Position numbers and translations under genes: made by a program. From an uncultured Gemmatimonadales bacterium (lineage in GTDB: Bacteria; Gemmatimonadota; Gemmatimonadetes; Gemmatimonadales; GWC2-71-9): 64,000 nt of DNA. A model generated the notes under the pieces. It did no database searches and had not been told where the DNA came from. It worked only from the letters and a program-made list of their open reading frames with translations. Positions 1 through 64,000 of the stretch are shown piece after piece (within the stretch, counting starts at the first letter, position 1; the number at the start of each line of letters is the position of its first letter). Where the stretch lies: the NCBI GenBank assembly GCA_963695555.1, contig CAVOGR010000002.1, positions 96,001 to 160,000 on the forward strand, in the 5' to 3' direction.

Positions 1-496
1 GAACGTCGCGTCATTAGGATCCTGCGGCGCGGCGGTGGGATTCCGTTTCGCCTCGACTGCCGGGTTCCGTCCCACCGCCAGCGCGTCTTGGACCCGCGTG
101 ATGAAGTCCTGCATGCTGATACGCCGGCCGTCCTCGGCCTCGAAATCGGTGCCCGCATTGAACCCGACGGCAAAGCCACCGCCCAGGGTCAGGGTCACCG
201 ACCCGGCCGGGTCGATCGAGGAGATCCGGCTTTCGATCTCTTCCTCATCGAACAACTCCTCGCTCTCCTTCACCTCGACCTCGCGGGCAACCAGAGTGCC
301 GTTCACCAGCTTGATCTCCACCCGGTTGGGGCCGCTGACCATTGCATCCTCGAACTCGGGCAGCGTGATCTGCTGGGAGAATTGAGGCAGCGCGCCCCCG
401 CCCCCGCCCCCGCCCGCCAGGTCCGGTCACACCATCACTGTTGCACGCCGTAACGAGGGCGGCCATTCCGAATACCCAAAGACTGCTCGATTTCAC
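1..496 (-). CDS. Lipoprotein (possibly DUF5666-like), runs off the window edge, frameshifted in a (GGCGGG)n tract near 395-417
   Basis: Lipobox-like MKSSSLWVFGMAALVTAC; after a frame change in the Gly-codon repeat the sequence continues open as ALPQFSQQITLPEFEDAMVSGPNRVEIKLVNGTLVAREVEVKESEE to base 1. Confidence 0.6.
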
Positions 497-541
497 GATT
501 CCACCTCCACACGATGTTTGACTTTGACACCCCCCTTTAAG

Positions 542-556
542 GCAACGGCGATGCCA
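542..556 (-). promoter_or_regulatory. Sigma-54 (-24/-12) promoter for the lipoprotein gene
   Basis: Minus strand TGGCATCGCCGTTGC = GG-N10-GC, close to consensus TGGCAC-N5-TTGC, 46 bp upstream of the start codon. Confidence 0.7.
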
Positions 557-685
557 GAGGCGGGCCGACAGTTGTCAATGGTGGAAGTGACGTGACATCA
601 GTGACTTGGCATGAACCGGCTGACGGTCGCGCCGGAGCGGGCCCGTAACGGGACATTACGGGCCGTGTCAAATCGTTACACCTGA

Positions 686-1171
686 TCAGGGTTGTTCGGG
701 CGGCTCGGGCGGTGGGTTCGGCAGGGGATCGGGCCCCCCGGGACCGAAGGCTCGGCGCTGGGCACCGCGTCCCTGGCCGCGGGCCGCCATCTCACGATCG
801 AGTTGCACGCGTTGCTCCTCAGTCAGGACCGACCGGAGCTCTTGCTGGATCGAGTCCCGATACATCCGAAGGTGGGGGAGAGTCTGTCGCATGAGCGAAT
901 CGGTTTTGGGACGGGCCCGCTCCAGAATCGCCCGCATGCTGTCCTTCTGCGCCTGCGACAAGTCGAGCCGCTGGTAGATCCGCGGCAACTCGCCGGGCCG
1001 GGGTGGGCGCGCGGCCCCGCGCATGCTGTCCGGCCGTATGGGCGGGCCGCCCCGGACCGTCCGGAATCGTTCGACACTCATTCCGAGGACCCCGCCGGCC
1101 ACGAAGGCCACGACCAGAAGCACTATTCCCCGCGCCCGCACTCGGCCGAGCGATTCGATGCCTTCGATCAT
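686..1171 (-). CDS. Periplasmic heavy-metal-sensor / CpxP-Spy (LTXXQ)-like protein
   Basis: N-terminal TM helix; LDLSQAQ and VLTEEQ motifs; third gene of the ECF operon. Confidence 0.65.
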   Translation of the reverse strand: MIEGIESLGRVRARGIVLLVVAFVAGGVLGMSVERFRTVRGGPPIRPDSMRGAARPPRPGELPRIYQRLDLSQAQKDSMRAILERARPKTDSLMRQTLPHLRMYRDSIQQELRSVLTEEQRVQLDREMAARGQGRGAQRRAFGPGGPDPLPNPPPEPPEQP

Positions 1172-1536
1172 TGGCTCACCTCGATGGTTTCCAGGAAGTC
1201 GCTCGTGGAGGGCAACTGGTCACTGCGGATCCACGATGCGACCTGGGTTGGTACGCCAAGCGACTCTTCGATTCCGATCTCGACGACGACGCTGGCACTG
1301 GCACCTGGCGTTTCACCCAAACGCCAGAGAAACCCGAGCGAGACCATGATGACAACCGCTGCCGCCGCCAGCAGAGGCCACCACCACTGACCAACCTGGG
1401 CCACGGCGCTCGAGGGTTGCCGGCGCCGCGTGAATTCGGGCTCCGCGTCGTGTACGATCGCCGAAACCAGGCGCTCGAAGCGCGCCTCGTCACGAGTCGG
1501 GTCGAGTGCGGAGAAATTGATGCGATCGTCGCTCAT
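1168..1536 (-). CDS. Putative anti-sigma factor (single TM)
   Basis: Overlaps the ECF sigma stop by 4 bp; central TM WWWPLLAAAAVVIMVSLGFLW. Confidence 0.65.
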   Translation of the reverse strand: MSDDRINFSALDPTRDEARFERLVSAIVHDAEPEFTRRRQPSSAVAQVGQWWWPLLAAAAVVIMVSLGFLWRLGETPGASASVVVEIGIEESLGVPTQVASWIRSDQLPSTSDFLETIEVSQ

Positions 1537-2102
1537 GACAGGTACTCCTTTACGATCTGAGGGCCCAGACTCTCACGCAGTTGTCGTCGTGCCACGAACA
1601 AGTGCTGTCGGGCCGCCACCTCCGAAATGCCAAGCGACCGGGCGATCTCACGGTGCTTCCACCCTTCCAGGTCGTGCAGCAGCACCACCTCACGCTGTAC
1701 TTCCGAGAGCTTCCCGATCGCGGCTTCCAGGAGGTGGCGCAGTTCGTTTCGTTCGAGGTCTCGGGCCGAGTCATCCCGGCTTGCGGCGGAGGTGGACTCC
1801 AGCGGAACCGTACTCCGGACCGCTCGGTATTCCCGGTAGTTCCGGGCTCGGTTTCGGACGATTTGGACCACCCAAGCGCCGAACTTATCCGGATTGCGGC
1901 ACTCCTCCAGCCGCTCCAATGCCTTGAGAAAGCCGTCATGGCACACATCCTCGGCATCCATCTGATTCCCCAAGAGAGCCAGAGCCGCGGCATAGGCGGC
2001 CCGGAAGTGTCGGCGGACCAGCTCTTCGAAGGCCCGAGCGGCACCCGCGCGCGCCTGCTCGACCAGTATGGCATCCGACACGCTCGCATGGGATTGGTGC
2101 AT
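1533..2102 (-). CDS. ECF RNA polymerase sigma factor
   Basis: Region 2 DAEDVCHDGFLKA...FGAWVVQIVRN; region 4 REVVLLHDLEGWKHREIARSLGIS. Confidence 0.92.
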   Translation of the reverse strand: MHQSHASVSDAILVEQARAGAARAFEELVRRHFRAAYAAALALLGNQMDAEDVCHDGFLKALERLEECRNPDKFGAWVVQIVRNRARNYREYRAVRSTVPLESTSAASRDDSARDLERNELRHLLEAAIGKLSEVQREVVLLHDLEGWKHREIARSLGISEVAARQHLFVARRQLRESLGPQIVKEYLS

Positions 2103-2117
2103 GGCTCCTATTCCCAG

Positions 2118-2196
2118 AGACAGCCAAGCAGGGAGAACCGTTAGTCCGAGGAGTGGGCTGTCGGACCGCCTAACGATTCCGTCTCGCCGCCTGTCT
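2118..2196. promoter_or_regulatory. Two divergent ECF-type promoters CTAACG-N15-CTGTCT
   Basis: Same motif on minus strand (2144-2118, before the sigma gene) and plus strand (2170-2196, before the lipoprotein gene). Confidence 0.7.
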
Positions 2197-2268
2197 TGGT
2201 AACCGAGGGCGCATCCGACTCGGATGCCCTCGACTCACGATATCGAAGAACGACTACTGGAGGAAGAC

Positions 2269-2886
2269 ATGACCAAGCAATTCATCCGCGGCGCGGCCGC
2301 AACGCTCTTCCTGGCAGGAGGGAGCCTCCTCTTCCTTGGATGCAGCGAGAGCCAGGCCCTGGAGAGCGAGCTCAATGCCGTCACGGGCCAGGCCCTGGTG
2401 CAGCACCCCGTGGATCTCTCGGGAACCTGGAAGCTGAACCCTGATGCGAGCGACAACCCGCGTGAGCTGCTCGGCAATCGCAGAGGCCAGGGCCCCCGGG
2501 CCGGTGCGCGACCGGACAGCGGCGCCAGAGGCGTCCGCGGGCCGGGCCGGCCAGGGGCCGGCCGGGGAGGTGGACCAGGCGATCGGAACCTCACGATCAC
2601 CCAGACCGACGAAACGGTGACGCTGAGCCACGGCCCCAGGGGATCAATCACCCTCACCCCGAACGGTCAAGCGGTCACCAAAGAGGGCCGCGGCGGTGAG
2701 CACCAGGTAACCGCCAAGTGGGAGGGTGAGGTTCTGGTGGTGGAGCACAGCGGACCCCGGGGCGGAACCAGGACTCGGTCGTTCCAATTGTCCGCGGATG
2801 AGCAACAGCTCATCGTGACCAATAAGATCTCAGGTGGCCCGAGCGGAGAGACGGTCGAGTTCCGCACCGTGTTCGACAAGACCTGA
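2269..2886 (+). CDS. Hypothetical lipoprotein (beta-rich domain with Gly/Arg insert)
   Basis: GGAGG RBS; signal peptide ending LFLGC; DLSGTWKLNPDASD motif. Confidence 0.7.
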   Translation: MTKQFIRGAAATLFLAGGSLLFLGCSESQALESELNAVTGQALVQHPVDLSGTWKLNPDASDNPRELLGNRRGQGPRAGARPDSGARGVRGPGRPGAGRGGGPGDRNLTITQTDETVTLSHGPRGSITLTPNGQAVTKEGRGGEHQVTAKWEGEVLVVEHSGPRGGTRTRSFQLSADEQQLIVTNKISGGPSGETVEFRTVFDKT

Positions 2887-2902
2887 GACCACTTGCTCCA
2901 GA

Positions 2903-2936
2903 CAAGACGGCCGCGCCAAATGGCGCGGCCGTCTTG
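2903..2936. terminator. Hairpin between convergent genes
   Basis: CAAGACGGCCGCGCCA-AA-TGGCGCGGCCGTCTTG perfect 16-bp stem. Confidence 0.75.
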
Positions 2937-2955
2937 CTTGGTTGACTGACCGACG

Positions 2956-3825
2956 TCAGGAGCGCTCGATGCGCACCCGGGGCCTATCCATGCGTCCCGG
3001 GTCAACCGAGCGATTGCGCCAAACGGGCTCGTCCGGAGAATCCGGCACCGTCATGCTGATGGTCTGACGGCGCTGCTTTCGCATGATCGCAAGCTCTACG
3101 GTCTCTCCTTGCTCGTACGAGCCGAGGATGCGCATCGCGTGTGACGGCGTCTTCGGCGTGCGGCCCGCAATGGAGAGGATCACATCGCCTGGCTTCAGGC
3201 TGAGCTCCGACCCTTCCGCCACACTCACCACCAGGAGCCCTTCCTTGGCGGCGAAATACTCGCCGAGGTCGGGATTCAGGCTCACCAACTCGAGCCCGCC
3301 CCATCGGCCGGTGCCGAAGAACTCAAAGTTGAGGTCGCGCGGCATAAAGCGGAACTCGTTCATTCCGCGCTGGAGGCGCTCCATATCCGGCATCCGGAAC
3401 GAGAAGGTGTTCCCCATGTCCTCCGCCTCGAGCGTCGCCTTCTGGCTCTTCGCACCGCGGCGGTACTCGATCTCCACCTTGTCTCCCGGATCGAGCTTCC
3501 GGGCCAGCTCGACCAACTTCATGCCCGGGCCAGACGCGTTCTCATCGTCAGCCTTGACCCCGGCCAGGGCGGTGCCGTTGAACTTGGTGATGATGTCGCC
3601 GGCCTCGAGCCCAGCCTTGTCCGCTGGTCCGTCCGGCACCACCGATTCGACTTCGGCGCCGATCTTGTCCCGAGCCATGTCGGCCCGGGTGTTGACCATC
3701 ACCCCGATCCGCCCCCGGCCGGCGCCGAACGCGAAGACCCTGAGATCCCGGTCCTGTGCCTGTGCCAGACCCACGGGGACGGTAAGGAGGAGCGCGAGCG
3801 CTCCAAAGAGCCACTGTCGTTTCAT
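2956..3825 (-). CDS. Secreted tandem PDZ-domain protein
   Basis: Signal peptide; two PDZ units (VVPDGPADKAGLEAGDIITKFNG; LKPGDVILSIAG); no protease domain. Confidence 0.85.
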   Translation of the reverse strand: MKRQWLFGALALLLTVPVGLAQAQDRDLRVFAFGAGRGRIGVMVNTRADMARDKIGAEVESVVPDGPADKAGLEAGDIITKFNGTALAGVKADDENASGPGMKLVELARKLDPGDKVEIEYRRGAKSQKATLEAEDMGNTFSFRMPDMERLQRGMNEFRFMPRDLNFEFFGTGRWGGLELVSLNPDLGEYFAAKEGLLVVSVAEGSELSLKPGDVILSIAGRTPKTPSHAMRILGSYEQGETVELAIMRKQRRQTISMTVPDSPDEPVWRNRSVDPGRMDRPRVRIERS

Positions 3826-4092
3826 GAGTGAGTATCTCCCTTTTGTGGTACTTGGCTTCTAGTGGTAGGGATTCGGGAGGGGGCCGGATGGTCGCACGGA
3901 AAGGACGTAGGAGGGTAGGGACGTAGGAGTGTGGGACTACAGGCCGGGGCCGATCTTGGTCCCTACTTCCCACCAGCCTACTGCCCTACCTCCTCCCACA
4001 GTCTCTCCCACCCGTTTCAGGCCGGGTTAGATTTCCCACCATTCCCCCTGTCACTTGCTACAGAGCGCTCAGCTCTGCGAGGAGACTGCCCC

Positions 4093-4635
4093 ATGCGTGC
4101 CGCCGTCGAACGGCTCTGGCCCGAGCTCGAGTGGATCGAGGACCCAGGCCTCAGGGAGCAGACCACCCAAACCTGGACTACCGCGTTCGAGCGGAGCCCG
4201 CTCGAGCCCGACGACTTGAACGAGATCCCCTTCACGCTGCTCGTCCCGAATTGTCCGGCCACGTTCATGGAGCACAAGCGGTGCGTGGTCCACATTGCGC
4301 GCGCGGGGGCTAGGGCCATGCAGGAATTCATGGGAACCTCGCTCACAATCGACCTGGATACGGTCATCGCCGGCGCCATCCTGGCCGACGTGGGCAAGCT
4401 CCTGGAGTACGAGAAGGTCGGCGGGAAGGCCGTCCAGAGCGACCGTGGGAAGAACCTCCGGCACCCGTTCACCGGTGTGGCGCTCGCAATGGAGTGCGGC
4501 GTGCCGGAAGCGGTCTGCCATATCATCGCGGCCCACGCCGGCGAGGGCGACCTGGTCAAGCGCAGCACCGAGGCGATCATCGTCCACCACGCGGACTTCA
4601 TGGCCTACCTGCCGTTCAAGAACCTGTCTCGCTGA
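4093..4635 (+). CDS. HD/HDIG-domain protein with the HD motif changed to AD
   Basis: MEHKR...GAILADVGKLLEY...RHPFTG...HIIAAH...VHHAD; first gene of the tricarboxylate operon. Confidence 0.8.
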   Translation: MRAAVERLWPELEWIEDPGLREQTTQTWTTAFERSPLEPDDLNEIPFTLLVPNCPATFMEHKRCVVHIARAGARAMQEFMGTSLTIDLDTVIAGAILADVGKLLEYEKVGGKAVQSDRGKNLRHPFTGVALAMECGVPEAVCHIIAAHAGEGDLVKRSTEAIIVHHADFMAYLPFKNLSR

Positions 4636-4653
4636 CCAAGCGGAGAGAGACAT

Positions 4654-6031
4654 ATGCCGGACACCATCACCGCCACCATGGCCCGCTGGGCCTCCGACCT
4701 CACGTTCGACGACATCGGCGCCCAGGCCGTGCACGAGGCGAAGCGATACCTGCTGGATTCCCTGGGCTGCGCCTTCGGCGGCTTCCGCCAGGAAGACGCG
4801 CGGATCGCCATGGAGGTGCTCGACGAGGTCGGCGGGAAGGGACCGGCCACCATCCTCGGCAGCGGGAAGCGCACCGACCCTGTCACCGCGTCGCTCGCCA
4901 ATGCGCTGATGGTCCGGGTGATGGACTACAACGACATCTACTGGCAGCAAGATCCGTCGCACCCCTCGGACATCATTCCCGCTGCGATCGCCTGCGGCGA
5001 ACGGGCCGCAAGGAAGCGGCACAGACCTCGTCGTCGGCATCGTGCTGGGACATGAATTCGAGATGCGGATGTGCGAGGCTGCCTTCCCGGGCATCCGCGA
5101 GCGCGGCTGGCACCACGCGACACTCACCGCGTTCGTCTCGCCCATCGTCGCCGGACGCATGCTCGGCCTTCCGTGGGACAAGATCCAGCACGCGATCGGG
5201 ATCTCGGCTTCACGCCATGCCACCCTCGGGGCAGTGACCGCGGGCAAGCTCACCATGATGAAGAACACGGTCGACCCCATGGCCACCCAGTCGGGAGTGC
5301 TGGCGGCGCTCCTGGCCGAGAAGGGGTACACCGGCCCCGAGCACGTGATCGATGGGAAGGAAGGGCTGGCGCATTGCTTCGGGCCCGAGTGGAAGCTCGA
5401 CGTGCTGGTGGATGGGCTGGGCGATGCCTGGCGGATCGAGCGGTGCGGCATGAAGGCTTTTCCTACCGAGGCCCTCACCCACACCCCAATCTCGGCCGTG
5501 CTCGACATCGTGCACGCGAACGACCTGAAACCCGATGACATCGAGCAAGTCCACATCCGGTCACTGGCACGCGCGGCGGACATCCTCGCCGACCCGTCGA
5601 AATACGATCCGCGCACCAAGGAAACCGCCGATCACAGCCTCCCCTACGTGATCGCCGCCGCGATCGCGGATGGACAGGTGACGCCCGCGCAATTCGAAGC
5701 CGACAAGATCATGGATCCGATCATCCGCGCGCAGCTGAATAAGGTGAAGGTGGTGGCCGATCCGGAGATCGAAGCTGTCTTCCCCAAGCTTCAGCGCGTG
5801 ATCGTCACCGTGACGACCACCGACGGGCGCGAACTGACCAAGCAGCTGGATTACCCCAAGGGAGACCCGCGGAATCCGCTCACCGACCAGGAAGTCGAAG
5901 AGAAATTCGACGCCCTTGCGGGTCCAGTGCTCTCAAAAGGCGCGCGGGCCAAGCTCAAGCAGGCGGTATGGGATCTCGAGAAGCAGAAGTCGATTTCGAA
6001 GCTCATGGCTCTCTGCACCACTGACCGGTAG
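4654..6031 (+). CDS. prpD: MmgE/PrpD-family dehydratase, split by one frameshift near 5008-5011
   Basis: DSLGCA, DYNDIY...SHPSD, RGWHH, KETADHSLPY, PKGDPRNPL; ORFs 4654-5055 and 5042-6031 join as ACGERA/GSGTDLVVGIVLGHE. Confidence 0.85.
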
Positions 6032-6048
6032 CCCACTCGGAGACGACG

Positions 6049-7995
6049 ATGGGTCAGACGATCACGGAGAAGATCGCGCAGCAGTACATGACCGAAGGCC
6101 CGGCCCGGCCGCTCCGTCCGGGTGACGTCATCTCGCTTCGGCCACGGCACGTGCTCACGCACGACAACACCGCGGCGGTCATGAAGAAGTTCCGGGCGAT
6201 TGGCGCAGACCGGGTCTTCGATCCCAGGCAACCGGTCTTTGCGCTGGATCACGATATCCAAAACACCTCCGAGACCAATCTCGCGAAGTACGCCGAGATC
6301 GAGGCCTTTGCCGCGGAGCACGGCGTCGATTTCTATCCGGCCGGCACCGGCATCAGCCACCAGGTGATGGTGGCGCACGGGTACGTAGTTCCAGGCTCAC
6401 TGGTCGTGGGTTCGGATTCCCACTCCAACATGTACGGAGCGCTCGGGGCGTTGGGCACACCGGTGGTGCGGACCGACGCGGCTGCCATCTGGGCCACAGG
6501 CGAGTTCTGGTGGCAGGTGCCGCGCACCGTCCGCGTGGTGCTCGAGGGCACGCTCCGGAAGGGTGTGACTGGAAAGGACGTGATCGTTATGCTGTGCGGG
6601 CTCTACAACCAGGGCGAGGTGCTGAACGCCATCGTCGAGTTCGCCGGCCCGGGCGTCGCCAGCCTGAGCGCCGACGCCCGCATGACTATCGCCAACATGA
6701 CGACCGAATGGGGCGCGCTCGCCGGATGGTTCCCGATAGATGCGGTCACGATCACCTACCTGAAGTCCCGAAAGAAGATCATCGAGGCGGCGGGAAGCTC
6801 CCGATTCACCGACGACGACCTCACCGCTTGGGCAACCAACCCGCCCGCACCCGATCCGGACGCGGCCTATGCCGGTGAGATCGTACTCGACCTGGCAACC
6901 GTGAGCCCACACGTGTCGGGGCCCGACACGGTGCAGGTCATGCGCTCGGTGGCGGACATCGAGCGCGACAAGATTGCGATCCAAAAGGCCTACCTGGTCA
7001 GCTGCGTCAACAGTCGGCTCGAGGATCTCGAGGCGGCGGCCCGAGTTATTGAGGGCAAGAAGGTGGCCCCCAGCGTGGACTTCTACGTGGCCGCTGCGAG
7101 CAAGGAGGTGCAGGATCGAGCCGAGGCGTCGGGTGCATGGGGCACGCTGCTCGCGGCGGGCGCCCATCCGCTGCCGCCCGGATGCGGGCCCTGCATCGGG
7201 CTCGGCGTGGGGCTCCTCGAGCCAGGCGAGGTCGGGATCTCAGCCACAAACCGGAACTTCAAGGGCCGCATGGGCTCCCGAGAGGCGCAGGCGTACCTCG
7301 GCAGTCCGGCTGTCGTCGCTGCTTCGGCGGTGGCGGGCTACATCACCGGCCCCGGCCCCTCCTATGGCGGGCAGCCGGAGAAGCGGTTCGTCGAGTCGGC
7401 CGAGCGGGCGCGGGCGCCTGAACGGGTCGATATCCTCAACGGCTTCCCCGAGCGTCTCAGCGGCCGGCTGGTGTTCGTCCCGCAGGACAACCTGAACACC
7501 GATGGGATCTACGGGAAGGACTACACCTACCGCGAGGACATGACCGCGGAGCAGATGGCCGAGGTCGTGATGGAGAATTACGATCCCGCCTTTGCCGGCC
7601 GGACCGCCGCGGGCGACGTGTTGGTCGGCGGGTGGAACTTCGGCACCGGGTCGAGCCGGGAGCAGGCGGCGACGGCGCTCAAGGCGAAGGGAATCGCGCT
7701 GGTGATCGCCGGGAGTTTCTCGCAGACGTATCTTCGAAACGCCTACAACAACGGCTTCGTCTGCATCGAGTGTCCCGAGCTCGTGAAACGGCTGAAGCAC
7801 CAGCACGAACCGGCGATGGCAGCCGGCGAGCTGACGATCGTCCCCGGTGATCAGATCGAGGTGGACTTCGCCAACGGGACCATCGCACACAGTGGCGCCG
7901 AGTACGGCTTTGCGGCACTCGGCTCAGTACCCCAATCGCTCGTCGTGGCGGGCGGGGTCGAGAACCTCGTCCGACGACGGTTGGGCCTCGGCTAA
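6049..7995 (+). CDS. lysF: Fungal-type monomeric homoaconitase (Lys4/LysF-like), large and swivel domains fused
   Basis: QTITEKI, THDN, LDHDIQN, DFYPAGTGISHQ, DSHSNMYG, VRTDAAAIWATG.WWQ, SCVNSR, CGPCIGLG, SATNRNFKGRMG, NFGTGSSREQA; closely recalls fungal Lys4. Confidence 0.85.
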   Translation: MGQTITEKIAQQYMTEGPARPLRPGDVISLRPRHVLTHDNTAAVMKKFRAIGADRVFDPRQPVFALDHDIQNTSETNLAKYAEIEAFAAEHGVDFYPAGTGISHQVMVAHGYVVPGSLVVGSDSHSNMYGALGALGTPVVRTDAAAIWATGEFWWQVPRTVRVVLEGTLRKGVTGKDVIVMLCGLYNQGEVLNAIVEFAGPGVASLSADARMTIANMTTEWGALAGWFPIDAVTITYLKSRKKIIEAAGSSRFTDDDLTAWATNPPAPDPDAAYAGEIVLDLATVSPHVSGPDTVQVMRSVADIERDKIAIQKAYLVSCVNSRLEDLEAAARVIEGKKVAPSVDFYVAAASKEVQDRAEASGAWGTLLAAGAHPLPPGCGPCIGLGVGLLEPGEVGISATNRNFKGRMGSREAQAYLGSPAVVAASAVAGYITGPGPSYGGQPEKRFVESAERARAPERVDILNGFPERLSGRLVFVPQDNLNTDGIYGKDYTYREDMTAEQMAEVVMENYDPAFAGRTAAGDVLVGGWNFGTGSSREQAATALKAKGIALVIAGSFSQTYLRNAYNNGFVCIECPELVKRLKHQHEPAMAAGELTIVPGDQIEVDFANGTIAHSGAEYGFAALGSVPQSLVVAGGVENLVRRRLGLG

Positions 7996-8063
7996 TACAA
8001 CCGCGTCCGATCGATCAACAATGAAGACAACCCGCCGGCGGAGCCCCGCCGACAGAGGACAAC

Positions 8064-9251
8064 ATGGCTAAGTACACGGTGGTATCGATGCCCGGCGACG
8101 GCATCGGCAAGGTGGTTCTTCCCGAGGCGGTGCGCGTGCTCGACGCGATCGGGTTCGACGCGGCATACGTGCATGCCGACATCGGGTGGGATTTCTGGAT
8201 CAACGACGGGAACCCGCTCCCTGACAAGACCATCCAGCTGCTCGATCGCCACAAACTCGGCCTGTTCGGCGCCATTACCTCCAAGCCCAAGGGCCTCGCG
8301 ACCAAGGAACTCAAGCCGGAATTGCGCGACAAGGGGTTGGTGTATTTCAGCCCGATCGTCGCCATGCGCCAGCGATTCAACCTAGACGTGTGTATCCGGC
8401 CCTGCCGGTCGTTCCCCGGCAACCCGCTCAACTTCATCCGACAGATGGCAGGCGGCGGCTTCGAGGAGCCGAAGGTAGACGCGGTGATCTTCCGACAAAA
8501 TACCGAGGGATTGTACGCCGGCATCGAGTGGACCGACCCGCCCGAGCAGGTTCGTCAGGCGTTGGCCACCCACCCGAAATTCAAGCGATTTGCCTCCACG
8601 CCTGGACCCGACTTGGCGATCTCCACTCGGGTGTTTACCCGGAACGCGTGTCGACGAATTGTCACGGCGGCATTCGAGTATGCCAAACGCCACGGCTACA
8701 AGTCCGTGACGGTCTGCGAGAAGCCCAACGTGCTCCGCGAGACGTCGGGCATGATGGAGGACGTGGCCGCACAGGTGAAGCAGGGCTTTCCGGACATCCA
8801 GCTCTGGTCCACCAACATCGATGCCCAGATGATGTGGCTCACCAAGAACCCGGAAGACTACGGGGTCATCGTCGCGGGCAATATGTTCGGTGACATCATC
8901 TCCGACGGTTTTGCCGGGCTGGTCGGCGGCCTGGGATTCGCCTGCTCGGGTAACATCGGTGACGAAGTGGCGGTGTTCGAGCCGACCCATGGGTCGGCGC
9001 CCAAGTACCAGCAGCTCGATCCGCCGATCGTGAATCCGATCGCGATGATCTTGAGCGCGGCCATGCTGCTCGACCACGTCGGCGAGACCGACCGGGCCAC
9101 ACGGGTGCGCAACGCCGTTGGCGCGGTGGTCAAGGCTGGGAAGGTGCGCACCTACGACATGCTGCGCCTGGCCGGCGGGCAGGACGTGTTTTCCAAGGGA
9201 GCGGCGACGACCACCCAGGTGGGCGACGCCATCATCCAGCAGCTGAAATAG
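8064..9251 (+). CDS. Isocitrate/isopropylmalate dehydrogenase family, probable homoisocitrate dehydrogenase
   Basis: PGDGIG, LFGAITS..YFSPIVAMR (recalls fungal Lys12 YSSPIVALR), RQNTEGLY, NMFGDIISD, FEPTHGSAP. Confidence 0.8.
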   Translation: MAKYTVVSMPGDGIGKVVLPEAVRVLDAIGFDAAYVHADIGWDFWINDGNPLPDKTIQLLDRHKLGLFGAITSKPKGLATKELKPELRDKGLVYFSPIVAMRQRFNLDVCIRPCRSFPGNPLNFIRQMAGGGFEEPKVDAVIFRQNTEGLYAGIEWTDPPEQVRQALATHPKFKRFASTPGPDLAISTRVFTRNACRRIVTAAFEYAKRHGYKSVTVCEKPNVLRETSGMMEDVAAQVKQGFPDIQLWSTNIDAQMMWLTKNPEDYGVIVAGNMFGDIISDGFAGLVGGLGFACSGNIGDEVAVFEPTHGSAPKYQQLDPPIVNPIAMILSAAMLLDHVGETDRATRVRNAVGAVVKAGKVRTYDMLRLAGGQDVFSKGAATTTQVGDAIIQQLK

Positions 9252-9262
9252 CGAGGTACCCG

Positions 9263-10495
9263 GTGGCGACTCGGAAACGTGCACGGTCCTCCCGCCACGG
9301 GCAGGCAGGCCGCCGCGGCGATGATGTACGCTCGGATCTGTTCGTCTCGGCGACGATCGCGCCGTCCGGAGGTACCCGCATCCGGCTGGCATCGAAGGTC
9401 GAGTCGTTCTACGGAGACTCGATTCGCGAGACCGTCGACGGCGTGCTCACGAGCCTCGGCGTGCGGCATGCCACGGTGCAGATCGAGGACCAGGGTGCGG
9501 TGCCGTTCGTCATAGCCGCCCGAGTGGAGGCAGCGCTGCGGCGGGCCGGGGCCGGTGGTCGCGGCGGAGATGCACGGCCGGAACGCACCGTCGTTCGCGC
9601 CGGACCCACGGCGCGCGACCGGCTCCGCCGCTCGCGGCTCTATCTGCCCGGCAACGAGCCCAAGTTCATGCTCAATGCCGGCATCCACCGCCCGGACGCG
9701 ATCATTCTCGATCTCGAGGACTCGGTCCATCCCAACGACAAGGATACCGCACGGCTCCTGGTCCGAAACGCCCTCCGGTGCGTGGATTTCATGGGCGCCG
9801 AGCGCATGGTTCGAATCAACCAGCTCCCGCTCGGGCTCGACGATCTCGACGCCATTGTGCCGGAAGACCCGGACCTGATCCTCATCCCCAAGACCGAACA
9901 CGCCGATCAGGTGCGGCAGGTGCACGACCACATCGCCGAATTGCGCAACGCAGGTGGCGATGGTCATCCCGTCTGGCTGATGCCGATCTTGGAATCGGCA
10001 CTCGGCGTGGAGCACGCGCACGAGATCGGAACGGCTGCCGACACCGTCGTCGCCCTCACCATCGGGCTCGAGGACTACACCGCCGACCTCGGCGTGCCCA
10101 AGACCCTGGCCGGTACGGAATCTTCCTACGCCCGGACGCGCTTGGTGAACGCGGCGCGGGCGGCAGGGGTGCAGGCCATCGATTCCGTCTTCGGCGACGT
10201 TGGCGACATGGACGGGCTCGCCGCCTGGGCGGAGCGCTCCCGCGGGCTCGGCTTCGAGGGCATGGGCTGCATTCACCCGCGGCAGATCGAGCCGATTCAC
10301 CGGGCCTTCGCGCCGACGGCTGAGGAGATCGAGAAGGCGCAGAAGATCGTGGCCGCGTTCGAGGAGGCCGACCGGAAGGGGCTGGGCGTCGTGAGCCTCG
10401 GCACCCGGATGGTCGATCCCCCGGTCGTCAAGCGGGCGCAGCGGCTCATCGCGACGGCGCGCCAGGCCGGCCTGATTCCCGGGAGTACCCCATGA
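9263..10495 (+). CDS. citE: Citrate lyase acyl-carrier (CitD-like) domain fused to citryl-CoA lyase beta subunit (CitE)
   Basis: N-terminal AG..RSD...SKVESFYGDSIR...IEDQGAVPFVIAARVEAA (CitD-like); C-terminal RRSRLYLPGN, LDLEDSV, VRIN, GLEDYTADLG, CIHPRQI. Confidence 0.88.
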   Translation: MATRKRARSSRHGQAGRRGDDVRSDLFVSATIAPSGGTRIRLASKVESFYGDSIRETVDGVLTSLGVRHATVQIEDQGAVPFVIAARVEAALRRAGAGGRGGDARPERTVVRAGPTARDRLRRSRLYLPGNEPKFMLNAGIHRPDAIILDLEDSVHPNDKDTARLLVRNALRCVDFMGAERMVRINQLPLGLDDLDAIVPEDPDLILIPKTEHADQVRQVHDHIAELRNAGGDGHPVWLMPILESALGVEHAHEIGTAADTVVALTIGLEDYTADLGVPKTLAGTESSYARTRLVNAARAAGVQAIDSVFGDVGDMDGLAAWAERSRGLGFEGMGCIHPRQIEPIHRAFAPTAEEIEKAQKIVAAFEEADRKGLGVVSLGTRMVDPPVVKRAQRLIATARQAGLIPGSTP

Positions 10496-12099
10496 CGCCG
10501 CGCACACGACGGACGCCGAAACGGGCGACCAAGACCACCCCGGAGTTCGTGGTGAACGCGGCGGGACGGCGCGTTCCCACCATGGTGAACGGACAGCCGC
10601 AGGTTCCTTATAAGGGTGTCGGCAAGTACCGGCCAACCGGCGCCAAGCACGGACCGCCCATCGCGTCCTGCGCCGATTACCCGATGAGCGGCGACAAGCG
10701 GGTGAAGGGGGGGGACCTCGCGACCGCGCTCAAGCGGTGTGGCCTGCGTGACGGCATGGTGATCTCGACCCATCATCATTTGCGAAACGGCGACCGGATC
10801 GCACTCCAGGCGCTCCAAGCTGCGGCCAAGCTCGGCGTCAAAGATCTCGTTTGGCTGCCCAGCGCCTCGTTCCCTTGCCACGAGCCCGTGATCGACCTGA
10901 TGAAGGCCGGCGTGGTTCATCATATCGAAGGCAGCATGAACGGGCCGCTCGGCGAGTACTGCTCACGCGGCAAGATGCGCGGCTTGGGCGTGCTCCGCTC
11001 CCATGGCGGGCGGTGGCAGGCGATTCAGGACGGCGAGATCAAGATCGACATAGCGGTCATCGCGGCACCGACGGCCGACGCATTCGGCAACGCCGACGGC
11101 TCACACGGGCCATCAGCGTGCGGTTCGTTGGGATTCGCGCTGGCCGATTCGATGTACGCCGACCGCGTGATCGTGGTCACGGACAACCTGGTGCCCTTCC
11201 CCTGTATCCCGTGGCAGATCCAAGGCAACAACGTGGACTGCGTGGTTGAGGTCGACTCGATCGGCGACCCGTCGCTGATCGTCTCCGGCACCACCGAGAT
11301 TACCAAGAGCCCCGATCGCCTGCTGATCGCGGAATATGTGGCGCGATTCATCCAGGCCGCCGGCATCATGCGAGACGGATTCTCGTTCCAGGCCGGGGCC
11401 GGCGGCATTGCGCTCGCGTTCACCCAGTTCCTCAAGGAGATGATGAAAGCGGAAGGAGTTCGGGCCCGCTTCGTCCGCGGCGGGTCGACCCAGTACCTGG
11501 TCGACCTGCTGAATGAGGGTCTGACGGATTACATCCTGGATGGCCAGACCTTTGACTTGGCCGGCGTCGCGTCGATCGGATCCAATCCGCGGCACGTGCC
11601 CACGTCACCGTTTACGTCGTACAACTTCCACGGCAAGGGCAACTTCGCCTCCCTGGTCGATGCGGCAGTCCTCGGCGCGACCGAGGTGGACATCGACTTC
11701 AACGCCAACGTCGTCACCCACTCCGACGGCCTCTTGCTGCACGGAATCGGCGGCTGGCAGAATTGCCTCTTCAGCGGGTGTACCATCCTCGCGGTTCCGG
11801 CCTTTCGGGACAGGATCCCAGTGATCGTGAATGAGGTCACCACCGTCACGGGCCCGTCCGAGCTGATCGATGTCGTGGTGACCGAGCGTGGCATTGCGAT
11901 CAACCCGCGCCGGAAGGATCTCGTGAAAGCGACCCGCCATTCCGGACTCCCCATTCGCCCGATCGCAGAGATCAAGGCGGAGGTCGAAGCGATCGTCGGC
12001 GGCCCGCCCCAACCTCCTGCCCTGCTCGAGCGCCCGGTGGCGGTGATCAAGTGGGTCGACGGCACGCTGTTGGATACCGTCTGGCAGGTGGCGCAATAG
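10492..12099 (+). CDS. citF: Citrate lyase alpha subunit (citrate CoA-transferase)-like
   Basis: LRDGMVISTHHHLRNGD, RSHGGR, ACGSLGFA, FQAGAGG, LGATEVD, VVVTERGIAINP. Confidence 0.9.
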   Translation: MTPRTRRTPKRATKTTPEFVVNAAGRRVPTMVNGQPQVPYKGVGKYRPTGAKHGPPIASCADYPMSGDKRVKGGDLATALKRCGLRDGMVISTHHHLRNGDRIALQALQAAAKLGVKDLVWLPSASFPCHEPVIDLMKAGVVHHIEGSMNGPLGEYCSRGKMRGLGVLRSHGGRWQAIQDGEIKIDIAVIAAPTADAFGNADGSHGPSACGSLGFALADSMYADRVIVVTDNLVPFPCIPWQIQGNNVDCVVEVDSIGDPSLIVSGTTEITKSPDRLLIAEYVARFIQAAGIMRDGFSFQAGAGGIALAFTQFLKEMMKAEGVRARFVRGGSTQYLVDLLNEGLTDYILDGQTFDLAGVASIGSNPRHVPTSPFTSYNFHGKGNFASLVDAAVLGATEVDIDFNANVVTHSDGLLLHGIGGWQNCLFSGCTILAVPAFRDRIPVIVNEVTTVTGPSELIDVVVTERGIAINPRRKDLVKATRHSGLPIRPIAEIKAEVEAIVGGPPQPPALLERPVAVIKWVDGTLLDTVWQVAQ

Positions 12100-12113
12100 C
12101 GGGAAGGCGTGGC

Positions 12114-12932
12114 TCAGCGAGTCGGGCCGATGCCCTGGTAGCGCAGGTTCCGGGTTCCGTCGGGGTTGTGGACGTAGTGCAGTGACAAGTCGCGCGCGAT
12201 ATCGGGCGCGGATTCCATGGCGAACGCCGTTGGGATGAACTCGAACTTGGCGTAATGCTCGCCGTCCCGCGTCCTCACGAAGTAGATACCGCCATCAGAT
12301 CCAAAGTCGAGCTCGGCGGTAGCTGCGTACCCGTCCGCCGGAGCGGTGTCGGTATAGATGAGGAACATGTTGTCGACGCCCAGCTCTTCTCGTGAGACGA
12401 ATCGGATGCCGCCGGCTCCGGATACTCGGAGCCGCATGTTTCCCCTCGACCCAGGCTCGACGGATTCCGGGAAGATGTCGGCATTGTCTGCAGTGGTCGC
12501 GAGCCGGCGCGTCGCGAAGTCCCAGCCGTAATAGCTCCCGTCGGTCTTCTGTCCCAGCCTGAGGAACCCACTGGGCAGCGCCTTCAGACCTTCGATTCGC
12601 TGCTTGAGGCGGATGCGAACCTCAGCGTTTCGGGGATACCACGACTGGAACCGCTGGTAGCCCTGATGCTCCACCCAGAGATTGACGCTGCTGCCGTGCC
12701 GATACCCGATGGTGAACGCACCCACGGAATCGGTTGTGGTGAAGGTTGAGTAATCCTTGTCCCACACCAGGCTCCCATTGCTCAAGCCCCAGCCATGCTG
12801 GGCGGCGCGGATGGTGGCACCCTCGATGGGCCGGTCGGTCTCGAAGTCCGTTGCCGTGCCGGAGACGTGCTTCTCGGTTAAGCATCCGGCCAGGCTCAAC
12901 GCCACCGGGATCACAAGGCTGAAAGCCTTCAT
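12114..12932 (-). CDS. Hypothetical lipoprotein with carboxypeptidase-regulatory-like N-terminal domain
   Basis: Lipobox LSLAGC; VSGTATDFETDRPIEGATI. Confidence 0.65.
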   Translation of the reverse strand: MKAFSLVIPVALSLAGCLTEKHVSGTATDFETDRPIEGATIRAAQHGWGLSNGSLVWDKDYSTFTTTDSVGAFTIGYRHGSSVNLWVEHQGYQRFQSWYPRNAEVRIRLKQRIEGLKALPSGFLRLGQKTDGSYYGWDFATRRLATTADNADIFPESVEPGSRGNMRLRVSGAGGIRFVSREELGVDNMFLIYTDTAPADGYAATAELDFGSDGGIYFVRTRDGEHYAKFEFIPTAFAMESAPDIARDLSLHYVHNPDGTRNLRYQGIGPTR

Positions 12933-12964
12933 ACGTTGCCCCTTCCCTTCGAACAAGGTAACCA

Positions 12965-13023
12965 GGCCAATCTTGACAATGTCAAGATTGGCCATATCTT
13001 CCTTATCTTGACGTCGTCAAGAT
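12965..13023. promoter_or_regulatory. Tandem palindromic operators ATCTTGAC-N3-GTCAAGAT between divergent genes
   Basis: Copies at 12970-12988 (within a 14-bp-arm perfect palindrome 12965-12993) and 13005-13023; first copy overlaps TTGACA-N16-TATCTT. Confidence 0.75.
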
Positions 13024-13039
13024 TTTGGAGATCGAAGCC

Positions 13040-13873
13040 ATGCGCATTAGAGGGAAAACCGCCATCGTCACCGGGGCCTCCAGCGGGCTCGGCCGAGAGA
13101 CCGCCCTGCTCCTTGCGAAGTACGGGGCCTCGGTCGCTCTCGTGGCACGCCGCCAGGAACTGCTCGAAGAGGTGGCGAAGGAGGCTCGGGCATTAGTCGG
13201 CGGGGGCTCAGTACTCGCGATGCCGTCGGACGTTGGCGATCCCGCCCAGGTGTCGGCCAGCCTGGACCTCATCCGGGAGCGGCTGGGCGAGCCGGATATC
13301 CTGGTCAACGCCGCCGGCATCGGTATCTGGAAGAGGTTCGCCGAGGTAACCGACGCGGAGCACCGCGCGATGATGCGGGTCAACTACTGGGGCGCCTTTC
13401 ACTGGATCCGGCAGGTGTTGCCGGGTATGCGCGAGCGCCGCCGCGGGCGCATCGTGAATGTCTCTTCGGGCGCCGGCAAGATCGGGTTCGCGGTCACCAG
13501 CGGTTACAGCGCGTCCAAATTCGCGCTCACCGGCCTCTCGGAGGCATTGCATCGGGAATTGCTGGGCAGCGGTGTCGGCGTGTCCTGTATCCATCCCGGG
13601 AGCGTGCGCACCTCGTTCTGGAACGAAGCCAATATCCCTTCCAGTCAACTCCCGCCGCTCATCCGCTACGCGCCCAAGCTGTCGGCTAATGCCGTGGCAC
13701 GAAATGTCTGCTACTGCATCTGGCTCGGAATTCCAGTGCGAACCCTGCCGATCTTCGTCGGCCTGCTCACCCGCGCGAACGCCCTCTGGATTCGCCTGGG
13801 TGACCTGATGCTCTGGAAGTGGTTCGTTCCCGCCCTCGTTCTGGTAATCGTGCTGCGACTCCTGTTGCGTTGA
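13040..13873 (+). CDS. SDR family oxidoreductase
   Basis: TGASSGLG, VNAAG, YSASK; C-terminal hydrophobic tail. Confidence 0.9.
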   Translation: MRIRGKTAIVTGASSGLGRETALLLAKYGASVALVARRQELLEEVAKEARALVGGGSVLAMPSDVGDPAQVSASLDLIRERLGEPDILVNAAGIGIWKRFAEVTDAEHRAMMRVNYWGAFHWIRQVLPGMRERRRGRIVNVSSGAGKIGFAVTSGYSASKFALTGLSEALHRELLGSGVGVSCIHPGSVRTSFWNEANIPSSQLPPLIRYAPKLSANAVARNVCYCIWLGIPVRTLPIFVGLLTRANALWIRLGDLMLWKWFVPALVLVIVLRLLLR

Positions 13874-13901
13874 CGTCCGTCTAGAGAGAGACTCGGGCAT
13901 C

Positions 13902-14375
13902 ATGATGCAGTGGTACAACCTCCTTCACATCGTCGGTGTGATCCTGTTCTTCGCGGGGTTCGTCGGGGCGCTTCTGTCTCAACGATTCGCCGACCGCACT
14001 CAGGACCCCCGCATCGTGGCCCACACCTTCCGAGTCATGAACTTCAGCGATCGTTGGCTCACGCCAATCGCCATCATCCTGATTCTGCTCGGCGGATTCG
14101 GCGCCGCATCGAGGGCCGGCCTGCCGATTGTCCGGACAGGGTGGATCTTCTGGTCGCTGGTACTCTTCGGCATCTCGGGTGTGATCTTTGTGGCACGGGC
14201 ACTGCCACTGCAGCTGAGAATCGAGAACCTGGCGACGGGTGACCCTAACGAGTTCGATTGGGACGCCTACAGAAACCTGTCCCGCTCCTGGTCGAGGTGG
14301 GCCCACTTAGCCTTCGTGGCGGTCCTCGTTGCGTTGGTCATGATGGTGTTCAGGCCATATCTTCCCGTTCCCTGA
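13902..14375 (+). CDS. DUF2269-like integral membrane protein
   Basis: LLHIVGVILF, four TM helices, C-terminal LVMMVFRP. Confidence 0.7.
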   Translation: MMQWYNLLHIVGVILFFAGFVGALLSQRFADRTQDPRIVAHTFRVMNFSDRWLTPIAIILILLGGFGAASRAGLPIVRTGWIFWSLVLFGISGVIFVARALPLQLRIENLATGDPNEFDWDAYRNLSRSWSRWAHLAFVAVLVALVMMVFRPYLPVP

Positions 14376-14546
14376 CCCTCTGAGCCCAGCACCGGTCTCG
14401 CGCCGGCCAGCCCGCGAGCGTATGCTCCCTGGGGATTGCATCTCCGAGTAGCTTCAAGAATCGGAGGACGCGTCAGCCCGAGGAGATCCTGCAGCGGTTC
14501 ATCTCTGCCGGCGGCGCTGGCTGCTCCGGGAGGGCGCTGAGCGGCC

Positions 14547-14706
14547 TGGCTATTGGCTATTGGCTATTGGCTAGGCTTGGCTATTGGCTATTGGCCCGCG
14601 AAGGTAAAAGGCCGCTCTCCTTCCCCTTCCCCCTTCCCGCCTTCCCGCCTCACTCCTCACTCCTTACTCCTTACTCCTCACTCCTCACTCATTACTTCCC
14701 GCCTTC
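14547..14706. repeat. Heptamer tandem repeats (TTGGCTA)n followed by (CTTCCCG/CTCACTC/CTTACTC)n
   Basis: Directly visible 7-bp periodic tracts. Confidence 0.85.
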
Positions 14707-14805
14707 TTGACGCTCCGGATACTCGGGTGGAGTATTGGAATGCTCCGACCCTGTGTCATCAGAGTCAGAGCCGTGTCTGTTTGTCCCGAAGTCAGGAGGT
14801 GCTGT

Positions 14806-16359
<1,554 letters not shown>

Positions 16360-16362
16360 GCG

Positions 16363-16782
16363 ATGCCGCAGGCCGAGCCTTCAGTTCCAGGAAATGTGGC
16401 ACGCGTCGTCATCACCGATGCGGCAGAGGCCGTGTTGCGCCAGCTCGTGGCGCAACACGGCCCGCTCCTCTTTCATCAGTCGGGGGGCTGTTGCGACGGC
16501 AGCTCTCCGATGTGCTATCCCAGGGACGAGTTTCGCATTGGCCAGCGGGACGTGCTACTCGGCGACGTCGACGGCACACCGTTCTATATCGGCGCCGAGC
16601 AGTTCGAAGTCTGGCAACACACCCAGCTCGTGATCGACGTCGTGCCGGGCCGTGGTTCCGGCTTTTCGCTCGAGGCGCCCTTAGGTGTCCGGTTTCTCAC
16701 CCGTTCACGGGTGTTCGATCCGGACGAACAGGCCTGGCTCGACGGCTGTCCGCCCAGGCGAGGGCCGGACCCGGGCTCCTAG
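16363..16782 (+). CDS. DUF779 family protein
   Basis: FHQSGGCCDGSSPMCYP, PGRGSGFSLE; usual aldB neighbour. Confidence 0.9.
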   Translation: MPQAEPSVPGNVARVVITDAAEAVLRQLVAQHGPLLFHQSGGCCDGSSPMCYPRDEFRIGQRDVLLGDVDGTPFYIGAEQFEVWQHTQLVIDVVPGRGSGFSLEAPLGVRFLTRSRVFDPDEQAWLDGCPPRRGPDPGS

Positions 16783-16795
16783 ACGCATACTGTCA

Positions 16796-16883
16796 GCTAT
16801 TGGATATTGGCTATTGGAGGGAGTAGGGAGTGGGGAGCAGGGAGTTGAAGCGCACTCCGCTATCCACTCCTTACTCCTTACTC
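16796..16883. repeat. Heptamer repeats (GCTATTG; GGAGTAG / CTTACTC inverted arms)
   Basis: Purine-rich arm followed by complementary pyrimidine-rich arm between convergent genes. Confidence 0.75.
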
Positions 16884-16913
16884 GGCTGGGGCGGCTCGGA
16901 AGGCCAGGGTAGT

Positions 16914-17771
16914 CTAGCGGGTGTGGAAATGCAGCGGGTCCCTGAGGTTCTGCAACTCCCGGTAGAAATAGAGGGGCGTTGGCCGCTTGCCCTTGAACCT
17001 GAGCTGCTTGAGGAACGCGATTTCTTCTTCGGTCGCCGTGCCGCTGAGGGTCGCATCCTGAAGGAATCTCCTGAACCCCAGCTCTTCGACGAGAAGCTGG
17101 TCGGCTTCCCGTTCCATGAACTCGAATCGCTTCACATGCCCAGAAAACACTCTGGGGTTCAAGACAATGTTTAGGGCAAACGTCGCGAGGTCGATGTCCC
17201 AGGATTCAATCAGCGGATCCAGAAACGAGACGCAGTGTTCCTGGGACAGAAGGAAGATGTCCGTATCGAGGAATTCGAGGACGATGACGCGCATCTCCTC
17301 AAAGCTTCGGCCGCCGAGTTCAGCCACCATGCGGAGCCAGTATTCATTCTCCAATTCCTTCGTGGCCTCTCCCTTGACCACGTCGAGCAGCGTCTGGGTG
17401 ACCAGCCGCTCGACGTCCCCGAAGGCCTCCTTCTCGAAGATCGCGCGGATCTGCCCTGCGCGCTTGGGAACGCATTTGCTCAGGATCAACCCGCGGACTT
17501 CCCGGAAGAGGGGGGCGGGTTCGTCTCCCAACTCCCGCTTCAATTCCTCCTTCCGCTGAGCGTCAGCGACTCTGGCCAGCTCCCCGGTCGGCAGTTTCAG
17601 GAACTGGTCCATTCTTGCGTAGATGTCCGTCCGGTTGGGCGCCGGGGGGGCCTTCTTCCGGGTCAGGAGTTGCGAGACATAGGACTCGGTGACGCGGGCC
17701 GCTTGGGCCAGTCCCTTTTGCCCCAATCCCAACTCCTCGAGCCGCTGCCGAATCGCGAGCGAGACGTCCAT
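16914..17771 (-). CDS. XRE-type helix-turn-helix transcriptional regulator with uncharacterised C-terminal domain
   Basis: GGAGGAG RBS; IRQRLEELGLGQKGLAQAARVTESYVSQLL. Confidence 0.8.
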   Translation of the reverse strand: MDVSLAIRQRLEELGLGQKGLAQAARVTESYVSQLLTRKKAPPAPNRTDIYARMDQFLKLPTGELARVADAQRKEELKRELGDEPAPLFREVRGLILSKCVPKRAGQIRAIFEKEAFGDVERLVTQTLLDVVKGEATKELENEYWLRMVAELGGRSFEEMRVIVLEFLDTDIFLLSQEHCVSFLDPLIESWDIDLATFALNIVLNPRVFSGHVKRFEFMEREADQLLVEELGFRRFLQDATLSGTATEEEIAFLKQLRFKGKRPTPLYFYRELQNLRDPLHFHTR

Positions 17772-17821
17772 GAACTCCTCCACGGTCGCACTTCGTCTGA
17801 TTTACCGTATTAGTTAAAGTT

Positions 17822-17872
17822 ATAATACCATAATTACCATTACTTGACAAGTTTAGTAAAGTAGACTATCTT
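17822..17872. promoter_or_regulatory. Back-to-back sigma-70 promoters with overlapping -35 elements
   Basis: Plus: TTGACA(17844-49)-N17-TATCTT(17867-72); minus: TTGTCA(17850-45)-N17-TATTAT(17827-22); AT-rich. Confidence 0.7.
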
Positions 17873-17933
17873 CCAGTTCAGCAGCACACCGCTGATTCAG
17901 CGGTTCATGTAGGTCTCTAAAAGGGAGTTGTCT

Positions 17934-18248
17934 ATGTACGCACGTAATGTCACGCTGCATCTCAAGGCCAATACGGCTAGCGAGTTTACCCGGACTTTGG
18001 AGACGGACGTCCTCCCCGTACTCCGCAAGCAGAACGGTTTCAGGGACGAACTCTCGTTCGTCGCGTCGAACGGCAGCGACGCCGTGTCGATCAGTATGTG
18101 GGATCGCAAAGAGAGCGCGGACGCTTATAGCCGCGACACCTATCCGGCAGTGCTCAAGAGCTTGTCGAAGGTGATAGAGGGAACACCGAGGGTGGATACC
18201 TATGAGGTCTCCAACTCGACCTTCCACAAGATCGCCGCACGCGTCTAA
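17934..18248 (+). CDS. Small dimeric alpha/beta-barrel (ABM-like) protein
   Basis: GGGAG RBS; VLPVLRKQNGF, ISMWDRKESADAY. Confidence 0.65.
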   Translation: MYARNVTLHLKANTASEFTRTLETDVLPVLRKQNGFRDELSFVASNGSDAVSISMWDRKESADAYSRDTYPAVLKSLSKVIEGTPRVDTYEVSNSTFHKIAARV

Positions 18249-18343
18249 GGTCGGTCGGGCTCGATAAGAGCCAGCGGTAGGTTGCAGGGGAGGGGGGCGG
18301 TACGGTCCGCCCCTCATTCTTCTCGTATGGAAGGGGCGGGCCA

Positions 18344-18556
18344 ATGCGCTACACTCATTGCCACAAGTGCGGCGGGTTCATAAGCTACCGCAGGCAAATC
18401 TCCTATCGGTTGCCCTCCGCCACGACGCCCAGGGTGAGCCCCCACGGCGGCGTTTGTTCGTGTAGCGTATCGAAGTTGGATGGACCACCCCCCGGGTTCG
18501 CATCAGTGCCGGCCATGCCGAGTGCCCAGTATGCTCCCAGCTTAGAGCGTTCGTGA
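18344..18556 (+). CDS. Small hypothetical protein with CxxC
   Basis: HCHKCGG and CSC; ORF evidence only. Confidence 0.35.
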   Translation: MRYTHCHKCGGFISYRRQISYRLPSATTPRVSPHGGVCSCSVSKLDGPPPGFASVPAMPSAQYAPSLERS

Positions 18557-18586
18557 TGATGGATGGGATTCGAGACGGAGGTCACC

Positions 18587-18937
18587 ATGGCTGAGCACAT
18601 CCCTCACCCACCAGAGGAACTACCGCCCGACACTCGGGGCTATCTCGCGCACCGCCTAGACGGCGCGCGTGACCTCTATCTCCTGGCGCTGGCACTAGGT
18701 GACCGTAACGACGGGGTCGCGCTTTTCGGGCGGATGATCCGCGAGGCCCGCATCCACTTCGCGGCGGTCATTGAGGAAGCACGAATCGCCGGACTCGACA
18801 CGAGTGCCATCGCCGCGATGCTCGGCAAGTTGAATATCGAGCTGGCCGACAGCATCCGACCCGATCTGTGGGCGCGCGTGGAGCAGCTCATAGCCGAGGT
18901 AGCCGGCAAACGAGGGAAGCGTCGAGACACGCGCTGA
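18587..18937 (+). CDS. Hypothetical helical protein
   Basis: GGAGG RBS; 116-aa ORF. Confidence 0.55.
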   Translation: MAEHIPHPPEELPPDTRGYLAHRLDGARDLYLLALALGDRNDGVALFGRMIREARIHFAAVIEEARIAGLDTSAIAAMLGKLNIELADSIRPDLWARVEQLIAEVAGKRGKRRDTR

Positions 18938-18988
18938 CGAAGCAAGCGACCCGCCGGTGCGATGAAGGGAAGTTCGGTACTCCCTCAA

Positions 18989-19144
18989 AGCCCAGGAGTG
19001 GGCAAACAGAAATGCCCGCTCAGCTGAACGAAGGTTTTGCGGGCTTGATCCGATGCGCCGTCCAGGCGCGAGGACCGAGCCCAGGAGGGGTAACGAGAAA
19101 GCCCGCTCATATGAGCGGGCTTTCAGTTGCCCCTCCTGGGCTCG
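18989..19144. repeat. Two plus-strand copies of the tRNA-Gln 3' end plus terminator arm, inverted relative to the tRNA
   Basis: AGCCCAGGAGTGGGCAAACAGAAATGCCCGCTCA (18989-19022) and CGAGCCCAGGAGGGGTAACGAGAAAGCCCGCTCAT (19076-19110) versus tRNA 3' CGAGCCCAGGAGGGGCAACTGAAAGCCCGCTCAT on minus. Confidence 0.75.
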
Positions 19145-19199
19145 AACCAGGACTCTCCTGATCCAGAGTCAGGCGTGTTGCCAGTTACACCAAGGGGCA
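19127..19199 (-). tRNA. tRNA-Gln(CTG)
   Basis: TGCCCCTTGGTGTAACTGGCAACACGCCTGACTCTGGATCAGGAGAGTCCTGGTTCGAGCCCAGGAGGGGCAA; cloverleaf; CCA not encoded. Confidence 0.95.
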
Positions 19200-19274
19200 G
19201 TACAACCGATTCATTTCCTACCTCCCCACATGCCTACCACCCTACTCCCCGGTGGGGAGTGGAGGGAGGAGGAA

Positions 19275-19347
19275 TGGAGCTGAGGGGAATCGAACCCCTG
19301 ACCTCTGCAGTGCGATTGCAGCGCTCTCCCAACTGAGCTACAGCCCC
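19275..19347 (-). tRNA. tRNA-Ala(CGC)
   Basis: GGGGCTGTAGCTCAGTTGGGAGAGCGCTGCAATCGCACTGCAGAGGTCAGGGGTTCGATTCCCCTCAGCTCCA; G3:U70 pair. Confidence 0.95.
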
Positions 19348-19362
19348 GTTTTCGGGACGGTA

Positions 19363-19391
19363 AAGCTAGTGATTCTGCGGGGTTGAGTCAA
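19363..19391 (-). promoter_or_regulatory. Sigma-70 promoter of the tRNA pair
   Basis: TTGACT-N17-TAGCTT just upstream of tRNA-Ala. Confidence 0.7.
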
Positions 19392-19532
19392 ACGGGGAGA
19401 GGGGGGTAGGAAGTAGTGAGTGGGGTGGTAGGAGCCTACCCTACAGCATGCCTTCCGTCTTCCCGCCTCTCCAGTAGCTTTCCGATCTCCAACACGACCT
19501 TTCTTTTCGGATATCGGCCCCAGGAGTCCCCC

Positions 19533-20429
19533 ATGTCTCTCTCGAAGCCCACGTTCATGCTCATCCCACTAGCCCTGGCGGCGGCTCAGCTCCAGGCGCA
19601 AGAACAGCCCCCGGTCACGGTGGTGCCGGTGGCGCCCGGCGTTTCCATGCTCATGGGCCCGGGCGGCAACATCGGGGTCTCGAGCGGGAAGGACGGCATC
19701 TTCCTGATCGATGACCAGGTTGCTCCGGTGACCGAGCAGATCCGCGCGGCGCTCCGGACCATCGGGGACGGCCCTGTCCGTTTCGTCCTCAACACCCATT
19801 GGCACCCCGACCACACCGGCGGTAACGAGAACTTGGGCTCGGCCGGTGCCCTCATCGTGGCACACGAGAACGTGCGGACCCGCCTGAGTGTCGACCAGTT
19901 CATCGAGGCCCTGAACATGTCCGCTCCCGCCTTGCCGGAGGGCGCGCTCCCCGTCGTCACCTTCACCGACGCGGTCACCTTCCACGTGAACGGCGGCGAG
20001 ATCCACGCGTTCCACGTTCCACCGGCCCACACCGACGGCGACGCGATCGTCCACTTCCGTACGGCCAACGTGATCCACGCGGGGGACACCTACTTCAACG
20101 GCCTCTATCCTCTAATCGACCTCTCGACCGGGGGCTCCGTCGACGGGACCATCGCGTCCGCGAATCGGATGCTCGCAATGGCCGACGACGACACCAGGAT
20201 CATCCCGGGACACGGGCCGCTGTCCAACAAACAGGAGTTGATGGCATACCGGGACATGCTGGTCACCGTCCGCGACCGGGTCCAACAGGCCGTCGCCCAA
20301 GGCAAGACGCTCGAAGAGACCGTGGCGGCCGGCGTATCGAAGGAATTCGACGAGCAGTGGGGCAAGGCGTTCATCCCGCCGGATCTGTTTGTGAAGGTGA
20401 TGTATGAGGGAGTAGTGGGTAGTAAGTAG
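19533..20429 (+). CDS. Secreted MBL-fold metallo-hydrolase (cyclase-like)
   Basis: Signal peptide; NTHWHPDHTGGN, AHTDGD, IPGHG. Confidence 0.88.
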   Translation: MSLSKPTFMLIPLALAAAQLQAQEQPPVTVVPVAPGVSMLMGPGGNIGVSSGKDGIFLIDDQVAPVTEQIRAALRTIGDGPVRFVLNTHWHPDHTGGNENLGSAGALIVAHENVRTRLSVDQFIEALNMSAPALPEGALPVVTFTDAVTFHVNGGEIHAFHVPPAHTDGDAIVHFRTANVIHAGDTYFNGLYPLIDLSTGGSVDGTIASANRMLAMADDDTRIIPGHGPLSNKQELMAYRDMLVTVRDRVQQAVAQGKTLEETVAAGVSKEFDEQWGKAFIPPDLFVKVMYEGVVGSK

Positions 20430-20545
20430 TGGGTAGTAAGTAGTGGGTAGTAAGTAGTGAGTAGTAAGTAGGGTGGTAGGAGGCAGGCGTGGCGCCTGCT
20501 TCCTACATCCTACCCGCCACTCCCCTCACGCGTTACTTTCCCGCC
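20411..20545. repeat. 14-bp tandem repeat (AGTAGTGGGTAGTA) about 4 copies, then a pyrimidine-rich counter-arm
   Basis: Visible; overlaps the MBL stop codon. Confidence 0.85.
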
Positions 20546-20571
20546 CTGCGAACCGACACAGGACCTCCAAC

Positions 20572-21426
20572 ATGCCGCTGTACCGACGTCAAAGCTCAAT
20601 GGGCACCGGCCGCCGCCCCATGGGCAAAGGCCGGCTCATGATCGCGCTGGTCATCGCCGCGATCGCTCTCTTCTCCTACTACGGCTCGCGCCAGGAGAAT
20701 CCGGTCACGGGCGAGGTGCAGTACGTGCAAATGAGCCCGGATCAGGAAATCGCCATGGGGCTCCAGGCCGCACCCCAGATGGCTGCCCAGCACGGCGGGC
20801 TCCACCCCGACGAACGGGCCCGTGCGCTGGTGGAGCAAGTCGGCCAGCGGCTGGTGTCCCAGACCGCGGCCAGCAAGTCGCCCTACCAGTTCCAGTTCCA
20901 CCTGCTCGCGGATCCCCAGACAGTAAACGCGTTCGCCCTTCCCGGTGGGCAGGTCTTTATCACCGCCGCCCTCTTGAGCCAACTCGAAACGGAAGGTCAG
21001 CTGGCCGGGGTGTTGGGCCACGAGATCGGCCACGTGATCGCCCGGCATAGTGCGGAACACCTGGCCAAGGCCACCCTCACCCAGGGACTCACCGGCGCCG
21101 CCGTCATCGCCACCTACGACCCGGAGAACCCGGCAAGCCGGCAGAGTGCCGCGGTCATCGCGGCCATCGGGCAGCTGGTCAACATGAAATTTGGCCGCGA
21201 CGACGAGCTGGAGTCGGACCGCCTGGGGGTGATCCTCACCACCGAATCGGGCTATGACCCGCGGGGCCTGATCGGCCTCATGGAAATTTTGGCACGGGCC
21301 GGCGGCGGCCAACGGCCGCCCGAGTTCTTCAGCACCCACCCCAACCCCGAGCGCCGGATCGAACGGATCGAACAAGCCATTCGCGACGCCTACCCCAACG
21401 GATTGCCCTCGGGGCTCGAGCCGTAA
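20572..21426 (+). CDS. M48 family zinc metalloprotease
   Basis: VNAFALPGG, GHEIGHVIARH, ELESD, FFSTHP. Confidence 0.92.
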   Translation: MPLYRRQSSMGTGRRPMGKGRLMIALVIAAIALFSYYGSRQENPVTGEVQYVQMSPDQEIAMGLQAAPQMAAQHGGLHPDERARALVEQVGQRLVSQTAASKSPYQFQFHLLADPQTVNAFALPGGQVFITAALLSQLETEGQLAGVLGHEIGHVIARHSAEHLAKATLTQGLTGAAVIATYDPENPASRQSAAVIAAIGQLVNMKFGRDDELESDRLGVILTTESGYDPRGLIGLMEILARAGGGQRPPEFFSTHPNPERRIERIEQAIRDAYPNGLPSGLEP

Positions 21427-21563
21427 CAGCGAGGCCCGGCGACGAGCCGGGCCCCGGAGCGCACAATACTCTAGAACAAGTAGCGAAGGACTAAGGGGTG
21501 TTAACTCACGCTGCCTAGTCCCTACTCCCTACTCCCTGCTCCTTACTCCTCACCGCTGTTCGG

Positions 21564-22934
21564 TTACGGCCAGATCCCTCGCGCCGCCGTGACCCGGGCC
21601 ACCCGCTGGACCGCCAGGATGTAGGCCGCTGTTCTGAGATTTACCGGCTCGAGTTTAGCTCCGTCCCCCAGATTCCTCGTCTTCCGCTCGGCTCCGATTT
21701 GACCGAGGGACTCGTTGATCTTCCGCTGGGTCTCGATCACGGCGTCGGTGGCCGTGTTCATCTTCCGGCGCAGCTTGGTGTTCACCGTGTCCAGGTCCCA
21801 CTGCTCGTTTTCGATATTCTGCACCCACTCGAAGTAGCTGACGGTAACACCGCCGGCATTGGCCAGAATGTCGGGCAGGACTGGGATGCCGCGCTCCATA
21901 AAGATGCGGTCGGCGGCAGGGGTGGTCGGACCATTGGCCGCCTCGACCACCAGATGCGTGCTGACGTCGCCGGCATTGTCCGACCGAAGCTCGTTCTCGA
22001 GTGCAGCTGGGATCAGGATGTCACATGGCAGTGCCAGGAGTTCCTCGTTGTTCACAGTGCGGGTACCGGCCAGCCCAACCACGGAGCCGGTCTTCCGCTT
22101 GTGCTCCTTGGCGGCCTTGTAATCCAAGCCGGCTTCGCGGTAGATCCCACCCTTCGAGTCGCTGACCGCCACCACCTTGGCCCCCGCGTCGGTGAATTCC
22201 TGTGCCGCGATGGCACCGGCGTTGCCGAAGCCCTGGATCACGACGGTGGCGTCCTTCACGCTCTTCCGTCCCGGAACGACGCCCAGCTCCAGCGCCCGTT
22301 GGGTGCAGAACAACGCACCCCTCGCGGTGGCCTCATTTCGGCCACGCGACCCTCCGATGTCCAACGGCTTGCCGGTGACGACGGGAAGGTTGTTCTCTCC
22401 GGGATGCATCATTTGATACGTATCGTAGATCCACGCCATGGTCTCGGCGTTGGTGTTCACATCGGGCGCCGGGATATCGGTGTGGGGGCCGATGGTATCG
22501 CCCAGCTCCGCAATGAATCGCCGGGTGATCTTGCGCAGGTCGGACGTGGTGAGATTCTTGGGATTGCAAACCACACCGCCCTTGGCGCCGCCGAACGGCA
22601 CGTCGACCACCGCGCACTTCCAGGTCATCCACGACGCCAACGCGAGCACCTCGTCGGCCGTGACGCCGGGGTGATAGCGGATCCCACCCTTGCCCGGGCC
22701 GCGAACCCGATTGTGGATGGCCCGATAGCCCACGAAGTTGAGCACCTCACCGCTCTGGGTCTCGATCGGAAACTCCACCGCGATCAGGCGGTCGGGCCGC
22801 TTCAAGAATTCCACCATGCCGGCATCGAGCTCGGGGAGATAACGAACGGCCCCGTCGAACTGCGCCATGGCGATGTGAAAGGGATTGAGATCTTCCGCCT
22901 GCTCCGGCGGGGCTTCGAGAGTTTCAGGGGTCAT
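21564..22934 (-). CDS. Glu/Leu/Phe/Val dehydrogenase (NAD-type glutamate dehydrogenase subgroup)
   Basis: GPGKGGIRYHP, PFGGAKGG, DIPAPDVNT, VTGKP, QGFGNAG, EAANGP. Confidence 0.92.
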   Translation of the reverse strand: MTPETLEAPPEQAEDLNPFHIAMAQFDGAVRYLPELDAGMVEFLKRPDRLIAVEFPIETQSGEVLNFVGYRAIHNRVRGPGKGGIRYHPGVTADEVLALASWMTWKCAVVDVPFGGAKGGVVCNPKNLTTSDLRKITRRFIAELGDTIGPHTDIPAPDVNTNAETMAWIYDTYQMMHPGENNLPVVTGKPLDIGGSRGRNEATARGALFCTQRALELGVVPGRKSVKDATVVIQGFGNAGAIAAQEFTDAGAKVVAVSDSKGGIYREAGLDYKAAKEHKRKTGSVVGLAGTRTVNNEELLALPCDILIPAALENELRSDNAGDVSTHLVVEAANGPTTPAADRIFMERGIPVLPDILANAGGVTVSYFEWVQNIENEQWDLDTVNTKLRRKMNTATDAVIETQRKINESLGQIGAERKTRNLGDGAKLEPVNLRTAAYILAVQRVARVTAARGIWP

Positions 22935-23109
22935 CGGTACTCCCATGTCCAAGGGCGGCCTAGCTATTGAAGGCCAAGCCGACCGGTTTGTAGCGTTGTG
23001 TCTTCGGACTAGCGACTATACCGCCGAAAGGCGAAAGAAATTCTGAAGGCGACAGGAATTCTCCTAATTACTGGCGCCCCCCCCCGGGCCTCATCCGGCG
23101 ACCGCGCGC

Positions 23110-23619
23110 CTATCGATCCGGCGCAAATGCCAACGAGACGATCTTCCATTGGCCGTCCACCGCCAGGAGGGAGAACGCATCGGTTCCCTCCCACTCGACG
23201 ATATCCCCCGGATCGCCAAACCGGGCCCGGTACCGCACCCATGCCTGGGCCAGGCCCCCAGTCACACGGATGTCGGCACTCACCAGCTCCTCCGAGAAGA
23301 CCGCCCGGCTATCGGGTCCCTCGGGGGCTCGCTCGATGAACTCCGGAATGGTCTGCGCATCGACTCGCACAAAAGGCTCGCCCGGCGGCTGCCAGGCGGT
23401 CGTAATGGTGGCGCCAGGCCAGAAGTGGGACGCGAAGGCCGGCCAGTCACGGGCGCTCAGGTCGGCGTAGTAGCTGCGCAGCTCGGCCAGCACCGCGGCG
23501 CGGGCCTGCGAGCCGGCGGGTGGCGGCGGCACACGGCGCTCGAGGGTGCAGGCCGTGGCACCGAGCATTACGGCCACGAGCAGGCTTGGGGCAATGCGCC
23601 GGAGTCGGGGGTCAGTCAT
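23110..23619 (-). CDS. NTF2-like (DUF4440) lipoprotein
   Basis: Lipobox-like LGATAC; C-terminal GTDAFSLLAVDGQWKIVSL. Confidence 0.7.
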   Translation of the reverse strand: MTDPRLRRIAPSLLVAVMLGATACTLERRVPPPPAGSQARAAVLAELRSYYADLSARDWPAFASHFWPGATITTAWQPPGEPFVRVDAQTIPEFIERAPEGPDSRAVFSEELVSADIRVTGGLAQAWVRYRARFGDPGDIVEWEGTDAFSLLAVDGQWKIVSLAFAPDR

Positions 23620-24268
23620 CGGCCGCCAGCCGGTACTCGGGTGCGGGCCGGCCGGACCGGTAGCCCAACTGCCGGTCGTGGAGCCGGGTCAAGGTGACGA
23701 GCGCCATGATCGCCCCGATGAGCGCGAGCATCATGTCCCATTGCGTATCCCAGATATCCCCCTGCGTGCCGAGGAACGCCTCGGCGGCTTCCCCGGTGGC
23801 CAACGCGGTCCACCATTCGATCAGCTCATATAGGGCGCTGAACGCGAGGCAAATGGAAACTACTACGAATGGGAGCCAGCGGCTTCGGCGCAAGGGAGAG
23901 CGCAGGATGAGGATTTCCCGCACCACGATGGCCGGAATGAAGCCCTGGGCCAAGTGGCCGATCCGGTCGTAATGATTCCTGGAGAACCCAAACCAGTCCT
24001 GCGCCCAGAATCCCAGTGGCACCTCGGCATAGGTGAAGTGCCCACCCACCATCAGGATGATGGCGTGGACCGTAATCAGACCATACGCCAGCGCGGTGAA
24101 TCGGAATCGCCCGTAGATCGCAACGAGAAGGGGCACACCGATGAGGACCGGCGCTACTTCCAACACCCATGTGAACCGGTCGTGTGGGCGGATGCCCGAC
24201 CAGACCAGTACCATGACCAACAGGCTCAGCAGGGCCAGTTCGGTGGTCGACGGACGGGAGCGGGTCAC
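23612..24268 (-). CDS. DUF2238 (YjdF-like) inner membrane protein
   Basis: GGHFTYAEVP, RNHYDRIGH, YELIEW, FLGTQGDIWDTQWDM. Confidence 0.9.
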   Translation of the reverse strand: MTRSRPSTTELALLSLLVMVLVWSGIRPHDRFTWVLEVAPVLIGVPLLVAIYGRFRFTALAYGLITVHAIILMVGGHFTYAEVPLGFWAQDWFGFSRNHYDRIGHLAQGFIPAIVVREILILRSPLRRSRWLPFVVVSICLAFSALYELIEWWTALATGEAAEAFLGTQGDIWDTQWDMMLALIGAIMALVTLTRLHDRQLGYRSGRPAPEYRLAADD

Positions 24269-24298
24269 CGTGGGATCTCGCGGATGGGTTGATCCGCT

Positions 24299-25222
24299 CT
24301 ATGCCTGGCCGGGAAAACCGATCTCGATCACGAGCCCATCCCGGGCGACTTCCGTTTCCGGGAAGACCGCTCGTGCTTCTGCCAAGAGCTCCGGCGCCTC
24401 ACGGCTGTATCGCGCCGAGATGTGGGTCAGCACCAATCGGCTGACCTCGGCGGCGCGGGCGATTTCTGCCGCCTCCAGCGCGGTCGAGTGCCCCGTGCCA
24501 ATGGCGCGGTCGATCTCGTCGTGCCCGAACGTCGCTTCGTGAATCAGGAGATCGGCGTGGCGCGCGGCATCGATGACGGCTGCGTGCGGCCGCGTGTCGC
24601 CGGTGTACACCACGGTGCGGCCCGGCCTGGGCTCGCCGACCAGCCCCTCGGGCCCGACCGTCCGCCCATCCGGCAACTCGACCGTTTCCCCACGGTGGAG
24701 CCGCCCCCAGGCGGGGCCCTCCGGGATACCCAGCTCTTTTGCCCGCTCCGGCTCGAACCGGCCGAGCCGGTCGTGCTCCACCAGGGCATAGCCGACCGTG
24801 TCGGCCCGGTGGTCGGTGGGAAAGACCGCGATGTCGTAATCGCCGCGCGCCAGGCGGTCGCCGGGAGCCACCTCGACGATCTCCACCGGAAACTTGGTTC
24901 GCTCGATGCCCACGTCGAGCGTCGCACCCAAAATTTTCGCGGCGCCCTTCGGCCCATACAGTTTCATGGGTTCGGTCCGCGCCTGAAGGCCCAGCGTCCG
25001 GATGAGTCCAGTCACCCCGAGGAGGTGATCCGAGTGGTAGTGGGTGAAGAAGATTTCGTGAAAGGAAAACCCGACGCCGTAGCGCATCATTTGGCGCTGC
25101 GTGCCCTCGCCGCAGTCGAACAGGAGCATCTCACCCTCCCGTGAGATGGCGAGGCTGCTCACGTTGCGTTCGAGCGTTGGGACGGCGGCCCCGGTGCCCA
25201 AGAAGGTAAGGGTGAGCGACAT
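24299..25222 (-). CDS. rnz: Ribonuclease Z
   Basis: FLGTG, FDCGEGTQ, THYHSDH, YTGDT, HEATF, GHST, LTHISARY. Confidence 0.93.
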   Translation of the reverse strand: MSLTLTFLGTGAAVPTLERNVSSLAISREGEMLLFDCGEGTQRQMMRYGVGFSFHEIFFTHYHSDHLLGVTGLIRTLGLQARTEPMKLYGPKGAAKILGATLDVGIERTKFPVEIVEVAPGDRLARGDYDIAVFPTDHRADTVGYALVEHDRLGRFEPERAKELGIPEGPAWGRLHRGETVELPDGRTVGPEGLVGEPRPGRTVVYTGDTRPHAAVIDAARHADLLIHEATFGHDEIDRAIGTGHSTALEAAEIARAAEVSRLVLTHISARYSREAPELLAEARAVFPETEVARDGLVIEIGFPGQA

Positions 25223-25260
25223 AAGCGGCGGTGGGACGTCGGTAGCGCGCGGCGGGTTGG

Positions 25261-26145
25261 CTAGAACAACCGAAGCTGCACCGTGAGTTTCCCCGGCTCC
25301 TTGTTCAACCCGTCGAGGAGCGCCTTGAGCGACTGGGACACGTCGACCATTCCCTTATAGAGCGTGGTATCGGTGGCGAACTTCCCAAGCGTTCCCTCCC
25401 CCTTGTTGATGGCGTTGAGCAGGCTGTCCAGCCGGGCGCCGGTAGTGGTCAACTGCGCCGTCATCTGGGCCACGTTGGCGGTCACCGTATCGAGGTTGGT
25501 CAGGGCCTGTTTGAAGCCCGGGTTGGACAAGGTCGAATCCAGCCGATCGCCCAGGCGCCGGAGCGACGACATGGCCCCGGTCAACTCAGCCGTCGGGCCG
25601 CGGTTGGCGTTGCCGAACGTGTTCATCACCCGTTCCATGGCCACCATCGTCCGATGAAGGTCGTCCGACAGTCCAGAGCTGAGGAGGTCGTGCAGGTCCT
25701 TGAGCACGGCGGAGGCCTGGCTGCCGAGGTCGGCGCCCAACGCGCCGATTCCGCCGTCGACCGTTCCCTTGATCTCGGCGCCCTGCTCCAACGCAACACC
25801 CGAGGTGCCCGGATCGAGCTCCAGGGCCACGTCGCCGACCAGCCCTATGGAGACGACGCGTGCGGTGGCGTCGCTCATCGGCTGGACTCGGTCGGAGTAG
25901 CTGAGCCGCACCAGTACGTCCTCCACCGCGCGGAACTCGATGTTTTCCACCTTCCCGATTTCTACGCCCGACACCCGCACCGGCGAGCCTCGCTTGAGGT
26001 TACCGATGTTGGTGAAATTGGCGTGGATGACGCGGCCCGCAGTTAGGCTCCGCCCACTCAGCCAGATCGTCCCAACCAGGAATATCCCGATCGCCGCGAG
26101 GACGAGCGCACCGACAACGGTTTGTTGCTTGTAATGAAGATCCAT
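25261..26145 (-). CDS. mlaD: MlaD/MCE family substrate-binding protein
   Basis: N-terminal TM; LKRGSPVRVSGVEIGKV; helical tail GEGTLGK. Confidence 0.88.
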   Translation of the reverse strand: MDLHYKQQTVVGALVLAAIGIFLVGTIWLSGRSLTAGRVIHANFTNIGNLKRGSPVRVSGVEIGKVENIEFRAVEDVLVRLSYSDRVQPMSDATARVVSIGLVGDVALELDPGTSGVALEQGAEIKGTVDGGIGALGADLGSQASAVLKDLHDLLSSGLSDDLHRTMVAMERVMNTFGNANRGPTAELTGAMSSLRRLGDRLDSTLSNPGFKQALTNLDTVTANVAQMTAQLTTTGARLDSLLNAINKGEGTLGKFATDTTLYKGMVDVSQSLKALLDGLNKEPGKLTVQLRLF

Positions 26146-26154
26146 GAGTCAGAC

Positions 26155-26907
26155 TCAGGCCGCGTAGGAGGTGTCTTCGAAATCTCGCTCGAGGAACGCC
26201 TTGACGCGCGGATCCTCGGATTCCAAGAATTCTCTTTGGGTACCCTGGAGTGCGATCTTGCCCTTGGTCAGGAGGGCGATTCGATCGGCGACGCGAAACG
26301 CGCCCCGCACGTCGTGCGTAACCATCACGCTGGTAACGCCGAGCGCATCCGCAAGGTGGGTGACCAGATTGTCGATGATGTCCGCATTGAGCGGGTCGAG
26401 TCCCGACGTCGGTTCGTCGTACAGCAAGTACTTGGGCTGGCCTGCAATGGCCCGTGCGATGCCTACGCGCTTCCGCATACCACCCGACAACTCGGCGGGA
26501 TATTTCTTCGCCACGTCGGGCTCGAGGTTGACCAGCGCCAGACACTCCGGCACCCGCTGGCGGGAATAGACCATGTCGTTGTACTGAGTGAGGTCCGACA
26601 GGCCGAATCGAATGTTCTCAAACACGCTCATCGAATCGAACAGCGCACCATTCTGGAAGACGTAGCCGATCTTTGACCGCAGGGTCGAGAGTTCCTTCCG
26701 CCTGAGGGACGGCACATTCTTGCCATCGACGACGATGTTGCCCGAATCCGGGTGCAGCAGCCCGTTGATGTGCTTGAGCAGCACGCTCTTGCCGGTGCCC
26801 GATTCGCCGAGGAGGGCAACGGTTTCGCCCTCCTGCACGCTAAAGTCGACACCGTCCAGGACGATCTGTTCGCCGAAGCGTTTGTGGACGTCGAGTAGCT
26901 CGATCAT
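26155..26907 (-). CDS. mlaF: MlaF-type ABC transporter ATP-binding protein
   Basis: GESGTGKS, LSGGMRKRV, YDEPTSGLD; ATG overlaps mlaE stop. Confidence 0.92.
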   Translation of the reverse strand: MIELLDVHKRFGEQIVLDGVDFSVQEGETVALLGESGTGKSVLLKHINGLLHPDSGNIVVDGKNVPSLRRKELSTLRSKIGYVFQNGALFDSMSVFENIRFGLSDLTQYNDMVYSRQRVPECLALVNLEPDVAKKYPAELSGGMRKRVGIARAIAGQPKYLLYDEPTSGLDPLNADIIDNLVTHLADALGVTSVMVTHDVRGAFRVADRIALLTKGKIALQGTQREFLESEDPRVKAFLERDFEDTSYAA

Positions 26908-27692
26908 TAGTGCAACAGAACCTGGGCCAAGAGGGTGTCGAGCAGGAGAATCATGACCGAACTCATCACCACGGCCGCTGTGGTGGCCTTCCCGACTCCT
27001 TCGGCACCTTGCTGGGTCGTGAACCCCATGTAACAAGGAATGATGGTAATCGACCCGGCAAAGAAGAACGCCTTGATCAGCGAATAGTACGCGTCGAACG
27101 TGTGCCAGAAGGCCCGGGCGCCGTAGGCAAAGTCCGCATCGGTCAGCGGCAACACCTGGCGGGCAAACCACCACCCGGATACGACGCCGATCAGATCAGC
27201 GATCACCACCAGCACCGGCACCATGATCAAACCGGCCAGCACCCGTGGAATGACCAGATACGACGCCGGCGACCGCCCCAGGCTCTCCAACGCGTCGATC
27301 TGTTCCGTCACCCGCATGGTCCCCAGCTCGGCGGCATACCGGGCGCCGATCCGGCCGGCCAGAATGAGCCCGGTCAGCACCGGCCCGAGCTCCAGCACCA
27401 CCGATTCCACGACCAGGCTGCCGACGACGTAATACGGAATGTTGCCGGTGAACTGGTAGCCGGCCTGAAGCGCCGTCACCGCCCCGGCAAAACCCGACAC
27501 CAAGATGACGATGAACAGGCTTCCCGCGCCAACATTGTACGCTTCGCGCACTGTCAGGGGTAGCCAGGTGCGGACCTGGCCCAGGGCTCGCACCGACTCC
27601 GCCACGAGCAGGCTCACCCGTCCCACGTGATCGAAGGTGCCGAGGAGGCCGCGGCCGATCGCGTGGGGGAATCGCAGGAGCAGTGAGGTCAT
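26907..27692 (-). CDS. mlaE: MlaE-type ABC transporter permease
   Basis: ELGPVLTG, AELGTMRVTEQIDALE, GAEGVGKATT. Confidence 0.92.
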   Translation of the reverse strand: MTSLLLRFPHAIGRGLLGTFDHVGRVSLLVAESVRALGQVRTWLPLTVREAYNVGAGSLFIVILVSGFAGAVTALQAGYQFTGNIPYYVVGSLVVESVVLELGPVLTGLILAGRIGARYAAELGTMRVTEQIDALESLGRSPASYLVIPRVLAGLIMVPVLVVIADLIGVVSGWWFARQVLPLTDADFAYGARAFWHTFDAYYSLIKAFFFAGSITIIPCYMGFTTQQGAEGVGKATTAAVVMSSVMILLLDTLLAQVLLH

Positions 27693-27787
27693 TCGATCTC
27701 GCGGTGCGGGTGCCAACGGCCTAACGCCTGAAGGTGGAGGGTCATAGCGCTCGACCGCCCCCCGGGCAGGCTGTATCTTGGAGCAAC

Positions 27788-28516
27788 ATGGCGTCGAAGT
27801 CTACCCCTCCTGCCCTCCCCCACGCCGCCGCATTCCGCCAGAGACTCGTCCGCTGGTTCCGCCGCCACGGACGGGACTTGCCCTGGCGCCGGACTCGCGA
27901 TCCGTACCGTATCGCGGTCTCCGAGTTCATGCTGCAGCAAACCCAGGTCGGGCGCGTTCACGAGTACTACCAGGCCTTCCTGGCCAAGTACCCCACCATC
28001 CACGCCCTCGCTCGGGCGCGCCCGCGAGGCGTCCGGGAGTCGTGGGAGGGACTCGGCTATTACCGGCGCGCCACCAACCTCCATCGGCTGGCCCGGACCG
28101 TGGTCGAGCACCACGACGGAATCATTCCGGTGGACCCCGACCAACTGCGCGCCCTGCCCGGCGTGGGCCGGTATACCGCGGGGGCGGTCGCTTCGTTCGC
28201 CTACGAGCGGGCTACCCCGGTGGTCGATACCAACGTCGCTCGGGTGCTGCGACGCGCGTTCCACCCTCGGGCTAAGAACTCTCCGAACCTGGCTCTCTTC
28301 TGGGAAACGGCTGGTCGGCTCATGCCGAAGCGGGGGAAGTCGGCCTGGGTCTTCAATCAGGCCATCATGGAACTCGGCGCGCTCGTATGCACGGCGCGAG
28401 TGGCAAAGTGCGGGATTTGTCCGGTACGGGGAGTGTGTAAGACCGGCCGCGCTACTTTACGCCGGCCCAAAGGCCGAGCAAGGCCACGGCCAGCGAAACC
28501 ACGCCGATCGCGGTGA
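27788..28516 (+). CDS. mutY: A/G-specific adenine glycosylase, short form without the C-terminal NUDIX-like domain
   Basis: SEFMLQQTQV, LGYYRRA, LPGVGRYTAGA, VDTNVARV, C-x6-C-x2-C-x5-C. Confidence 0.88.
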   Translation: MASKSTPPALPHAAAFRQRLVRWFRRHGRDLPWRRTRDPYRIAVSEFMLQQTQVGRVHEYYQAFLAKYPTIHALARARPRGVRESWEGLGYYRRATNLHRLARTVVEHHDGIIPVDPDQLRALPGVGRYTAGAVASFAYERATPVVDTNVARVLRRAFHPRAKNSPNLALFWETAGRLMPKRGKSAWVFNQAIMELGALVCTARVAKCGICPVRGVCKTGRATLRRPKGRARPRPAKPRRSR

Positions 28517-28883
28517 GGCGGCCGCGCAGCATGAGAAAGTAGGGCACGCTCTCGCCGACGGGGTTGATGCGCGACAGCTTGACCCCTATCGGCAGCGCGA
28601 TGAGCAGCACCACGATCGCTCCGACGAACCCGGCGACCTGCATAACCACGAGCCATAGCTCGACGTAGTACCGCTGGATCGTCAGAATCAGCCCGGTCAA
28701 GAGTGTCACCAAGGCCCCGGGCGCCACCACCTTGCGCAGAATGGCGACGCGGATCCGCGCCACAGCGCCGAAGATGGACGGGTCTTCCCGCTTGGCGGCC
28801 GCCAGAATGATCAGGTTGGCCACCTCCCCACCGATCCAGAGCGAGAGGCCAACCCAATGGGCGAAGAGCATGAAGAGGCGCAT
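28452..28883 (-). CDS. Hypothetical four-TM membrane protein
   Basis: AHWVGLSLWIGG and further hydrophobic helices; 3' end overlaps mutY. Confidence 0.65.
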   Translation of the reverse strand: MRLFMLFAHWVGLSLWIGGEVANLIILAAAKREDPSIFGAVARIRVAILRKVVAPGALVTLLTGLILTIQRYYVELWLVVMQVAGFVGAIVVLLIALPIGVKLSRINPVGESVPYFLMLRGRLTAIGVVSLAVALLGLWAGVK

Positions 28884-28896
28884 GAGAGGGCGTGGG

Positions 28897-29322
28897 TTAC
28901 TGGGTTGGTTCGGCCAGGAGCGCGGCGTCGATCGGCTGCCGGCCGGCAAAGCCGGCGTCGACCTCGTGCCAATAGGCAATATGATGTTCGCCGAGCTTCC
29001 AGCATAGGTAGACCAAGCGATCTTCGCGCAGGGCGTAGAAATCCACCAAGCCGTTCTCGAACCCTTTGAAGAGGCAGCCTATCTGTTCGAGTTCGTCGAG
29101 GAAGGCGTTGATGCGGCCGGCGTGCGTCATGACCTGCTCACGAGCCTGGACCAGCTCCTCCGTCTCACCATCTTCGGCTCGGGCCTTACCGGACAAAATC
29201 TCATACTGCGCCAACGCAGCCCGCCAGCGTGGGTACTCCTGCGTGAGATCACGAACCACCCGGCGCACCAGCGGCAGGGTGTGCTCGGCTTCGGCTATAG
29301 TAAAGATCTTCGGCTCGCTCAT
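28897..29322 (-). CDS. DUF2203 family protein
   Basis: FTIAEAE.LP, KG...GLVDF, YLCWKLGE..I.YWH...GFAGRQP. Confidence 0.9.
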   Translation of the reverse strand: MSEPKIFTIAEAEHTLPLVRRVVRDLTQEYPRWRAALAQYEILSGKARAEDGETEELVQAREQVMTHAGRINAFLDELEQIGCLFKGFENGLVDFYALREDRLVYLCWKLGEHHIAYWHEVDAGFAGRQPIDAALLAEPTQ

Positions 29323-29400
29323 GGTAATACTGGCTCCGAGGCTCCAGATCCATTTCGATCAGGCATGCCCCGAGGGAATCTGGCTCCTGAATCTCTGTGG

Positions 29401-30258
29401 TCAAGCTCCCGACGAGGATTGGAAGTCCCGCAAAGCGTCCGCTGCAGCCCGATAGCCTTCCGCAGCGTACGACTCCACCGCATCGATTCGAAAGGTTGCA
29501 CCGCGCTCGACCCGCGGCCGAATGTACACGAGCTTCGGGCGGCTTCGTCCAGCCGCACTTTGTGAACGCCAGAGCGACATCTGGAGCTGAGTGTTGGTGG
29601 CCATGAGGATCGCGGTCGCCTCGTTGTACGCCGCAACCAAACGCGGCACCGCACGCGGAGCCGTCGATTCCGGTTCATCGAACCCGGGGCCAACATCGAC
29701 TGCCACGATGAGATCCGCGTCGACTCCGCCCACACCTTCGAGCGGCAGGACGGCCCGGAGGCCGCCGTCGGCGTAGCGCCGCCCTCCAATCACGGCCGGC
29801 GGGTAATAGAGCGGCAGAGCCACCGTCGCGTAGAGTGCGTCTACGAGCGGCACGTCCCGCCCGCGGGCGCCGAACCACACCAGCTCCCGACTGTCGAGAT
29901 CGGTGGCCGCGACGGTCAGCGGTATCCGGCAGCCGTCGAAGCTCCGCACCGGCACGAGACGCTCGATCGTGCGGCGAAGTGGCGCCTCGCGTAACAGCGA
30001 CCGGGCGCGAAGTCCGGGCAAGAGGGCGCCCGGATTGAGCGAGGCGATATCGCGACGTCGGAGCCGTCGAACATCGTGGACCAATTCATCAAGCGTCCGG
30101 CCGCCGGCCAGCGCCGCCCCGATCACTGCTCCCATCGAAGTCGCGACACAGGCCACGATTTCGAGTCCGGCCTCCGTGATCGCCCGCCATGCCCCGACCT
30201 GGGCCGCCGTCTTGGCCCCGCCGCCGCTCAGGACGAGAACGGCCCGAGTCCCATTCAC
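29401..30258 (-). CDS. Patatin-like phospholipase
   Basis: LSGGGAK, ATSMG, DGG. Confidence 0.88.
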   Translation of the reverse strand: MNGTRAVLVLSGGGAKTAAQVGAWRAITEAGLEIVACVATSMGAVIGAALAGGRTLDELVHDVRRLRRRDIASLNPGALLPGLRARSLLREAPLRRTIERLVPVRSFDGCRIPLTVAATDLDSRELVWFGARGRDVPLVDALYATVALPLYYPPAVIGGRRYADGGLRAVLPLEGVGGVDADLIVAVDVGPGFDEPESTAPRAVPRLVAAYNEATAILMATNTQLQMSLWRSQSAAGRSRPKLVYIRPRVERGATFRIDAVESYAAEGYRAAADALRDFQSSSGA

Positions 30259-30722
30259 GTCGAGCGGCCTCGTTTCTCCCGGTACAGCCGGGCACGCTCG
30301 AAACGAGCCTGCTCTTCTTCTGACTCCGGAATGAGACGCGGCACGCGCCGAGGTTTCCGTTGCTCGTCGATTGCCACAAATACGACGTGCGCGGTATGCG
30401 TGTGCCGGCGGACTCCCGTGCTCACCGTCTCGGCATACACCTCCACGGTAATGTCCATCGACGAGTTGCCGACGTAATCGACCGACCCCATGCAGGTCAC
30501 CAGGGCGCCGATGGGGATGGGCTCTCGAAAATCAACCCGGTCGATACTGGCCGTGACTGCGGCACCGCCGGCATGCCGGATCGCCGCCACCGCGGCCGCC
30601 TGATCGACCATCGCCATGATCTGCCCGCCGAACAGGTCGCCCAGCACATTCTGCATGTGCGGCATCGCGAGCTGGGTCAGCTCGGAGCGGGAGAATGACA
30701 TGGGGCGGGACGATGGGGTCAT
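30255..30722 (-). CDS. Acyl-CoA thioesterase (hotdog, YciA-like)
   Basis: NVLGDLFGGQIMAMVDQAA, VTASID.VDF. Confidence 0.9.
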   Translation of the reverse strand: MTPSSRPMSFSRSELTQLAMPHMQNVLGDLFGGQIMAMVDQAAAVAAIRHAGGAAVTASIDRVDFREPIPIGALVTCMGSVDYVGNSSMDITVEVYAETVSTGVRRHTHTAHVVFVAIDEQRKPRRVPRLIPESEEEQARFERARLYREKRGRST

Positions 30723-30846
30723 GAGCGAGAAGCAGGGAGTAGGAAGTAGGAAGTAGGGTGTAGGTGTAGCCTGTGAGGTAGCAAGATGAACGACAAGTGA
30801 ACTTCGTCTCCTACCAACTGCTCGCCTACATCCTACAACACTGCGT

Positions 30847-32619
30847 CTAATAATCCACCGGCCGGAGGTAGTACTCGCCGATCGCGGTGTGGCTCAGCAT
30901 GGCGACGGTGGGGAGGCGACGTTTCCAGTGGGTGGATTCGAGCCGGTGGCGGACCAGCTCCACGTCCCGTTCATCGAAGCCTCGCGCGACGACTTCGGAC
31001 GCGCGATAGCCCTGTAACAGCCAGTGGAGTATCGCGTCGGCCTTATGGTAGGAAATCCCGAGATCTTCTTCGTCGGTTTGTCCGCGGATCAGATCAGCCG
31101 TGGCAGGCTTGGACACGATTTCCTCCGGCACGCCGATGTGCTTGGCCAGAACCCACACTTGAGTCTTGAACAAGTCGCCGATGGGGTTGACCGGCGGCGA
31201 GTCGTCCGCATGCCATGTGAAGTACCCGAACAGGCGTTCCGTCTTGTTTCCCGTGCCCAGCGGCAGCGCGTCGAGTTCGGCCGAAAGATCGAACATCGTG
31301 ATCATACGACAGCGCGCCATGATGTTGCCCCGCCTGGTGGGGCTCACGTCACGCCCGATGCCACGAACCAACCCGTCGACCCCCTCGGTTATGTCCACCG
31401 TCCGACTTTCGATGCCCAACGCGTCGATGACCAATTGCGCGTGGTGCAGGCTTTCGGGACTCGACGAGCGATACGGCATGCGAAGGCCGATCACGTTGGA
31501 CGGACCGAGGGCCTCCGCCGCGAGGAACGCCACCAATGAACTGTCGACGCCGCCGGAGAGGCCGATGATGCCCTTCTGGAACCCGCGGCGGCGGGCGACC
31601 TCGTCACGGATGAACTCCACCAGCCACCGCCGGGTGAGCTCGGCGTCGATCGCCAGCGGGTCCTCTTCATCGGAAAGGATCACGCGGGTGCTTGACATGG
31701 GCGCCCGCGCCGCCCGAACGGGTCGCACCGGCCGCGGACGCGGACGGCCATCGCCCGTCGAGCGTACTAGGTGCGGCCACTTGATTTCGAGATCGGCGAG
31801 CAGAGGCATATCGGCCCGCGAGCGCGTGATTTCGTCGAAGTCGAGCGTCGCGGGCAGAATTGCCGGCTCGAAGACGGGTCCGCGAACCAGGAGGTCGCCT
31901 CTGGGCCCCGCGACGAACGACCCGCCGGCGAAGCCTTTGCCGCCCTCGAAGCCCACGAGTTGAGACACGGCAACGTAAATCCCATGCTCCGACGCCATGT
32001 TCTGAGTCAATCGCTCCCAGCGAAGCAAGTTGGCCGGTCGGCCCTGGCCATCCGCCTCCGGCTTGAGGCCTCTGCCGGGTGTTGCGCTTGGGATGAAGAT
32101 GAGCTGTGCACCGTCGAGCGCCGCGAGGGTCGGCATCACCGAGTGCCACGCATCTTCGCAAATCAGAATGGCAGCTCGGCCCCACGCCGTGTCGAACGCC
32201 TCGACGCTGTCCCCCGATTCGACAAAACGTTCCTCGTCGAAGACGCCATAGGTCGGGAGGAACACCTTGCGATGCACGTGCCGAATACCAGCCTCCGGAC
32301 CGCCGAGCGAGGCGTATAGACCGGAGTTGTAAAACCGGTTCCGCCATACCTCGTAGAATCCGACGGAGATGTCCAGCGCCGGAGCCTTGGCCTGGGCATG
32401 ATGCTTGGAGAGATCCTCGAACAGCTGTTCCGCCGACAGGGCCACGTCGCGGACGCCACCCTCGAGGAAGTAGCCGGTGAGTGCGGTTTCCGGCAGCGCC
32501 AGCACCCCCGGGGGAGTCTGCCACTGTGCGACCTCGCGGAAGAGTCCCTCGAGATCCTCGAGGTTCTTGCGATAGGCGCCTTTCGTCGGGCGTAGCTGGA
32601 CCAGCGCAATCTGGAGCAT
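30847..32619 (-). CDS. nadE: Glutamine-dependent NAD+ synthetase
   Basis: Nitrilase triad (LPET, HRKVFLPTY, ICED) fused to synthetase domain (GLSGGVDSS, GTGNKTE, DLFKTQV). Confidence 0.93.
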   Translation of the reverse strand: MLQIALVQLRPTKGAYRKNLEDLEGLFREVAQWQTPPGVLALPETALTGYFLEGGVRDVALSAEQLFEDLSKHHAQAKAPALDISVGFYEVWRNRFYNSGLYASLGGPEAGIRHVHRKVFLPTYGVFDEERFVESGDSVEAFDTAWGRAAILICEDAWHSVMPTLAALDGAQLIFIPSATPGRGLKPEADGQGRPANLLRWERLTQNMASEHGIYVAVSQLVGFEGGKGFAGGSFVAGPRGDLLVRGPVFEPAILPATLDFDEITRSRADMPLLADLEIKWPHLVRSTGDGRPRPRPVRPVRAARAPMSSTRVILSDEEDPLAIDAELTRRWLVEFIRDEVARRRGFQKGIIGLSGGVDSSLVAFLAAEALGPSNVIGLRMPYRSSSPESLHHAQLVIDALGIESRTVDITEGVDGLVRGIGRDVSPTRRGNIMARCRMITMFDLSAELDALPLGTGNKTERLFGYFTWHADDSPPVNPIGDLFKTQVWVLAKHIGVPEEIVSKPATADLIRGQTDEEDLGISYHKADAILHWLLQGYRASEVVARGFDERDVELVRHRLESTHWKRRLPTVAMLSHTAIGEYYLRPVDY

Positions 32620-32698
32620 TGCCGCCTAATTTAGTCGAGAGGGCGCCTACCCGCCTCCTCGTGTGCCCTCGTCACCGCCCTACCAGGAGCCACGATTC

Positions 32699-33088
32699 AT
32701 GCTTTGGTACATTGCCGTCGGCAGCGCCGTAGGCGGGGTCAGCCGATATGTGGTTGGCGGTTGGATGCAGCGCCTCACGAGCACCACCTTCCCCATTGGT
32801 ACGCTCACGGTCAACGTGGTGGGCTCCTTCTTGCTCGGATTCTTCCTCCGGTACGCGACCGACGCCTCCACGCTGTCTCCCGAGATGCGCGGTATGCTCA
32901 CCATCGGCTTTTGTGGCGGCTTCACCACGTTCTCGACATTCAGTCACGAGACCGTCAGCTTGATGGAGAGCGGGGACTGGAGAGGAGCGGCATGGTACGC
33001 AGCGCTCAGTGTCTTCATCGCGTTGGCTGCCATGCTTGCCGGCATCGCCAGCGCCCACGCGGTCATGGATCTGCGGCGCAGCATCTGA
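32699..33088 (+). CDS. crcB: Fluoride efflux channel CrcB/FluC
   Basis: GGVSRY, FPIGTLTVNVVG, GFCGGFTTFSTF. Confidence 0.95.
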   Translation: MLWYIAVGSAVGGVSRYVVGGWMQRLTSTTFPIGTLTVNVVGSFLLGFFLRYATDASTLSPEMRGMLTIGFCGGFTTFSTFSHETVSLMESGDWRGAAWYAALSVFIALAAMLAGIASAHAVMDLRRSI

Positions 33089-33137
33089 GCCACGCACAAC
33101 GCAACAAGTGCCCCCTGCCACCACTCGAGAGGCAACA

Positions 33138-33485
33138 ATGCACGGACTGACAGGTGAACGGATGCTCATGCGCATCCACATCGGCGAGCGGGACAAGCAC
33201 GACGGGAAGCCGCTGTATCAGGCAATCGTGGAGTTACTGCGAGCACGCGGGTATGCCGGCGCCACGGTGCTTCGTGCCATTATGGGCTTCGGAGCCAGCG
33301 CCCAAATGCATACGGACAAGGTTCTTCGTTTGTCCGTCGACCTTCCGATCATCGTCGAGTGCGTAGAAACGGAAGAGCGGATCCGAGAGATCCTGCCGGA
33401 GCTCGATCAAATGATCGGCGGCGGGCTGATCACGCTCGAACGCGCCCAAGTCATCGTCTACCGACCAGACCAAGGCTCGTCCTAG
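33138..33485 (+). CDS. DUF190 (PII-like) protein
   Basis: RIHIGERD, GATVLRAIMGFG, LSVDLPIIVE; usual crcB neighbour. Confidence 0.9.
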   Translation: MHGLTGERMLMRIHIGERDKHDGKPLYQAIVELLRARGYAGATVLRAIMGFGASAQMHTDKVLRLSVDLPIIVECVETEERIREILPELDQMIGGGLITLERAQVIVYRPDQGSS

Positions 33486-33534
33486 CGGGAGCGCAGCTAC
33501 ACCCGGACCTGCCAAGCACTATTCCCAAAACAGA

Positions 33535-33570
33535 GGGGGCGGCTACGCTTGTTATCGCGTAACCGCCCCC
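33535..33570. terminator. Hairpin between convergent genes
   Basis: GGGGGCGGCTACGC...GCGTAACCGCCCCC, followed by TTTT on minus strand. Confidence 0.6.
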
Positions 33571-33603
33571 CCCACTGCGCGCCTCGCGGCGCTCCAGCTC
33601 AGC

Positions 33604-35283
33604 TCAATTGCGGCGCCGACTCCCGCCCCCGGACGAGGCTCCGCTCCGACTCGGGGCCCGGCCCTGGCTCACGGAACCGCGACTCGATGAGCCACGGCTA
33701 CTCGGCGCGCGCGACACCGACGGGGTTGGACGCGACACCGAGGGTCGGCTCACCGCCCGGCCCCGACTCGGAGTGCTCGCCCGCGCCGGCGTGCTCGCTC
33801 GCGGCTGCGAAGTCGAACGAGTCGTGGTCCTCGCCTGGGGGCGGGACACCGCGCGGGACGTCGCCGGCGCTTCCCGACCCGTCACCACCCGCCGTGCCGG
33901 AGTCGCACGATCCGCGGTCGTCCACCAGTCGCCGGTCCGGCGCTCGGCTTGGGTCACGCGCCGCCCTGAGGAGTTGGTCCGCGCTGGAGCGGCCTGACTG
34001 GGCTGGGCCCGCCGGGGCTCAGCCCGGCTCGGCGTCGACCGCTGGGGTGTCGCCCGCCGCGGCTCGGCCCTGCTCGGCGTCGACCGCTGGGGTGTCGCCC
34101 GCCGAGGCTCGGCCTTGCGCGGCTCGGCCCGGTTTGGGGTGGTCCGCTGCGGTGTTGCACGCCGCGGCTCGGCACCGTTCGTGGAATTCGGCCGGCTCGA
34201 TTGAGGGGCGACTCTCCGGCCATTCTCCGACTGCACCCGGCGGGCTTCGGAATTCCGGTCGGCTGGCGCCACGCGCCTCACCTGGGCATCGCGCGATCGC
34301 TGAATCGAGGGGCGCTGTCCAGTCGACAGGTCCGCGCTCCGACGCCGGTAATCCACCAAGTTGGTGGTGACCCGGCTCTGGCTCCGATTGCCGGTGGCGA
34401 TCGCCCGCCTGTTGCGGCTGTTGTCCGCGAATTGACTATCTCGGAATCGGTCATCCTTGAAGCGATAAGGATTCTGGTAGCGCGGCCAGGACGAGCGATA
34501 GCCGTAGCCGTTCCCGTAATACCCTGGGTAGTAGTACGTCGGGTAGTAGTAGGTCGGGTAGTAGTACCCTGGATAGTAGTAGCGTGGAGAGTAGTACCAT
34601 GGGTCGTAGTACCACGGGTCATAGTAGCGGCTTCCAAAGCCGATCCCGATGTGGATCCCGGTGCCGTAGTAACGCGAGCCGCAGTAGTAGCAACCGCTGT
34701 AGTAGGGATCCCAATAATCCCACGACGAGCGGAACACCGAGGGATACGCGTACTGCACCGGCTCGAGGATCTCGTAATACACCACGTCGTAGTCGAATCC
34801 GGCGCTGGATCCCATCCGTTGAACGATCTCGGTGAGCTCAGCTTCGGCATCCGAGGCAATGTTGGACACTCGCAGGTTTCGATAGTCCCAGTGATCGCCT
34901 ACCACGAAGTCGGTCACGCGGAAGGGGTCGATCGAGACCGCCGCAAGCACGGTCCCCGTCCCATTCGACTGCTCGATATAAAACGACTCACGATCGCCCC
35001 TACTCCGCACCTCATAGGTCTTTCCAGCGCGGACGTAGTTATCGTCGTTGGGATCGAGGGGAAACAGGACCCGCACCCGACCCTCGGGGTCGGCATGGAG
35101 TACCACCAAATATCCGTCCCGGTCGGTCCGGACTTCGACCCGGGCCTTATCGCCCCGCTCGTAATGCCCGCCCTGATTGAGCGAGATTCGAATCGGCGGG
35201 TCGCCCTGGATGGCGCTGCCGAGTGTCGGCGCCGCTGTCAGGGCTACCGGAACAAGAATGGACATGAGTGCCGAGGCTAACAT
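33604..35283 (-). CDS. Secreted DUF4384-domain protein with Tyr-rich and Arg/Ser/Pro-rich repeat tail
   Basis: GGAGG RBS; YERGDKARV..RTDRDGYLVVL..DPEGRVRVLFP; YYP repeats; RAEPRRATPQRSTPS repeats. Confidence 0.8.
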   Translation of the reverse strand: MLASALMSILVPVALTAAPTLGSAIQGDPPIRISLNQGGHYERGDKARVEVRTDRDGYLVVLHADPEGRVRVLFPLDPNDDNYVRAGKTYEVRSRGDRESFYIEQSNGTGTVLAAVSIDPFRVTDFVVGDHWDYRNLRVSNIASDAEAELTEIVQRMGSSAGFDYDVVYYEILEPVQYAYPSVFRSSWDYWDPYYSGCYYCGSRYYGTGIHIGIGFGSRYYDPWYYDPWYYSPRYYYPGYYYPTYYYPTYYYPGYYGNGYGYRSSWPRYQNPYRFKDDRFRDSQFADNSRNRRAIATGNRSQSRVTTNLVDYRRRSADLSTGQRPSIQRSRDAQVRRVAPADRNSEARRVQSENGRRVAPQSSRPNSTNGAEPRRATPQRTTPNRAEPRKAEPRRATPQRSTPSRAEPRRATPQRSTPSRAEPRRAQPSQAAPARTNSSGRRVTQAERRTGDWWTTADRATPARRVVTGREAPATSRAVSRPQARTTTRSTSQPRASTPARASTPSRGRAVSRPSVSRPTPSVSRAPSSRGSSSRGSVSQGRAPSRSGASSGGGSRRRN

Positions 35284-35332
35284 CGTTCCTCCCGGCGAAA
35301 GCAAGAAAGACAACATCCTACTGCTCAAAGAG

Positions 35333-35380
35333 AGCTAGGACCGTGCCAATATCTAATCTATTGTAATACAATAACTTAGA
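35333..35380 (-). promoter_or_regulatory. Sigma-54 promoter with adjacent AT-rich IHF-like site
   Basis: Minus TTGGCACGGTCCTAGCT (GG-N10-GC) at 35349-35333; TAAGTTATTGTATTACAATAG upstream. Confidence 0.65.
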
Positions 35381-35451
35381 TATATGAACCGCGGTCGATT
35401 TGTCCCACTTGGGGGACGTCCGGTCTACCCGAAGCAACACTGGATGATGCC

Positions 35452-35871
35452 TCAATCCTGGCGGATTTCCCGCCCTCCAGCCCAGCGATGCCAGTACATC
35501 CGCATTTCCGTGATCTTGGCATCGCGGGTCTCGCAGAACAGGGCCCCTCGGGCATCCACCCATTCGCCGGTGCGGCGGCGGCGGAAGACGAACTTGAATT
35601 CGGCCGAAAACCACGGGCCGACCGTGAAGACCTCGCCGACGCTAAATCGGCCCTCTGATTGATGATAGCCGATGTCTCGCCAATATTCGCGGATGGCGCC
35701 AATCCCCGTCCTGGACCGGGCGAATGGGGTTTCCTGGAACACCGCCTCGTCGGCGAAGACGGACAGCAAGAGATCGATGTCTTGCTTGGCCCACCCCTTG
35801 CCAAAAGTATCGACGAGCGATCGCCCTAATGCAGCCGTATCAATCGCTTCGTTCGGTGATGCTGCGGCCAC
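35452..35871 (-). CDS. NTF2/SnoaL-like protein
   Basis: FADEAVFQETPF, GIGAIREYW, KITEMRMYW. Confidence 0.8.
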   Translation of the reverse strand: MAAASPNEAIDTAALGRSLVDTFGKGWAKQDIDLLLSVFADEAVFQETPFARSRTGIGAIREYWRDIGYHQSEGRFSVGEVFTVGPWFSAEFKFVFRRRRTGEWVDARGALFCETRDAKITEMRMYWHRWAGGREIRQD

Positions 35872-35921
35872 ACCTGTGCTCCGGCTAGAGGGCCTCGACG
35901 GCCCGGGACCAATCGTTACGG

Positions 35922-38585
35922 ATGACTTGGAAACTACATCCCGCCGCCCTGCTCGCCATTGCCCTCAGTCTGACACCGGTCAGCGGCGGCAGTGCCCAGG
36001 ACACAGCCTGCCCGCCCGCAACCCATCGGCTCATCGCCTTGGCCTGGCCGGCATTTCGGGCCGACTCGATCGGAACGGCCGATCAATGGTTTGCCGCAGC
36101 TCGAACGCTGTGCCCGAAGAACGTCGAGGCAACCGTCGGCCTGGGATTTACCAGCCTTCGCCTGGGCCGGGCCGCTCGGGCCGACTCGCTGTTCCAGCGC
36201 GCGGTCTCGCTCGACAGCTCGAGCGTCGACGGCTGGATGGGGTTGGCCTTCTCTTCCGAACGAAAGGGCGACTTGACCGCAGCCGTCGGGGCAGCTGACC
36301 GGGTGCTCACGCTAGACCCGCAGCACCAAGAGGCCACCGCTCTCCGGAATCGGTTAGATCCTGACTGGAATCGTCCGGCCATCCGCCCCAAACCACGACC
36401 GGAGCGACTCCAGGTTGCTGCGCGAACCCAGGCCACACGCTTCGAAGTTCGGCGCGATTCGACTTGGACGCCGCTGTACATCAGAGGGGTCAATCTCGGC
36501 GTGGCTCTTCCGGGCAAGTTTCCGTCGCAGTTCCCGATGGATTCGGCGGTCTACGCCGGCTGGCTCGATACCCTGGCCACCATGCACGCCAACGCCGTAC
36601 GAGTGTACACTATCTTGCCGCCCGCGTTCTATCGAGCCCTTCGGGCCTGGAACGCGACACACCCTGACCACGTCCTCTGGCTAATTCACGGCGTCTGGAC
36701 CGAGTTGCCACCGGACCACGACTTCAACCATTCGGAGTGGATGCGGGCGTTTCAACGGGAGATGGAGCGCGTCGTCGATGTGATTCATGGCTCGACGGAG
36801 CTCGCGCCACGCCCGGGACATGCGAGCGGCAAGTACGACGCCGACGTGTCGGCGTGGACGTTGGCGTATATCATCGGTCGCGAGTGGGAACCGTTCGCGG
36901 TGCGGGCCTTCGACGAGCGGCACCCCGAGATCCGCTCATATGCGGGCCGCTACCTCCAGGTGGCTCAGGGCCCCGCCGCGGATATCTGGATGGCCGAGCA
37001 GTGCGACTACCTCTTGGGCTATGAAGTCGACACTTACAACGCGCTTCGCCCGATCGCCTACACCAACTGGCCGACGTTGGACCCGCTCGATCACCCTACC
37101 GAGCCAAACACGGCCGAGGAGCTGGCCTGGCGGGAAGCGGTGGGCCGTCCGGCCAAGTACATCCGGCAGGAGTACGAGAACGACGCCATCGGACTCGATG
37201 CCACCCGGGTTCAACCAACCGCAGCCAATCCCGCCGGCTGGTTCGCCAGCTATCATGCCTACCCCTACTATCCAGACTTCATGCTCTACGACCGCCGCTA
37301 CAATCGGGCGTCGTCGTCCGAAGGACGGTCGAACTACTTCGGCTATCTCGAGCGGCTCATCAACCACCACGCCAGCATCCCGGTGGTGATCGCGGAATAC
37401 GGCGTCCCCTCGAGTCGTGGCATGGCGCACCTCCAGCCGCAGGGATGGCATCACGGCGGTCACGATGAGGCCGAGATGGCCGCTATCGACGCCAGACTCA
37501 CCCGCGAAATCGAGGAGAGCGGAGCGGCGGGGGGCATCTTGTTCGCATGGATCGATGAGTGGTTCAAGCGCAACTGGGCCGTCATCGACCTCGAGATCCC
37601 GGCAAACCATACCCCCCGCTGGCTCAACGTGATGGATGCCGAGCAGCAATACGGAATCCTCGGCATGTACGCAGGCAAGGCAGAGGAGACTCCGGTCTTG
37701 GGAGGCGATGCTCAGCGCTGGCGCACCCTACCCATCATGCAGCAGAGCGATTCGGCGGCCGTCGATTCTGTGCTCACGGTCCGTGTGGGGGGTGACGAAG
37801 CGTTTCTCTACCTGGCGCTCGAATTGCCGACGTGGCTCCAGGGCCCATTCCCGTGGGATTCCTTGGGAATATTCATTGCCGTCGACACCTATCGCGCTGA
37901 TCAGGGACAACACCGCCTTCCTCACGACCTGGTTCGGAGCGACGTGGGTTTCGAGTTCCTGGTGGACCTCGACTCGACCGACAAGGGACAACTGCGGGTA
38001 GTGCCGGAGTACAACCCCTACCTCGGACCGGAAGCCATCGTCGACGGCGATGAACGCGGTGCGTTCTACCGGCGCCCAACCCGCACGGTATCCCGATACG
38101 ATGGGACATTCGAGCCACTCTTCGTCATTACCAACCGAGCCCGGTTCGCCCGGGATGGCACCTTTTTCCCAGCCACGGCCTATCCGCGTGGAGAGCTTCG
38201 ATACGGCACGGAACAGGCGTCTACCTTGTCCGATTGGTACGTCGACGAAGCCTCGCGACTGGTGGAAGTCCGTCTGCCATGGGCGCTCTTGAACGTGACC
38301 GACCCTTCGAATGCACGAGTCGTATACGAAGACAATGTCGACACCTCGATGGCGAATCCTCCCTTCGGGACGTCGCAGTCGGACGGCCTCCGCCTGGGTG
38401 CCCTGGTGTACCGTAAGGGCGGCCAGCCGGCGGTCGTGGCCGCCGCGCCATCGCTCACTTGGCCGGCACGATGGGAAGCGGAGCGATTCGTCACACGAGC
38501 GTGGGAGACCTGGTCGGAACCGACGTATCACCAGCGTCTCAAACCCGTCTACTTCACCCTGAAGGCGTTATGGGAAACCCAATGA
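35922..38585 (+). CDS. Secreted TPR + clan-A-like TIM-barrel glycoside hydrolase protein
   Basis: Signal peptide, N-terminal TPRs; IRGVNLG, NAVRVYT, IIGREWEP, SYHAYPYYP, IAEYGVP, FAWIDEWFK. Confidence 0.7.
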   Translation: MTWKLHPAALLAIALSLTPVSGGSAQDTACPPATHRLIALAWPAFRADSIGTADQWFAAARTLCPKNVEATVGLGFTSLRLGRAARADSLFQRAVSLDSSSVDGWMGLAFSSERKGDLTAAVGAADRVLTLDPQHQEATALRNRLDPDWNRPAIRPKPRPERLQVAARTQATRFEVRRDSTWTPLYIRGVNLGVALPGKFPSQFPMDSAVYAGWLDTLATMHANAVRVYTILPPAFYRALRAWNATHPDHVLWLIHGVWTELPPDHDFNHSEWMRAFQREMERVVDVIHGSTELAPRPGHASGKYDADVSAWTLAYIIGREWEPFAVRAFDERHPEIRSYAGRYLQVAQGPAADIWMAEQCDYLLGYEVDTYNALRPIAYTNWPTLDPLDHPTEPNTAEELAWREAVGRPAKYIRQEYENDAIGLDATRVQPTAANPAGWFASYHAYPYYPDFMLYDRRYNRASSSEGRSNYFGYLERLINHHASIPVVIAEYGVPSSRGMAHLQPQGWHHGGHDEAEMAAIDARLTREIEESGAAGGILFAWIDEWFKRNWAVIDLEIPANHTPRWLNVMDAEQQYGILGMYAGKAEETPVLGGDAQRWRTLPIMQQSDSAAVDSVLTVRVGGDEAFLYLALELPTWLQGPFPWDSLGIFIAVDTYRADQGQHRLPHDLVRSDVGFEFLVDLDSTDKGQLRVVPEYNPYLGPEAIVDGDERGAFYRRPTRTVSRYDGTFEPLFVITNRARFARDGTFFPATAYPRGELRYGTEQASTLSDWYVDEASRLVEVRLPWALLNVTDPSNARVVYEDNVDTSMANPPFGTSQSDGLRLGALVYRKGGQPAVVAAAPSLTWPARWEAERFVTRAWETWSEPTYHQRLKPVYFTLKALWETQ

Positions 38586-40144
38586 GAGTCGCAGGTCTCT
38601 TCATTGCAGCAGCCCTGGCTGGTACCACAGACCTCGCGGCACAGGTTGGCCAGGGTGATGCGGCCTGGGCTGCCGGACGCTACCGGGAAGCCAGCGCGGC
38701 CTATCACCAGGCCTTGACCGACGACCCGGGGCAGGTCCGTGCCAATTACCGCTTGGCAATCTTGGCGTCGTGGGAGAACCGATTGGATTCGGCCCTGGTC
38801 CTCATCCAGCGAGCCCGTGTGATGGAGCAGGACGATCCTGACGTTCGCTTTGCCGAGGCGCTCATCCTCTCCTGGTCCGGCCGATTCGACGAGGCCATCG
38901 CCAAGTACGACAGTCTCCTCGGCGCCTTCCCCAGCATGCACGAAGCCGAGCTTGGACGCGCCCGCACCCTGTCCTGGGCCGATCGCATTCCAGATGCGGA
39001 CCGGGCTTATCTGGCCATGCTCGAGCGCAACCCGAACGACCTCGATGCGCTCGCGGGCCGGGCTCAGCTCGCCGCGTGGCAAGGCGATTACGAGACGGCC
39101 ACGGCTCGGTATCACGAGATCCTCGAGCGTGCGCCGACCAATGTGACGGCCAGCGTCGGCCTCGGGCGGGTGCATTACTACCAGGGGCGTTCACGCAGAG
39201 CAATCGACTATCTCGAACGGGCAAAGGCTCTCGAGCCAAACAATCGAGAAGTGCAAGAGTTATATACCACGATTCGGGCGGAGATCCGCCCGCAGGTCAC
39301 CATCACGGCGACATGGTCCGACGACTCGGATGACAACTCCAACTGGTGGCAGGATCTCAAGGGATCCTACTTGCTGGCCGACGGAGTTACCGGTTTCGGA
39401 TCGGTTGGATTGCTGCAGGCAAGCGACCCGCTTCGGAGCGCGAGCCGCACCATGGGCGAGGTGGGAGCAACCGTCGCGCGCGGTAGTTACCGTTTCACCG
39501 GCGCAGTCGGCCTCCGCCGGCTCGCTCCCGATGGCGCGCCCTCCCGAAGCAGCGGGAGCTATCGTCTCGGGGCCATGTACCGTCCGTCGCGACGGGTGTC
39601 CGGCGGGCTCGGCTTTGCCCACTACCCCTTCGACGAAACCGCCAACCTGATCGGCCGCAATCTCGATATTGACCAACTCGATGCCACCCTCGACATCGGA
39701 TTGACAGAGACGCTCTCGCTGAGCGCCGGCGGTGGGGCGGCGTGGGTGTCGGACAACAACAGTCGGGTGGCTGCAGTGCTTGCGCTCACGCAGACGATCC
39801 GGAAGCAGTTCTTTGTCGGGGCATTCGGCCGGGTCCTGGCCTACGATGCGCAGGCCCCGGGGTACTTCACGCCGGATCGCTTTAGCGTCGTCGAAATGCG
39901 CGGCGGGTATTCGGCCGCGTGGCATGGCTGGAGCACCCGAGTGAGTGCCGGCCTGGGCCTTCAGCAGGTGGGTAAGGGTAGCGACACCCAGAGCGAGTGG
40001 CACGCGGAAATGCGGATCTCCCGCAACTGGGCCGCGATCAATCAGGTGGAAGTGTTCGGCTCCATCACCAACAGCGCGGTGAGTTCCACTACGGGAGCGT
40101 TTCGATACGGGACAGTCGGCGCCAGCGTAAGGCTCGGCTTGTAG
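38582..40144 (+). CDS. TPR-repeat outer-membrane beta-barrel protein (YaiO/PgaA-like architecture)
   Basis: Signal peptide; TPRs with SW motifs; amphipathic strands, GYFTPD; overlaps upstream stop (ATGA). Confidence 0.7.
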   Translation: MRVAGLFIAAALAGTTDLAAQVGQGDAAWAAGRYREASAAYHQALTDDPGQVRANYRLAILASWENRLDSALVLIQRARVMEQDDPDVRFAEALILSWSGRFDEAIAKYDSLLGAFPSMHEAELGRARTLSWADRIPDADRAYLAMLERNPNDLDALAGRAQLAAWQGDYETATARYHEILERAPTNVTASVGLGRVHYYQGRSRRAIDYLERAKALEPNNREVQELYTTIRAEIRPQVTITATWSDDSDDNSNWWQDLKGSYLLADGVTGFGSVGLLQASDPLRSASRTMGEVGATVARGSYRFTGAVGLRRLAPDGAPSRSSGSYRLGAMYRPSRRVSGGLGFAHYPFDETANLIGRNLDIDQLDATLDIGLTETLSLSAGGGAAWVSDNNSRVAAVLALTQTIRKQFFVGAFGRVLAYDAQAPGYFTPDRFSVVEMRGGYSAAWHGWSTRVSAGLGLQQVGKGSDTQSEWHAEMRISRNWAAINQVEVFGSITNSAVSSTTGAFRYGTVGASVRLGL

Positions 40145-40168
40145 CGCTCCTGGCCCGAGGGCTCAGAG

Positions 40169-43155
40169 CTAGAAGCCTATCTGAAACCCTATCCGGAGTC
40201 GTCGTGGCGACCCCCTGAACGTATCGGCGCCACGGAACACGTTGTACAATGCGGCCGAGGCGGCTCGCTGTTCGGCAACCTCAAACATCCCGTCCCCATT
40301 GCCGAAACGCTGCTCGGCGCGGATCAGGTAGACGCAGTTTGGCATCGCGGGAGCGCCCCCCTGGTTGACCCAAGAGCCACACATCCCGGCTTGGTTGGGC
40401 TGGCCGGTGCCGAATGTCAGGTCTATCGTGCCGGTCCCAAAGTCCGCCACTCCATTCCGTAGGGCCTCATTGACATACTGTGCACTGTCGCCTCGCCAGG
40501 CGCTCTCGGCCTCCGATGCATTTTCGGTGGTGCCGGTTGTCGCAAACACCCGCTGGATCTCGTCGAGGTTCAACAGGTTTCGTGCGTCGACGTAGGCGGT
40601 AATCGTGGTTCGTCCGAGTGTAAACCCCTTGGTGATCCGGAGATCCAGTTGCTTGAGACTCGGCAGCCGCGAGCCATTGGGCTCGCCGCTGAATTCGCGT
40701 ACGCACACATCACCGGACAAGATCGATTCGTTCCCCGACTCTGGTGGGCAGCGGGTGTAGGCGGTGCCGCTGGCAAAACGGAAGGTGGTGTACACCCCGA
40801 CCTCTTGGAGGATCGTTCCGAGCACTGAGCCTTCCCGCCAGTCTCGTGGGAAGGCCAGGGCGAGCGCACCAGCCACGGTATGCGGCCGAGTCGCCGCTCT
40901 CACTAGGCCCCGGGCGGTTTCCACGTCTTGGTAGGCGTAGCCCACAAATCCGGATAAGACGTCGCCCCACCGGCGGTCGATTCTCAGTTCCACCCCTTTG
41001 ATATCCTCCTTGCCGTCATTGGTAAACAGGCGGACGTCCTGGTCGAGGTTCTTGGCTGGATCGCGAAGGCGAACCAAGCGAGTTGCAGCGAGCGTGTTCC
41101 TGTCTTTGGCGAAGACCGCCACGTCCACTGCCGTCTGATGATCGGGCGTGTACTCGAGCCCGACTTCAGCGAGATCCGTCTTCTCGAATTCGAGGTCAGT
41201 CCCGAAGACGTAGCTGGTAGTCGTGATCGCAAGATCGGTGTTGACACCCGCGAATACGGTCTCGAAATCGGGCGCTTGGGCCCGTCGCGCAGCCGACGCT
41301 CTCAGAGCCACGCGATCGGACACCCGATATCCGAGTTGGAGACTCGGGCTCAGAGCACCGTGTGCTTCGTCGGCCGTGAACCGGGTAAGTGGACGGCCGT
41401 CGGGCGCGGTTCCCTGGTACGTGTTGGTACGCGGGAAGTACACGTACTGATCGAATGTCGGGCTCGTCGGATCGAGGTCGAGAGATACGGCCGCTCAGTG
41501 CGGGAATTGAAGCGATCGAATCGAATGCCGCCCGCGAGCCGGAAGTCCCCCAGCGAGACTTGGTCCTCGGCGAAGACCGCAAAGCGAATGGGCTGCTCGA
41601 TATACACGTCCGAAAAGGCCTGGCTGGTCAGTTGGTGGGAATAATTCGATATCGAGTAACGAGCGAATTCGCCTCCAACCCGAAGCATATGGTGCGCGTT
41701 TGGCCTCCAGCTGGCAGTCAGCTGTCCAACGATGCGGCTTTCCTTGAACAAACGCAGCCATCCTACCGGCCCGCCACTTTCGGAAAACCCGAGGACTCCA
41801 TACGCGTTGTTACGATATCGATCAATCAGTTGGTATTGGTCCCGATTCGCGAGGTCGTAGGGAGACCGCCGGGAGCCAACGATGTTATCGCGGTAATTCT
41901 GGACCAACTGGTCGTCGATCGGGAATTCATCGAAACCGAAGCGGAAATCCAGCGAAGACAGCAAGTAACCGCCGAACGGATCGCGGGAGTCGCGCTCACC
42001 GGCCTGCGACAGCGGTCCCGACAGATAGCGGTCCGCCTGGTAAGACAGGTGTGCCTCCAGCCCGATCGGGATTCGCGACGACTCGGTAGGCGTAAGCGCA
42101 TAGCTCAGCCCGTACACCTGGCTCCGAGCGCTGTTGCCGCCGAGTTGCACGGGGTTGTACAAGTTCAGGTAGTCGAAGTTTCGACTCTGGCCCTGACTGG
42201 CGAGGGCCGTCAGCGCGACTTGGCTGCGAGCGGTAAGGTCAAAGCTCAGTTTGGCGAGTGCTTCATAGCTCGAGCGAGTCGACGCCGGGATACGGACCCC
42301 GGTGCACTCGAAACCGTAATTGTCAGCAATGCCGGGATCGGTGCTGCCGGCGAATGTATCGCAGCTTCCTCGGGCGGCGGCAAAGCGGGTGACGTCAACA
42401 AAGGTGGTGTCGCTGACCGGGTCGCCTGGCGTAGTGGGAACTGCCACCGTCGTGTCGGTGCCGGCCGACACGAAGATGGGAAACGACTCGCTCCCAGGGC
42501 CCGACGGCGCCGACCTCTGACCCTGGAGCACTCCCGCAACGAAGAGCCGGGCGCGCGAACCCAGGGGGCCACCTCCGGCTGCCTGAATGCGATTCAGGCC
42601 GAGGCCGTGATTGACCCCAAGTATCTCATCGGATTCATAGCTCACCGATCCTTCCCAGGCATCGGCGCCGGAGCGCGTGAGCAGCTCGATGACTCCATCC
42701 TGCCCGTTTCCGAAGACGACCGACGCGGCCCCGGTGGTAACCAGTGCGGCGTGGAGCCCATTGACGCCGAGTGCCGCTCCGGAGCCGGACCTCGCTGCCA
42801 GGCTACCTACCAGCGACGTCGAGGCAGCCCGTCGAAATCCGGGCGTGATCGACAGCCCGTCCAGGTAGACTGCCGCGGAGCCCGGTGTACCGCCGCGAAT
42901 CGAGAGGTCGCCATTTTCGAGTCCGACCACGCCGGGCAACAGAATCAGGCCATCTGCGACCCGATCGAGGGGAAGGGCGTCGAGCCACTGCCCCTCTATC
43001 CGCTGAACCGTCGCGCCCTTCGGCGGGGGGAGCGAGTCCGGGGTCGGTACCGACTCCTGGCCTTGCAGAGAGGGAGAGCCGATGCAAAACGCCATGACGA
43101 CAGCAGTCGCCAGAATCTGTACCCTGTGGGACGGGTTCGGCCGCGGGGCGGGCAT
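40169..43155 (-). CDS. TonB-dependent receptor-like outer-membrane protein, one frameshift near 41480
   Basis: Plug motifs LPGVV..LSIRGG..AVYLDG, TGA.S..FGN..GVI; C-terminal PRRLRIGFQIGF; ORFs 41350-43155 and 40169-41443 join at ERPYL/DLDPTSPTF. Confidence 0.8.
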
Positions 43156-43374
43156 TGGCAGGCTCCTCGAAGGGAGAACGACCGACCTGTGTGACGTAGG
43201 TCACGCGCGCCGGCTGGGTGGGTGCCCAACTTGCTTCCGGCACTCCCAGTTCGACTTGCAGCCAGGGGCAAACGCCAACCTGGTAGAGGCAAACGATTGG
43301 ACGAGAAGTCATTGGAAGCAATAGGTTCTCAGTCGTTTCACAGTCACTTCACACTCTTTTCAGGGAGAGACGCT

Positions 43375-43935
43375 GTGTCGAAATCGAGTCTCGGCCGCAC
43401 ACTAACGGCGCTGGTGATGGTGCTGGCCCTGGCCGGCACCACGAACCTCGTGGCACAGAGGGCGAAGATCGGGGTCGGGGGCGGGCCCACCATTCCCATG
43501 GGTGATTTCGGGGATGCCTTCAAGACCGGTTGGCACGGACAGGTCAACGTCCTGTTCGATCTCCCGGCCCTGCCGTTCGACATCCGAGTAGACGGTCAGT
43601 ACGGGCAGCACAAGCTCGATGTGGACGGTTCGGATGCCAAGGCCAAGCTCATTACCGGCATGGTCGGCGCCCAGCTTCCGTTGGGTCCTCCGGGATCACC
43701 TGCCAAGCCATACCTCACTGGTGGCGTTGGCATCACCAATTTTGACTTCGACTCAGGCTTGCCAGGTATCAGTGGGAGCTCGAGCGATTTCATGATCGGT
43801 GGCGGCGGCGGAGTCACATTCTCCGTGGGGTCCGTCAGCCTGTTCGTCGAGGCCCGAATCATGAATGCCTTTAGTGAAGGCAGCAGCACGACGTTTCTAC
43901 CGATCACCGGTGGGATCCTGTTCGGCGGGAAGTAG
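43375..43935 (+). CDS. Small outer-membrane beta-barrel protein
   Basis: Signal peptide; KPYLTGGVG, LFVEARI, LPITGGILF. Confidence 0.8.
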   Translation: MSKSSLGRTLTALVMVLALAGTTNLVAQRAKIGVGGGPTIPMGDFGDAFKTGWHGQVNVLFDLPALPFDIRVDGQYGQHKLDVDGSDAKAKLITGMVGAQLPLGPPGSPAKPYLTGGVGITNFDFDSGLPGISGSSSDFMIGGGGGVTFSVGSVSLFVEARIMNAFSEGSSTTFLPITGGILFGGK

Positions 43936-43954
43936 CCAGTAGGTCCTCCAGTTG

Positions 43955-43992
43955 ACCGCCGTCTCGTCCCAAACGAGGCGGCGGTTTTCTTT
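43955..43992 (+). terminator. Rho-independent terminator
   Basis: ACCGCCGTCTCGT-CCCAA-ACGAGGCGGCGGT followed by TTTCTTT. Confidence 0.75.
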
Positions 43993-44088
43993 CCCCCACA
44001 CTTCATCCACCGGGGTATCCCCAACCCAGGCCACGGGGGGTAGATTTGCCGAAGTGGATGACGCCTTCGCCTGTCTCCCGGACCGCCT

Positions 44089-44991
44089 GTGACTACCGAC
44101 CTGATCATTGATACCGATCCCGGCATCGACGATTGCCTGGCGCTGTTGCTCGCGCTGGCAAGTCCCGAACTCCGCGTCCTCGCCATCGTCACGGTCTACG
44201 GTAACACGACACTCGAGAACGCGACCCGAAATGCGCGGGAGATCGTGCGCCGTGCGGGGCGGACAGTTCCCGTCGTAGCCGGATCTGCGGGGCCGCTCGC
44301 GCGACCATTGGTCACAGCCTCGGAAACCCACGGTGACACGGGATTGGGCTACGCGTCACTTCCCGGCACGGAGTCCGTTGAGCCGGATCCGGAAGCCTTG
44401 CTCAACGCGCTGGCACAGCTCGAGGAACCGGCGACACTGGTAACCTTGGGTCCACTCACCAATCTGGCCGCGGCCATTGCGGCCGATCCCGTCCTGGTGC
44501 GCACCCGTATACGCCGCCACCTTGCGATGGCCGGCAATCTGGCAGCGCGGGGCAATACCACACCCCACGGCGAATTCAACGTGTGGTGCGATCCCGAGGC
44601 GGCCGACCGGGTGCTCCGAGCCCACCTCGGCACCCAGTGGGTGGGACTCGACGTAACCCGCCACCTGACGCTCATGGCGGAAGATGTGGAGCGGCTCAAG
44701 AAGACCGAACGTGACCGCTGGCTCCGCGAGGCCCTTCGATTCTATGTGGAATTCCACCGCGACTTCGAGGGCTTCGACGGCTGCATCATCAACGATCCGT
44801 TGGTGATCGCCCAACTGCTCACCCCGGGAACCGTGAGCTTCGAGGAGGTCGGAGTTCGCATCCACCTTGGCGAGGGCGACGAGCGGGGCCGCGTCGTCGC
44901 CGAGGAGGATGGAACTCCCACGGCATTCGCGACCGGAGCGCGACCGGAACACGCCATCGAGCTGCTCCGGTCGCGCGTATTTAGCCAGTAG
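44089..44991 (+). CDS. Nucleoside hydrolase (IUNH family)
   Basis: DTDPGIDD, HGDTGLG, LGPLTNLA, EFNVWCDPEAA, INDP. Confidence 0.92.
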   Translation: MTTDLIIDTDPGIDDCLALLLALASPELRVLAIVTVYGNTTLENATRNAREIVRRAGRTVPVVAGSAGPLARPLVTASETHGDTGLGYASLPGTESVEPDPEALLNALAQLEEPATLVTLGPLTNLAAAIAADPVLVRTRIRRHLAMAGNLAARGNTTPHGEFNVWCDPEAADRVLRAHLGTQWVGLDVTRHLTLMAEDVERLKKTERDRWLREALRFYVEFHRDFEGFDGCIINDPLVIAQLLTPGTVSFEEVGVRIHLGEGDERGRVVAEEDGTPTAFATGARPEHAIELLRSRVFSQ

Positions 44992-45015
44992 TCGAGCAGG
45001 GTCGGGGCGTCGGGC

Positions 45016-47255
45016 CTAGAGCCGCCAGATTTGGGCGACGAGGAACGTCACGACAAAGCCCATCACCAGCGGCAAGACCGTCGCGACGGTGGTCCATTTG
45101 GTGCTGCCGGTTTCCTTATAGATCGTATAGATGGTCGTCGAGCACGGATTGTGGAGCAGGCTGAACAGCATGAGGTTGAGGCCGGTCAGCAGCGTCCACC
45201 CTCCAGCCCGCAGCAGGTCGCCCACCTGAGAGACCGAGTCCAGCTCGAACATGACGCCCGCCCCACGCCCCCACGCCCGCGATCCCGGCCGTGAGCACGG
45301 TCAGCATCAGGACCGTGGGAATCACGATCTCGTTGGCGGGAATGGCCACGACGTAGGCCAGGAGGATCACCCCGTTCAGGCCAATGAGGATTCCGAACGG
45401 ATTCAGCCAGCCCACCATATGCTCGGCAATGCTGGTACCGCCCACGGACACGTTCGAGATCAACCAGATGACCGCGCCGGCCGGCAAGGCAAACATCACC
45501 GCACGCCAGAGCACGATGAGCGTCCGGTCGATCAGCGAGGTATAGAGTGTCTGGAGAATCCGCGGCGGCCGGTAGGGAGGCAGCTCCAGACTGAAAGTCG
45601 TCGCCTCACCCCGGAGCACGGTGCGCGACAGGAGCCACGACGCCACGAACATTGCCATGATTCCGAGGAGCGCGATGCCGACGACCGCGGCGGCCGCGAC
45701 CACGCCGGCGACGTGCGCCGGGGCGAGCGTTCCGATGAAGATCGACGCGATGAGGATCTGGGTGGGCCAGCGGCCGTTGCAGAGCGAGAAGTTGTTGGTA
45801 ATGATCGCGATCAGCCGCTCGCGCGGGCTGTCGATGACTCGGGTTGCCACGACGCCGGCTGCGTTGCAGCCGAACCCCATGCACATGGTGAGCGCCTGCT
45901 TGCCGTGGGCCCCCGCCTTCTGAAAGAGCTTGTCCAGATTGAACGCCACCCGCGGCAGATACCCGAAGTCTTCGAGCAGGGTAAAGAGCGGGAAGAAGAT
46001 GGCCATCGGCGGCAGCATGACGGTGACCACCCACGCGGTGGCGAGATACATGCCGTCGAATAGGAAGCCGCTCAGCCACCACGGCATGCCGATGGCGGCT
46101 CCGAGAGCCTTCAAGGCCGGGTGCACCGTGTCGAGTCAGGAACGTCGCGATCATTTGCGACGGGACGTTGGCCCCCGCAATGGTGACCCAGAAGACGACC
46201 GCGAGAATCAGCAGCATCACCGGGAAGCCCAGCCAACGGCTCGTCAGCAGCCGATCGAGCTGACGATCGAGATCGAACTTCACGCGCCGCAGCCCGGTGA
46301 CGGTCGATCGGGCCGCTATGCCTTGGGCGCTCTCGTAGATCCCCTGCATCAAGGAATCGTGGAACGTGGGGCTGAGCTCCCACCGAAGGGTGGCGGCGGT
46401 GTCCAACAACTCCTGATTGCCTTCCACGAGCGCCACGCCTTGCCCTTTGGCGTCCCATGCCCCGGCGGACTGCACCACGCCCTCACTCAGCGCTCCGATC
46501 TCACCGGACCGAACCGCTGACAGGACTCGCTCGTCGGCATTCAGCAGTCGAAGGGCAACCCACCGCGCATTGGGCAGCTCCGGAAAGGTCCGCGACACGG
46601 CGGGAACCAGCTGTTGCACCGCGCCCTCGACATTCGGAGGAAGTTCCCGGATGCGGAACGGTCGCGGCTCGACCTGCCCGGTTGCCATCTTATCGATCGC
46701 CACCAGCAGTTCAGGGATGCCCTCGCCGCTCCGTGCCGCGGTGGGAACGACCGGAACGCCGAGTTCGTGGGCCAGCTTGGTCACGTCGACACCGATGCCC
46801 TGACGCCGGGCCTCGTCCATCAGATTGAGGCAGACGACCACTCGATCGGTGATCTCGAGCACCTGGATCACCAGGTTGAGGTTGCGCTCGAGACGGGTCG
46901 CATCGACCACGATGACCGTGACGTCGGGACGCCCAAAGAGGAGGAAGTCGCGGGCTACTTCTTCGTCGGTGCTGCCGGCTTGCAGTGAGTAGGTCCCGGG
47001 CAGGTCGATGAGCTTGACCCGCTTCCCTTCATTCGTGAACGTGCCTTCGGCCCGGGCCACGGTCTTGCCGGGCCAGTTCCCGGTGTGCTGCCGGAGCCCG
47101 GTCAGTGCGTTGAACACGGTACTCTTGCCGGTATTCGGGTTGCCGGCCAGGGCAACGAAGTAGTCCCACTTGTCCGGCTGAACGCCGAGCTGCACCAGCG
47201 ACTCGGTGCGATCGGCGGCGCAGCCTCGACACGGCGCCGTACTAGTGATGCCCAT
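45016..47255 (-). CDS. feoB: Ferrous iron transporter FeoB, two frameshifts (about 46135 and 45265)
   Basis: [57 protein letters not shown] spread over three consecutive ORFs. Confidence 0.88.
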
Positions 47256-48291
47256 GGCCCTGCCCGGCGGCAGATGTGGCGGGCTCGATCAGGATCCACT
47301 CCGCTTGGTGACGGCGGAGCGCGATCATCGCGCCGCGGATCCGGTACGCGACGGGGTCCCCAGCTGCGCTCACCAACTCCGCCTCGATTGCGGTGCCCGG
47401 AACCACACCAAGGTCGAGCAAGCGCCGGCGTTGGGCTCCTTGGCAGGCGGGGGCGATCCCCACGACGGTCCCGCTCTCGCCAAGGTCGAGATCCGTCAGG
47501 TTCGGCAGCGGCACCGCCGCCACTTCGAGGGTGGGCTTTGGAAGAACCGTCACATTGGCGGCAACGACCGGGAGAAGTTCGTGCTCCCGTCCGTCCGTCT
47601 TGAACCGCACCCGCGAGGGATCGGCTGTCACCACCTCGACCGACATGCCGGGCGCGAGACCCTCCGCCAGCACACGGTCGTACACTTCGCGTGGCTCGTC
47701 TTCCAGGTGGACGATCGTTGCGGTGAGGCCGGGGTCGAGGGCGCTGAGCGGAATCCCCGGCATGGCGGGGAGCTCCCCCGTTGCGGTGGGGATCGGATCG
47801 CCGTGCGGATCGTACAGTGGCTGGCCCATTCGAGCCGCGAGATTCTCGGTTTGCTCCTCCGAGAGCCGGTGCTCTTTGATCTCCGCGTCGTCGTGCCAGT
47901 CCGCGGCGGCGACGCCGGTGCGGTCGGCCAGGTAGCGTTCCCACAACCGGTGGGTTCGGAGGATCCGGAGCGCGTAGGCCCGACCCTCATCGGTGAGTCG
48001 CAGTCCTTCCGCGGTCGAGTGCGCGAACCCGAGCGCCTCCACCCGGGCCATCACCCGGACCGCTCGGGCCGGTGACACCCCAAGCGTCCCCGCGACACCC
48101 GGGGCATTCCCAGGCTGGCCCGACAGCTCCGCGTTGTAGAGGTGTTTGAGCGCATCCTCGATGCGCACCCGCTCCGTCATCTGCCAAAGTCGGATGACGC
48201 GGGCGGCGAACCCCCATCGCGGCCACACGACGAGGGCCGTGCCCACAACGAGGAGGGCAAAGATCGACAGTGCCAGAACAGGGTTAACCAT
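47242..48291 (-). CDS. Membrane-anchored DtxR-like protein fused to two FeoA domains
   Basis: N-terminal TM; EDALKHLY, LRTHRLWERYL, DPHGDPIP; C-terminal RRRLLDLGVVPG...GDPVAYRIRG..IALR. Confidence 0.82.
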   Translation of the reverse strand: MVNPVLALSIFALLVVGTALVVWPRWGFAARVIRLWQMTERVRIEDALKHLYNAELSGQPGNAPGVAGTLGVSPARAVRVMARVEALGFAHSTAEGLRLTDEGRAYALRILRTHRLWERYLADRTGVAAADWHDDAEIKEHRLSEEQTENLAARMGQPLYDPHGDPIPTATGELPAMPGIPLSALDPGLTATIVHLEDEPREVYDRVLAEGLAPGMSVEVVTADPSRVRFKTDGREHELLPVVAANVTVLPKPTLEVAAVPLPNLTDLDLGESGTVVGIAPACQGAQRRRLLDLGVVPGTAIEAELVSAAGDPVAYRIRGAMIALRRHQAEWILIEPATSAAGQGHGHH

Positions 48292-48300
48292 CAGACGCTC

Positions 48301-48993
48301 TCATGCACTCACATCCTCGGCCCGACGGCAGAAGACCAGCGCGGCGAGCTCGCGGCCGATGACTTGCTCTCGCCCCCCAACGCGCAGCGTGATTGGGCCG
48401 CCAAAGGGCTGGCAATCCAGGAGCTCGATCCTGCTGCCAAGCTGCAGCCCCGAATCGGCCAGAAAGCGTAACCGCTCGGCGTGATTCGTCATGACCCGGG
48501 ACACTTCCACGACCTGGCCGGGGGCAAGCTCGGCGATCGGAATCGCGTCGACCAGGGCCACCGACCCGTCGGCCTGAGGAATCGGGTCGCCGTGCGGATC
48601 GAACGCCGGGTTTCCCAAGGTCAGTGCCATGCGTTCGATCAGCGAATCGGACACCGCGTGCTCCAGGCGTTCGGCCTCGGGGTGCACGGAGTCCCATGTG
48701 TAGCCCAGCTTTTCAACGAGATACGTTTCGAGAATGCGATGTCGCCGGAGCATGCCGAGTGCAGCACGGCGCCCCTGAGCCGTCAGCTCGACTCCGCGGT
48801 ACGGGGCGTGGTCGAGCAGTCCCTGTTCGGACAGGCGCTTGACCATTTCGCTCACCGACGGAGCCGAGAGGCCGAGGGCGAGCGCAATGTCGCTCGTCGC
48901 CACTGGGCTGGCCTCTTGGGCCAGGCGGTAGATGGCCTTGAGATAGTCTTCCACGGATCGGCTGAGGGCCGGCCTGATCATGAGTTTCGGCAC
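48301..48993 (-). CDS. DtxR/MntR/IdeR family metal-dependent repressor
   Basis: EDYLKAIY, SVSEMVKRL, RRHRILE.YL, EAERLEHAVS, DPHGDPIP, FeoA-like tail. Confidence 0.92.
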   Translation of the reverse strand: MPKLMIRPALSRSVEDYLKAIYRLAQEASPVATSDIALALGLSAPSVSEMVKRLSEQGLLDHAPYRGVELTAQGRRAALGMLRRHRILETYLVEKLGYTWDSVHPEAERLEHAVSDSLIERMALTLGNPAFDPHGDPIPQADGSVALVDAIPIAELAPGQVVEVSRVMTNHAERLRFLADSGLQLGSRIELLDCQPFGGPITLRVGGREQVIGRELAALVFCRRAEDVSA

Positions 48994-49008
48994 TGAACGC
49001 CCCTAAAA

Positions 49009-49044
49009 TTAGGCACGCCTAATGTTAGTATACGGACGGCCTAA
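49009..49044. promoter_or_regulatory. DtxR-family operator
   Basis: Palindrome TTAGGCACGCCTAA (49009-49022) plus a second half-site GCCTAA (49039-49044) upstream of the repressor. Confidence 0.75.
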
Positions 49045-49381
49045 TAGCAACCAGGCTTTCCAAGTGCCCGGCAAAGCTCCGCCCCTTGAGGCACCACCCA
49101 AACCCCCGACGCGAGCGGCGCGCGTGCACGGCCTGGTGTCCGCTCGGGGGGGTGGCTATGCTGGCGTCGAGACTCTGGGTGCCGTAGCAGGGAGATCTAT
49201 GAACGACGGGGCGAGCCGGAGCAGGCATCACGCCACTATGCCGAAGCATTGGAGTACTGGCGCGATGCGGATTCTGAGCTGCATGATACGAGGGAGAAGG
49301 TGTCGGCGCGTGTGACCCGACTCGCGGGTGAGCCGATAGCGCACTGACCTCAGAGCCTGTGTTCCCTTACTGGAGGTGACC

Positions 49382-49798
49382 ATGGCGGTTCGAACACAAA
49401 AGGTCAATTACTCCTACCTGAAGGTCCGGAGCCGAGCCGGCGAGGGCGCCAAGGTCCTGGCCGCGCTCAACGAGGCTGGGGTCAATCTCCTCATGTACTC
49501 CGGATTCCCGATCGGGGGTGGCAAGGCACAGCTCGACCTCGTGACGGATGACATGGGAGCGCTTAGGCGCGTTGCCCGGCGCGAGGGCTGGCAGCTCAGC
49601 AAGAACAAGAAGGCATTCCTCATACAGGGAGATGACACGCACGGCGCGGTGTGCCGCATTGTCGATCGCCTGGCCAAGGCGGACGTCAACATTATCGCGG
49701 CCCAGGCCATCGCCGCCGGCCGCAAGCGGTTCGGGATGATCCTGTGGGTCAATCAGAAGGTGTATGGCAAGGCGGCCAGGGTCTTGAATGCCAAGTAA
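49382..49798 (+). CDS. ACT-like domain protein
   Basis: GGAGG RBS; two ACT-like repeats (RAGEGAKVLAALNEAGVNL; HGAVCRIVDRLAKADVNI). Confidence 0.7.
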   Translation: MAVRTQKVNYSYLKVRSRAGEGAKVLAALNEAGVNLLMYSGFPIGGGKAQLDLVTDDMGALRRVARREGWQLSKNKKAFLIQGDDTHGAVCRIVDRLAKADVNIIAAQAIAAGRKRFGMILWVNQKVYGKAARVLNAK

Positions 49799-49912
49799 GA
49801 AGTCGGAGCCACGCGGTGCCGAACGGGGCGGGCTCGGACGGCGCGCCCCCGTTCTCCCGGCTCCGGCCCGACCGGCTGGTGGCCTCGCTTTCCCGGTGAT
49901 ATAGTTGCCATC

Positions 49913-50749
49913 ATGGAAAACATCCGGGACGATATTTTCGGTGCGACCGACACGGGCAAGATCCGCAATGAGAACGAGGATCAGTTTCTCATCGCGGGCA
50001 TCCACAAGGCCCTGGATATTTCGCAGACCAGCCTACCGGAGCGAGACCGGGCCAGGCTCTTGGGCGGCAAACTCGGCGCTCTCCTGGTGGTGGCCGATGG
50101 TGTCGGTGGTGCCGCGGCCGGCGCGCAGGCAAGCGGCCTGGCGGTCGACGCACTCATCTCGTACATCACCTTCACCATGCCCTGCTTCTTCCATTTTGCG
50201 CAGGACATGGGTGGCGATGTCCTGAGAGAGGTCTCAACGGCATTCCAAAAATCGCACGAGAAAGTACAGGCGGAAGCGTCAGAGGCGACCGGCCAGGAAG
50301 GCATGGCCACCACGTTGACCATGGCCTACGTCCTCTGGCCGCGAGCATTCATTGTCCAGGTCGGCGACAGCAGGTTGTATCTCCAACGGGACGGCTGGCT
50401 GGACCAGATCACCCGGGATCAGACCATGGCGGAGGACTTGGTCGATCAAGGCATCCTCAAGCCCGACATGGTCAAAAAGTCACGCTGGAGCAACGTGCTG
50501 TCCAGCGCCGTCGGGGGCCGCAACCCGATCATCGACCCCGTTCTCTATGACCTCGGCCTCTTGCCCGACGACACGTTGCTCCTGTGCAGCGATGGGCTCA
50601 CCAAGCACGTGAGCGACGAGGAGATGTCGGAGATTCTGACCAACGCACCGTCGGCCGAGGCGGCCTGCCGAACCTTGGTCCAGGCGGCTCTCGACGGCGG
50701 TGGGACCGACAACGTCACCGTCGTCGTCGCCCGGTTTCCGCAGCAGTAA
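49913..50749 (+). CDS. PP2C-family Ser/Thr protein phosphatase
   Basis: TDTGKIRNENED, VADGVGG, MATT, VGDSR, LCSDGL, GGTDNVT. Confidence 0.93.
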   Translation: MENIRDDIFGATDTGKIRNENEDQFLIAGIHKALDISQTSLPERDRARLLGGKLGALLVVADGVGGAAAGAQASGLAVDALISYITFTMPCFFHFAQDMGGDVLREVSTAFQKSHEKVQAEASEATGQEGMATTLTMAYVLWPRAFIVQVGDSRLYLQRDGWLDQITRDQTMAEDLVDQGILKPDMVKKSRWSNVLSSAVGGRNPIIDPVLYDLGLLPDDTLLLCSDGLTKHVSDEEMSEILTNAPSAEAACRTLVQAALDGGGTDNVTVVVARFPQQ

Positions 50750-50979
50750 GTTCAGGAGCACGCACCCCCAATTCCGACGAAATGGCTAGTGTTTGTTGAG
50801 TCATCTCCACGCTTCCTCGCTTAGCTGGCCGGATTCAGTCCGCCATCTGACGGCGAGATCGAGTATTTTGTGTTCGGTCGGTTGGCACACGGCTGCGCTG
50901 ACTCGACTCCGCAGCTCTATCCGCTCGTGATGGGCTAGCCGAACACGTGGCGACCTTGGATCACAACAGGACATCTCTC

Positions 50980-52332
50980 ATGCCCGACGCAGTGACGCAG
51001 GAAGTGCACCGCTTCATGCAAGACGTGAAGCGACGTAACCCTCATGAACGTGAGTTTCACCAAGCCGTATTGGAGGTGGTCGAGAGCGTCATCCCCTTCA
51101 TACTCGAGCATCCCAAGTACAGAGATGCGTGCATCCTGGAGCGGATGACCGAACCCGATCGGATCATCATTTTCCGCGTGACGTGGGAGGACGACCAGGG
51201 CGGGGTACATGCCAACCGAGCGTGGCGGGTACAATTCAATAACGCGATCGGTCCCTATAAGGGCGGCATGCGTTTTCACCCGTCTGTCACCCTCAGCGTG
51301 CTCAAGTTCTTGGGCTTTGAACAGACCTTCAAAAACAGCCTCACGGGACTTCCCATGGGCGGCGGTAAGGGGGGGTCCAACTTCGACCCAAAGGGAAAAT
51401 CCGATCGCGAAGTGATGCGCTTCTGCCAATCGCTCATGATCGAACTGCACCGCCACATCGGGGACAATATCGACGTTCCGGCTGGAGACATTGGTGTCGG
51501 CGGGCGAGAAGTCAGCTACATGTTCGGTCAATACAAGCGCATGAAGAATGTTTGGGGCGGCATTCTCACCGGCAAAGGCCTGAGCTATGGCGGCAGCCTG
51601 ATTCGTAAGGAGGCCACAGGCTACGGTGCCGTGTACTTCATGGAAGACATGTTAGCCAGCCGCGGAGATGGGCTGAAGAACAAGCGGTGCGTGGTGTCCG
51701 GATCGGGTAATGTGGCGCTTTACACGATCGAGAAGCTGAATATGCTCGGGGCGAAGGCGGTTGCAGCATCGGACTCGAGCGGGTTCATCTACGACCCCGA
51801 CGGCATCGGTCCCGAAAAGCTGGAATGGCTCAAGGACCTGAAGGAAGTGCGCCGCGGGCGGCTCGTGGAATACGCCGACCGCTTTAAGTGTGAATACCAT
51901 GAAGACAAGCGACCTTGGTCAGTGCCGTGCGACCTGGCATTCCCTTCCGCGTCCCAGAACGAGATTTCGCTCGACGATGCGCACCAGTTGGTTGAGAACG
52001 GAGTCATTGGTGTCGCGGAAGGCGCCAACATGCCCACGACCATCGAAGGTGTCCGAACCTTTCTGGACGCCAAGATTCTCTACGGTCCGGGCAAGGCGGC
52101 CAACGCCGGCGGTGTCGCAGTCTCGGGGCTGGAACAGAGTCAGAATGCGCTGCGCATCAGCTGGTCGCAGGAAGAGGTCGACCAACGGCTGCGGCACATC
52201 ATGCGCAACATTCATCGCCGCTGCGTGGAGTGCGGCACTGAGAGCGACGGCTACGTCAACTACGTGAAGGGTGCTAACTTGGCCGGATTCGTCAAAGTAG
52301 CGGATGCGATGTTGGCGCAGGGCTTGATCTGA
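50980..52332 (+). CDS. gdhA: NADP-specific glutamate dehydrogenase
   Basis: EFHQAV, GPYKGGMRFHP, FEQTFKNSLTGLPMGGGKGG, VPAGDIGVG, GSGNVA, KAANAGGVAVSGLE. Confidence 0.95.
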   Translation: MPDAVTQEVHRFMQDVKRRNPHEREFHQAVLEVVESVIPFILEHPKYRDACILERMTEPDRIIIFRVTWEDDQGGVHANRAWRVQFNNAIGPYKGGMRFHPSVTLSVLKFLGFEQTFKNSLTGLPMGGGKGGSNFDPKGKSDREVMRFCQSLMIELHRHIGDNIDVPAGDIGVGGREVSYMFGQYKRMKNVWGGILTGKGLSYGGSLIRKEATGYGAVYFMEDMLASRGDGLKNKRCVVSGSGNVALYTIEKLNMLGAKAVAASDSSGFIYDPDGIGPEKLEWLKDLKEVRRGRLVEYADRFKCEYHEDKRPWSVPCDLAFPSASQNEISLDDAHQLVENGVIGVAEGANMPTTIEGVRTFLDAKILYGPGKAANAGGVAVSGLEQSQNALRISWSQEEVDQRLRHIMRNIHRRCVECGTESDGYVNYVKGANLAGFVKVADAMLAQGLI

Positions 52333-52348
52333 TCTCGACGGTGGCGCC

Positions 52349-52930
52349 CTAGTCTCGCAGAAGCGTGAGCAACGGGGTCACGATGCGTTCGGTCATGCCC
52401 CAGACCACCCGCGGCCCCAGCCGATAGGCGGGATAGGACCGTCGGGTGCCGCCGACTCCAACCATCAGCGCGTGATAGGCTTCGGGCCCAAGGAGAGTCT
52501 CCACCGGCGCCCAGATCGCCTCCGCCGCCTCCTCACTCAACGCCAGTCTAGGCTTTCGGTCCAGCGCAAAGACAAACGGGCGCACCATGATCGGCGGGAG
52601 GTGGGTCCGCCGCGGGGCGACATCGTCCAGGGTGCCCAAAAACTGGTCCGGCTGCAGCACAACCCCGACTTCCTCCATGGTCTCCCGCACGGCAGTCGCG
52701 AACAGATCGGAGTCGCTCGCATCACTGCGGCCGCCGGGGAACGAGACATGTCCCGACCACGGATCGTCCGCTCGCTCGGCCCGCTCGATGAAGAGTATCG
52801 CATCCGGGTCGGGGGCGAACACCACGGCCACCGCAGCCTGGATCAATGTGTCGTCATCTTCGGTTTGGGGGTTCCGCGAGGTGAGGCGCTTTCGGAGACG
52901 AGCCTGGAGCGGGGTCAGTTCAAGCCGCAT
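52349..52930 (-). CDS. Nudix CoA pyrophosphatase (NudL/Pcd-like)
   Basis: DPWSGHVSFPGG, AVRETMEEVG, VWGMT. Confidence 0.88.
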   Translation of the reverse strand: MRLELTPLQARLRKRLTSRNPQTEDDDTLIQAAVAVVFAPDPDAILFIERAERADDPWSGHVSFPGGRSDASDSDLFATAVRETMEEVGVVLQPDQFLGTLDDVAPRRTHLPPIMVRPFVFALDRKPRLALSEEAAEAIWAPVETLLGPEAYHALMVGVGGTRRSYPAYRLGPRVVWGMTERIVTPLLTLLRD

Positions 52931-53136
52931 CCACCACCACAGCACCCGCCGGCCGGGGAATCCGGCATCTCGCAGGACGGAGCGGCCGAGCTGCCTTTCG
53001 CCAATGCCGCCGGCACGGATAGCCGTCGTTGGACCCGGGAACTGGCGCATCGCGGACAGGCGACGGCGGTATCGGATCGGACGAGGAGCTCGAACAGCTC
53101 TCCGCAGGCCGGGCAGTCATACTCGTAGATCGGCAT
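52915..53136 (-). CDS. FmdB-family zinc-ribbon protein
   Basis: MPIYEYDCPACG..FE...CPRC; C-terminal CCGGGC. Confidence 0.88.
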   Translation of the reverse strand: MPIYEYDCPACGELFELLVRSDTAVACPRCASSRVQRRLSVPAALAKGSSAAPSCEMPDSPAGGCCGGGCGLN

Positions 53137-53196
53137 GGGTGGACGTTCGTCAGCCTCGGCGCGACAGTCAAGGGCCGTTCGATTGACCGGGAGTCT

Positions 53197-54036
53197 TTAC
53201 CTGAGATGCCGCCCCATCCACGCCACCGTGGCATCGATGGCCCGCTCCAGCTCCGGCGTCGACCCTTGGTAGGGATGCACAGCGCCGAAGGTGTGGCCGC
53301 CGCCCTCGATACGAAGCAGCTGCGCGTCGCCTTTTCGGTTCACCTTGAGCAACGTGTCCGCCTCGTGGGGAGCGACCGTCTCGTCCGCTCCGCCATGGAC
53401 GATGAGCCACGGGATGAGGATGCGGCCGGCGGCCGCTGGAATGTCGAGGCTCCCGGAGGCATTGGCCTCAATGTCATCGAGCGCGTCGCAGTAGAGCGGC
53501 AATATCTGCCCCGTTCGACTGTTGACGATCTCGAGCGCACCATCGGTACGCCATCGCTCGATGACTTCCGGCGACCATCGCGACACCGTACTCACCGCCG
53601 ACCAGGTTACCAGCGCTCGCACGCGGGCATCGTAGGCGGCGTGGAGCACCGCGACCCCTCCGCCGCGCGAGTGCCCGACGATCCCAATGCTGGTTGGAGC
53701 CGGCACGCCGAGGCCACCCTCACTCAGCGCCACCACCACGGCATCGAGATCATGCAGGTCGCCGCTGAAAGTCGCGTGGCCGAATCGGTCGGGATACGAG
53801 AAATTCCCCGTATCATCGACGCCACTCCCGCTCATATTGAACGACACCGCCGTCATTCCCGCCTTGGCCACGCGATCGGCGAGGACCGGGAACATCCCCC
53901 AATCCTTGAAACCCTTGAATCCGTGCAACACCAGGACCGCGGGGCGCGGGACGCCCCGACTCCCCGACCGGACGTCGATCAGGATCGGCCCGAGGGTGCC
54001 AGGAATGATGTGCGTGGTGAGGGTCGGCGTGGACAT
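53197..54036 (-). CDS. Alpha/beta hydrolase
   Basis: HGFKGFKDWG, GHSRGG, HGGADETV, GHTF. Confidence 0.9.
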   Translation of the reverse strand: MSTPTLTTHIIPGTLGPILIDVRSGSRGVPRPAVLVLHGFKGFKDWGMFPVLADRVAKAGMTAVSFNMSGSGVDDTGNFSYPDRFGHATFSGDLHDLDAVVVALSEGGLGVPAPTSIGIVGHSRGGGVAVLHAAYDARVRALVTWSAVSTVSRWSPEVIERWRTDGALEIVNSRTGQILPLYCDALDDIEANASGSLDIPAAAGRILIPWLIVHGGADETVAPHEADTLLKVNRKGDAQLLRIEGGGHTFGAVHPYQGSTPELERAIDATVAWMGRHLR

Positions 54037-54079
54037 GTTGATGGGATGTGGGTAATGACTCTGGATTGGTTAATGGATT

Positions 54080-54160
54080 GCAGGGAGGTAGGAATGTAGG
54101 TCCTATTCCTACAACCTACCACCTACTTCCCTACTACCTCTCACCTACCTCACTCACTTC
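54080..54160. repeat. Heptamer-type purine/pyrimidine inverted tract
   Basis: GGAGGTAGGAATGTAGG then CCTACAA CCTACCA CCTACTT CCCTACTA. Confidence 0.65.
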
Positions 54161-55116
54161 ACCCCCGCCTCCAGCAACTGGAGTTCCCCACCGTCGGCGT
54201 CCAGTCGAGCGCGCACACCGAGCGGGAGGGTCCATTGATCATCTACATGGCCGATTGGAAAGCCGTATGCCACCGGGATCCCGAGCGGCCCGAAGTACGT
54301 TTCCAGGATTTCATGGAACCCCAAGGCGCCGTCGGAGGTGGCTTTCTTCATTTCGGTAAACTGCCCCACAGCCACTCCCGCCAAGTGATCGAAGGCACCA
54401 ATCGTGCGGAGTTGGGCCAGCACGCGATCCACCCGGTACAGATCCTCTCCAACATCCTCGATGAACAGAATGGCGCCGTCGAGGTCGGGAAAGTAGGGAG
54501 TCCCAATCAGACACTGGAGCAGCGTCAGGTTCCCACCGGCAAGCACCCCCTCGGCGACTCCCGGCTCGAGGGTTGCAATCCTGCCCTTACGGGCGCCGAG
54601 CACATAGCTCGGTGACCCGATCCGCCCCAGCCGGCCGGCGGGGGCCGTCCGGCGCACAGCCCGCTCGAGATGCTCGCGGCTGAACCCGGTCAATTCAGCT
54701 CGAGCCACGGGCCCGTGGAAAGTTACGACCCCGGTGATCCGGGTCACCGCGTTCAACAGTGCGGTGATGTCAGAATAGCCAATCAGCACTTTAGGGGTTC
54801 GCGCGAAGGCATCGTAGTCCACTCCGGGAAGGATGCGGGTCGTGCCATAGCCTCCGCGCAGGCACCAGATCCCGGCGATGTCGGGATCGCGAATGGCCGC
54901 ATTGAGGTCAGCCAACCGTTCTTCGTCACTACCGCCCAGGTAGCCGTAACGCCGTTCGGCATTGACGCCGATGGCGGGTTCGAATCCGAGTCCACGGCAA
55001 ATCTCGGCGGCGCACCGGAGGTCGTCGTGCTCGAGCAGAGCCCCGGCCGGTGCCACCAAGCCAATTCGGCTCCCGGGCTCCAGCGCCTGGGGGCGTTCGA
55101 TTGGTTTTGACCGCAC
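54154..55116 (-). CDS. ldcA: LD-carboxypeptidase (peptidase S66)
   Basis: RGGYG, GYSDITAL, FHGP, GGNL, FIEDVGE, PIGH. Confidence 0.92.
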   Translation of the reverse strand: MRSKPIERPQALEPGSRIGLVAPAGALLEHDDLRCAAEICRGLGFEPAIGVNAERRYGYLGGSDEERLADLNAAIRDPDIAGIWCLRGGYGTTRILPGVDYDAFARTPKVLIGYSDITALLNAVTRITGVVTFHGPVARAELTGFSREHLERAVRRTAPAGRLGRIGSPSYVLGARKGRIATLEPGVAEGVLAGGNLTLLQCLIGTPYFPDLDGAILFIEDVGEDLYRVDRVLAQLRTIGAFDHLAGVAVGQFTEMKKATSDGALGFHEILETYFGPLGIPVAYGFPIGHVDDQWTLPLGVRARLDADGGELQLLEAGVK

Positions 55117-55169
55117 TCGCCCTCCTGACTAAGTTTCCTGCGCTCAACCTTCAGCCTGGAGCATCGCGC

Positions 55170-55727
55170 TTGCGCGTTTTCCACCCCACATTACTGGAGG
55201 CGGGTCGGGCCATTGCCGACCTGCGGGACACGCTGGTGCGGGAATGGGCCGACTGGCTCGGCGACCGCATGACCACTTCTACCACAATACCCCGTTCGTT
55301 GGTTGAGCGGGAGCTTCGCTTGATTATCGATGTCCTGGTCCAACTGGTCGGCCCATACCGGCGTGAGACCACCCCGGTCTGGGAACGCCTGTGTGAGCAC
55401 TACGGCCAGACGGCCGCGGCCCGTGGGCTGGCCGCGGGCGAAGTGGTCGAAGAGCTCCAGTATCTGCGCGAACTCTTGACTCGGAATCTGGCCCCAATGG
55501 TCGCCGCCATGCGGGCCCGCCATGGGATGGCCATGCTACTCCACCTCAACCGCATGCTGGACCGGGGCGTGGCCGCCGCGGTGGTCGGATACACCAATGC
55601 GCTGGTGGCCACCCTATTCAGCCAGAACGGTGTGCCTGCTTCCGATGCCGAATTCGACGCGGCCGACGTCGAACGCCGGCTCAAGACCATTGAGGAGAAG
55701 CTCGTCTCAGTTACCGGACTCAGCTGA
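55170..55727 (+). CDS. Hypothetical helical protein (RsbRD-N-like)
   Basis: HYGQTAAARGLAAGEVVEELQYLRE; start uncertain. Confidence 0.55.
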   Translation: MRVFHPTLLEAGRAIADLRDTLVREWADWLGDRMTTSTTIPRSLVERELRLIIDVLVQLVGPYRRETTPVWERLCEHYGQTAAARGLAAGEVVEELQYLRELLTRNLAPMVAAMRARHGMAMLLHLNRMLDRGVAAAVVGYTNALVATLFSQNGVPASDAEFDAADVERRLKTIEEKLVSVTGLS

Positions 55728-55747
55728 CCTGCCTCCTCGTTCCCGAC

Positions 55748-56899
55748 ATGCTTCCCGTTGATCTGATTCCAGCCCTGCCTTGGCTGGCGCCCTTTGGCTT
55801 GCTGCCACGACTGTCATCGCGCACTCCCAGCCTGGCCGATGCGCCGACGATGCACGCCGGTCTTGTCAGCGTAATCATTCCCGCACGAAATGAAGCCGAG
55901 AATATCGAGACGGCAGTGCGGTCGATTCTGGCGACGACCTATGAGCCGATGGAGCTGCTCGTTGTTGATGATCGCTCGACCGATACCACCCCAACTATCG
56001 TGCAGGCGCTCGCGGCGGAGGACCCGCGCGTGCGATTGATCCCTGGCGCGCCTCTCCCGCCCGGGTGGTATGGGAAACCCTGGGCCTGTGTCCAGGGATA
56101 TCGCGCCGCCACAGGCGAATACTTGGTCTTCACCGATGCCGACACCCGGCATGCTCCCGCACTCCTGGCACATGCGATCGGAGCGTCACGTCACGAAGGG
56201 GCCGACCTGGTGACCGTCGCGCCTCGGCAGCTGTGCCTCACATTCTGGGAGCGTCTGATCATGCCCCAGGTGTGGGCGCTCTTGAGTTATCGCTACCACC
56301 CCAAGATCGTCAACGCTGCCCGGACCGCGCGCGACGTGATCGCCAACGGTCAGTTCATTCTCGTTACCAGAACAAGCTACGACGCCATCGGCACCCACGA
56401 GAGCGTGCGCGGCGAAGTGGCCGAAGACCTTGGCCTTGCCCAACGATACTTCGCGTCGGGGCGGCGCATGTACTTCGCCTTTGCAGAGTCGCTCATGGCC
56501 ACACGCATGTATCGTGATCTCCCGGGCCTGGTTGAAGGCTGGTCCAAGAACATGTTCCTCGGAGCTCAGCAATCCTATCCCAACGAACCCTTGCTGCGAC
56601 TTGTCATGCCGGCGGCACTCGCCCTCGCCATGATGTTCTGGGTAGTGCCGCCTGGCATCGTGGTGCTTGCCGCCTGTGGCATTCAGGTCGGCCTGTTCAA
56701 TGCTGCGGTCCTCGCCACGATGGCGTCGTTGGTCTTTTGGGGCATGGTGAGTTTCGGCATGGGCATTCCTCCGGCCTATGCGTTGGGCTACCCGCTCGGC
56801 GCGGGCACGACGCTCGCCATCTATCTTCGCTCGGTCTGGCGAGGACGGCGGGTGACATGGCGCGGGCGGGAGTATGGAGGTACCGGCGACACGGGGTGA
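55748..56899 (+). CDS. GT2 glycosyltransferase (CrtQ/CruC/HpnB-like)
   Basis: IIPARNEA, VDDRSTD, GW.GKPWAC, FTDAD, ANGQ, AED, C-terminal TMs, WRGR. Confidence 0.88.
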   Translation: MLPVDLIPALPWLAPFGLLPRLSSRTPSLADAPTMHAGLVSVIIPARNEAENIETAVRSILATTYEPMELLVVDDRSTDTTPTIVQALAAEDPRVRLIPGAPLPPGWYGKPWACVQGYRAATGEYLVFTDADTRHAPALLAHAIGASRHEGADLVTVAPRQLCLTFWERLIMPQVWALLSYRYHPKIVNAARTARDVIANGQFILVTRTSYDAIGTHESVRGEVAEDLGLAQRYFASGRRMYFAFAESLMATRMYRDLPGLVEGWSKNMFLGAQQSYPNEPLLRLVMPAALALAMMFWVVPPGIVVLAACGIQVGLFNAAVLATMASLVFWGMVSFGMGIPPAYALGYPLGAGTTLAIYLRSVWRGRRVTWRGREYGGTGDTG

Positions 56900-57001
56900 C
56901 GGGGTGGGAGCCCACCCGGGATTGCTGGAACGGATTGTTGCCAACAGATTGACCAACGACGCACGCGAGGCCCACCGACCCCTGACTCAGGACTTCCGTC
57001 G

Positions 57002-57253
57002 ATGAAACTCACTCTTACACAGGATATGCTCGACGCGCTCGACCGGGCGGGCGACAAACCCGATTGGCTGATCGCAGAGATCAGCCGCATGCGAGCCGAT
57101 GGTGGGCCGTTTGAGTTGCTTCTGGGGCCTGAGCAAAGCACAGCTCTCGAGGAACTCTGCACCATGAACATTCGCTTCGACGCGACCGGCGCGGTTCGAG
57201 CTGAACATCAGTCCCTGGAGGATCTCTCCAATCTGGTGATGGACAACTACTAG
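57002..57253 (+). CDS. Small acidic hypothetical protein
   Basis: 83-aa ORF with plausible codon usage and an AGGA RBS-like site. Confidence 0.55.
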   Translation: MKLTLTQDMLDALDRAGDKPDWLIAEISRMRADGGPFELLLGPEQSTALEELCTMNIRFDATGAVRAEHQSLEDLSNLVMDNY

Positions 57254-57369
57254 GCGCGAGCCTGTGGAACGGTGATCTCGGGGCTCGGGCGTGTGCCCGA
57301 GGGGATTTGCTCCACTCGATCGTCATCTGATACCTGTCTCTGCCCGTCGCCACAGTACCGTGTGCCACC

Positions 57370-60300
57370 ATGGCACATGGTGCGCCGGTCCGTCTCGAGC
57401 AAGCCCTCGACTGCATCCAGACTCTTCCTCACCTCCAACGGCTCGTCCACTGGTTGGGCTACGAGGTCGCCTGGGAGGAGATTCCCCCGAGTGCATGGCT
57501 TAGGCGCAATCGGTGGAGTCGGTCCATCCGTCGGGCCGCGGTGGTGGGTCGGCAGGGTGGCTTCATCTGGTATGCTGTTGACACGGACGACCCCGCTTCG
57601 CTGGCACGCAGGGTCGCCGGGCAGCTGGGCCGGCGTGGTGAGCATGCGGGCGTCCTGGCCCTCGATCCCACCCGCCGGCAGCTTGCCATCTCGGTTTCGT
57701 TCGGTCCATACCCTGTCCTTCCACTGGAACTCGCCGCACCGAGCCGTCTTGCGCTCCACTGCCTGGAGCGGGTGTCCGCGGCCGGACCCGGGGAAGCCAT
57801 AGCCGCAGCCGCACGGCTGGCCGAAGCACTGGATGCTGCCGAGCCAGGCACGCGGTTCATCCGTCGATTTCGCGGACTCTTCACCGCTTTTGCGGCACAC
57901 CTTCCGGAAGCAATCCCACCGCGTGACAGGCAGCGGCTCGCATTACTTCAACTCACCCGCGTGCTCTTTCTCTACTTCGTTCAGAATAGAGGCTGGTTGA
58001 ACGGGGACGGAGATTTCTTGCGTCGGGGTGTGGATCGGTGCCTGACCGATGGTTCCGATCTCCACCGCACATTCTTCGGGCCACTCTTCTTCGGAACCTT
58101 GAACCAACCCTATACGCGCCGGACTGTTGCCTCGCGACGCTTCGGGAACATTCCATTCTTGAATGGCGGCCTCTTCGAGCCGCATTGGCTCGAGCGGCGC
58201 TATAAGCCGCACATCTCGAACGAGCTCTGGAGCATGGCGTTCGATGACCTCTTTGAACGCTTTCATTTTACCGCGCGCGAGCGTAGCGAAGGCCATGCCA
58301 TCGCACCGGACATGTTGGGCCGCGTGTTCGAAGGAATGATGGATGCCGAGGAACGGAAGAAGACCGGCACCTACTACACACCAAGCGCGTTGGTGCGTGA
58401 ACTCCTTGAAGCAGCGATTGGTGCCTTCCTTACTGCAAAATACGGCCTAGCCGCCGACGTGCTTGCAAGCCGCATTCACAAGCGCGACCCGAGCTTGGCA
58501 GCCATGACTCGCACGCTCACCATTCTCGACCCTGCTGTCGGCTCGGGAGCGTTTCTCCTCGGCGCCTTGGAGTGGCTTGCCGACGTGCTCCGTGATGATG
58601 GCACGACTGCGGTGGTCCGCCGCCGGATCCTGGCGCAGAACATCTTCGGGGTCGACACCAGCACCATTGCTGTCACGCTGACAGAGTTGCGCTTGTGGTT
58701 AGCCGTGTTGGCCGAGGAACAAGACGGCGCACCTGAGGCCGTTGAGCCGCTGCCAAATCTCGATTGCCTGATCCGGCAGGGAGACAGCCTGAGCGATCCG
58801 TTTCAGAGCCTTCACAGTCTGTCTCCCCGCACCGTTGCCGGAGGTCGTCTCCTGGGTGAAATCCGGAGGCGATTCGTGCATGCGACAGGGCCGGGCAAGT
58901 CGAAGCAGGCTCGACTCCTCAAACGGGCTGAGAGTCGGGCGCTGCGCCTCTGGCTCGACGAAACCGAAGCACAACTCGACCGGCAGCTCGCTGAGTGTAT
59001 CGCTACCGGAAAGAGCAATACCCTCTTCGGCCATCGTCAAGGACTGGATGCCCCACTCCAAGCTCACGTACGCGCGGTGCGCGCCCAGTGGCACTGCGTG
59101 CGCCAAGCCCGGCGGCGGCTCGAGCGGGATCGAGCGCTGCCGTGGTTCCACTACGAAAGCCATTTCGCGGACATTTTCGCCACTGGGGGCGGGTTTGACC
59201 TCGTTATCGGAAACCCACCGTGGATTCGCGCGGAGTTTCTGCCCAGCCACGTGCGGCAGCAGTTGCGCCGCCGCTTTCGATGGTGGAGCGGCGGGAGCGG
59301 AAAGGGGTTCCGCCATCAGCCCGATCTTGCCCTGGCCTTTCTGGAGCGTGGCCTCGAGCTTGCCCATCGAGACGGGTCGGTCGCTTTCTTGCTACCGGCA
59401 AAACTCGCGACGGCGGCATACGCGAAGAAGGCACGCCGGATGCTCGCCCGGGAAACGACCCTCCATGCGGTCGCGGACCTCACACCCACACATGCACGGA
59501 GCTTCGATGCGACGACCTATCCGCTGGCGATCGTCACCACGAAAGGCCGGCCGTCGCAGAGCCACACCGTACGATCGACGCTGGCGGTGTCCGAAGCGAT
59601 CCGAGTACCGCAACATGAGCTCCGGGCAGCCGAAACCTGGATTATCAAAGGCGATAGCGTGCAGCGTGCCATGGCCGAACTCGCCGGCCACCCCACCATC
59701 GGTGAGCGCCTCGTATGCCATCTCGGCGTGAAGACAGGGGCTAACGCAGTCTTCATGAATCCCGACGCCGACGTCGAGCCTTACCTCTTACGCCCTGCGC
59801 TGCGTGGGCGGGATATCACAGCGTGGTCGGCGGAGGCCAGGATCAGCATCATCTGGACCCATGACGCGAATGGGTCGCCTCGGACGGCGTTGCCACCATT
59901 AGCGGACAGCTATTTCAGGCGGTACGCCGCACGGCTTCGCGCCAGAGCCGATTTTCGGACTGGGCCGCCGTGGCAATTGTTCAGGGTCGGTCCCTCCCTC
60001 GCCGAATACAAGGTGGTCTGGGCCGACATCGCCCGCCGGCTCGAGGCGGTTCCGCTGACCCCTACGACTCATCGAGCGGTTGTCCCGCTGAATACGTGCT
60101 ACCTCATCCCAACGAAGAGTGCGGAGGGCGCGCGCGCGTTGGCGGCATGGCTCAACTCGACCTGGATCCGTGGGGCTGCCGCCGTTCGAGCCGATCCCGC
60201 ACGCGGTGGCTTCGCCCGGTTCAACGCCCGCGTCGTCTCGTCGCTCCCCTTACCTCCGGCCGCTCTGAACGACCACCAGCTCGCCCAACTCGGCGACATC

Positions 60301-60426
60301 GCTCGAGCCGACCCCGGAGCACAGGCCTCGGTGGACGAGCGTGCGGCCCATTACCTCGGTCTTTCTCCAACCGCGTGCGAGGCACTGCATGGTGTGGTCG
60401 AACGTGCCACCCACGATCGTTGCTGA
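57370..60426 (+). CDS. Large N6-adenine DNA methyltransferase (Eco57I/TaqI gamma-class architecture)
   Basis: IPFLNGGLF, LGRVFE, GTYYTP, ILDPAVGSGAF, IFGVD, QGDSL, FDLVIGNPPW; TaqI_C-like tail (KVVWADI..LNTCY..WLNS). Confidence 0.88.
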   Translation: MAHGAPVRLEQALDCIQTLPHLQRLVHWLGYEVAWEEIPPSAWLRRNRWSRSIRRAAVVGRQGGFIWYAVDTDDPASLARRVAGQLGRRGEHAGVLALDPTRRQLAISVSFGPYPVLPLELAAPSRLALHCLERVSAAGPGEAIAAAARLAEALDAAEPGTRFIRRFRGLFTAFAAHLPEAIPPRDRQRLALLQLTRVLFLYFVQNRGWLNGDGDFLRRGVDRCLTDGSDLHRTFFGPLFFGTLNQPYTRRTVASRRFGNIPFLNGGLFEPHWLERRYKPHISNELWSMAFDDLFERFHFTARERSEGHAIAPDMLGRVFEGMMDAEERKKTGTYYTPSALVRELLEAAIGAFLTAKYGLAADVLASRIHKRDPSLAAMTRTLTILDPAVGSGAFLLGALEWLADVLRDDGTTAVVRRRILAQNIFGVDTSTIAVTLTELRLWLAVLAEEQDGAPEAVEPLPNLDCLIRQGDSLSDPFQSLHSLSPRTVAGGRLLGEIRRRFVHATGPGKSKQARLLKRAESRALRLWLDETEAQLDRQLAECIATGKSNTLFGHRQGLDAPLQAHVRAVRAQWHCVRQARRRLERDRALPWFHYESHFADIFATGGGFDLVIGNPPWIRAEFLPSHVRQQLRRRFRWWSGGSGKGFRHQPDLALAFLERGLELAHRDGSVAFLLPAKLATAAYAKKARRMLARETTLHAVADLTPTHARSFDATTYPLAIVTTKGRPSQSHTVRSTLAVSEAIRVPQHELRAAETWIIKGDSVQRAMAELAGHPTIGERLVCHLGVKTGANAVFMNPDADVEPYLLRPALRGRDITAWSAEARISIIWTHDANGSPRTALPPLADSYFRRYAARLRARADFRTGPPWQLFRVGPSLAEYKVVWADIARRLEAVPLTPTTHRAVVPLNTCYLIPTKSAEGARALAAWLNSTWIRGAAAVRADPARGGFARFNARVVSSLPLPPAALNDHQLAQLGDIARADPGAQASVDERAAHYLGLSPTACEALHGVVERATHDRC

Positions 60427-62662
60427 AGCGCTCAGCGCGGTGCGGAGCCCACTTCAGACCGGCCTGCGTTGCCCCCCACCGGCATCCCCGGGATCGGTGG
60501 CCCGGGCTCTTGCGCAAAGCCTGGCACCGGGAGAGTCCGGCGAAACCCCTCCCGACTGGTTGCGCCCAGGGCAGTTGGCATCATTTCGACGCATCGCCTA
60601 CGCCGTCGACCGATATCATGGTGCCATTCTGGCCGATCCGGTGGGCACCGGCAAGACGTACATCGCACTCGCGGTTGCCCGGAATCGCTGCCGGGACGTC
60701 CCCACGGTGTGCATCGTCCCGCCAGCTTTGGCCGAGCAATGGGAGCGGGTGGCTCAGGCGCTCGATATGCCCGTCGTCGTCTGGTCCCACGCCAGAGTAA
60801 GTCGAGGCATACTCCCGCCGCCGAGCGGGCCACTCGTCCTCATTGACGAGAGCCATCACTTCCGGAATCGCGCCATCCGGAGGTACGAACACTTAGCTCC
60901 ATGGATCGCGGGTCGGCGGGCCATTCTCATTTCGGCGACTCCGGTCGTCAACAAGCTCACCGACCTGGCCAACCAACTTCGTCTCGTCGTTCGAGATACC
61001 GCCCTCATCGACCATGGTCTGCCATCCATTGCCCAGGCGCTTCGCTATGGGCATGCGCACCCAGCCCTGGTGCATCTCACCATCCGCGGCGATAACGGTC
61101 AGACTCTCCGCCCCTCTCGCCGTGACAAATCCGTACACACTTGCCGCGGCTCGAGCGAGCTCGAGCCGCTTCTCGCAGTAGTAGATGGCCTCAAGCACTC
61201 GACCAACCCTTCGATCCATGCCCTCATTCGATCGGTGTTCTGGCGAGCGGCCGCCTCGAGTCCGGCGGCGTTGTTAGGCTGCGCCAAACGCTATCAGCGG
61301 CTGTTGCACCACGCACGGGATGCTCGCGCAAGCGGCCGCGCGATGAGTCGATCTGCCCTCCACTGGTTCACTGCCGGAGCCGAAGACCAACTCGTCTTCT
61401 GGCCACTCATCACGGACGGGGAGTCGGCGACCGATCTGGATCTCACGGACTTGGTCAAGTTGGATACCCTGATCCCCGCTATACGGGCACAGGCCGAGGT
61501 CCCTGATGCCAAATGCCGGGCACTGCGAACAGTCCTGTCGGACAAACGACCCACGCTGGTGTTTGCGACGTCCGAAGATACGATCGCCTACCTCCGCAGA
61601 CAGCTCGCCATTTCCAACCTTGCGTGGTGCACCGGGAGATGTTCGGGTATCGGTTCCACACCGCTACCACGACACGCTGTGCTCGACTGGTTCCGTCCCG
61701 AACCGCGGCGACGGGCACTGCAGGTCCGACCGCCGTATGTCCTGCTCTCCACGGACGTCGCCGCGGAGGGGCTGGACCTGCAAGCCGCGGCACGAGTGGT
61801 ACACTACGACCTACCATGGACCGCCGTACGTCTGACGCAACGGGACGGGCGGGTTCTCCGCCTCGGCTCCAACCACGGACAAGTAGAAATCATTTCCTTC
61901 CCGCTGCCTAGCGTGCTAGACAGGCGGCTTCGGCAGCACCGCAGATTGGACGAGAAGCGCCGGTTGCCGGTCCGCCTTGGCTTGGCGGGACAACCGGTGG
62001 AGAGTTGGCGGTGGCGTGTGGAGCTGGCACAACTGCTGGGCCTTGGAGCGGCGACTGCCGGGTGCGCCCGAGTATCGTGTTCCCCGCGGGGTCTCTTAGC
62101 AGGCTTTTCGGTGTTTGGCCACCGGGTGGCCGACGACGAGGCATCCACCGACGAGGATGCCCGCGTTCGACTCCTGAGCACGGTTGTATGGATGGGGAAT
62201 AGGCAGCGCGTTACCTCCGATCCCATGGTCATAACGCGCAAACTTCTGTTGGCTGCGTCATGCAGCCGTCTCCCCGTATTTCCCTCGGAAATCCGCCGGG
62301 CGATGGGCGCGCTCGCTCCAGTCATTCAGCACCGGATGCGGAAATTGAGACGGGCACGATGGACCGGGCGGCGGTTTACCCATCACCAACAACGGGTTAT
62401 CCATCGCCTGCAGGCCTTGGCCGCGCGCGTTGCCCGTCAGCGAAACCCGGAACGACTCGGCGTCATCGAACACGCACTACAGTTCGTCCGGGGCGGGCAC
62501 ACCGCTGGAGAACAGATGCTAATGGAGACCCTGGCACGGCAGTCCGACGAGGCCTTAATGAGCAGCCTGGCCACGCTGCCCCGCGGCGATGCCGTGATCG
62601 GGGCCCTGGAGGCACGAGTCAACGGGCTCATCGTATTCGACGGCAATCGCGCCAAGGAGTGA
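60389..62662 (+). CDS. SNF2-like SF2 helicase/ATPase
   Basis: ADPVGTGKT, LIDESHHFRN, SATPVVN, LVFA, STDVAAEGLDLQ, HYDLPW...QRDGRVLR; overlaps MTase 3' end; start uncertain. Confidence 0.85.
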   Translation: MVWSNVPPTIVAEALSAVRSPLQTGLRCPPPASPGSVARALAQSLAPGESGETPPDWLRPGQLASFRRIAYAVDRYHGAILADPVGTGKTYIALAVARNRCRDVPTVCIVPPALAEQWERVAQALDMPVVVWSHARVSRGILPPPSGPLVLIDESHHFRNRAIRRYEHLAPWIAGRRAILISATPVVNKLTDLANQLRLVVRDTALIDHGLPSIAQALRYGHAHPALVHLTIRGDNGQTLRPSRRDKSVHTCRGSSELEPLLAVVDGLKHSTNPSIHALIRSVFWRAAASSPAALLGCAKRYQRLLHHARDARASGRAMSRSALHWFTAGAEDQLVFWPLITDGESATDLDLTDLVKLDTLIPAIRAQAEVPDAKCRALRTVLSDKRPTLVFATSEDTIAYLRRQLAISNLAWCTGRCSGIGSTPLPRHAVLDWFRPEPRRRALQVRPPYVLLSTDVAAEGLDLQAAARVVHYDLPWTAVRLTQRDGRVLRLGSNHGQVEIISFPLPSVLDRRLRQHRRLDEKRRLPVRLGLAGQPVESWRWRVELAQLLGLGAATAGCARVSCSPRGLLAGFSVFGHRVADDEASTDEDARVRLLSTVVWMGNRQRVTSDPMVITRKLLLAASCSRLPVFPSEIRRAMGALAPVIQHRMRKLRRARWTGRRFTHHQQRVIHRLQALAARVARQRNPERLGVIEHALQFVRGGHTAGEQMLMETLARQSDEALMSSLATLPRGDAVIGALEARVNGLIVFDGNRAKE

Positions 62663-62692
62663 GATGAACTCGTTGGGCCGAGCCCCTACCGG

Positions 62693-63313
62693 TCAGACGT
62701 TCTTGACGGCCACGACCTGAACGACCGCGCTCAACCCGGTATGAGACCTCCCTTCCACTACGTCACGTTCGAGTTCCCGCGCATGGACGAATGTCAGTCC
62801 TTCCAGCTCGCGTTCCAACTCGGCGAGTGACATCATGAGGTCTGCAGTCGGCGGGCCGCCAGTGGAACGATGGAGTTGCGCGGGCGTGTACGCTTCCAAC
62901 ACGAAGACTCCGCCCGGCGTGAGGCCCTGCACGACATCGCTATGGACCCGTGCACGGAGCGCCCGCGGAAGATGGCAGAAGATCGAGATAATGCCGTTCC
63001 AGGCTTCGGGTTCGATCACATAGCCGCCGAGATCCGACACCACCGTGGTAATTCGAACTCCCCGCTCCGCGGCCAGCTTGCGAGCCTTGGCCAACCCGAC
63101 CCGCGAACCATCCACCCCAACGACATCGTGGCCCCGGGTGGCGAGGTACACAGCGTTTCGTCCTTCGCCCTCGCCGAGCGAGAGGATTCGCCCTTTGGGG
63201 AGTCGATCGGCCACGGAGACGAGAAAGGCATTGGGTGCGGTGCCGTACGCAGACCCGGGTTTGCCGTATCGCTCGTCCCACATCGCCTGATCGTACCGCG
63301 GCCGATCGACCAT
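62693..63313 (-). CDS. Class I SAM-dependent methyltransferase (TehB-like)
   Basis: WDERY..YGTAPN, LGEGEGRNAVYLA, TGGP. Confidence 0.9.
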   Translation of the reverse strand: MVDRPRYDQAMWDERYGKPGSAYGTAPNAFLVSVADRLPKGRILSLGEGEGRNAVYLATRGHDVVGVDGSRVGLAKARKLAAERGVRITTVVSDLGGYVIEPEAWNGIISIFCHLPRALRARVHSDVVQGLTPGGVFVLEAYTPAQLHRSTGGPPTADLMMSLAELERELEGLTFVHARELERDVVEGRSHTGLSAVVQVVAVKNV

Positions 63314-64000
63314 CAGGTGCCGACCGTCCATGTTCCGTCGACCAGGCGAAGCAGTCCGCGTGTCGTATCATGCAATTCCACAGGCAGACGCTGCTCGGGA
63401 AAGTCCTGATAACACACGGGTCTGGTGAACCGGCGAATTGCCATTGTGCCGACCGAGGTGCTGCGGGGATCGGTCGTTGCAGGGTACGGACCGCCATGGA
63501 CCATGGCGTGGCACACCTCCACCCCGGTCGGGAAGCCACCGAACAGGACCCGTCCCGCCTTCTGCTCCAGCACCGGGAGCACCACGTCCAGGTCGGCGGC
63601 ATCGGCCGGTACGGCGTGAACCGTCGCCGTGAGCTGTCCGGGAAGATGTCGGGCGATGTCCAGAATTTCGGCAATAGTGTCGCAGCGCACGACCAGCGTG
63701 CTTGGTCCGAACACCTCGCCCTGGAGCGGCGGCTTCCGCAGGAACACAGCGCCGTCGGTAACCAGCAGCGCCGGCCGTGCGCCACAGGCAGCGCTGCCCG
63801 AACCTCCCTTCACCACCGTTTCGACGCCGTCGACAGCGGCGATCTCCGAGAGGCGCCGGTCGTAGCCCTGCCGAATGCCAGCATGGAGCATGGTTCCTTC
63901 GGCCACCTGCTCGAGTGCTCGGGCGAGGTCCCGAACGAACGCAGTCGCAGGCGCGCCCTTCGGAACGATCACCAGGCCGGGATTGGTACAGAATTGGCCC
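63313..64000 (-). CDS. NADP-dependent aldehyde dehydrogenase (alpha-ketoglutaric semialdehyde dehydrogenase type), 5' part outside the window
   Basis: GQFCTNPG, EVFGP, GQLTATVH, GFPTGVEVCHAMVHGGPYPATTD. Confidence 0.88.
   Translation of the reverse strand, partial: GQFCTNPGLVIVPKGAPATAFVRDLARALEQVAEGTMLHAGIRQGYDRRLSEIAAVDGVETVVKGGSGSAACGARPALLVTDGAVFLRKPPLQGEVFGPSTLVVRCDTIAEILDIARHLPGQLTATVHAVPADAADLDVVLPVLEQKAGRVLFGGFPTGVEVCHAMVHGGPYPATTDPRSTSVGTMAIRRFTRPVCYQDFPEQRLPVELHDTTRGLLRLVDGTWTVGT

Follow-up and report, generated by a model that had tools for sequence, protein, structure and literature searches.

The 64,000-nucleotide stretch of DNA analyzed here (the window) carries six genes on the positive strand between positions 4093 and 12099, all confirmed at these positions by the list of open reading frames (ORFs) and by profile searches. 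Counting from the upstream end, they encode a 180-aa HD-domain protein (4093..4635; PF01966, 28.9 bits against a cut-off of 22; TIGR00277 HDIG, 32.9 bits), an MmgE/PrpD-family protein (4654..6031; PF03972 and PF19305) divided between two ORFs (4654-5055 and 5042-6031), and a 648-aa Lys4-type aconitase-family hydro-lyase (6049..7995; Aconitase and Aconitase_C domains). These are followed by a 395-aa beta-decarboxylating dehydrogenase (8064..9251; Iso_dh PF00180, 256.5 bits), a 410-aa CitD-CitE fusion (9263..10495; ACP PF06857, 61.8 bits; HpcH_HpaI PF03328, 172.6 bits), and a 535-aa CitF-like acyl-carrier/CoA transferase (10492..12099; PF04223, 428.3 bits, cut-off 27). The intergenic gaps are 18, 17, 68, and 11 nucleotides, and the start of CitF and the stop of CitD-CitE share 4 nucleotides. 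The Pfam and NCBIfam scores bear out the content of six co-oriented genes described in the initial annotation. Pfam scans of the 60 ORFs of the window revealed no HMGL-like, citrate-synthase, CitC, CitG, CitX, or LysW families; the initial list of genes missing from the window, which also named prpB, holds as far as these models reach.

Contigs from the RNA libraries of two estuary studies span positions 4005-11064 and cross the gene junctions; since carry-over of DNA may have contributed, we give them little weight. The gene for the PrpD-family protein is split by a +1 frameshift, with one extra base near position 5008 compared with a relative whose DNA is 97% identical. In that relative and two others, the N- and C-terminal PrpD matches lie in one frame and the gene is intact, and one base at 5008/5009 is missing from two RNA-library contigs that extend over this point. 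The extra base is therefore likely an assembly error.

We next considered conservation across genomes. A CitF relative was encoded in 490 out of 599 candidate stretches from species-representative genomes. Eighty CitF loci were kept, 19 of which had less than 6.5 kb of upstream sequence and were set aside. In 39 of the 61 assessable loci, which belonged to several phyla, CitF was accompanied by all of the HD, PrpD, Acn, IDH, and CitDE genes. The genes have clearly not come together by accident, as the set recurs across phyla; a lack of joint conservation in other genomes, which would have counted against the initial proposal, was not observed. Hundreds of species of bacteria from soils and sediments have kept the genes together. 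One carrier is a cultured organism, Ignavibacterium album, whose cluster includes a CstA transporter gene and which is described as a peptide-dependent amino-acid auxotroph that requires yeast extract. No other flanking family recurred widely in the operon neighborhoods, and neither the window nor the flanking families contained a linked gene for 2-oxoadipate supply, a citrate transporter, or itaconyl-CoA hydratase. We read the six genes as one conserved, self-contained operon that probably encodes an uncharacterized hydroxy-tricarboxylate module.

The hydro-lyase passed the fungal homoaconitase equivalog model TIGR00139 (747.7 bits against a cut-off of 529.9) and contains the swivel domain in the same chain, in agreement with its original designation as a monomeric homoaconitase. 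Its scores were far lower on the NCBIfam models of mitochondrial aconitase (183.5 bits) and AcnA (at most 157 bits), as well as on those of the LeuCD/citramalate-isomerase type (304-358 bits); with E. coli LeuC, it shares 31% identity. The best match in the PDB was the large subunit of the M. jannaschii homoaconitase (235 bits as opposed to 157 bits for mitochondrial aconitase). More than 8000 database proteins matched the hydratase at E <= 1e-50, and the best 120 of them were all bacterial and, where named, had been automatically named homoaconitase. The swivel-domain loop has a conserved lysine in 34 out of 35 sequences, a possible sign of a distal carboxylate.

The dehydrogenase was less readily assigned. 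Its best NCBIfam models were the homoisocitrate dehydrogenases of methanogens, but all scores fell below the respective cut-offs: 262.3 versus 540 bits for AksF2, 250.7 versus 500 bits for AksF, and 137 versus 680 bits for iso_homocit_dh. The cut-offs for isocitrate dehydrogenase (IDH) were likewise not reached (at best 223.5 versus 510 bits, for PRK08997), and the PDB search ended in a tie between the Thermus homoisocitrate dehydrogenase (184.6 bits) and NAD-IDH (183.1 bits). The catalytic residues are invariant in all 43 sequences compared. The positions of E. coli Icd that we take to bear its cofactor residues, Lys344, Tyr345, Tyr391, and Arg395, are of the NADP type: the first three are Lys, Tyr, and Tyr in 43 out of 43 sequences, and the fourth is Arg in 22 of them and Lys in the other 21. 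Ahead of the substrate loop, YFSPIVAMR, there is an insertion of 14 aa that contains basic residues. When aligned by eye, FSPIV faces RSLNV of Icd, whose Ser113 and Asn115 are presumably substrate residues, the latter binding isocitrate; the Ser113 position is kept, and the Asn115 position is occupied by Ile.

The PrpD-family protein matched both Pfam MmgE/PrpD domains. However, it reached none of the PrpD equivalog cut-offs (458-950 bits), with the two halves yielding 45.7 and 44.2 bits against 575, and its closest PDB matches were IDS-epimerase (136.7 bits) and B. subtilis IRG1 (128.3 bits) rather than 2-methylcitrate dehydratases (59-63 bits). The protein initially called PrpD is thus only a member of the family. 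The protein retains the residues aligned with Asp93, His103, His159, Lys207, Lys272, and Tyr318 of CAD, a set that we assume to be the relevant one. In five out of five genomes with PrpD-less versions of the cluster, a type seen in one lineage, no MmgE/PrpD gene was found; therefore, a second dehydratase is not always required, and the originally suggested PrpD-type first dehydration is weakened.

The last two proteins resemble citrate lyase. CitE and CitF matched citrate-lyase models best among NCBIfam families, yet CitF fell 22 bits short of the TIGR01584 citF cut-off (479 versus 501.45 bits) and the CitE domain scored 271.4 versus 443.4 bits on TIGR01588 citE; it also matched the RipC/Ccl model of an itaconate-pathway lyase at 163.7 bits. 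The fusion shares 38% identity with CitE and CitD of E. coli, and CitF is 39% identical to its E. coli counterpart and 66-80% identical to relatives in the 80 loci, which come from many phyla. The loop of the carrier domain contains an Arg-Ser-Asp motif, with Ser in 71 and Asp in all of the 73 sequences. In a MAFFT alignment, this motif faces Ser14-Gly15-Asp16 of E. coli CitD, where Ser14 is, we assume, the prosthetic-group serine; the matches to the carrier-domain HMM start with the conserved Ser (profile position 15). The five operon-bearing relatives yielded no CitG, which was present in 8 out of 41 relatives overall; CitX was found in none of the 41, and neither was found in five operon-bearing genomes of other phyla. 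CitC did not turn up in the five operon-bearing genomes searched for it. The lack of these genes that the initial annotation noted for the window thus extends to the operon-bearing genomes searched (10 for CitG and CitX, 5 for CitC), which were 87-98% complete where completeness was stated.

The His of the HD dyad is replaced by Ala in the HD protein (LADVGK), and the sequences listed have Ala or Ile at this position, except for a distant WOR-3 homologue with His. Orthologues from several phyla share 74-83% identity with the protein, those of the Ignavibacteria group 48-54%. The AF2 model of the protein (pLDDT 93.4) displays a generic HD fold, with YhaM as the best Foldseek match in the PDB (E 7.6e-5). 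Wherever a locus carries the HD gene, it adjoins an aconitase-family or PrpD-family gene; it tracks the aconitase-family gene and not the lyase genes.

The whole genome from which the window derives is 87% complete. CitG, CitX, CitC, and LysW were not found in it, and its only HMGL-like gene and only citrate-synthase gene reside on contigs other than that of the operon. The HMGL-like gene could be matched to neither a LeuA nor a homocitrate-synthase model (TIGR02146, 186 versus 413.55 bits). The genome also encodes an AcnA-size aconitase and further Iso_dh proteins outside the operon. Since citrate synthase, aconitase, and Iso_dh are provided elsewhere, the operon does not serve the housekeeping cycle.

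The operon looks like a route between two 2-oxoacids via a citrate-like acid, probably homocitrate, and a literature search found no description of it in print. The interpretation that we favor, at somewhat short of an even chance, is that of a homocitrate-type module for 2-oxoacid chain shortening. The NADP(H)-type dehydrogenase would reductively carboxylate 2-oxoadipate to homoisocitrate, which the Lys4-type hydro-lyase would dehydrate to cis-homoaconitate. The MmgE/PrpD-family enzyme would then hydrate cis-homoaconitate to homocitrate, a step that would fall to the Lys4-type enzyme in the PrpD-less lineage. CitF would turn homocitrate into a thioester, using up an acetyl thioester, and the CitE domain would split homocitryl thioester into 2-oxoglutarate and acetyl thioester. 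The predicted net reaction converts 2-oxoadipate, CO2, and NADPH to 2-oxoglutarate and acetate, and the reverse would also be possible with the same enzymes.

This interpretation builds on the established families and anatomy of the operon, its conservation with no other widespread companion and, weakly, the RNA-library contigs across its junctions. It further draws on the homoaconitase equivalog, the Ile, basic insertion, and best models of the dehydrogenase, the low CitE score, and the housekeeping enzymes encoded elsewhere. The NADP-type residues would fit the reductive direction, and we know of ACP-type lyases only as cleaving enzymes. The peptide-dependent auxotrophy described for I. album and the CstA gene in its cluster are likewise consistent with it. 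Several observations argue against it. CitF only narrowly missed the cut-off for true citrate-lyase alpha subunits, and the dehydrogenase keeps the Ser113 position and an IDH-type NADP site, besides its PDB tie. Known homoisocitrate dehydrogenases use NAD. In one variant locus, a malic-enzyme gene lies between the aconitase-family genes and CitDE-CitF, reminiscent of citrate-lyase clusters, which pair with oxaloacetate decarboxylase. The logic of two dehydratases is not obligatory, no linked gene would supply 2-oxoadipate, reductive carboxylation is unusual as a catabolic step, and the substrate and enzyme activities are predictions from sequence.

A bolder version of the chain-shortening model appears doubtful to us. 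The operon would constitute an unknown catabolic route, the upper alpha-aminoadipate pathway in reverse, that takes lysine-derived 2-oxoadipate and CO2 to 2-oxoglutarate and acetate without glutaryl-CoA. The carrier would be loaded or bypassed independently of CitG, CitX, and CitC, and the variant HD protein would assist the Lys4-type iron-sulfur hydratase as a new accessory factor.

A serious rival, although on balance an unlikely one, is a citrate/isocitrate module, which would convert 2-oxoglutarate, CO2, and NADPH via isocitrate and citrate to oxaloacetate and acetate. It would act as a reductive branch for the fermentation of glutamate or amino acids, or would cleave citrate as one arm of a reverse TCA cycle; if the module ran backwards, part of the imported citrate would be cleaved and part oxidized. 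The citrate-lyase models matched best by CitF and CitE, the IDH-type features of the dehydrogenase, the adjoining malic-enzyme gene, and the five-gene version without PrpD all favor it. So does the annotation by Liu et al. (2012) of I. album IALB_1146/1147 as an ATP-independent citrate lyase, for which these authors raised a role in citrate fermentation or the reverse TCA cycle. On the other hand, the hydratase passes the homoaconitase equivalog and is far from the aconitase models, the Asn115 position is altered, CitE scored poorly, and most versions of the cluster contain a second dehydratase, which citrate would not need. Moreover, the genomes already possess citrate synthase, AcnA, and other IDH-family genes, CitC, CitG, and CitX were not found in the operon-bearing genomes searched, and no citrate transporter is linked.

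That the module acts on a different 2-substituted malate or citrate seems quite unlikely to us. Candidates would include citramalate/3-methylmalate (with 2-oxobutyrate converted to pyruvate and acetate), 2-methylcitrate, and an alkylcitrate of plant or fungal origin; the PrpD-family enzyme might in that case be an isomerase or decarboxylase instead of a dehydratase. The proximity of that enzyme to IDS-epimerase and IRG1/cis-aconitate decarboxylase, its CAD-aligned residues, and the RipC/Ccl match would fit such substrates, and Clostridium has an ACP-type citramalate lyase related to citrate lyase. However, the hydratase belongs with Lys4 and not with the LeuCD/citramalate-isomerase type, the swivel-loop Lys suggests a distal carboxylate, and no itaconyl-CoA hydratase is linked. 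With a single citrate-synthase-family gene, the host genome has no separate methylcitrate synthase.

Biosynthetic elongation of 2-oxoglutarate to 2-oxoadipate, for lysine or another product, with acetate, entering through a catalytic acetyl thioester, as the substitute for acetyl-CoA, is improbable: the enzyme order is that of the upper alpha-aminoadipate pathway, the Lys4-type hydratase fits, and the HMGL-like gene of the host is no recognizable homocitrate synthase, but the lyase reaction lacks thioester hydrolysis to drive condensation, and an NADP-type dehydrogenase would be atypical for an oxidative biosynthetic step. An entry to lysine synthesis, one role suggested in the initial annotation, was not supported. 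LysA is present in the host (445 bits against a cut-off of 298) and in four out of five operon-bearing relatives, and LysW was found in none of the 41 relatives; among the five operon-bearing genomes of other phyla, LysA was found in four and LysW scored above its cut-off in one. I. album, which according to Liu et al. (2012) lacks dapABD, lysC, and asd, as would favor elongation, is nevertheless described as needing yeast extract. The operon is not a lysine-making pathway in the host organism.

Three known systems invite comparison. Like the citrate lyase CitCDEFXG (EC 4.1.3.6) of E. coli and Klebsiella, the operon has CitF-, CitE-, and CitD-type parts and a coupled CitE stop and CitF start. 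Unlike it, CitD is fused to CitE, the CitE and CitF scores lie below the NCBI cut-offs, CitC, CitG, and CitX were not found in the genomes searched, the Ser14 column holds Arg with the conserved Ser one position later, and a hydratase/dehydrogenase set is linked where citrate lyase would have a citrate transporter and oxaloacetate decarboxylase. Fungi and Thermus, in the upper alpha-aminoadipate pathway, and methanogens, in 2-oxoacid elongation, employ homocitrate synthase, aconitase plus Lys4 or HacAB, and homoisocitrate dehydrogenase. The operon shares with these routes a Lys4-type hydratase above the equivalog cut-off, a dehydrogenase best matched by homoisocitrate dehydrogenases and, usually, a second dehydratase. 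In contrast, a lyase/transferase pair stands in place of a LeuA-family synthase, the dehydrogenase has NADP-type residues, the second dehydratase belongs to the MmgE/PrpD family and not to the aconitases, and DAP-pathway LysA is present where the LysW pathway was not found. Finally, the 2-methylcitrate cycle (PrpC, PrpD, AcnB, PrpB) differs in that the operon has neither PrpC nor PrpB linked to it, the host has only one citrate-synthase-family gene, and the PrpD-family protein is nearer to IDS-epimerase and IRG1; what the two have in common is the pairing of an MmgE/PrpD-family with an aconitase-family enzyme, which in the operon would likewise shift a hydroxyl group in two steps.

The six genes at 4093-12099, all on the positive strand, have the content that the initial annotation had claimed for them, as judged by family assignments with Pfam and NCBIfam. 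An HD protein (4093-4635; PF01966, 28.9 bits; HDIG, 32.9) is followed by an MmgE/PrpD-family protein that reads as two ORFs (4654-6031) and by an aconitase-family protein of 648 aa that contains the swivel domain (6049-7995; TIGR00139 homoaconitase, 747.7 against a cut-off of 529.9). Next come an Iso_dh-family dehydrogenase (8064-9251), which scores 256.5 with PF00180 and falls below every NCBIfam cut-off, a CitD-like carrier domain fused to a CitE-like lyase (CitDE, 9263-10495; TIGR01588, 271 against a cut-off of 443), and CitF (10492-12099; TIGR01584, 479 against a cut-off of 501). The genes are separated by 18, 17, 68, and 11 nt, and the last two overlap by 4 nt.

The flanking genes are unrelated to the operon: a PDZ protein and an ECF sigma factor upstream on the opposite strand, and a CarboxypepD_reg-like protein, a short-chain dehydrogenase, and an aldehyde dehydrogenase with DUF779 downstream. 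No riboswitch or other known RNA family, upstream of or within the operon, was detected at E ≤ 1 in 3000-13000, and promoter and terminator scans gave no more sites than shuffled sequences did. Elsewhere in the window there are two ELFV (glutamate/leucine-type) dehydrogenase genes, at 21564-22952 (-) and 50947-52332 (+), 10 and 39 kb from the operon, and an iron-uptake cluster at 45606-48993 (-) made up of FeoB, a DtxR-type repressor-FeoA fusion, and a second DtxR/FeoA protein. At 57370-62662 (+), a gene for an Eco57I-type restriction-modification methylase (1018 aa) precedes one for a SNF2-family helicase, and the two may belong to an island of defence or restriction genes.

The reading frame of the PrpD-family gene is interrupted near 5008, where the window is one base longer than the related genome G002 (DNA 97% identical). 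Its two halves share one frame in G002 and in two further relatives, G004 and G012, and the G002 gene translates free of stops. Two RNA-library contigs from different studies span the site with one base fewer at 5008/5009; apart from this base, one of the two contigs matches the window in all but 9 of 1579 letters. In turn, G002 carries frame breaks in CitDE (7546-8776 of its locus L100) and CitF (L100 8776-10382), both of which are intact in G000, the genome of the window. This suggests that the breaks are assembly indel errors and not decay; the alternative for the extra base at 5008 is a strain-specific mutation. Single-base breaks hit different operon genes in these two closely related few-contig MAGs, and contig C7 of G000 has a split Iso_dh match at 145175-146309.

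Contigs from two estuary RNA libraries span HD to CitF and bridge the gene junctions. The contig depth over the upstream gene is similar to that over the operon, and the cover may be DNA carry-over; in runs X1 and X6, it is zero past 11350. Upstream of the HD gene, an X1 contig has 118 other letters in place of 100 bases (window 3904-4005), and so the intergenic region differs among strains.

We evaluated how widely the operon occurs in a scan of one genome per species. At least 599 candidate stretches were obtained, at least 490 of which encode a CitF relative. By their record titles, the best 80 of these CitF loci (66-80% identity) belong to Gemmatimonadota, Acidobacteriota, Ignavibacteria and Melioribacteraceae, Latescibacteria, Eisenbacteria, Krumholzibacteria, Rhodothermales, Aminicenantes, Planctomycetota, and others. 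Nineteen with less than 6.5 kb upstream of CitF were left out. A partner was scored as present if a match of at least 40% identity was found anywhere in the locus. The joint conservation on which the initial annotation had staked its proposal was found in 39 of the 61 assessed loci, where the HD, PrpD, aconitase-family, dehydrogenase, and CitDE genes all accompany CitF. CitDE alone was found beside CitF in 11 loci, all partners except PrpD in 3, and other partial sets in 8. The usual order is HD-PrpD-aconitase-dehydrogenase-CitDE-CitF, and that of Ignavibacteria is dehydrogenase-HD-aconitase-PrpD-CitDE-CitF. All-against-all clustering of the flanking ORFs yielded no further broadly recurring family, transporters and regulators included. 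CitF was present in just 5 of 41 relatives of the window's genome (all tallies of these relatives include G018, an unpublished genome); thus, the distribution is patchy.

In the loci that carry it, the HD gene adjoins the aconitase-family or PrpD gene, and it is missing next to lone lyase pairs. Where the linked set consists of CitDE-CitF only, the other genes can be located elsewhere: four of five such genomes have strong matches to the HD-protein profile (229-300 bits), and on the complete chromosome of G046, a dehydrogenase-HD-aconitase-PrpD block lies distant from CitDE-CitF. A WOR-3 locus combines HD, a 604-aa aconitase-family gene, a LeuCD-like pair, CitDE, and CitF. In a Cytophagia MAG (L039 4421-11536), a LeuCD-like pair, a malic-enzyme/PTA-domain gene, CitDE, and CitF stand in a row, resembling citrate-lyase clusters that include oxaloacetate decarboxylase. 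In the genomes of these two loci and of the three loci lacking only PrpD, whose completeness is not given, no PrpD family member was detected with either the G002 PrpD (0/5) or PF03972 (0/5) as the query. The three PrpD-less hydratases form one branch of a neighbour-joining tree (Biopython, without support values), which suggests that PrpD was lost a single time in that lineage. In two Ignavibacteriaceae genomes (L075 12453-17810; L087 3405-7776), a lone CitDE-CitF pair has as neighbours four paralogous ADP-ribosylglycohydrolase genes, a TerC gene, and components of a sugar ABC transporter; a link between these hydrolases and a ribosylated prosthetic group of the carrier is conceivable. Insertions of foreign genes occur as well: a YefM/YoeB toxin-antitoxin pair and a TonB-dependent receptor inside the operon of a Melioribacteraceae chromosome (L069 5382-9982), and a PD-(D/E)XK nuclease gene between CitDE and CitF in Ignavibacterium album (L038 9508-9903).

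The Lys4-type hydratase is far nearer to the homoaconitase model than to the aconitase or LeuC models, and databases automatically name it 'homoaconitase'. The best 120 listed homologues are all bacterial. In the swivel-domain loop, IYGKDYTY, the Tyr-Thr-Tyr is invariant and the Lys is found in 34 of 35 sequences. The nearest PDB matches of the PrpD-family enzyme are IDS-epimerase (136.7 bits), B. subtilis IRG1 (128.3), and cis-aconitate decarboxylase (105.6), with PrpD itself at 59-63. Most residues aligned with what we take to be the active-site list of cis-aconitate decarboxylase are retained, which at the level of sequence shows family membership and does not imply the reaction. The HD protein is confidently modelled (pLDDT 93.4) as a plain HD fold, and the structure search returned just the generic HD fold, with the ESM Atlas label 'putative metal dependent phosphohydrolase'. 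In the alignment rows displayed, the HD dyad has another residue in place of its His, except in the distant WOR-3 homologue.

For the dehydrogenase, 43 sequences from operons were aligned with that of E. coli Icd, and all 43 agree at Icd positions 119, 129, 153, 160, 230, 283, 307, and 311. Lys344, Tyr345, and Tyr391 are likewise invariant; Val occupies position 351 in 42 of the 43, and position 395 is divided between Arg (22 sequences) and Lys (21). We take positions 344, 345, 351, 391, and 395 to be the residues that determine NADP use in Icd; at 344 and 345, Asp and Ile are found in E. coli LeuB. In the substrate loop, the sequence is YFSPIVAMR, as opposed to IRSLNVALR in Icd. It was aligned by eye because MAFFT misplaced the gap there; the Ser113 position is retained, Ile stands at Asn115, a 14-aa insertion lies upstream of the loop, and a Val stands opposite Arg85 of Thermus homoisocitrate dehydrogenase. 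The top PDB scores, 184.6 bits for homoisocitrate dehydrogenase and 183.1 for NAD-dependent isocitrate dehydrogenase, are tied and point to neither grouping. Searched against the PDB, the short loop matched isocitrate dehydrogenases alone (E 0.18-0.9) or nothing.

The lyase proteins of the operon share 38-39% identity with CitD, CitE, and CitF of E. coli. The accessory citrate-lyase genes, which the initial annotation had listed as missing from the window, were not found in the operon-bearing genomes searched: CitG was found in 8 of the 41 relatives but in none of the 5 operon-bearers, CitX in none of the 41, CitG and CitX each in 0 of 5 genomes of other phyla, and CitC in 0 of 5 genomes. In the carrier loop, Arg-Ser-Asp faces Ser14-Gly15-Asp16 of E. 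coli CitD, so that the canonical serine column is without Ser and a near-invariant Ser (71 of 73 sequences; the Asp is in 73 of 73) adjoins it. Isolated citrate lyase subunits can work with free CoA esters. Either the carrier domain is loaded by a novel route, or the enzymes act on free CoA esters. Literature searches yielded no published description of this gene combination, the one paper matched being on archaeal fusion proteins; in print we found just that CitF and CitE-CitD of I. album had been annotated as an ATP-independent citrate lyase (Liu et al. 2012, PMC3362086).

The enzyme set corresponds to that of a module for the elongation or shortening of 2-oxoacids. A serious rival to a homocitrate-type module is one acting on citrate and isocitrate, a reductive branch from 2-oxoglutarate to oxaloacetate and acetate. 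The predicted homo-series substrate is favoured over it because the hydratase is Lys4-type, the dehydrogenase shows changes in its loop, CitE is divergent from the citrate-lyase beta subunit, and housekeeping citrate synthase, AcnA, and IDH-family genes sit elsewhere in the G000 genome, outside the operon. The cleaving direction is likewise the favoured prediction, since ACP-type lyases are not known to act other than by cleavage, net condensation by a lyase has no thioester hydrolysis as a driving force, and the dehydrogenase has an NADP-type cofactor site. A pro-3S-type lyase would use the homocitrate enantiomer opposite to the product of a LeuA-family synthase, and the extra dehydratase would serve that enantiomer, as PrpD serves the si-type methylcitrate synthase. 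By this analogy, stereochemistry could explain the extra dehydratase, an argument weakened by the existence of the PrpD-less lineage.

The initial annotation's other suggestion, a non-canonical entry to alpha-aminoadipate lysine synthesis, is not supported. G000 has LysA (445 bits; cut-off, 298), which matches in 40 of the 41 relatives (above the cut-off in 34) and in 4 of the 5 operon-bearing ones, G012 having no match. LysW was found in none of the 41; in five operon-bearing genomes of other phyla, it is above the cut-off in one and LysA in four. On these counts, lysine biosynthesis via LysW was rejected. The sole HMGL-like gene of G000 (C7:522914-524215; L095 10914-12215, -; 433 aa) lies on a separate contig from the operon, far below every LeuA, CimA, and homocitrate-synthase cut-off. 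I. album is reported to be without dapABD, lysC, asd, and the branched-chain pathways and to require yeast extract (Liu et al. 2012, PMC3362086). On these grounds, the operon is not a lysine-biosynthetic entry in this lineage.

How a citrate-lyase-like complex could do without CitC, CitG, and CitX is in itself a puzzle for biochemistry. If the module acts on citrate, the operon would be a dedicated reductive branch from 2-oxoglutarate to oxaloacetate and acetate, with a bearing on reverse TCA claims made from 'citrate lyase' genes in uncultured lineages. If it acts on homocitrate, it would provide a function for the proteins annotated as 'homoaconitase' in bacteria whose lysine comes from the DAP route and bear on the question of the homocitrate-dehydrating enzyme. 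It would also constitute an undescribed route for shortening (or lengthening) 2-oxoacids, common to hundreds of soil and sediment species of Gemmatimonadota, Acidobacteriota, Ignavibacteria, Latescibacterota, and others. Whereas the known pathways use an acetyl-CoA-dependent synthase, the operon has a lyase/transferase pair in that place.
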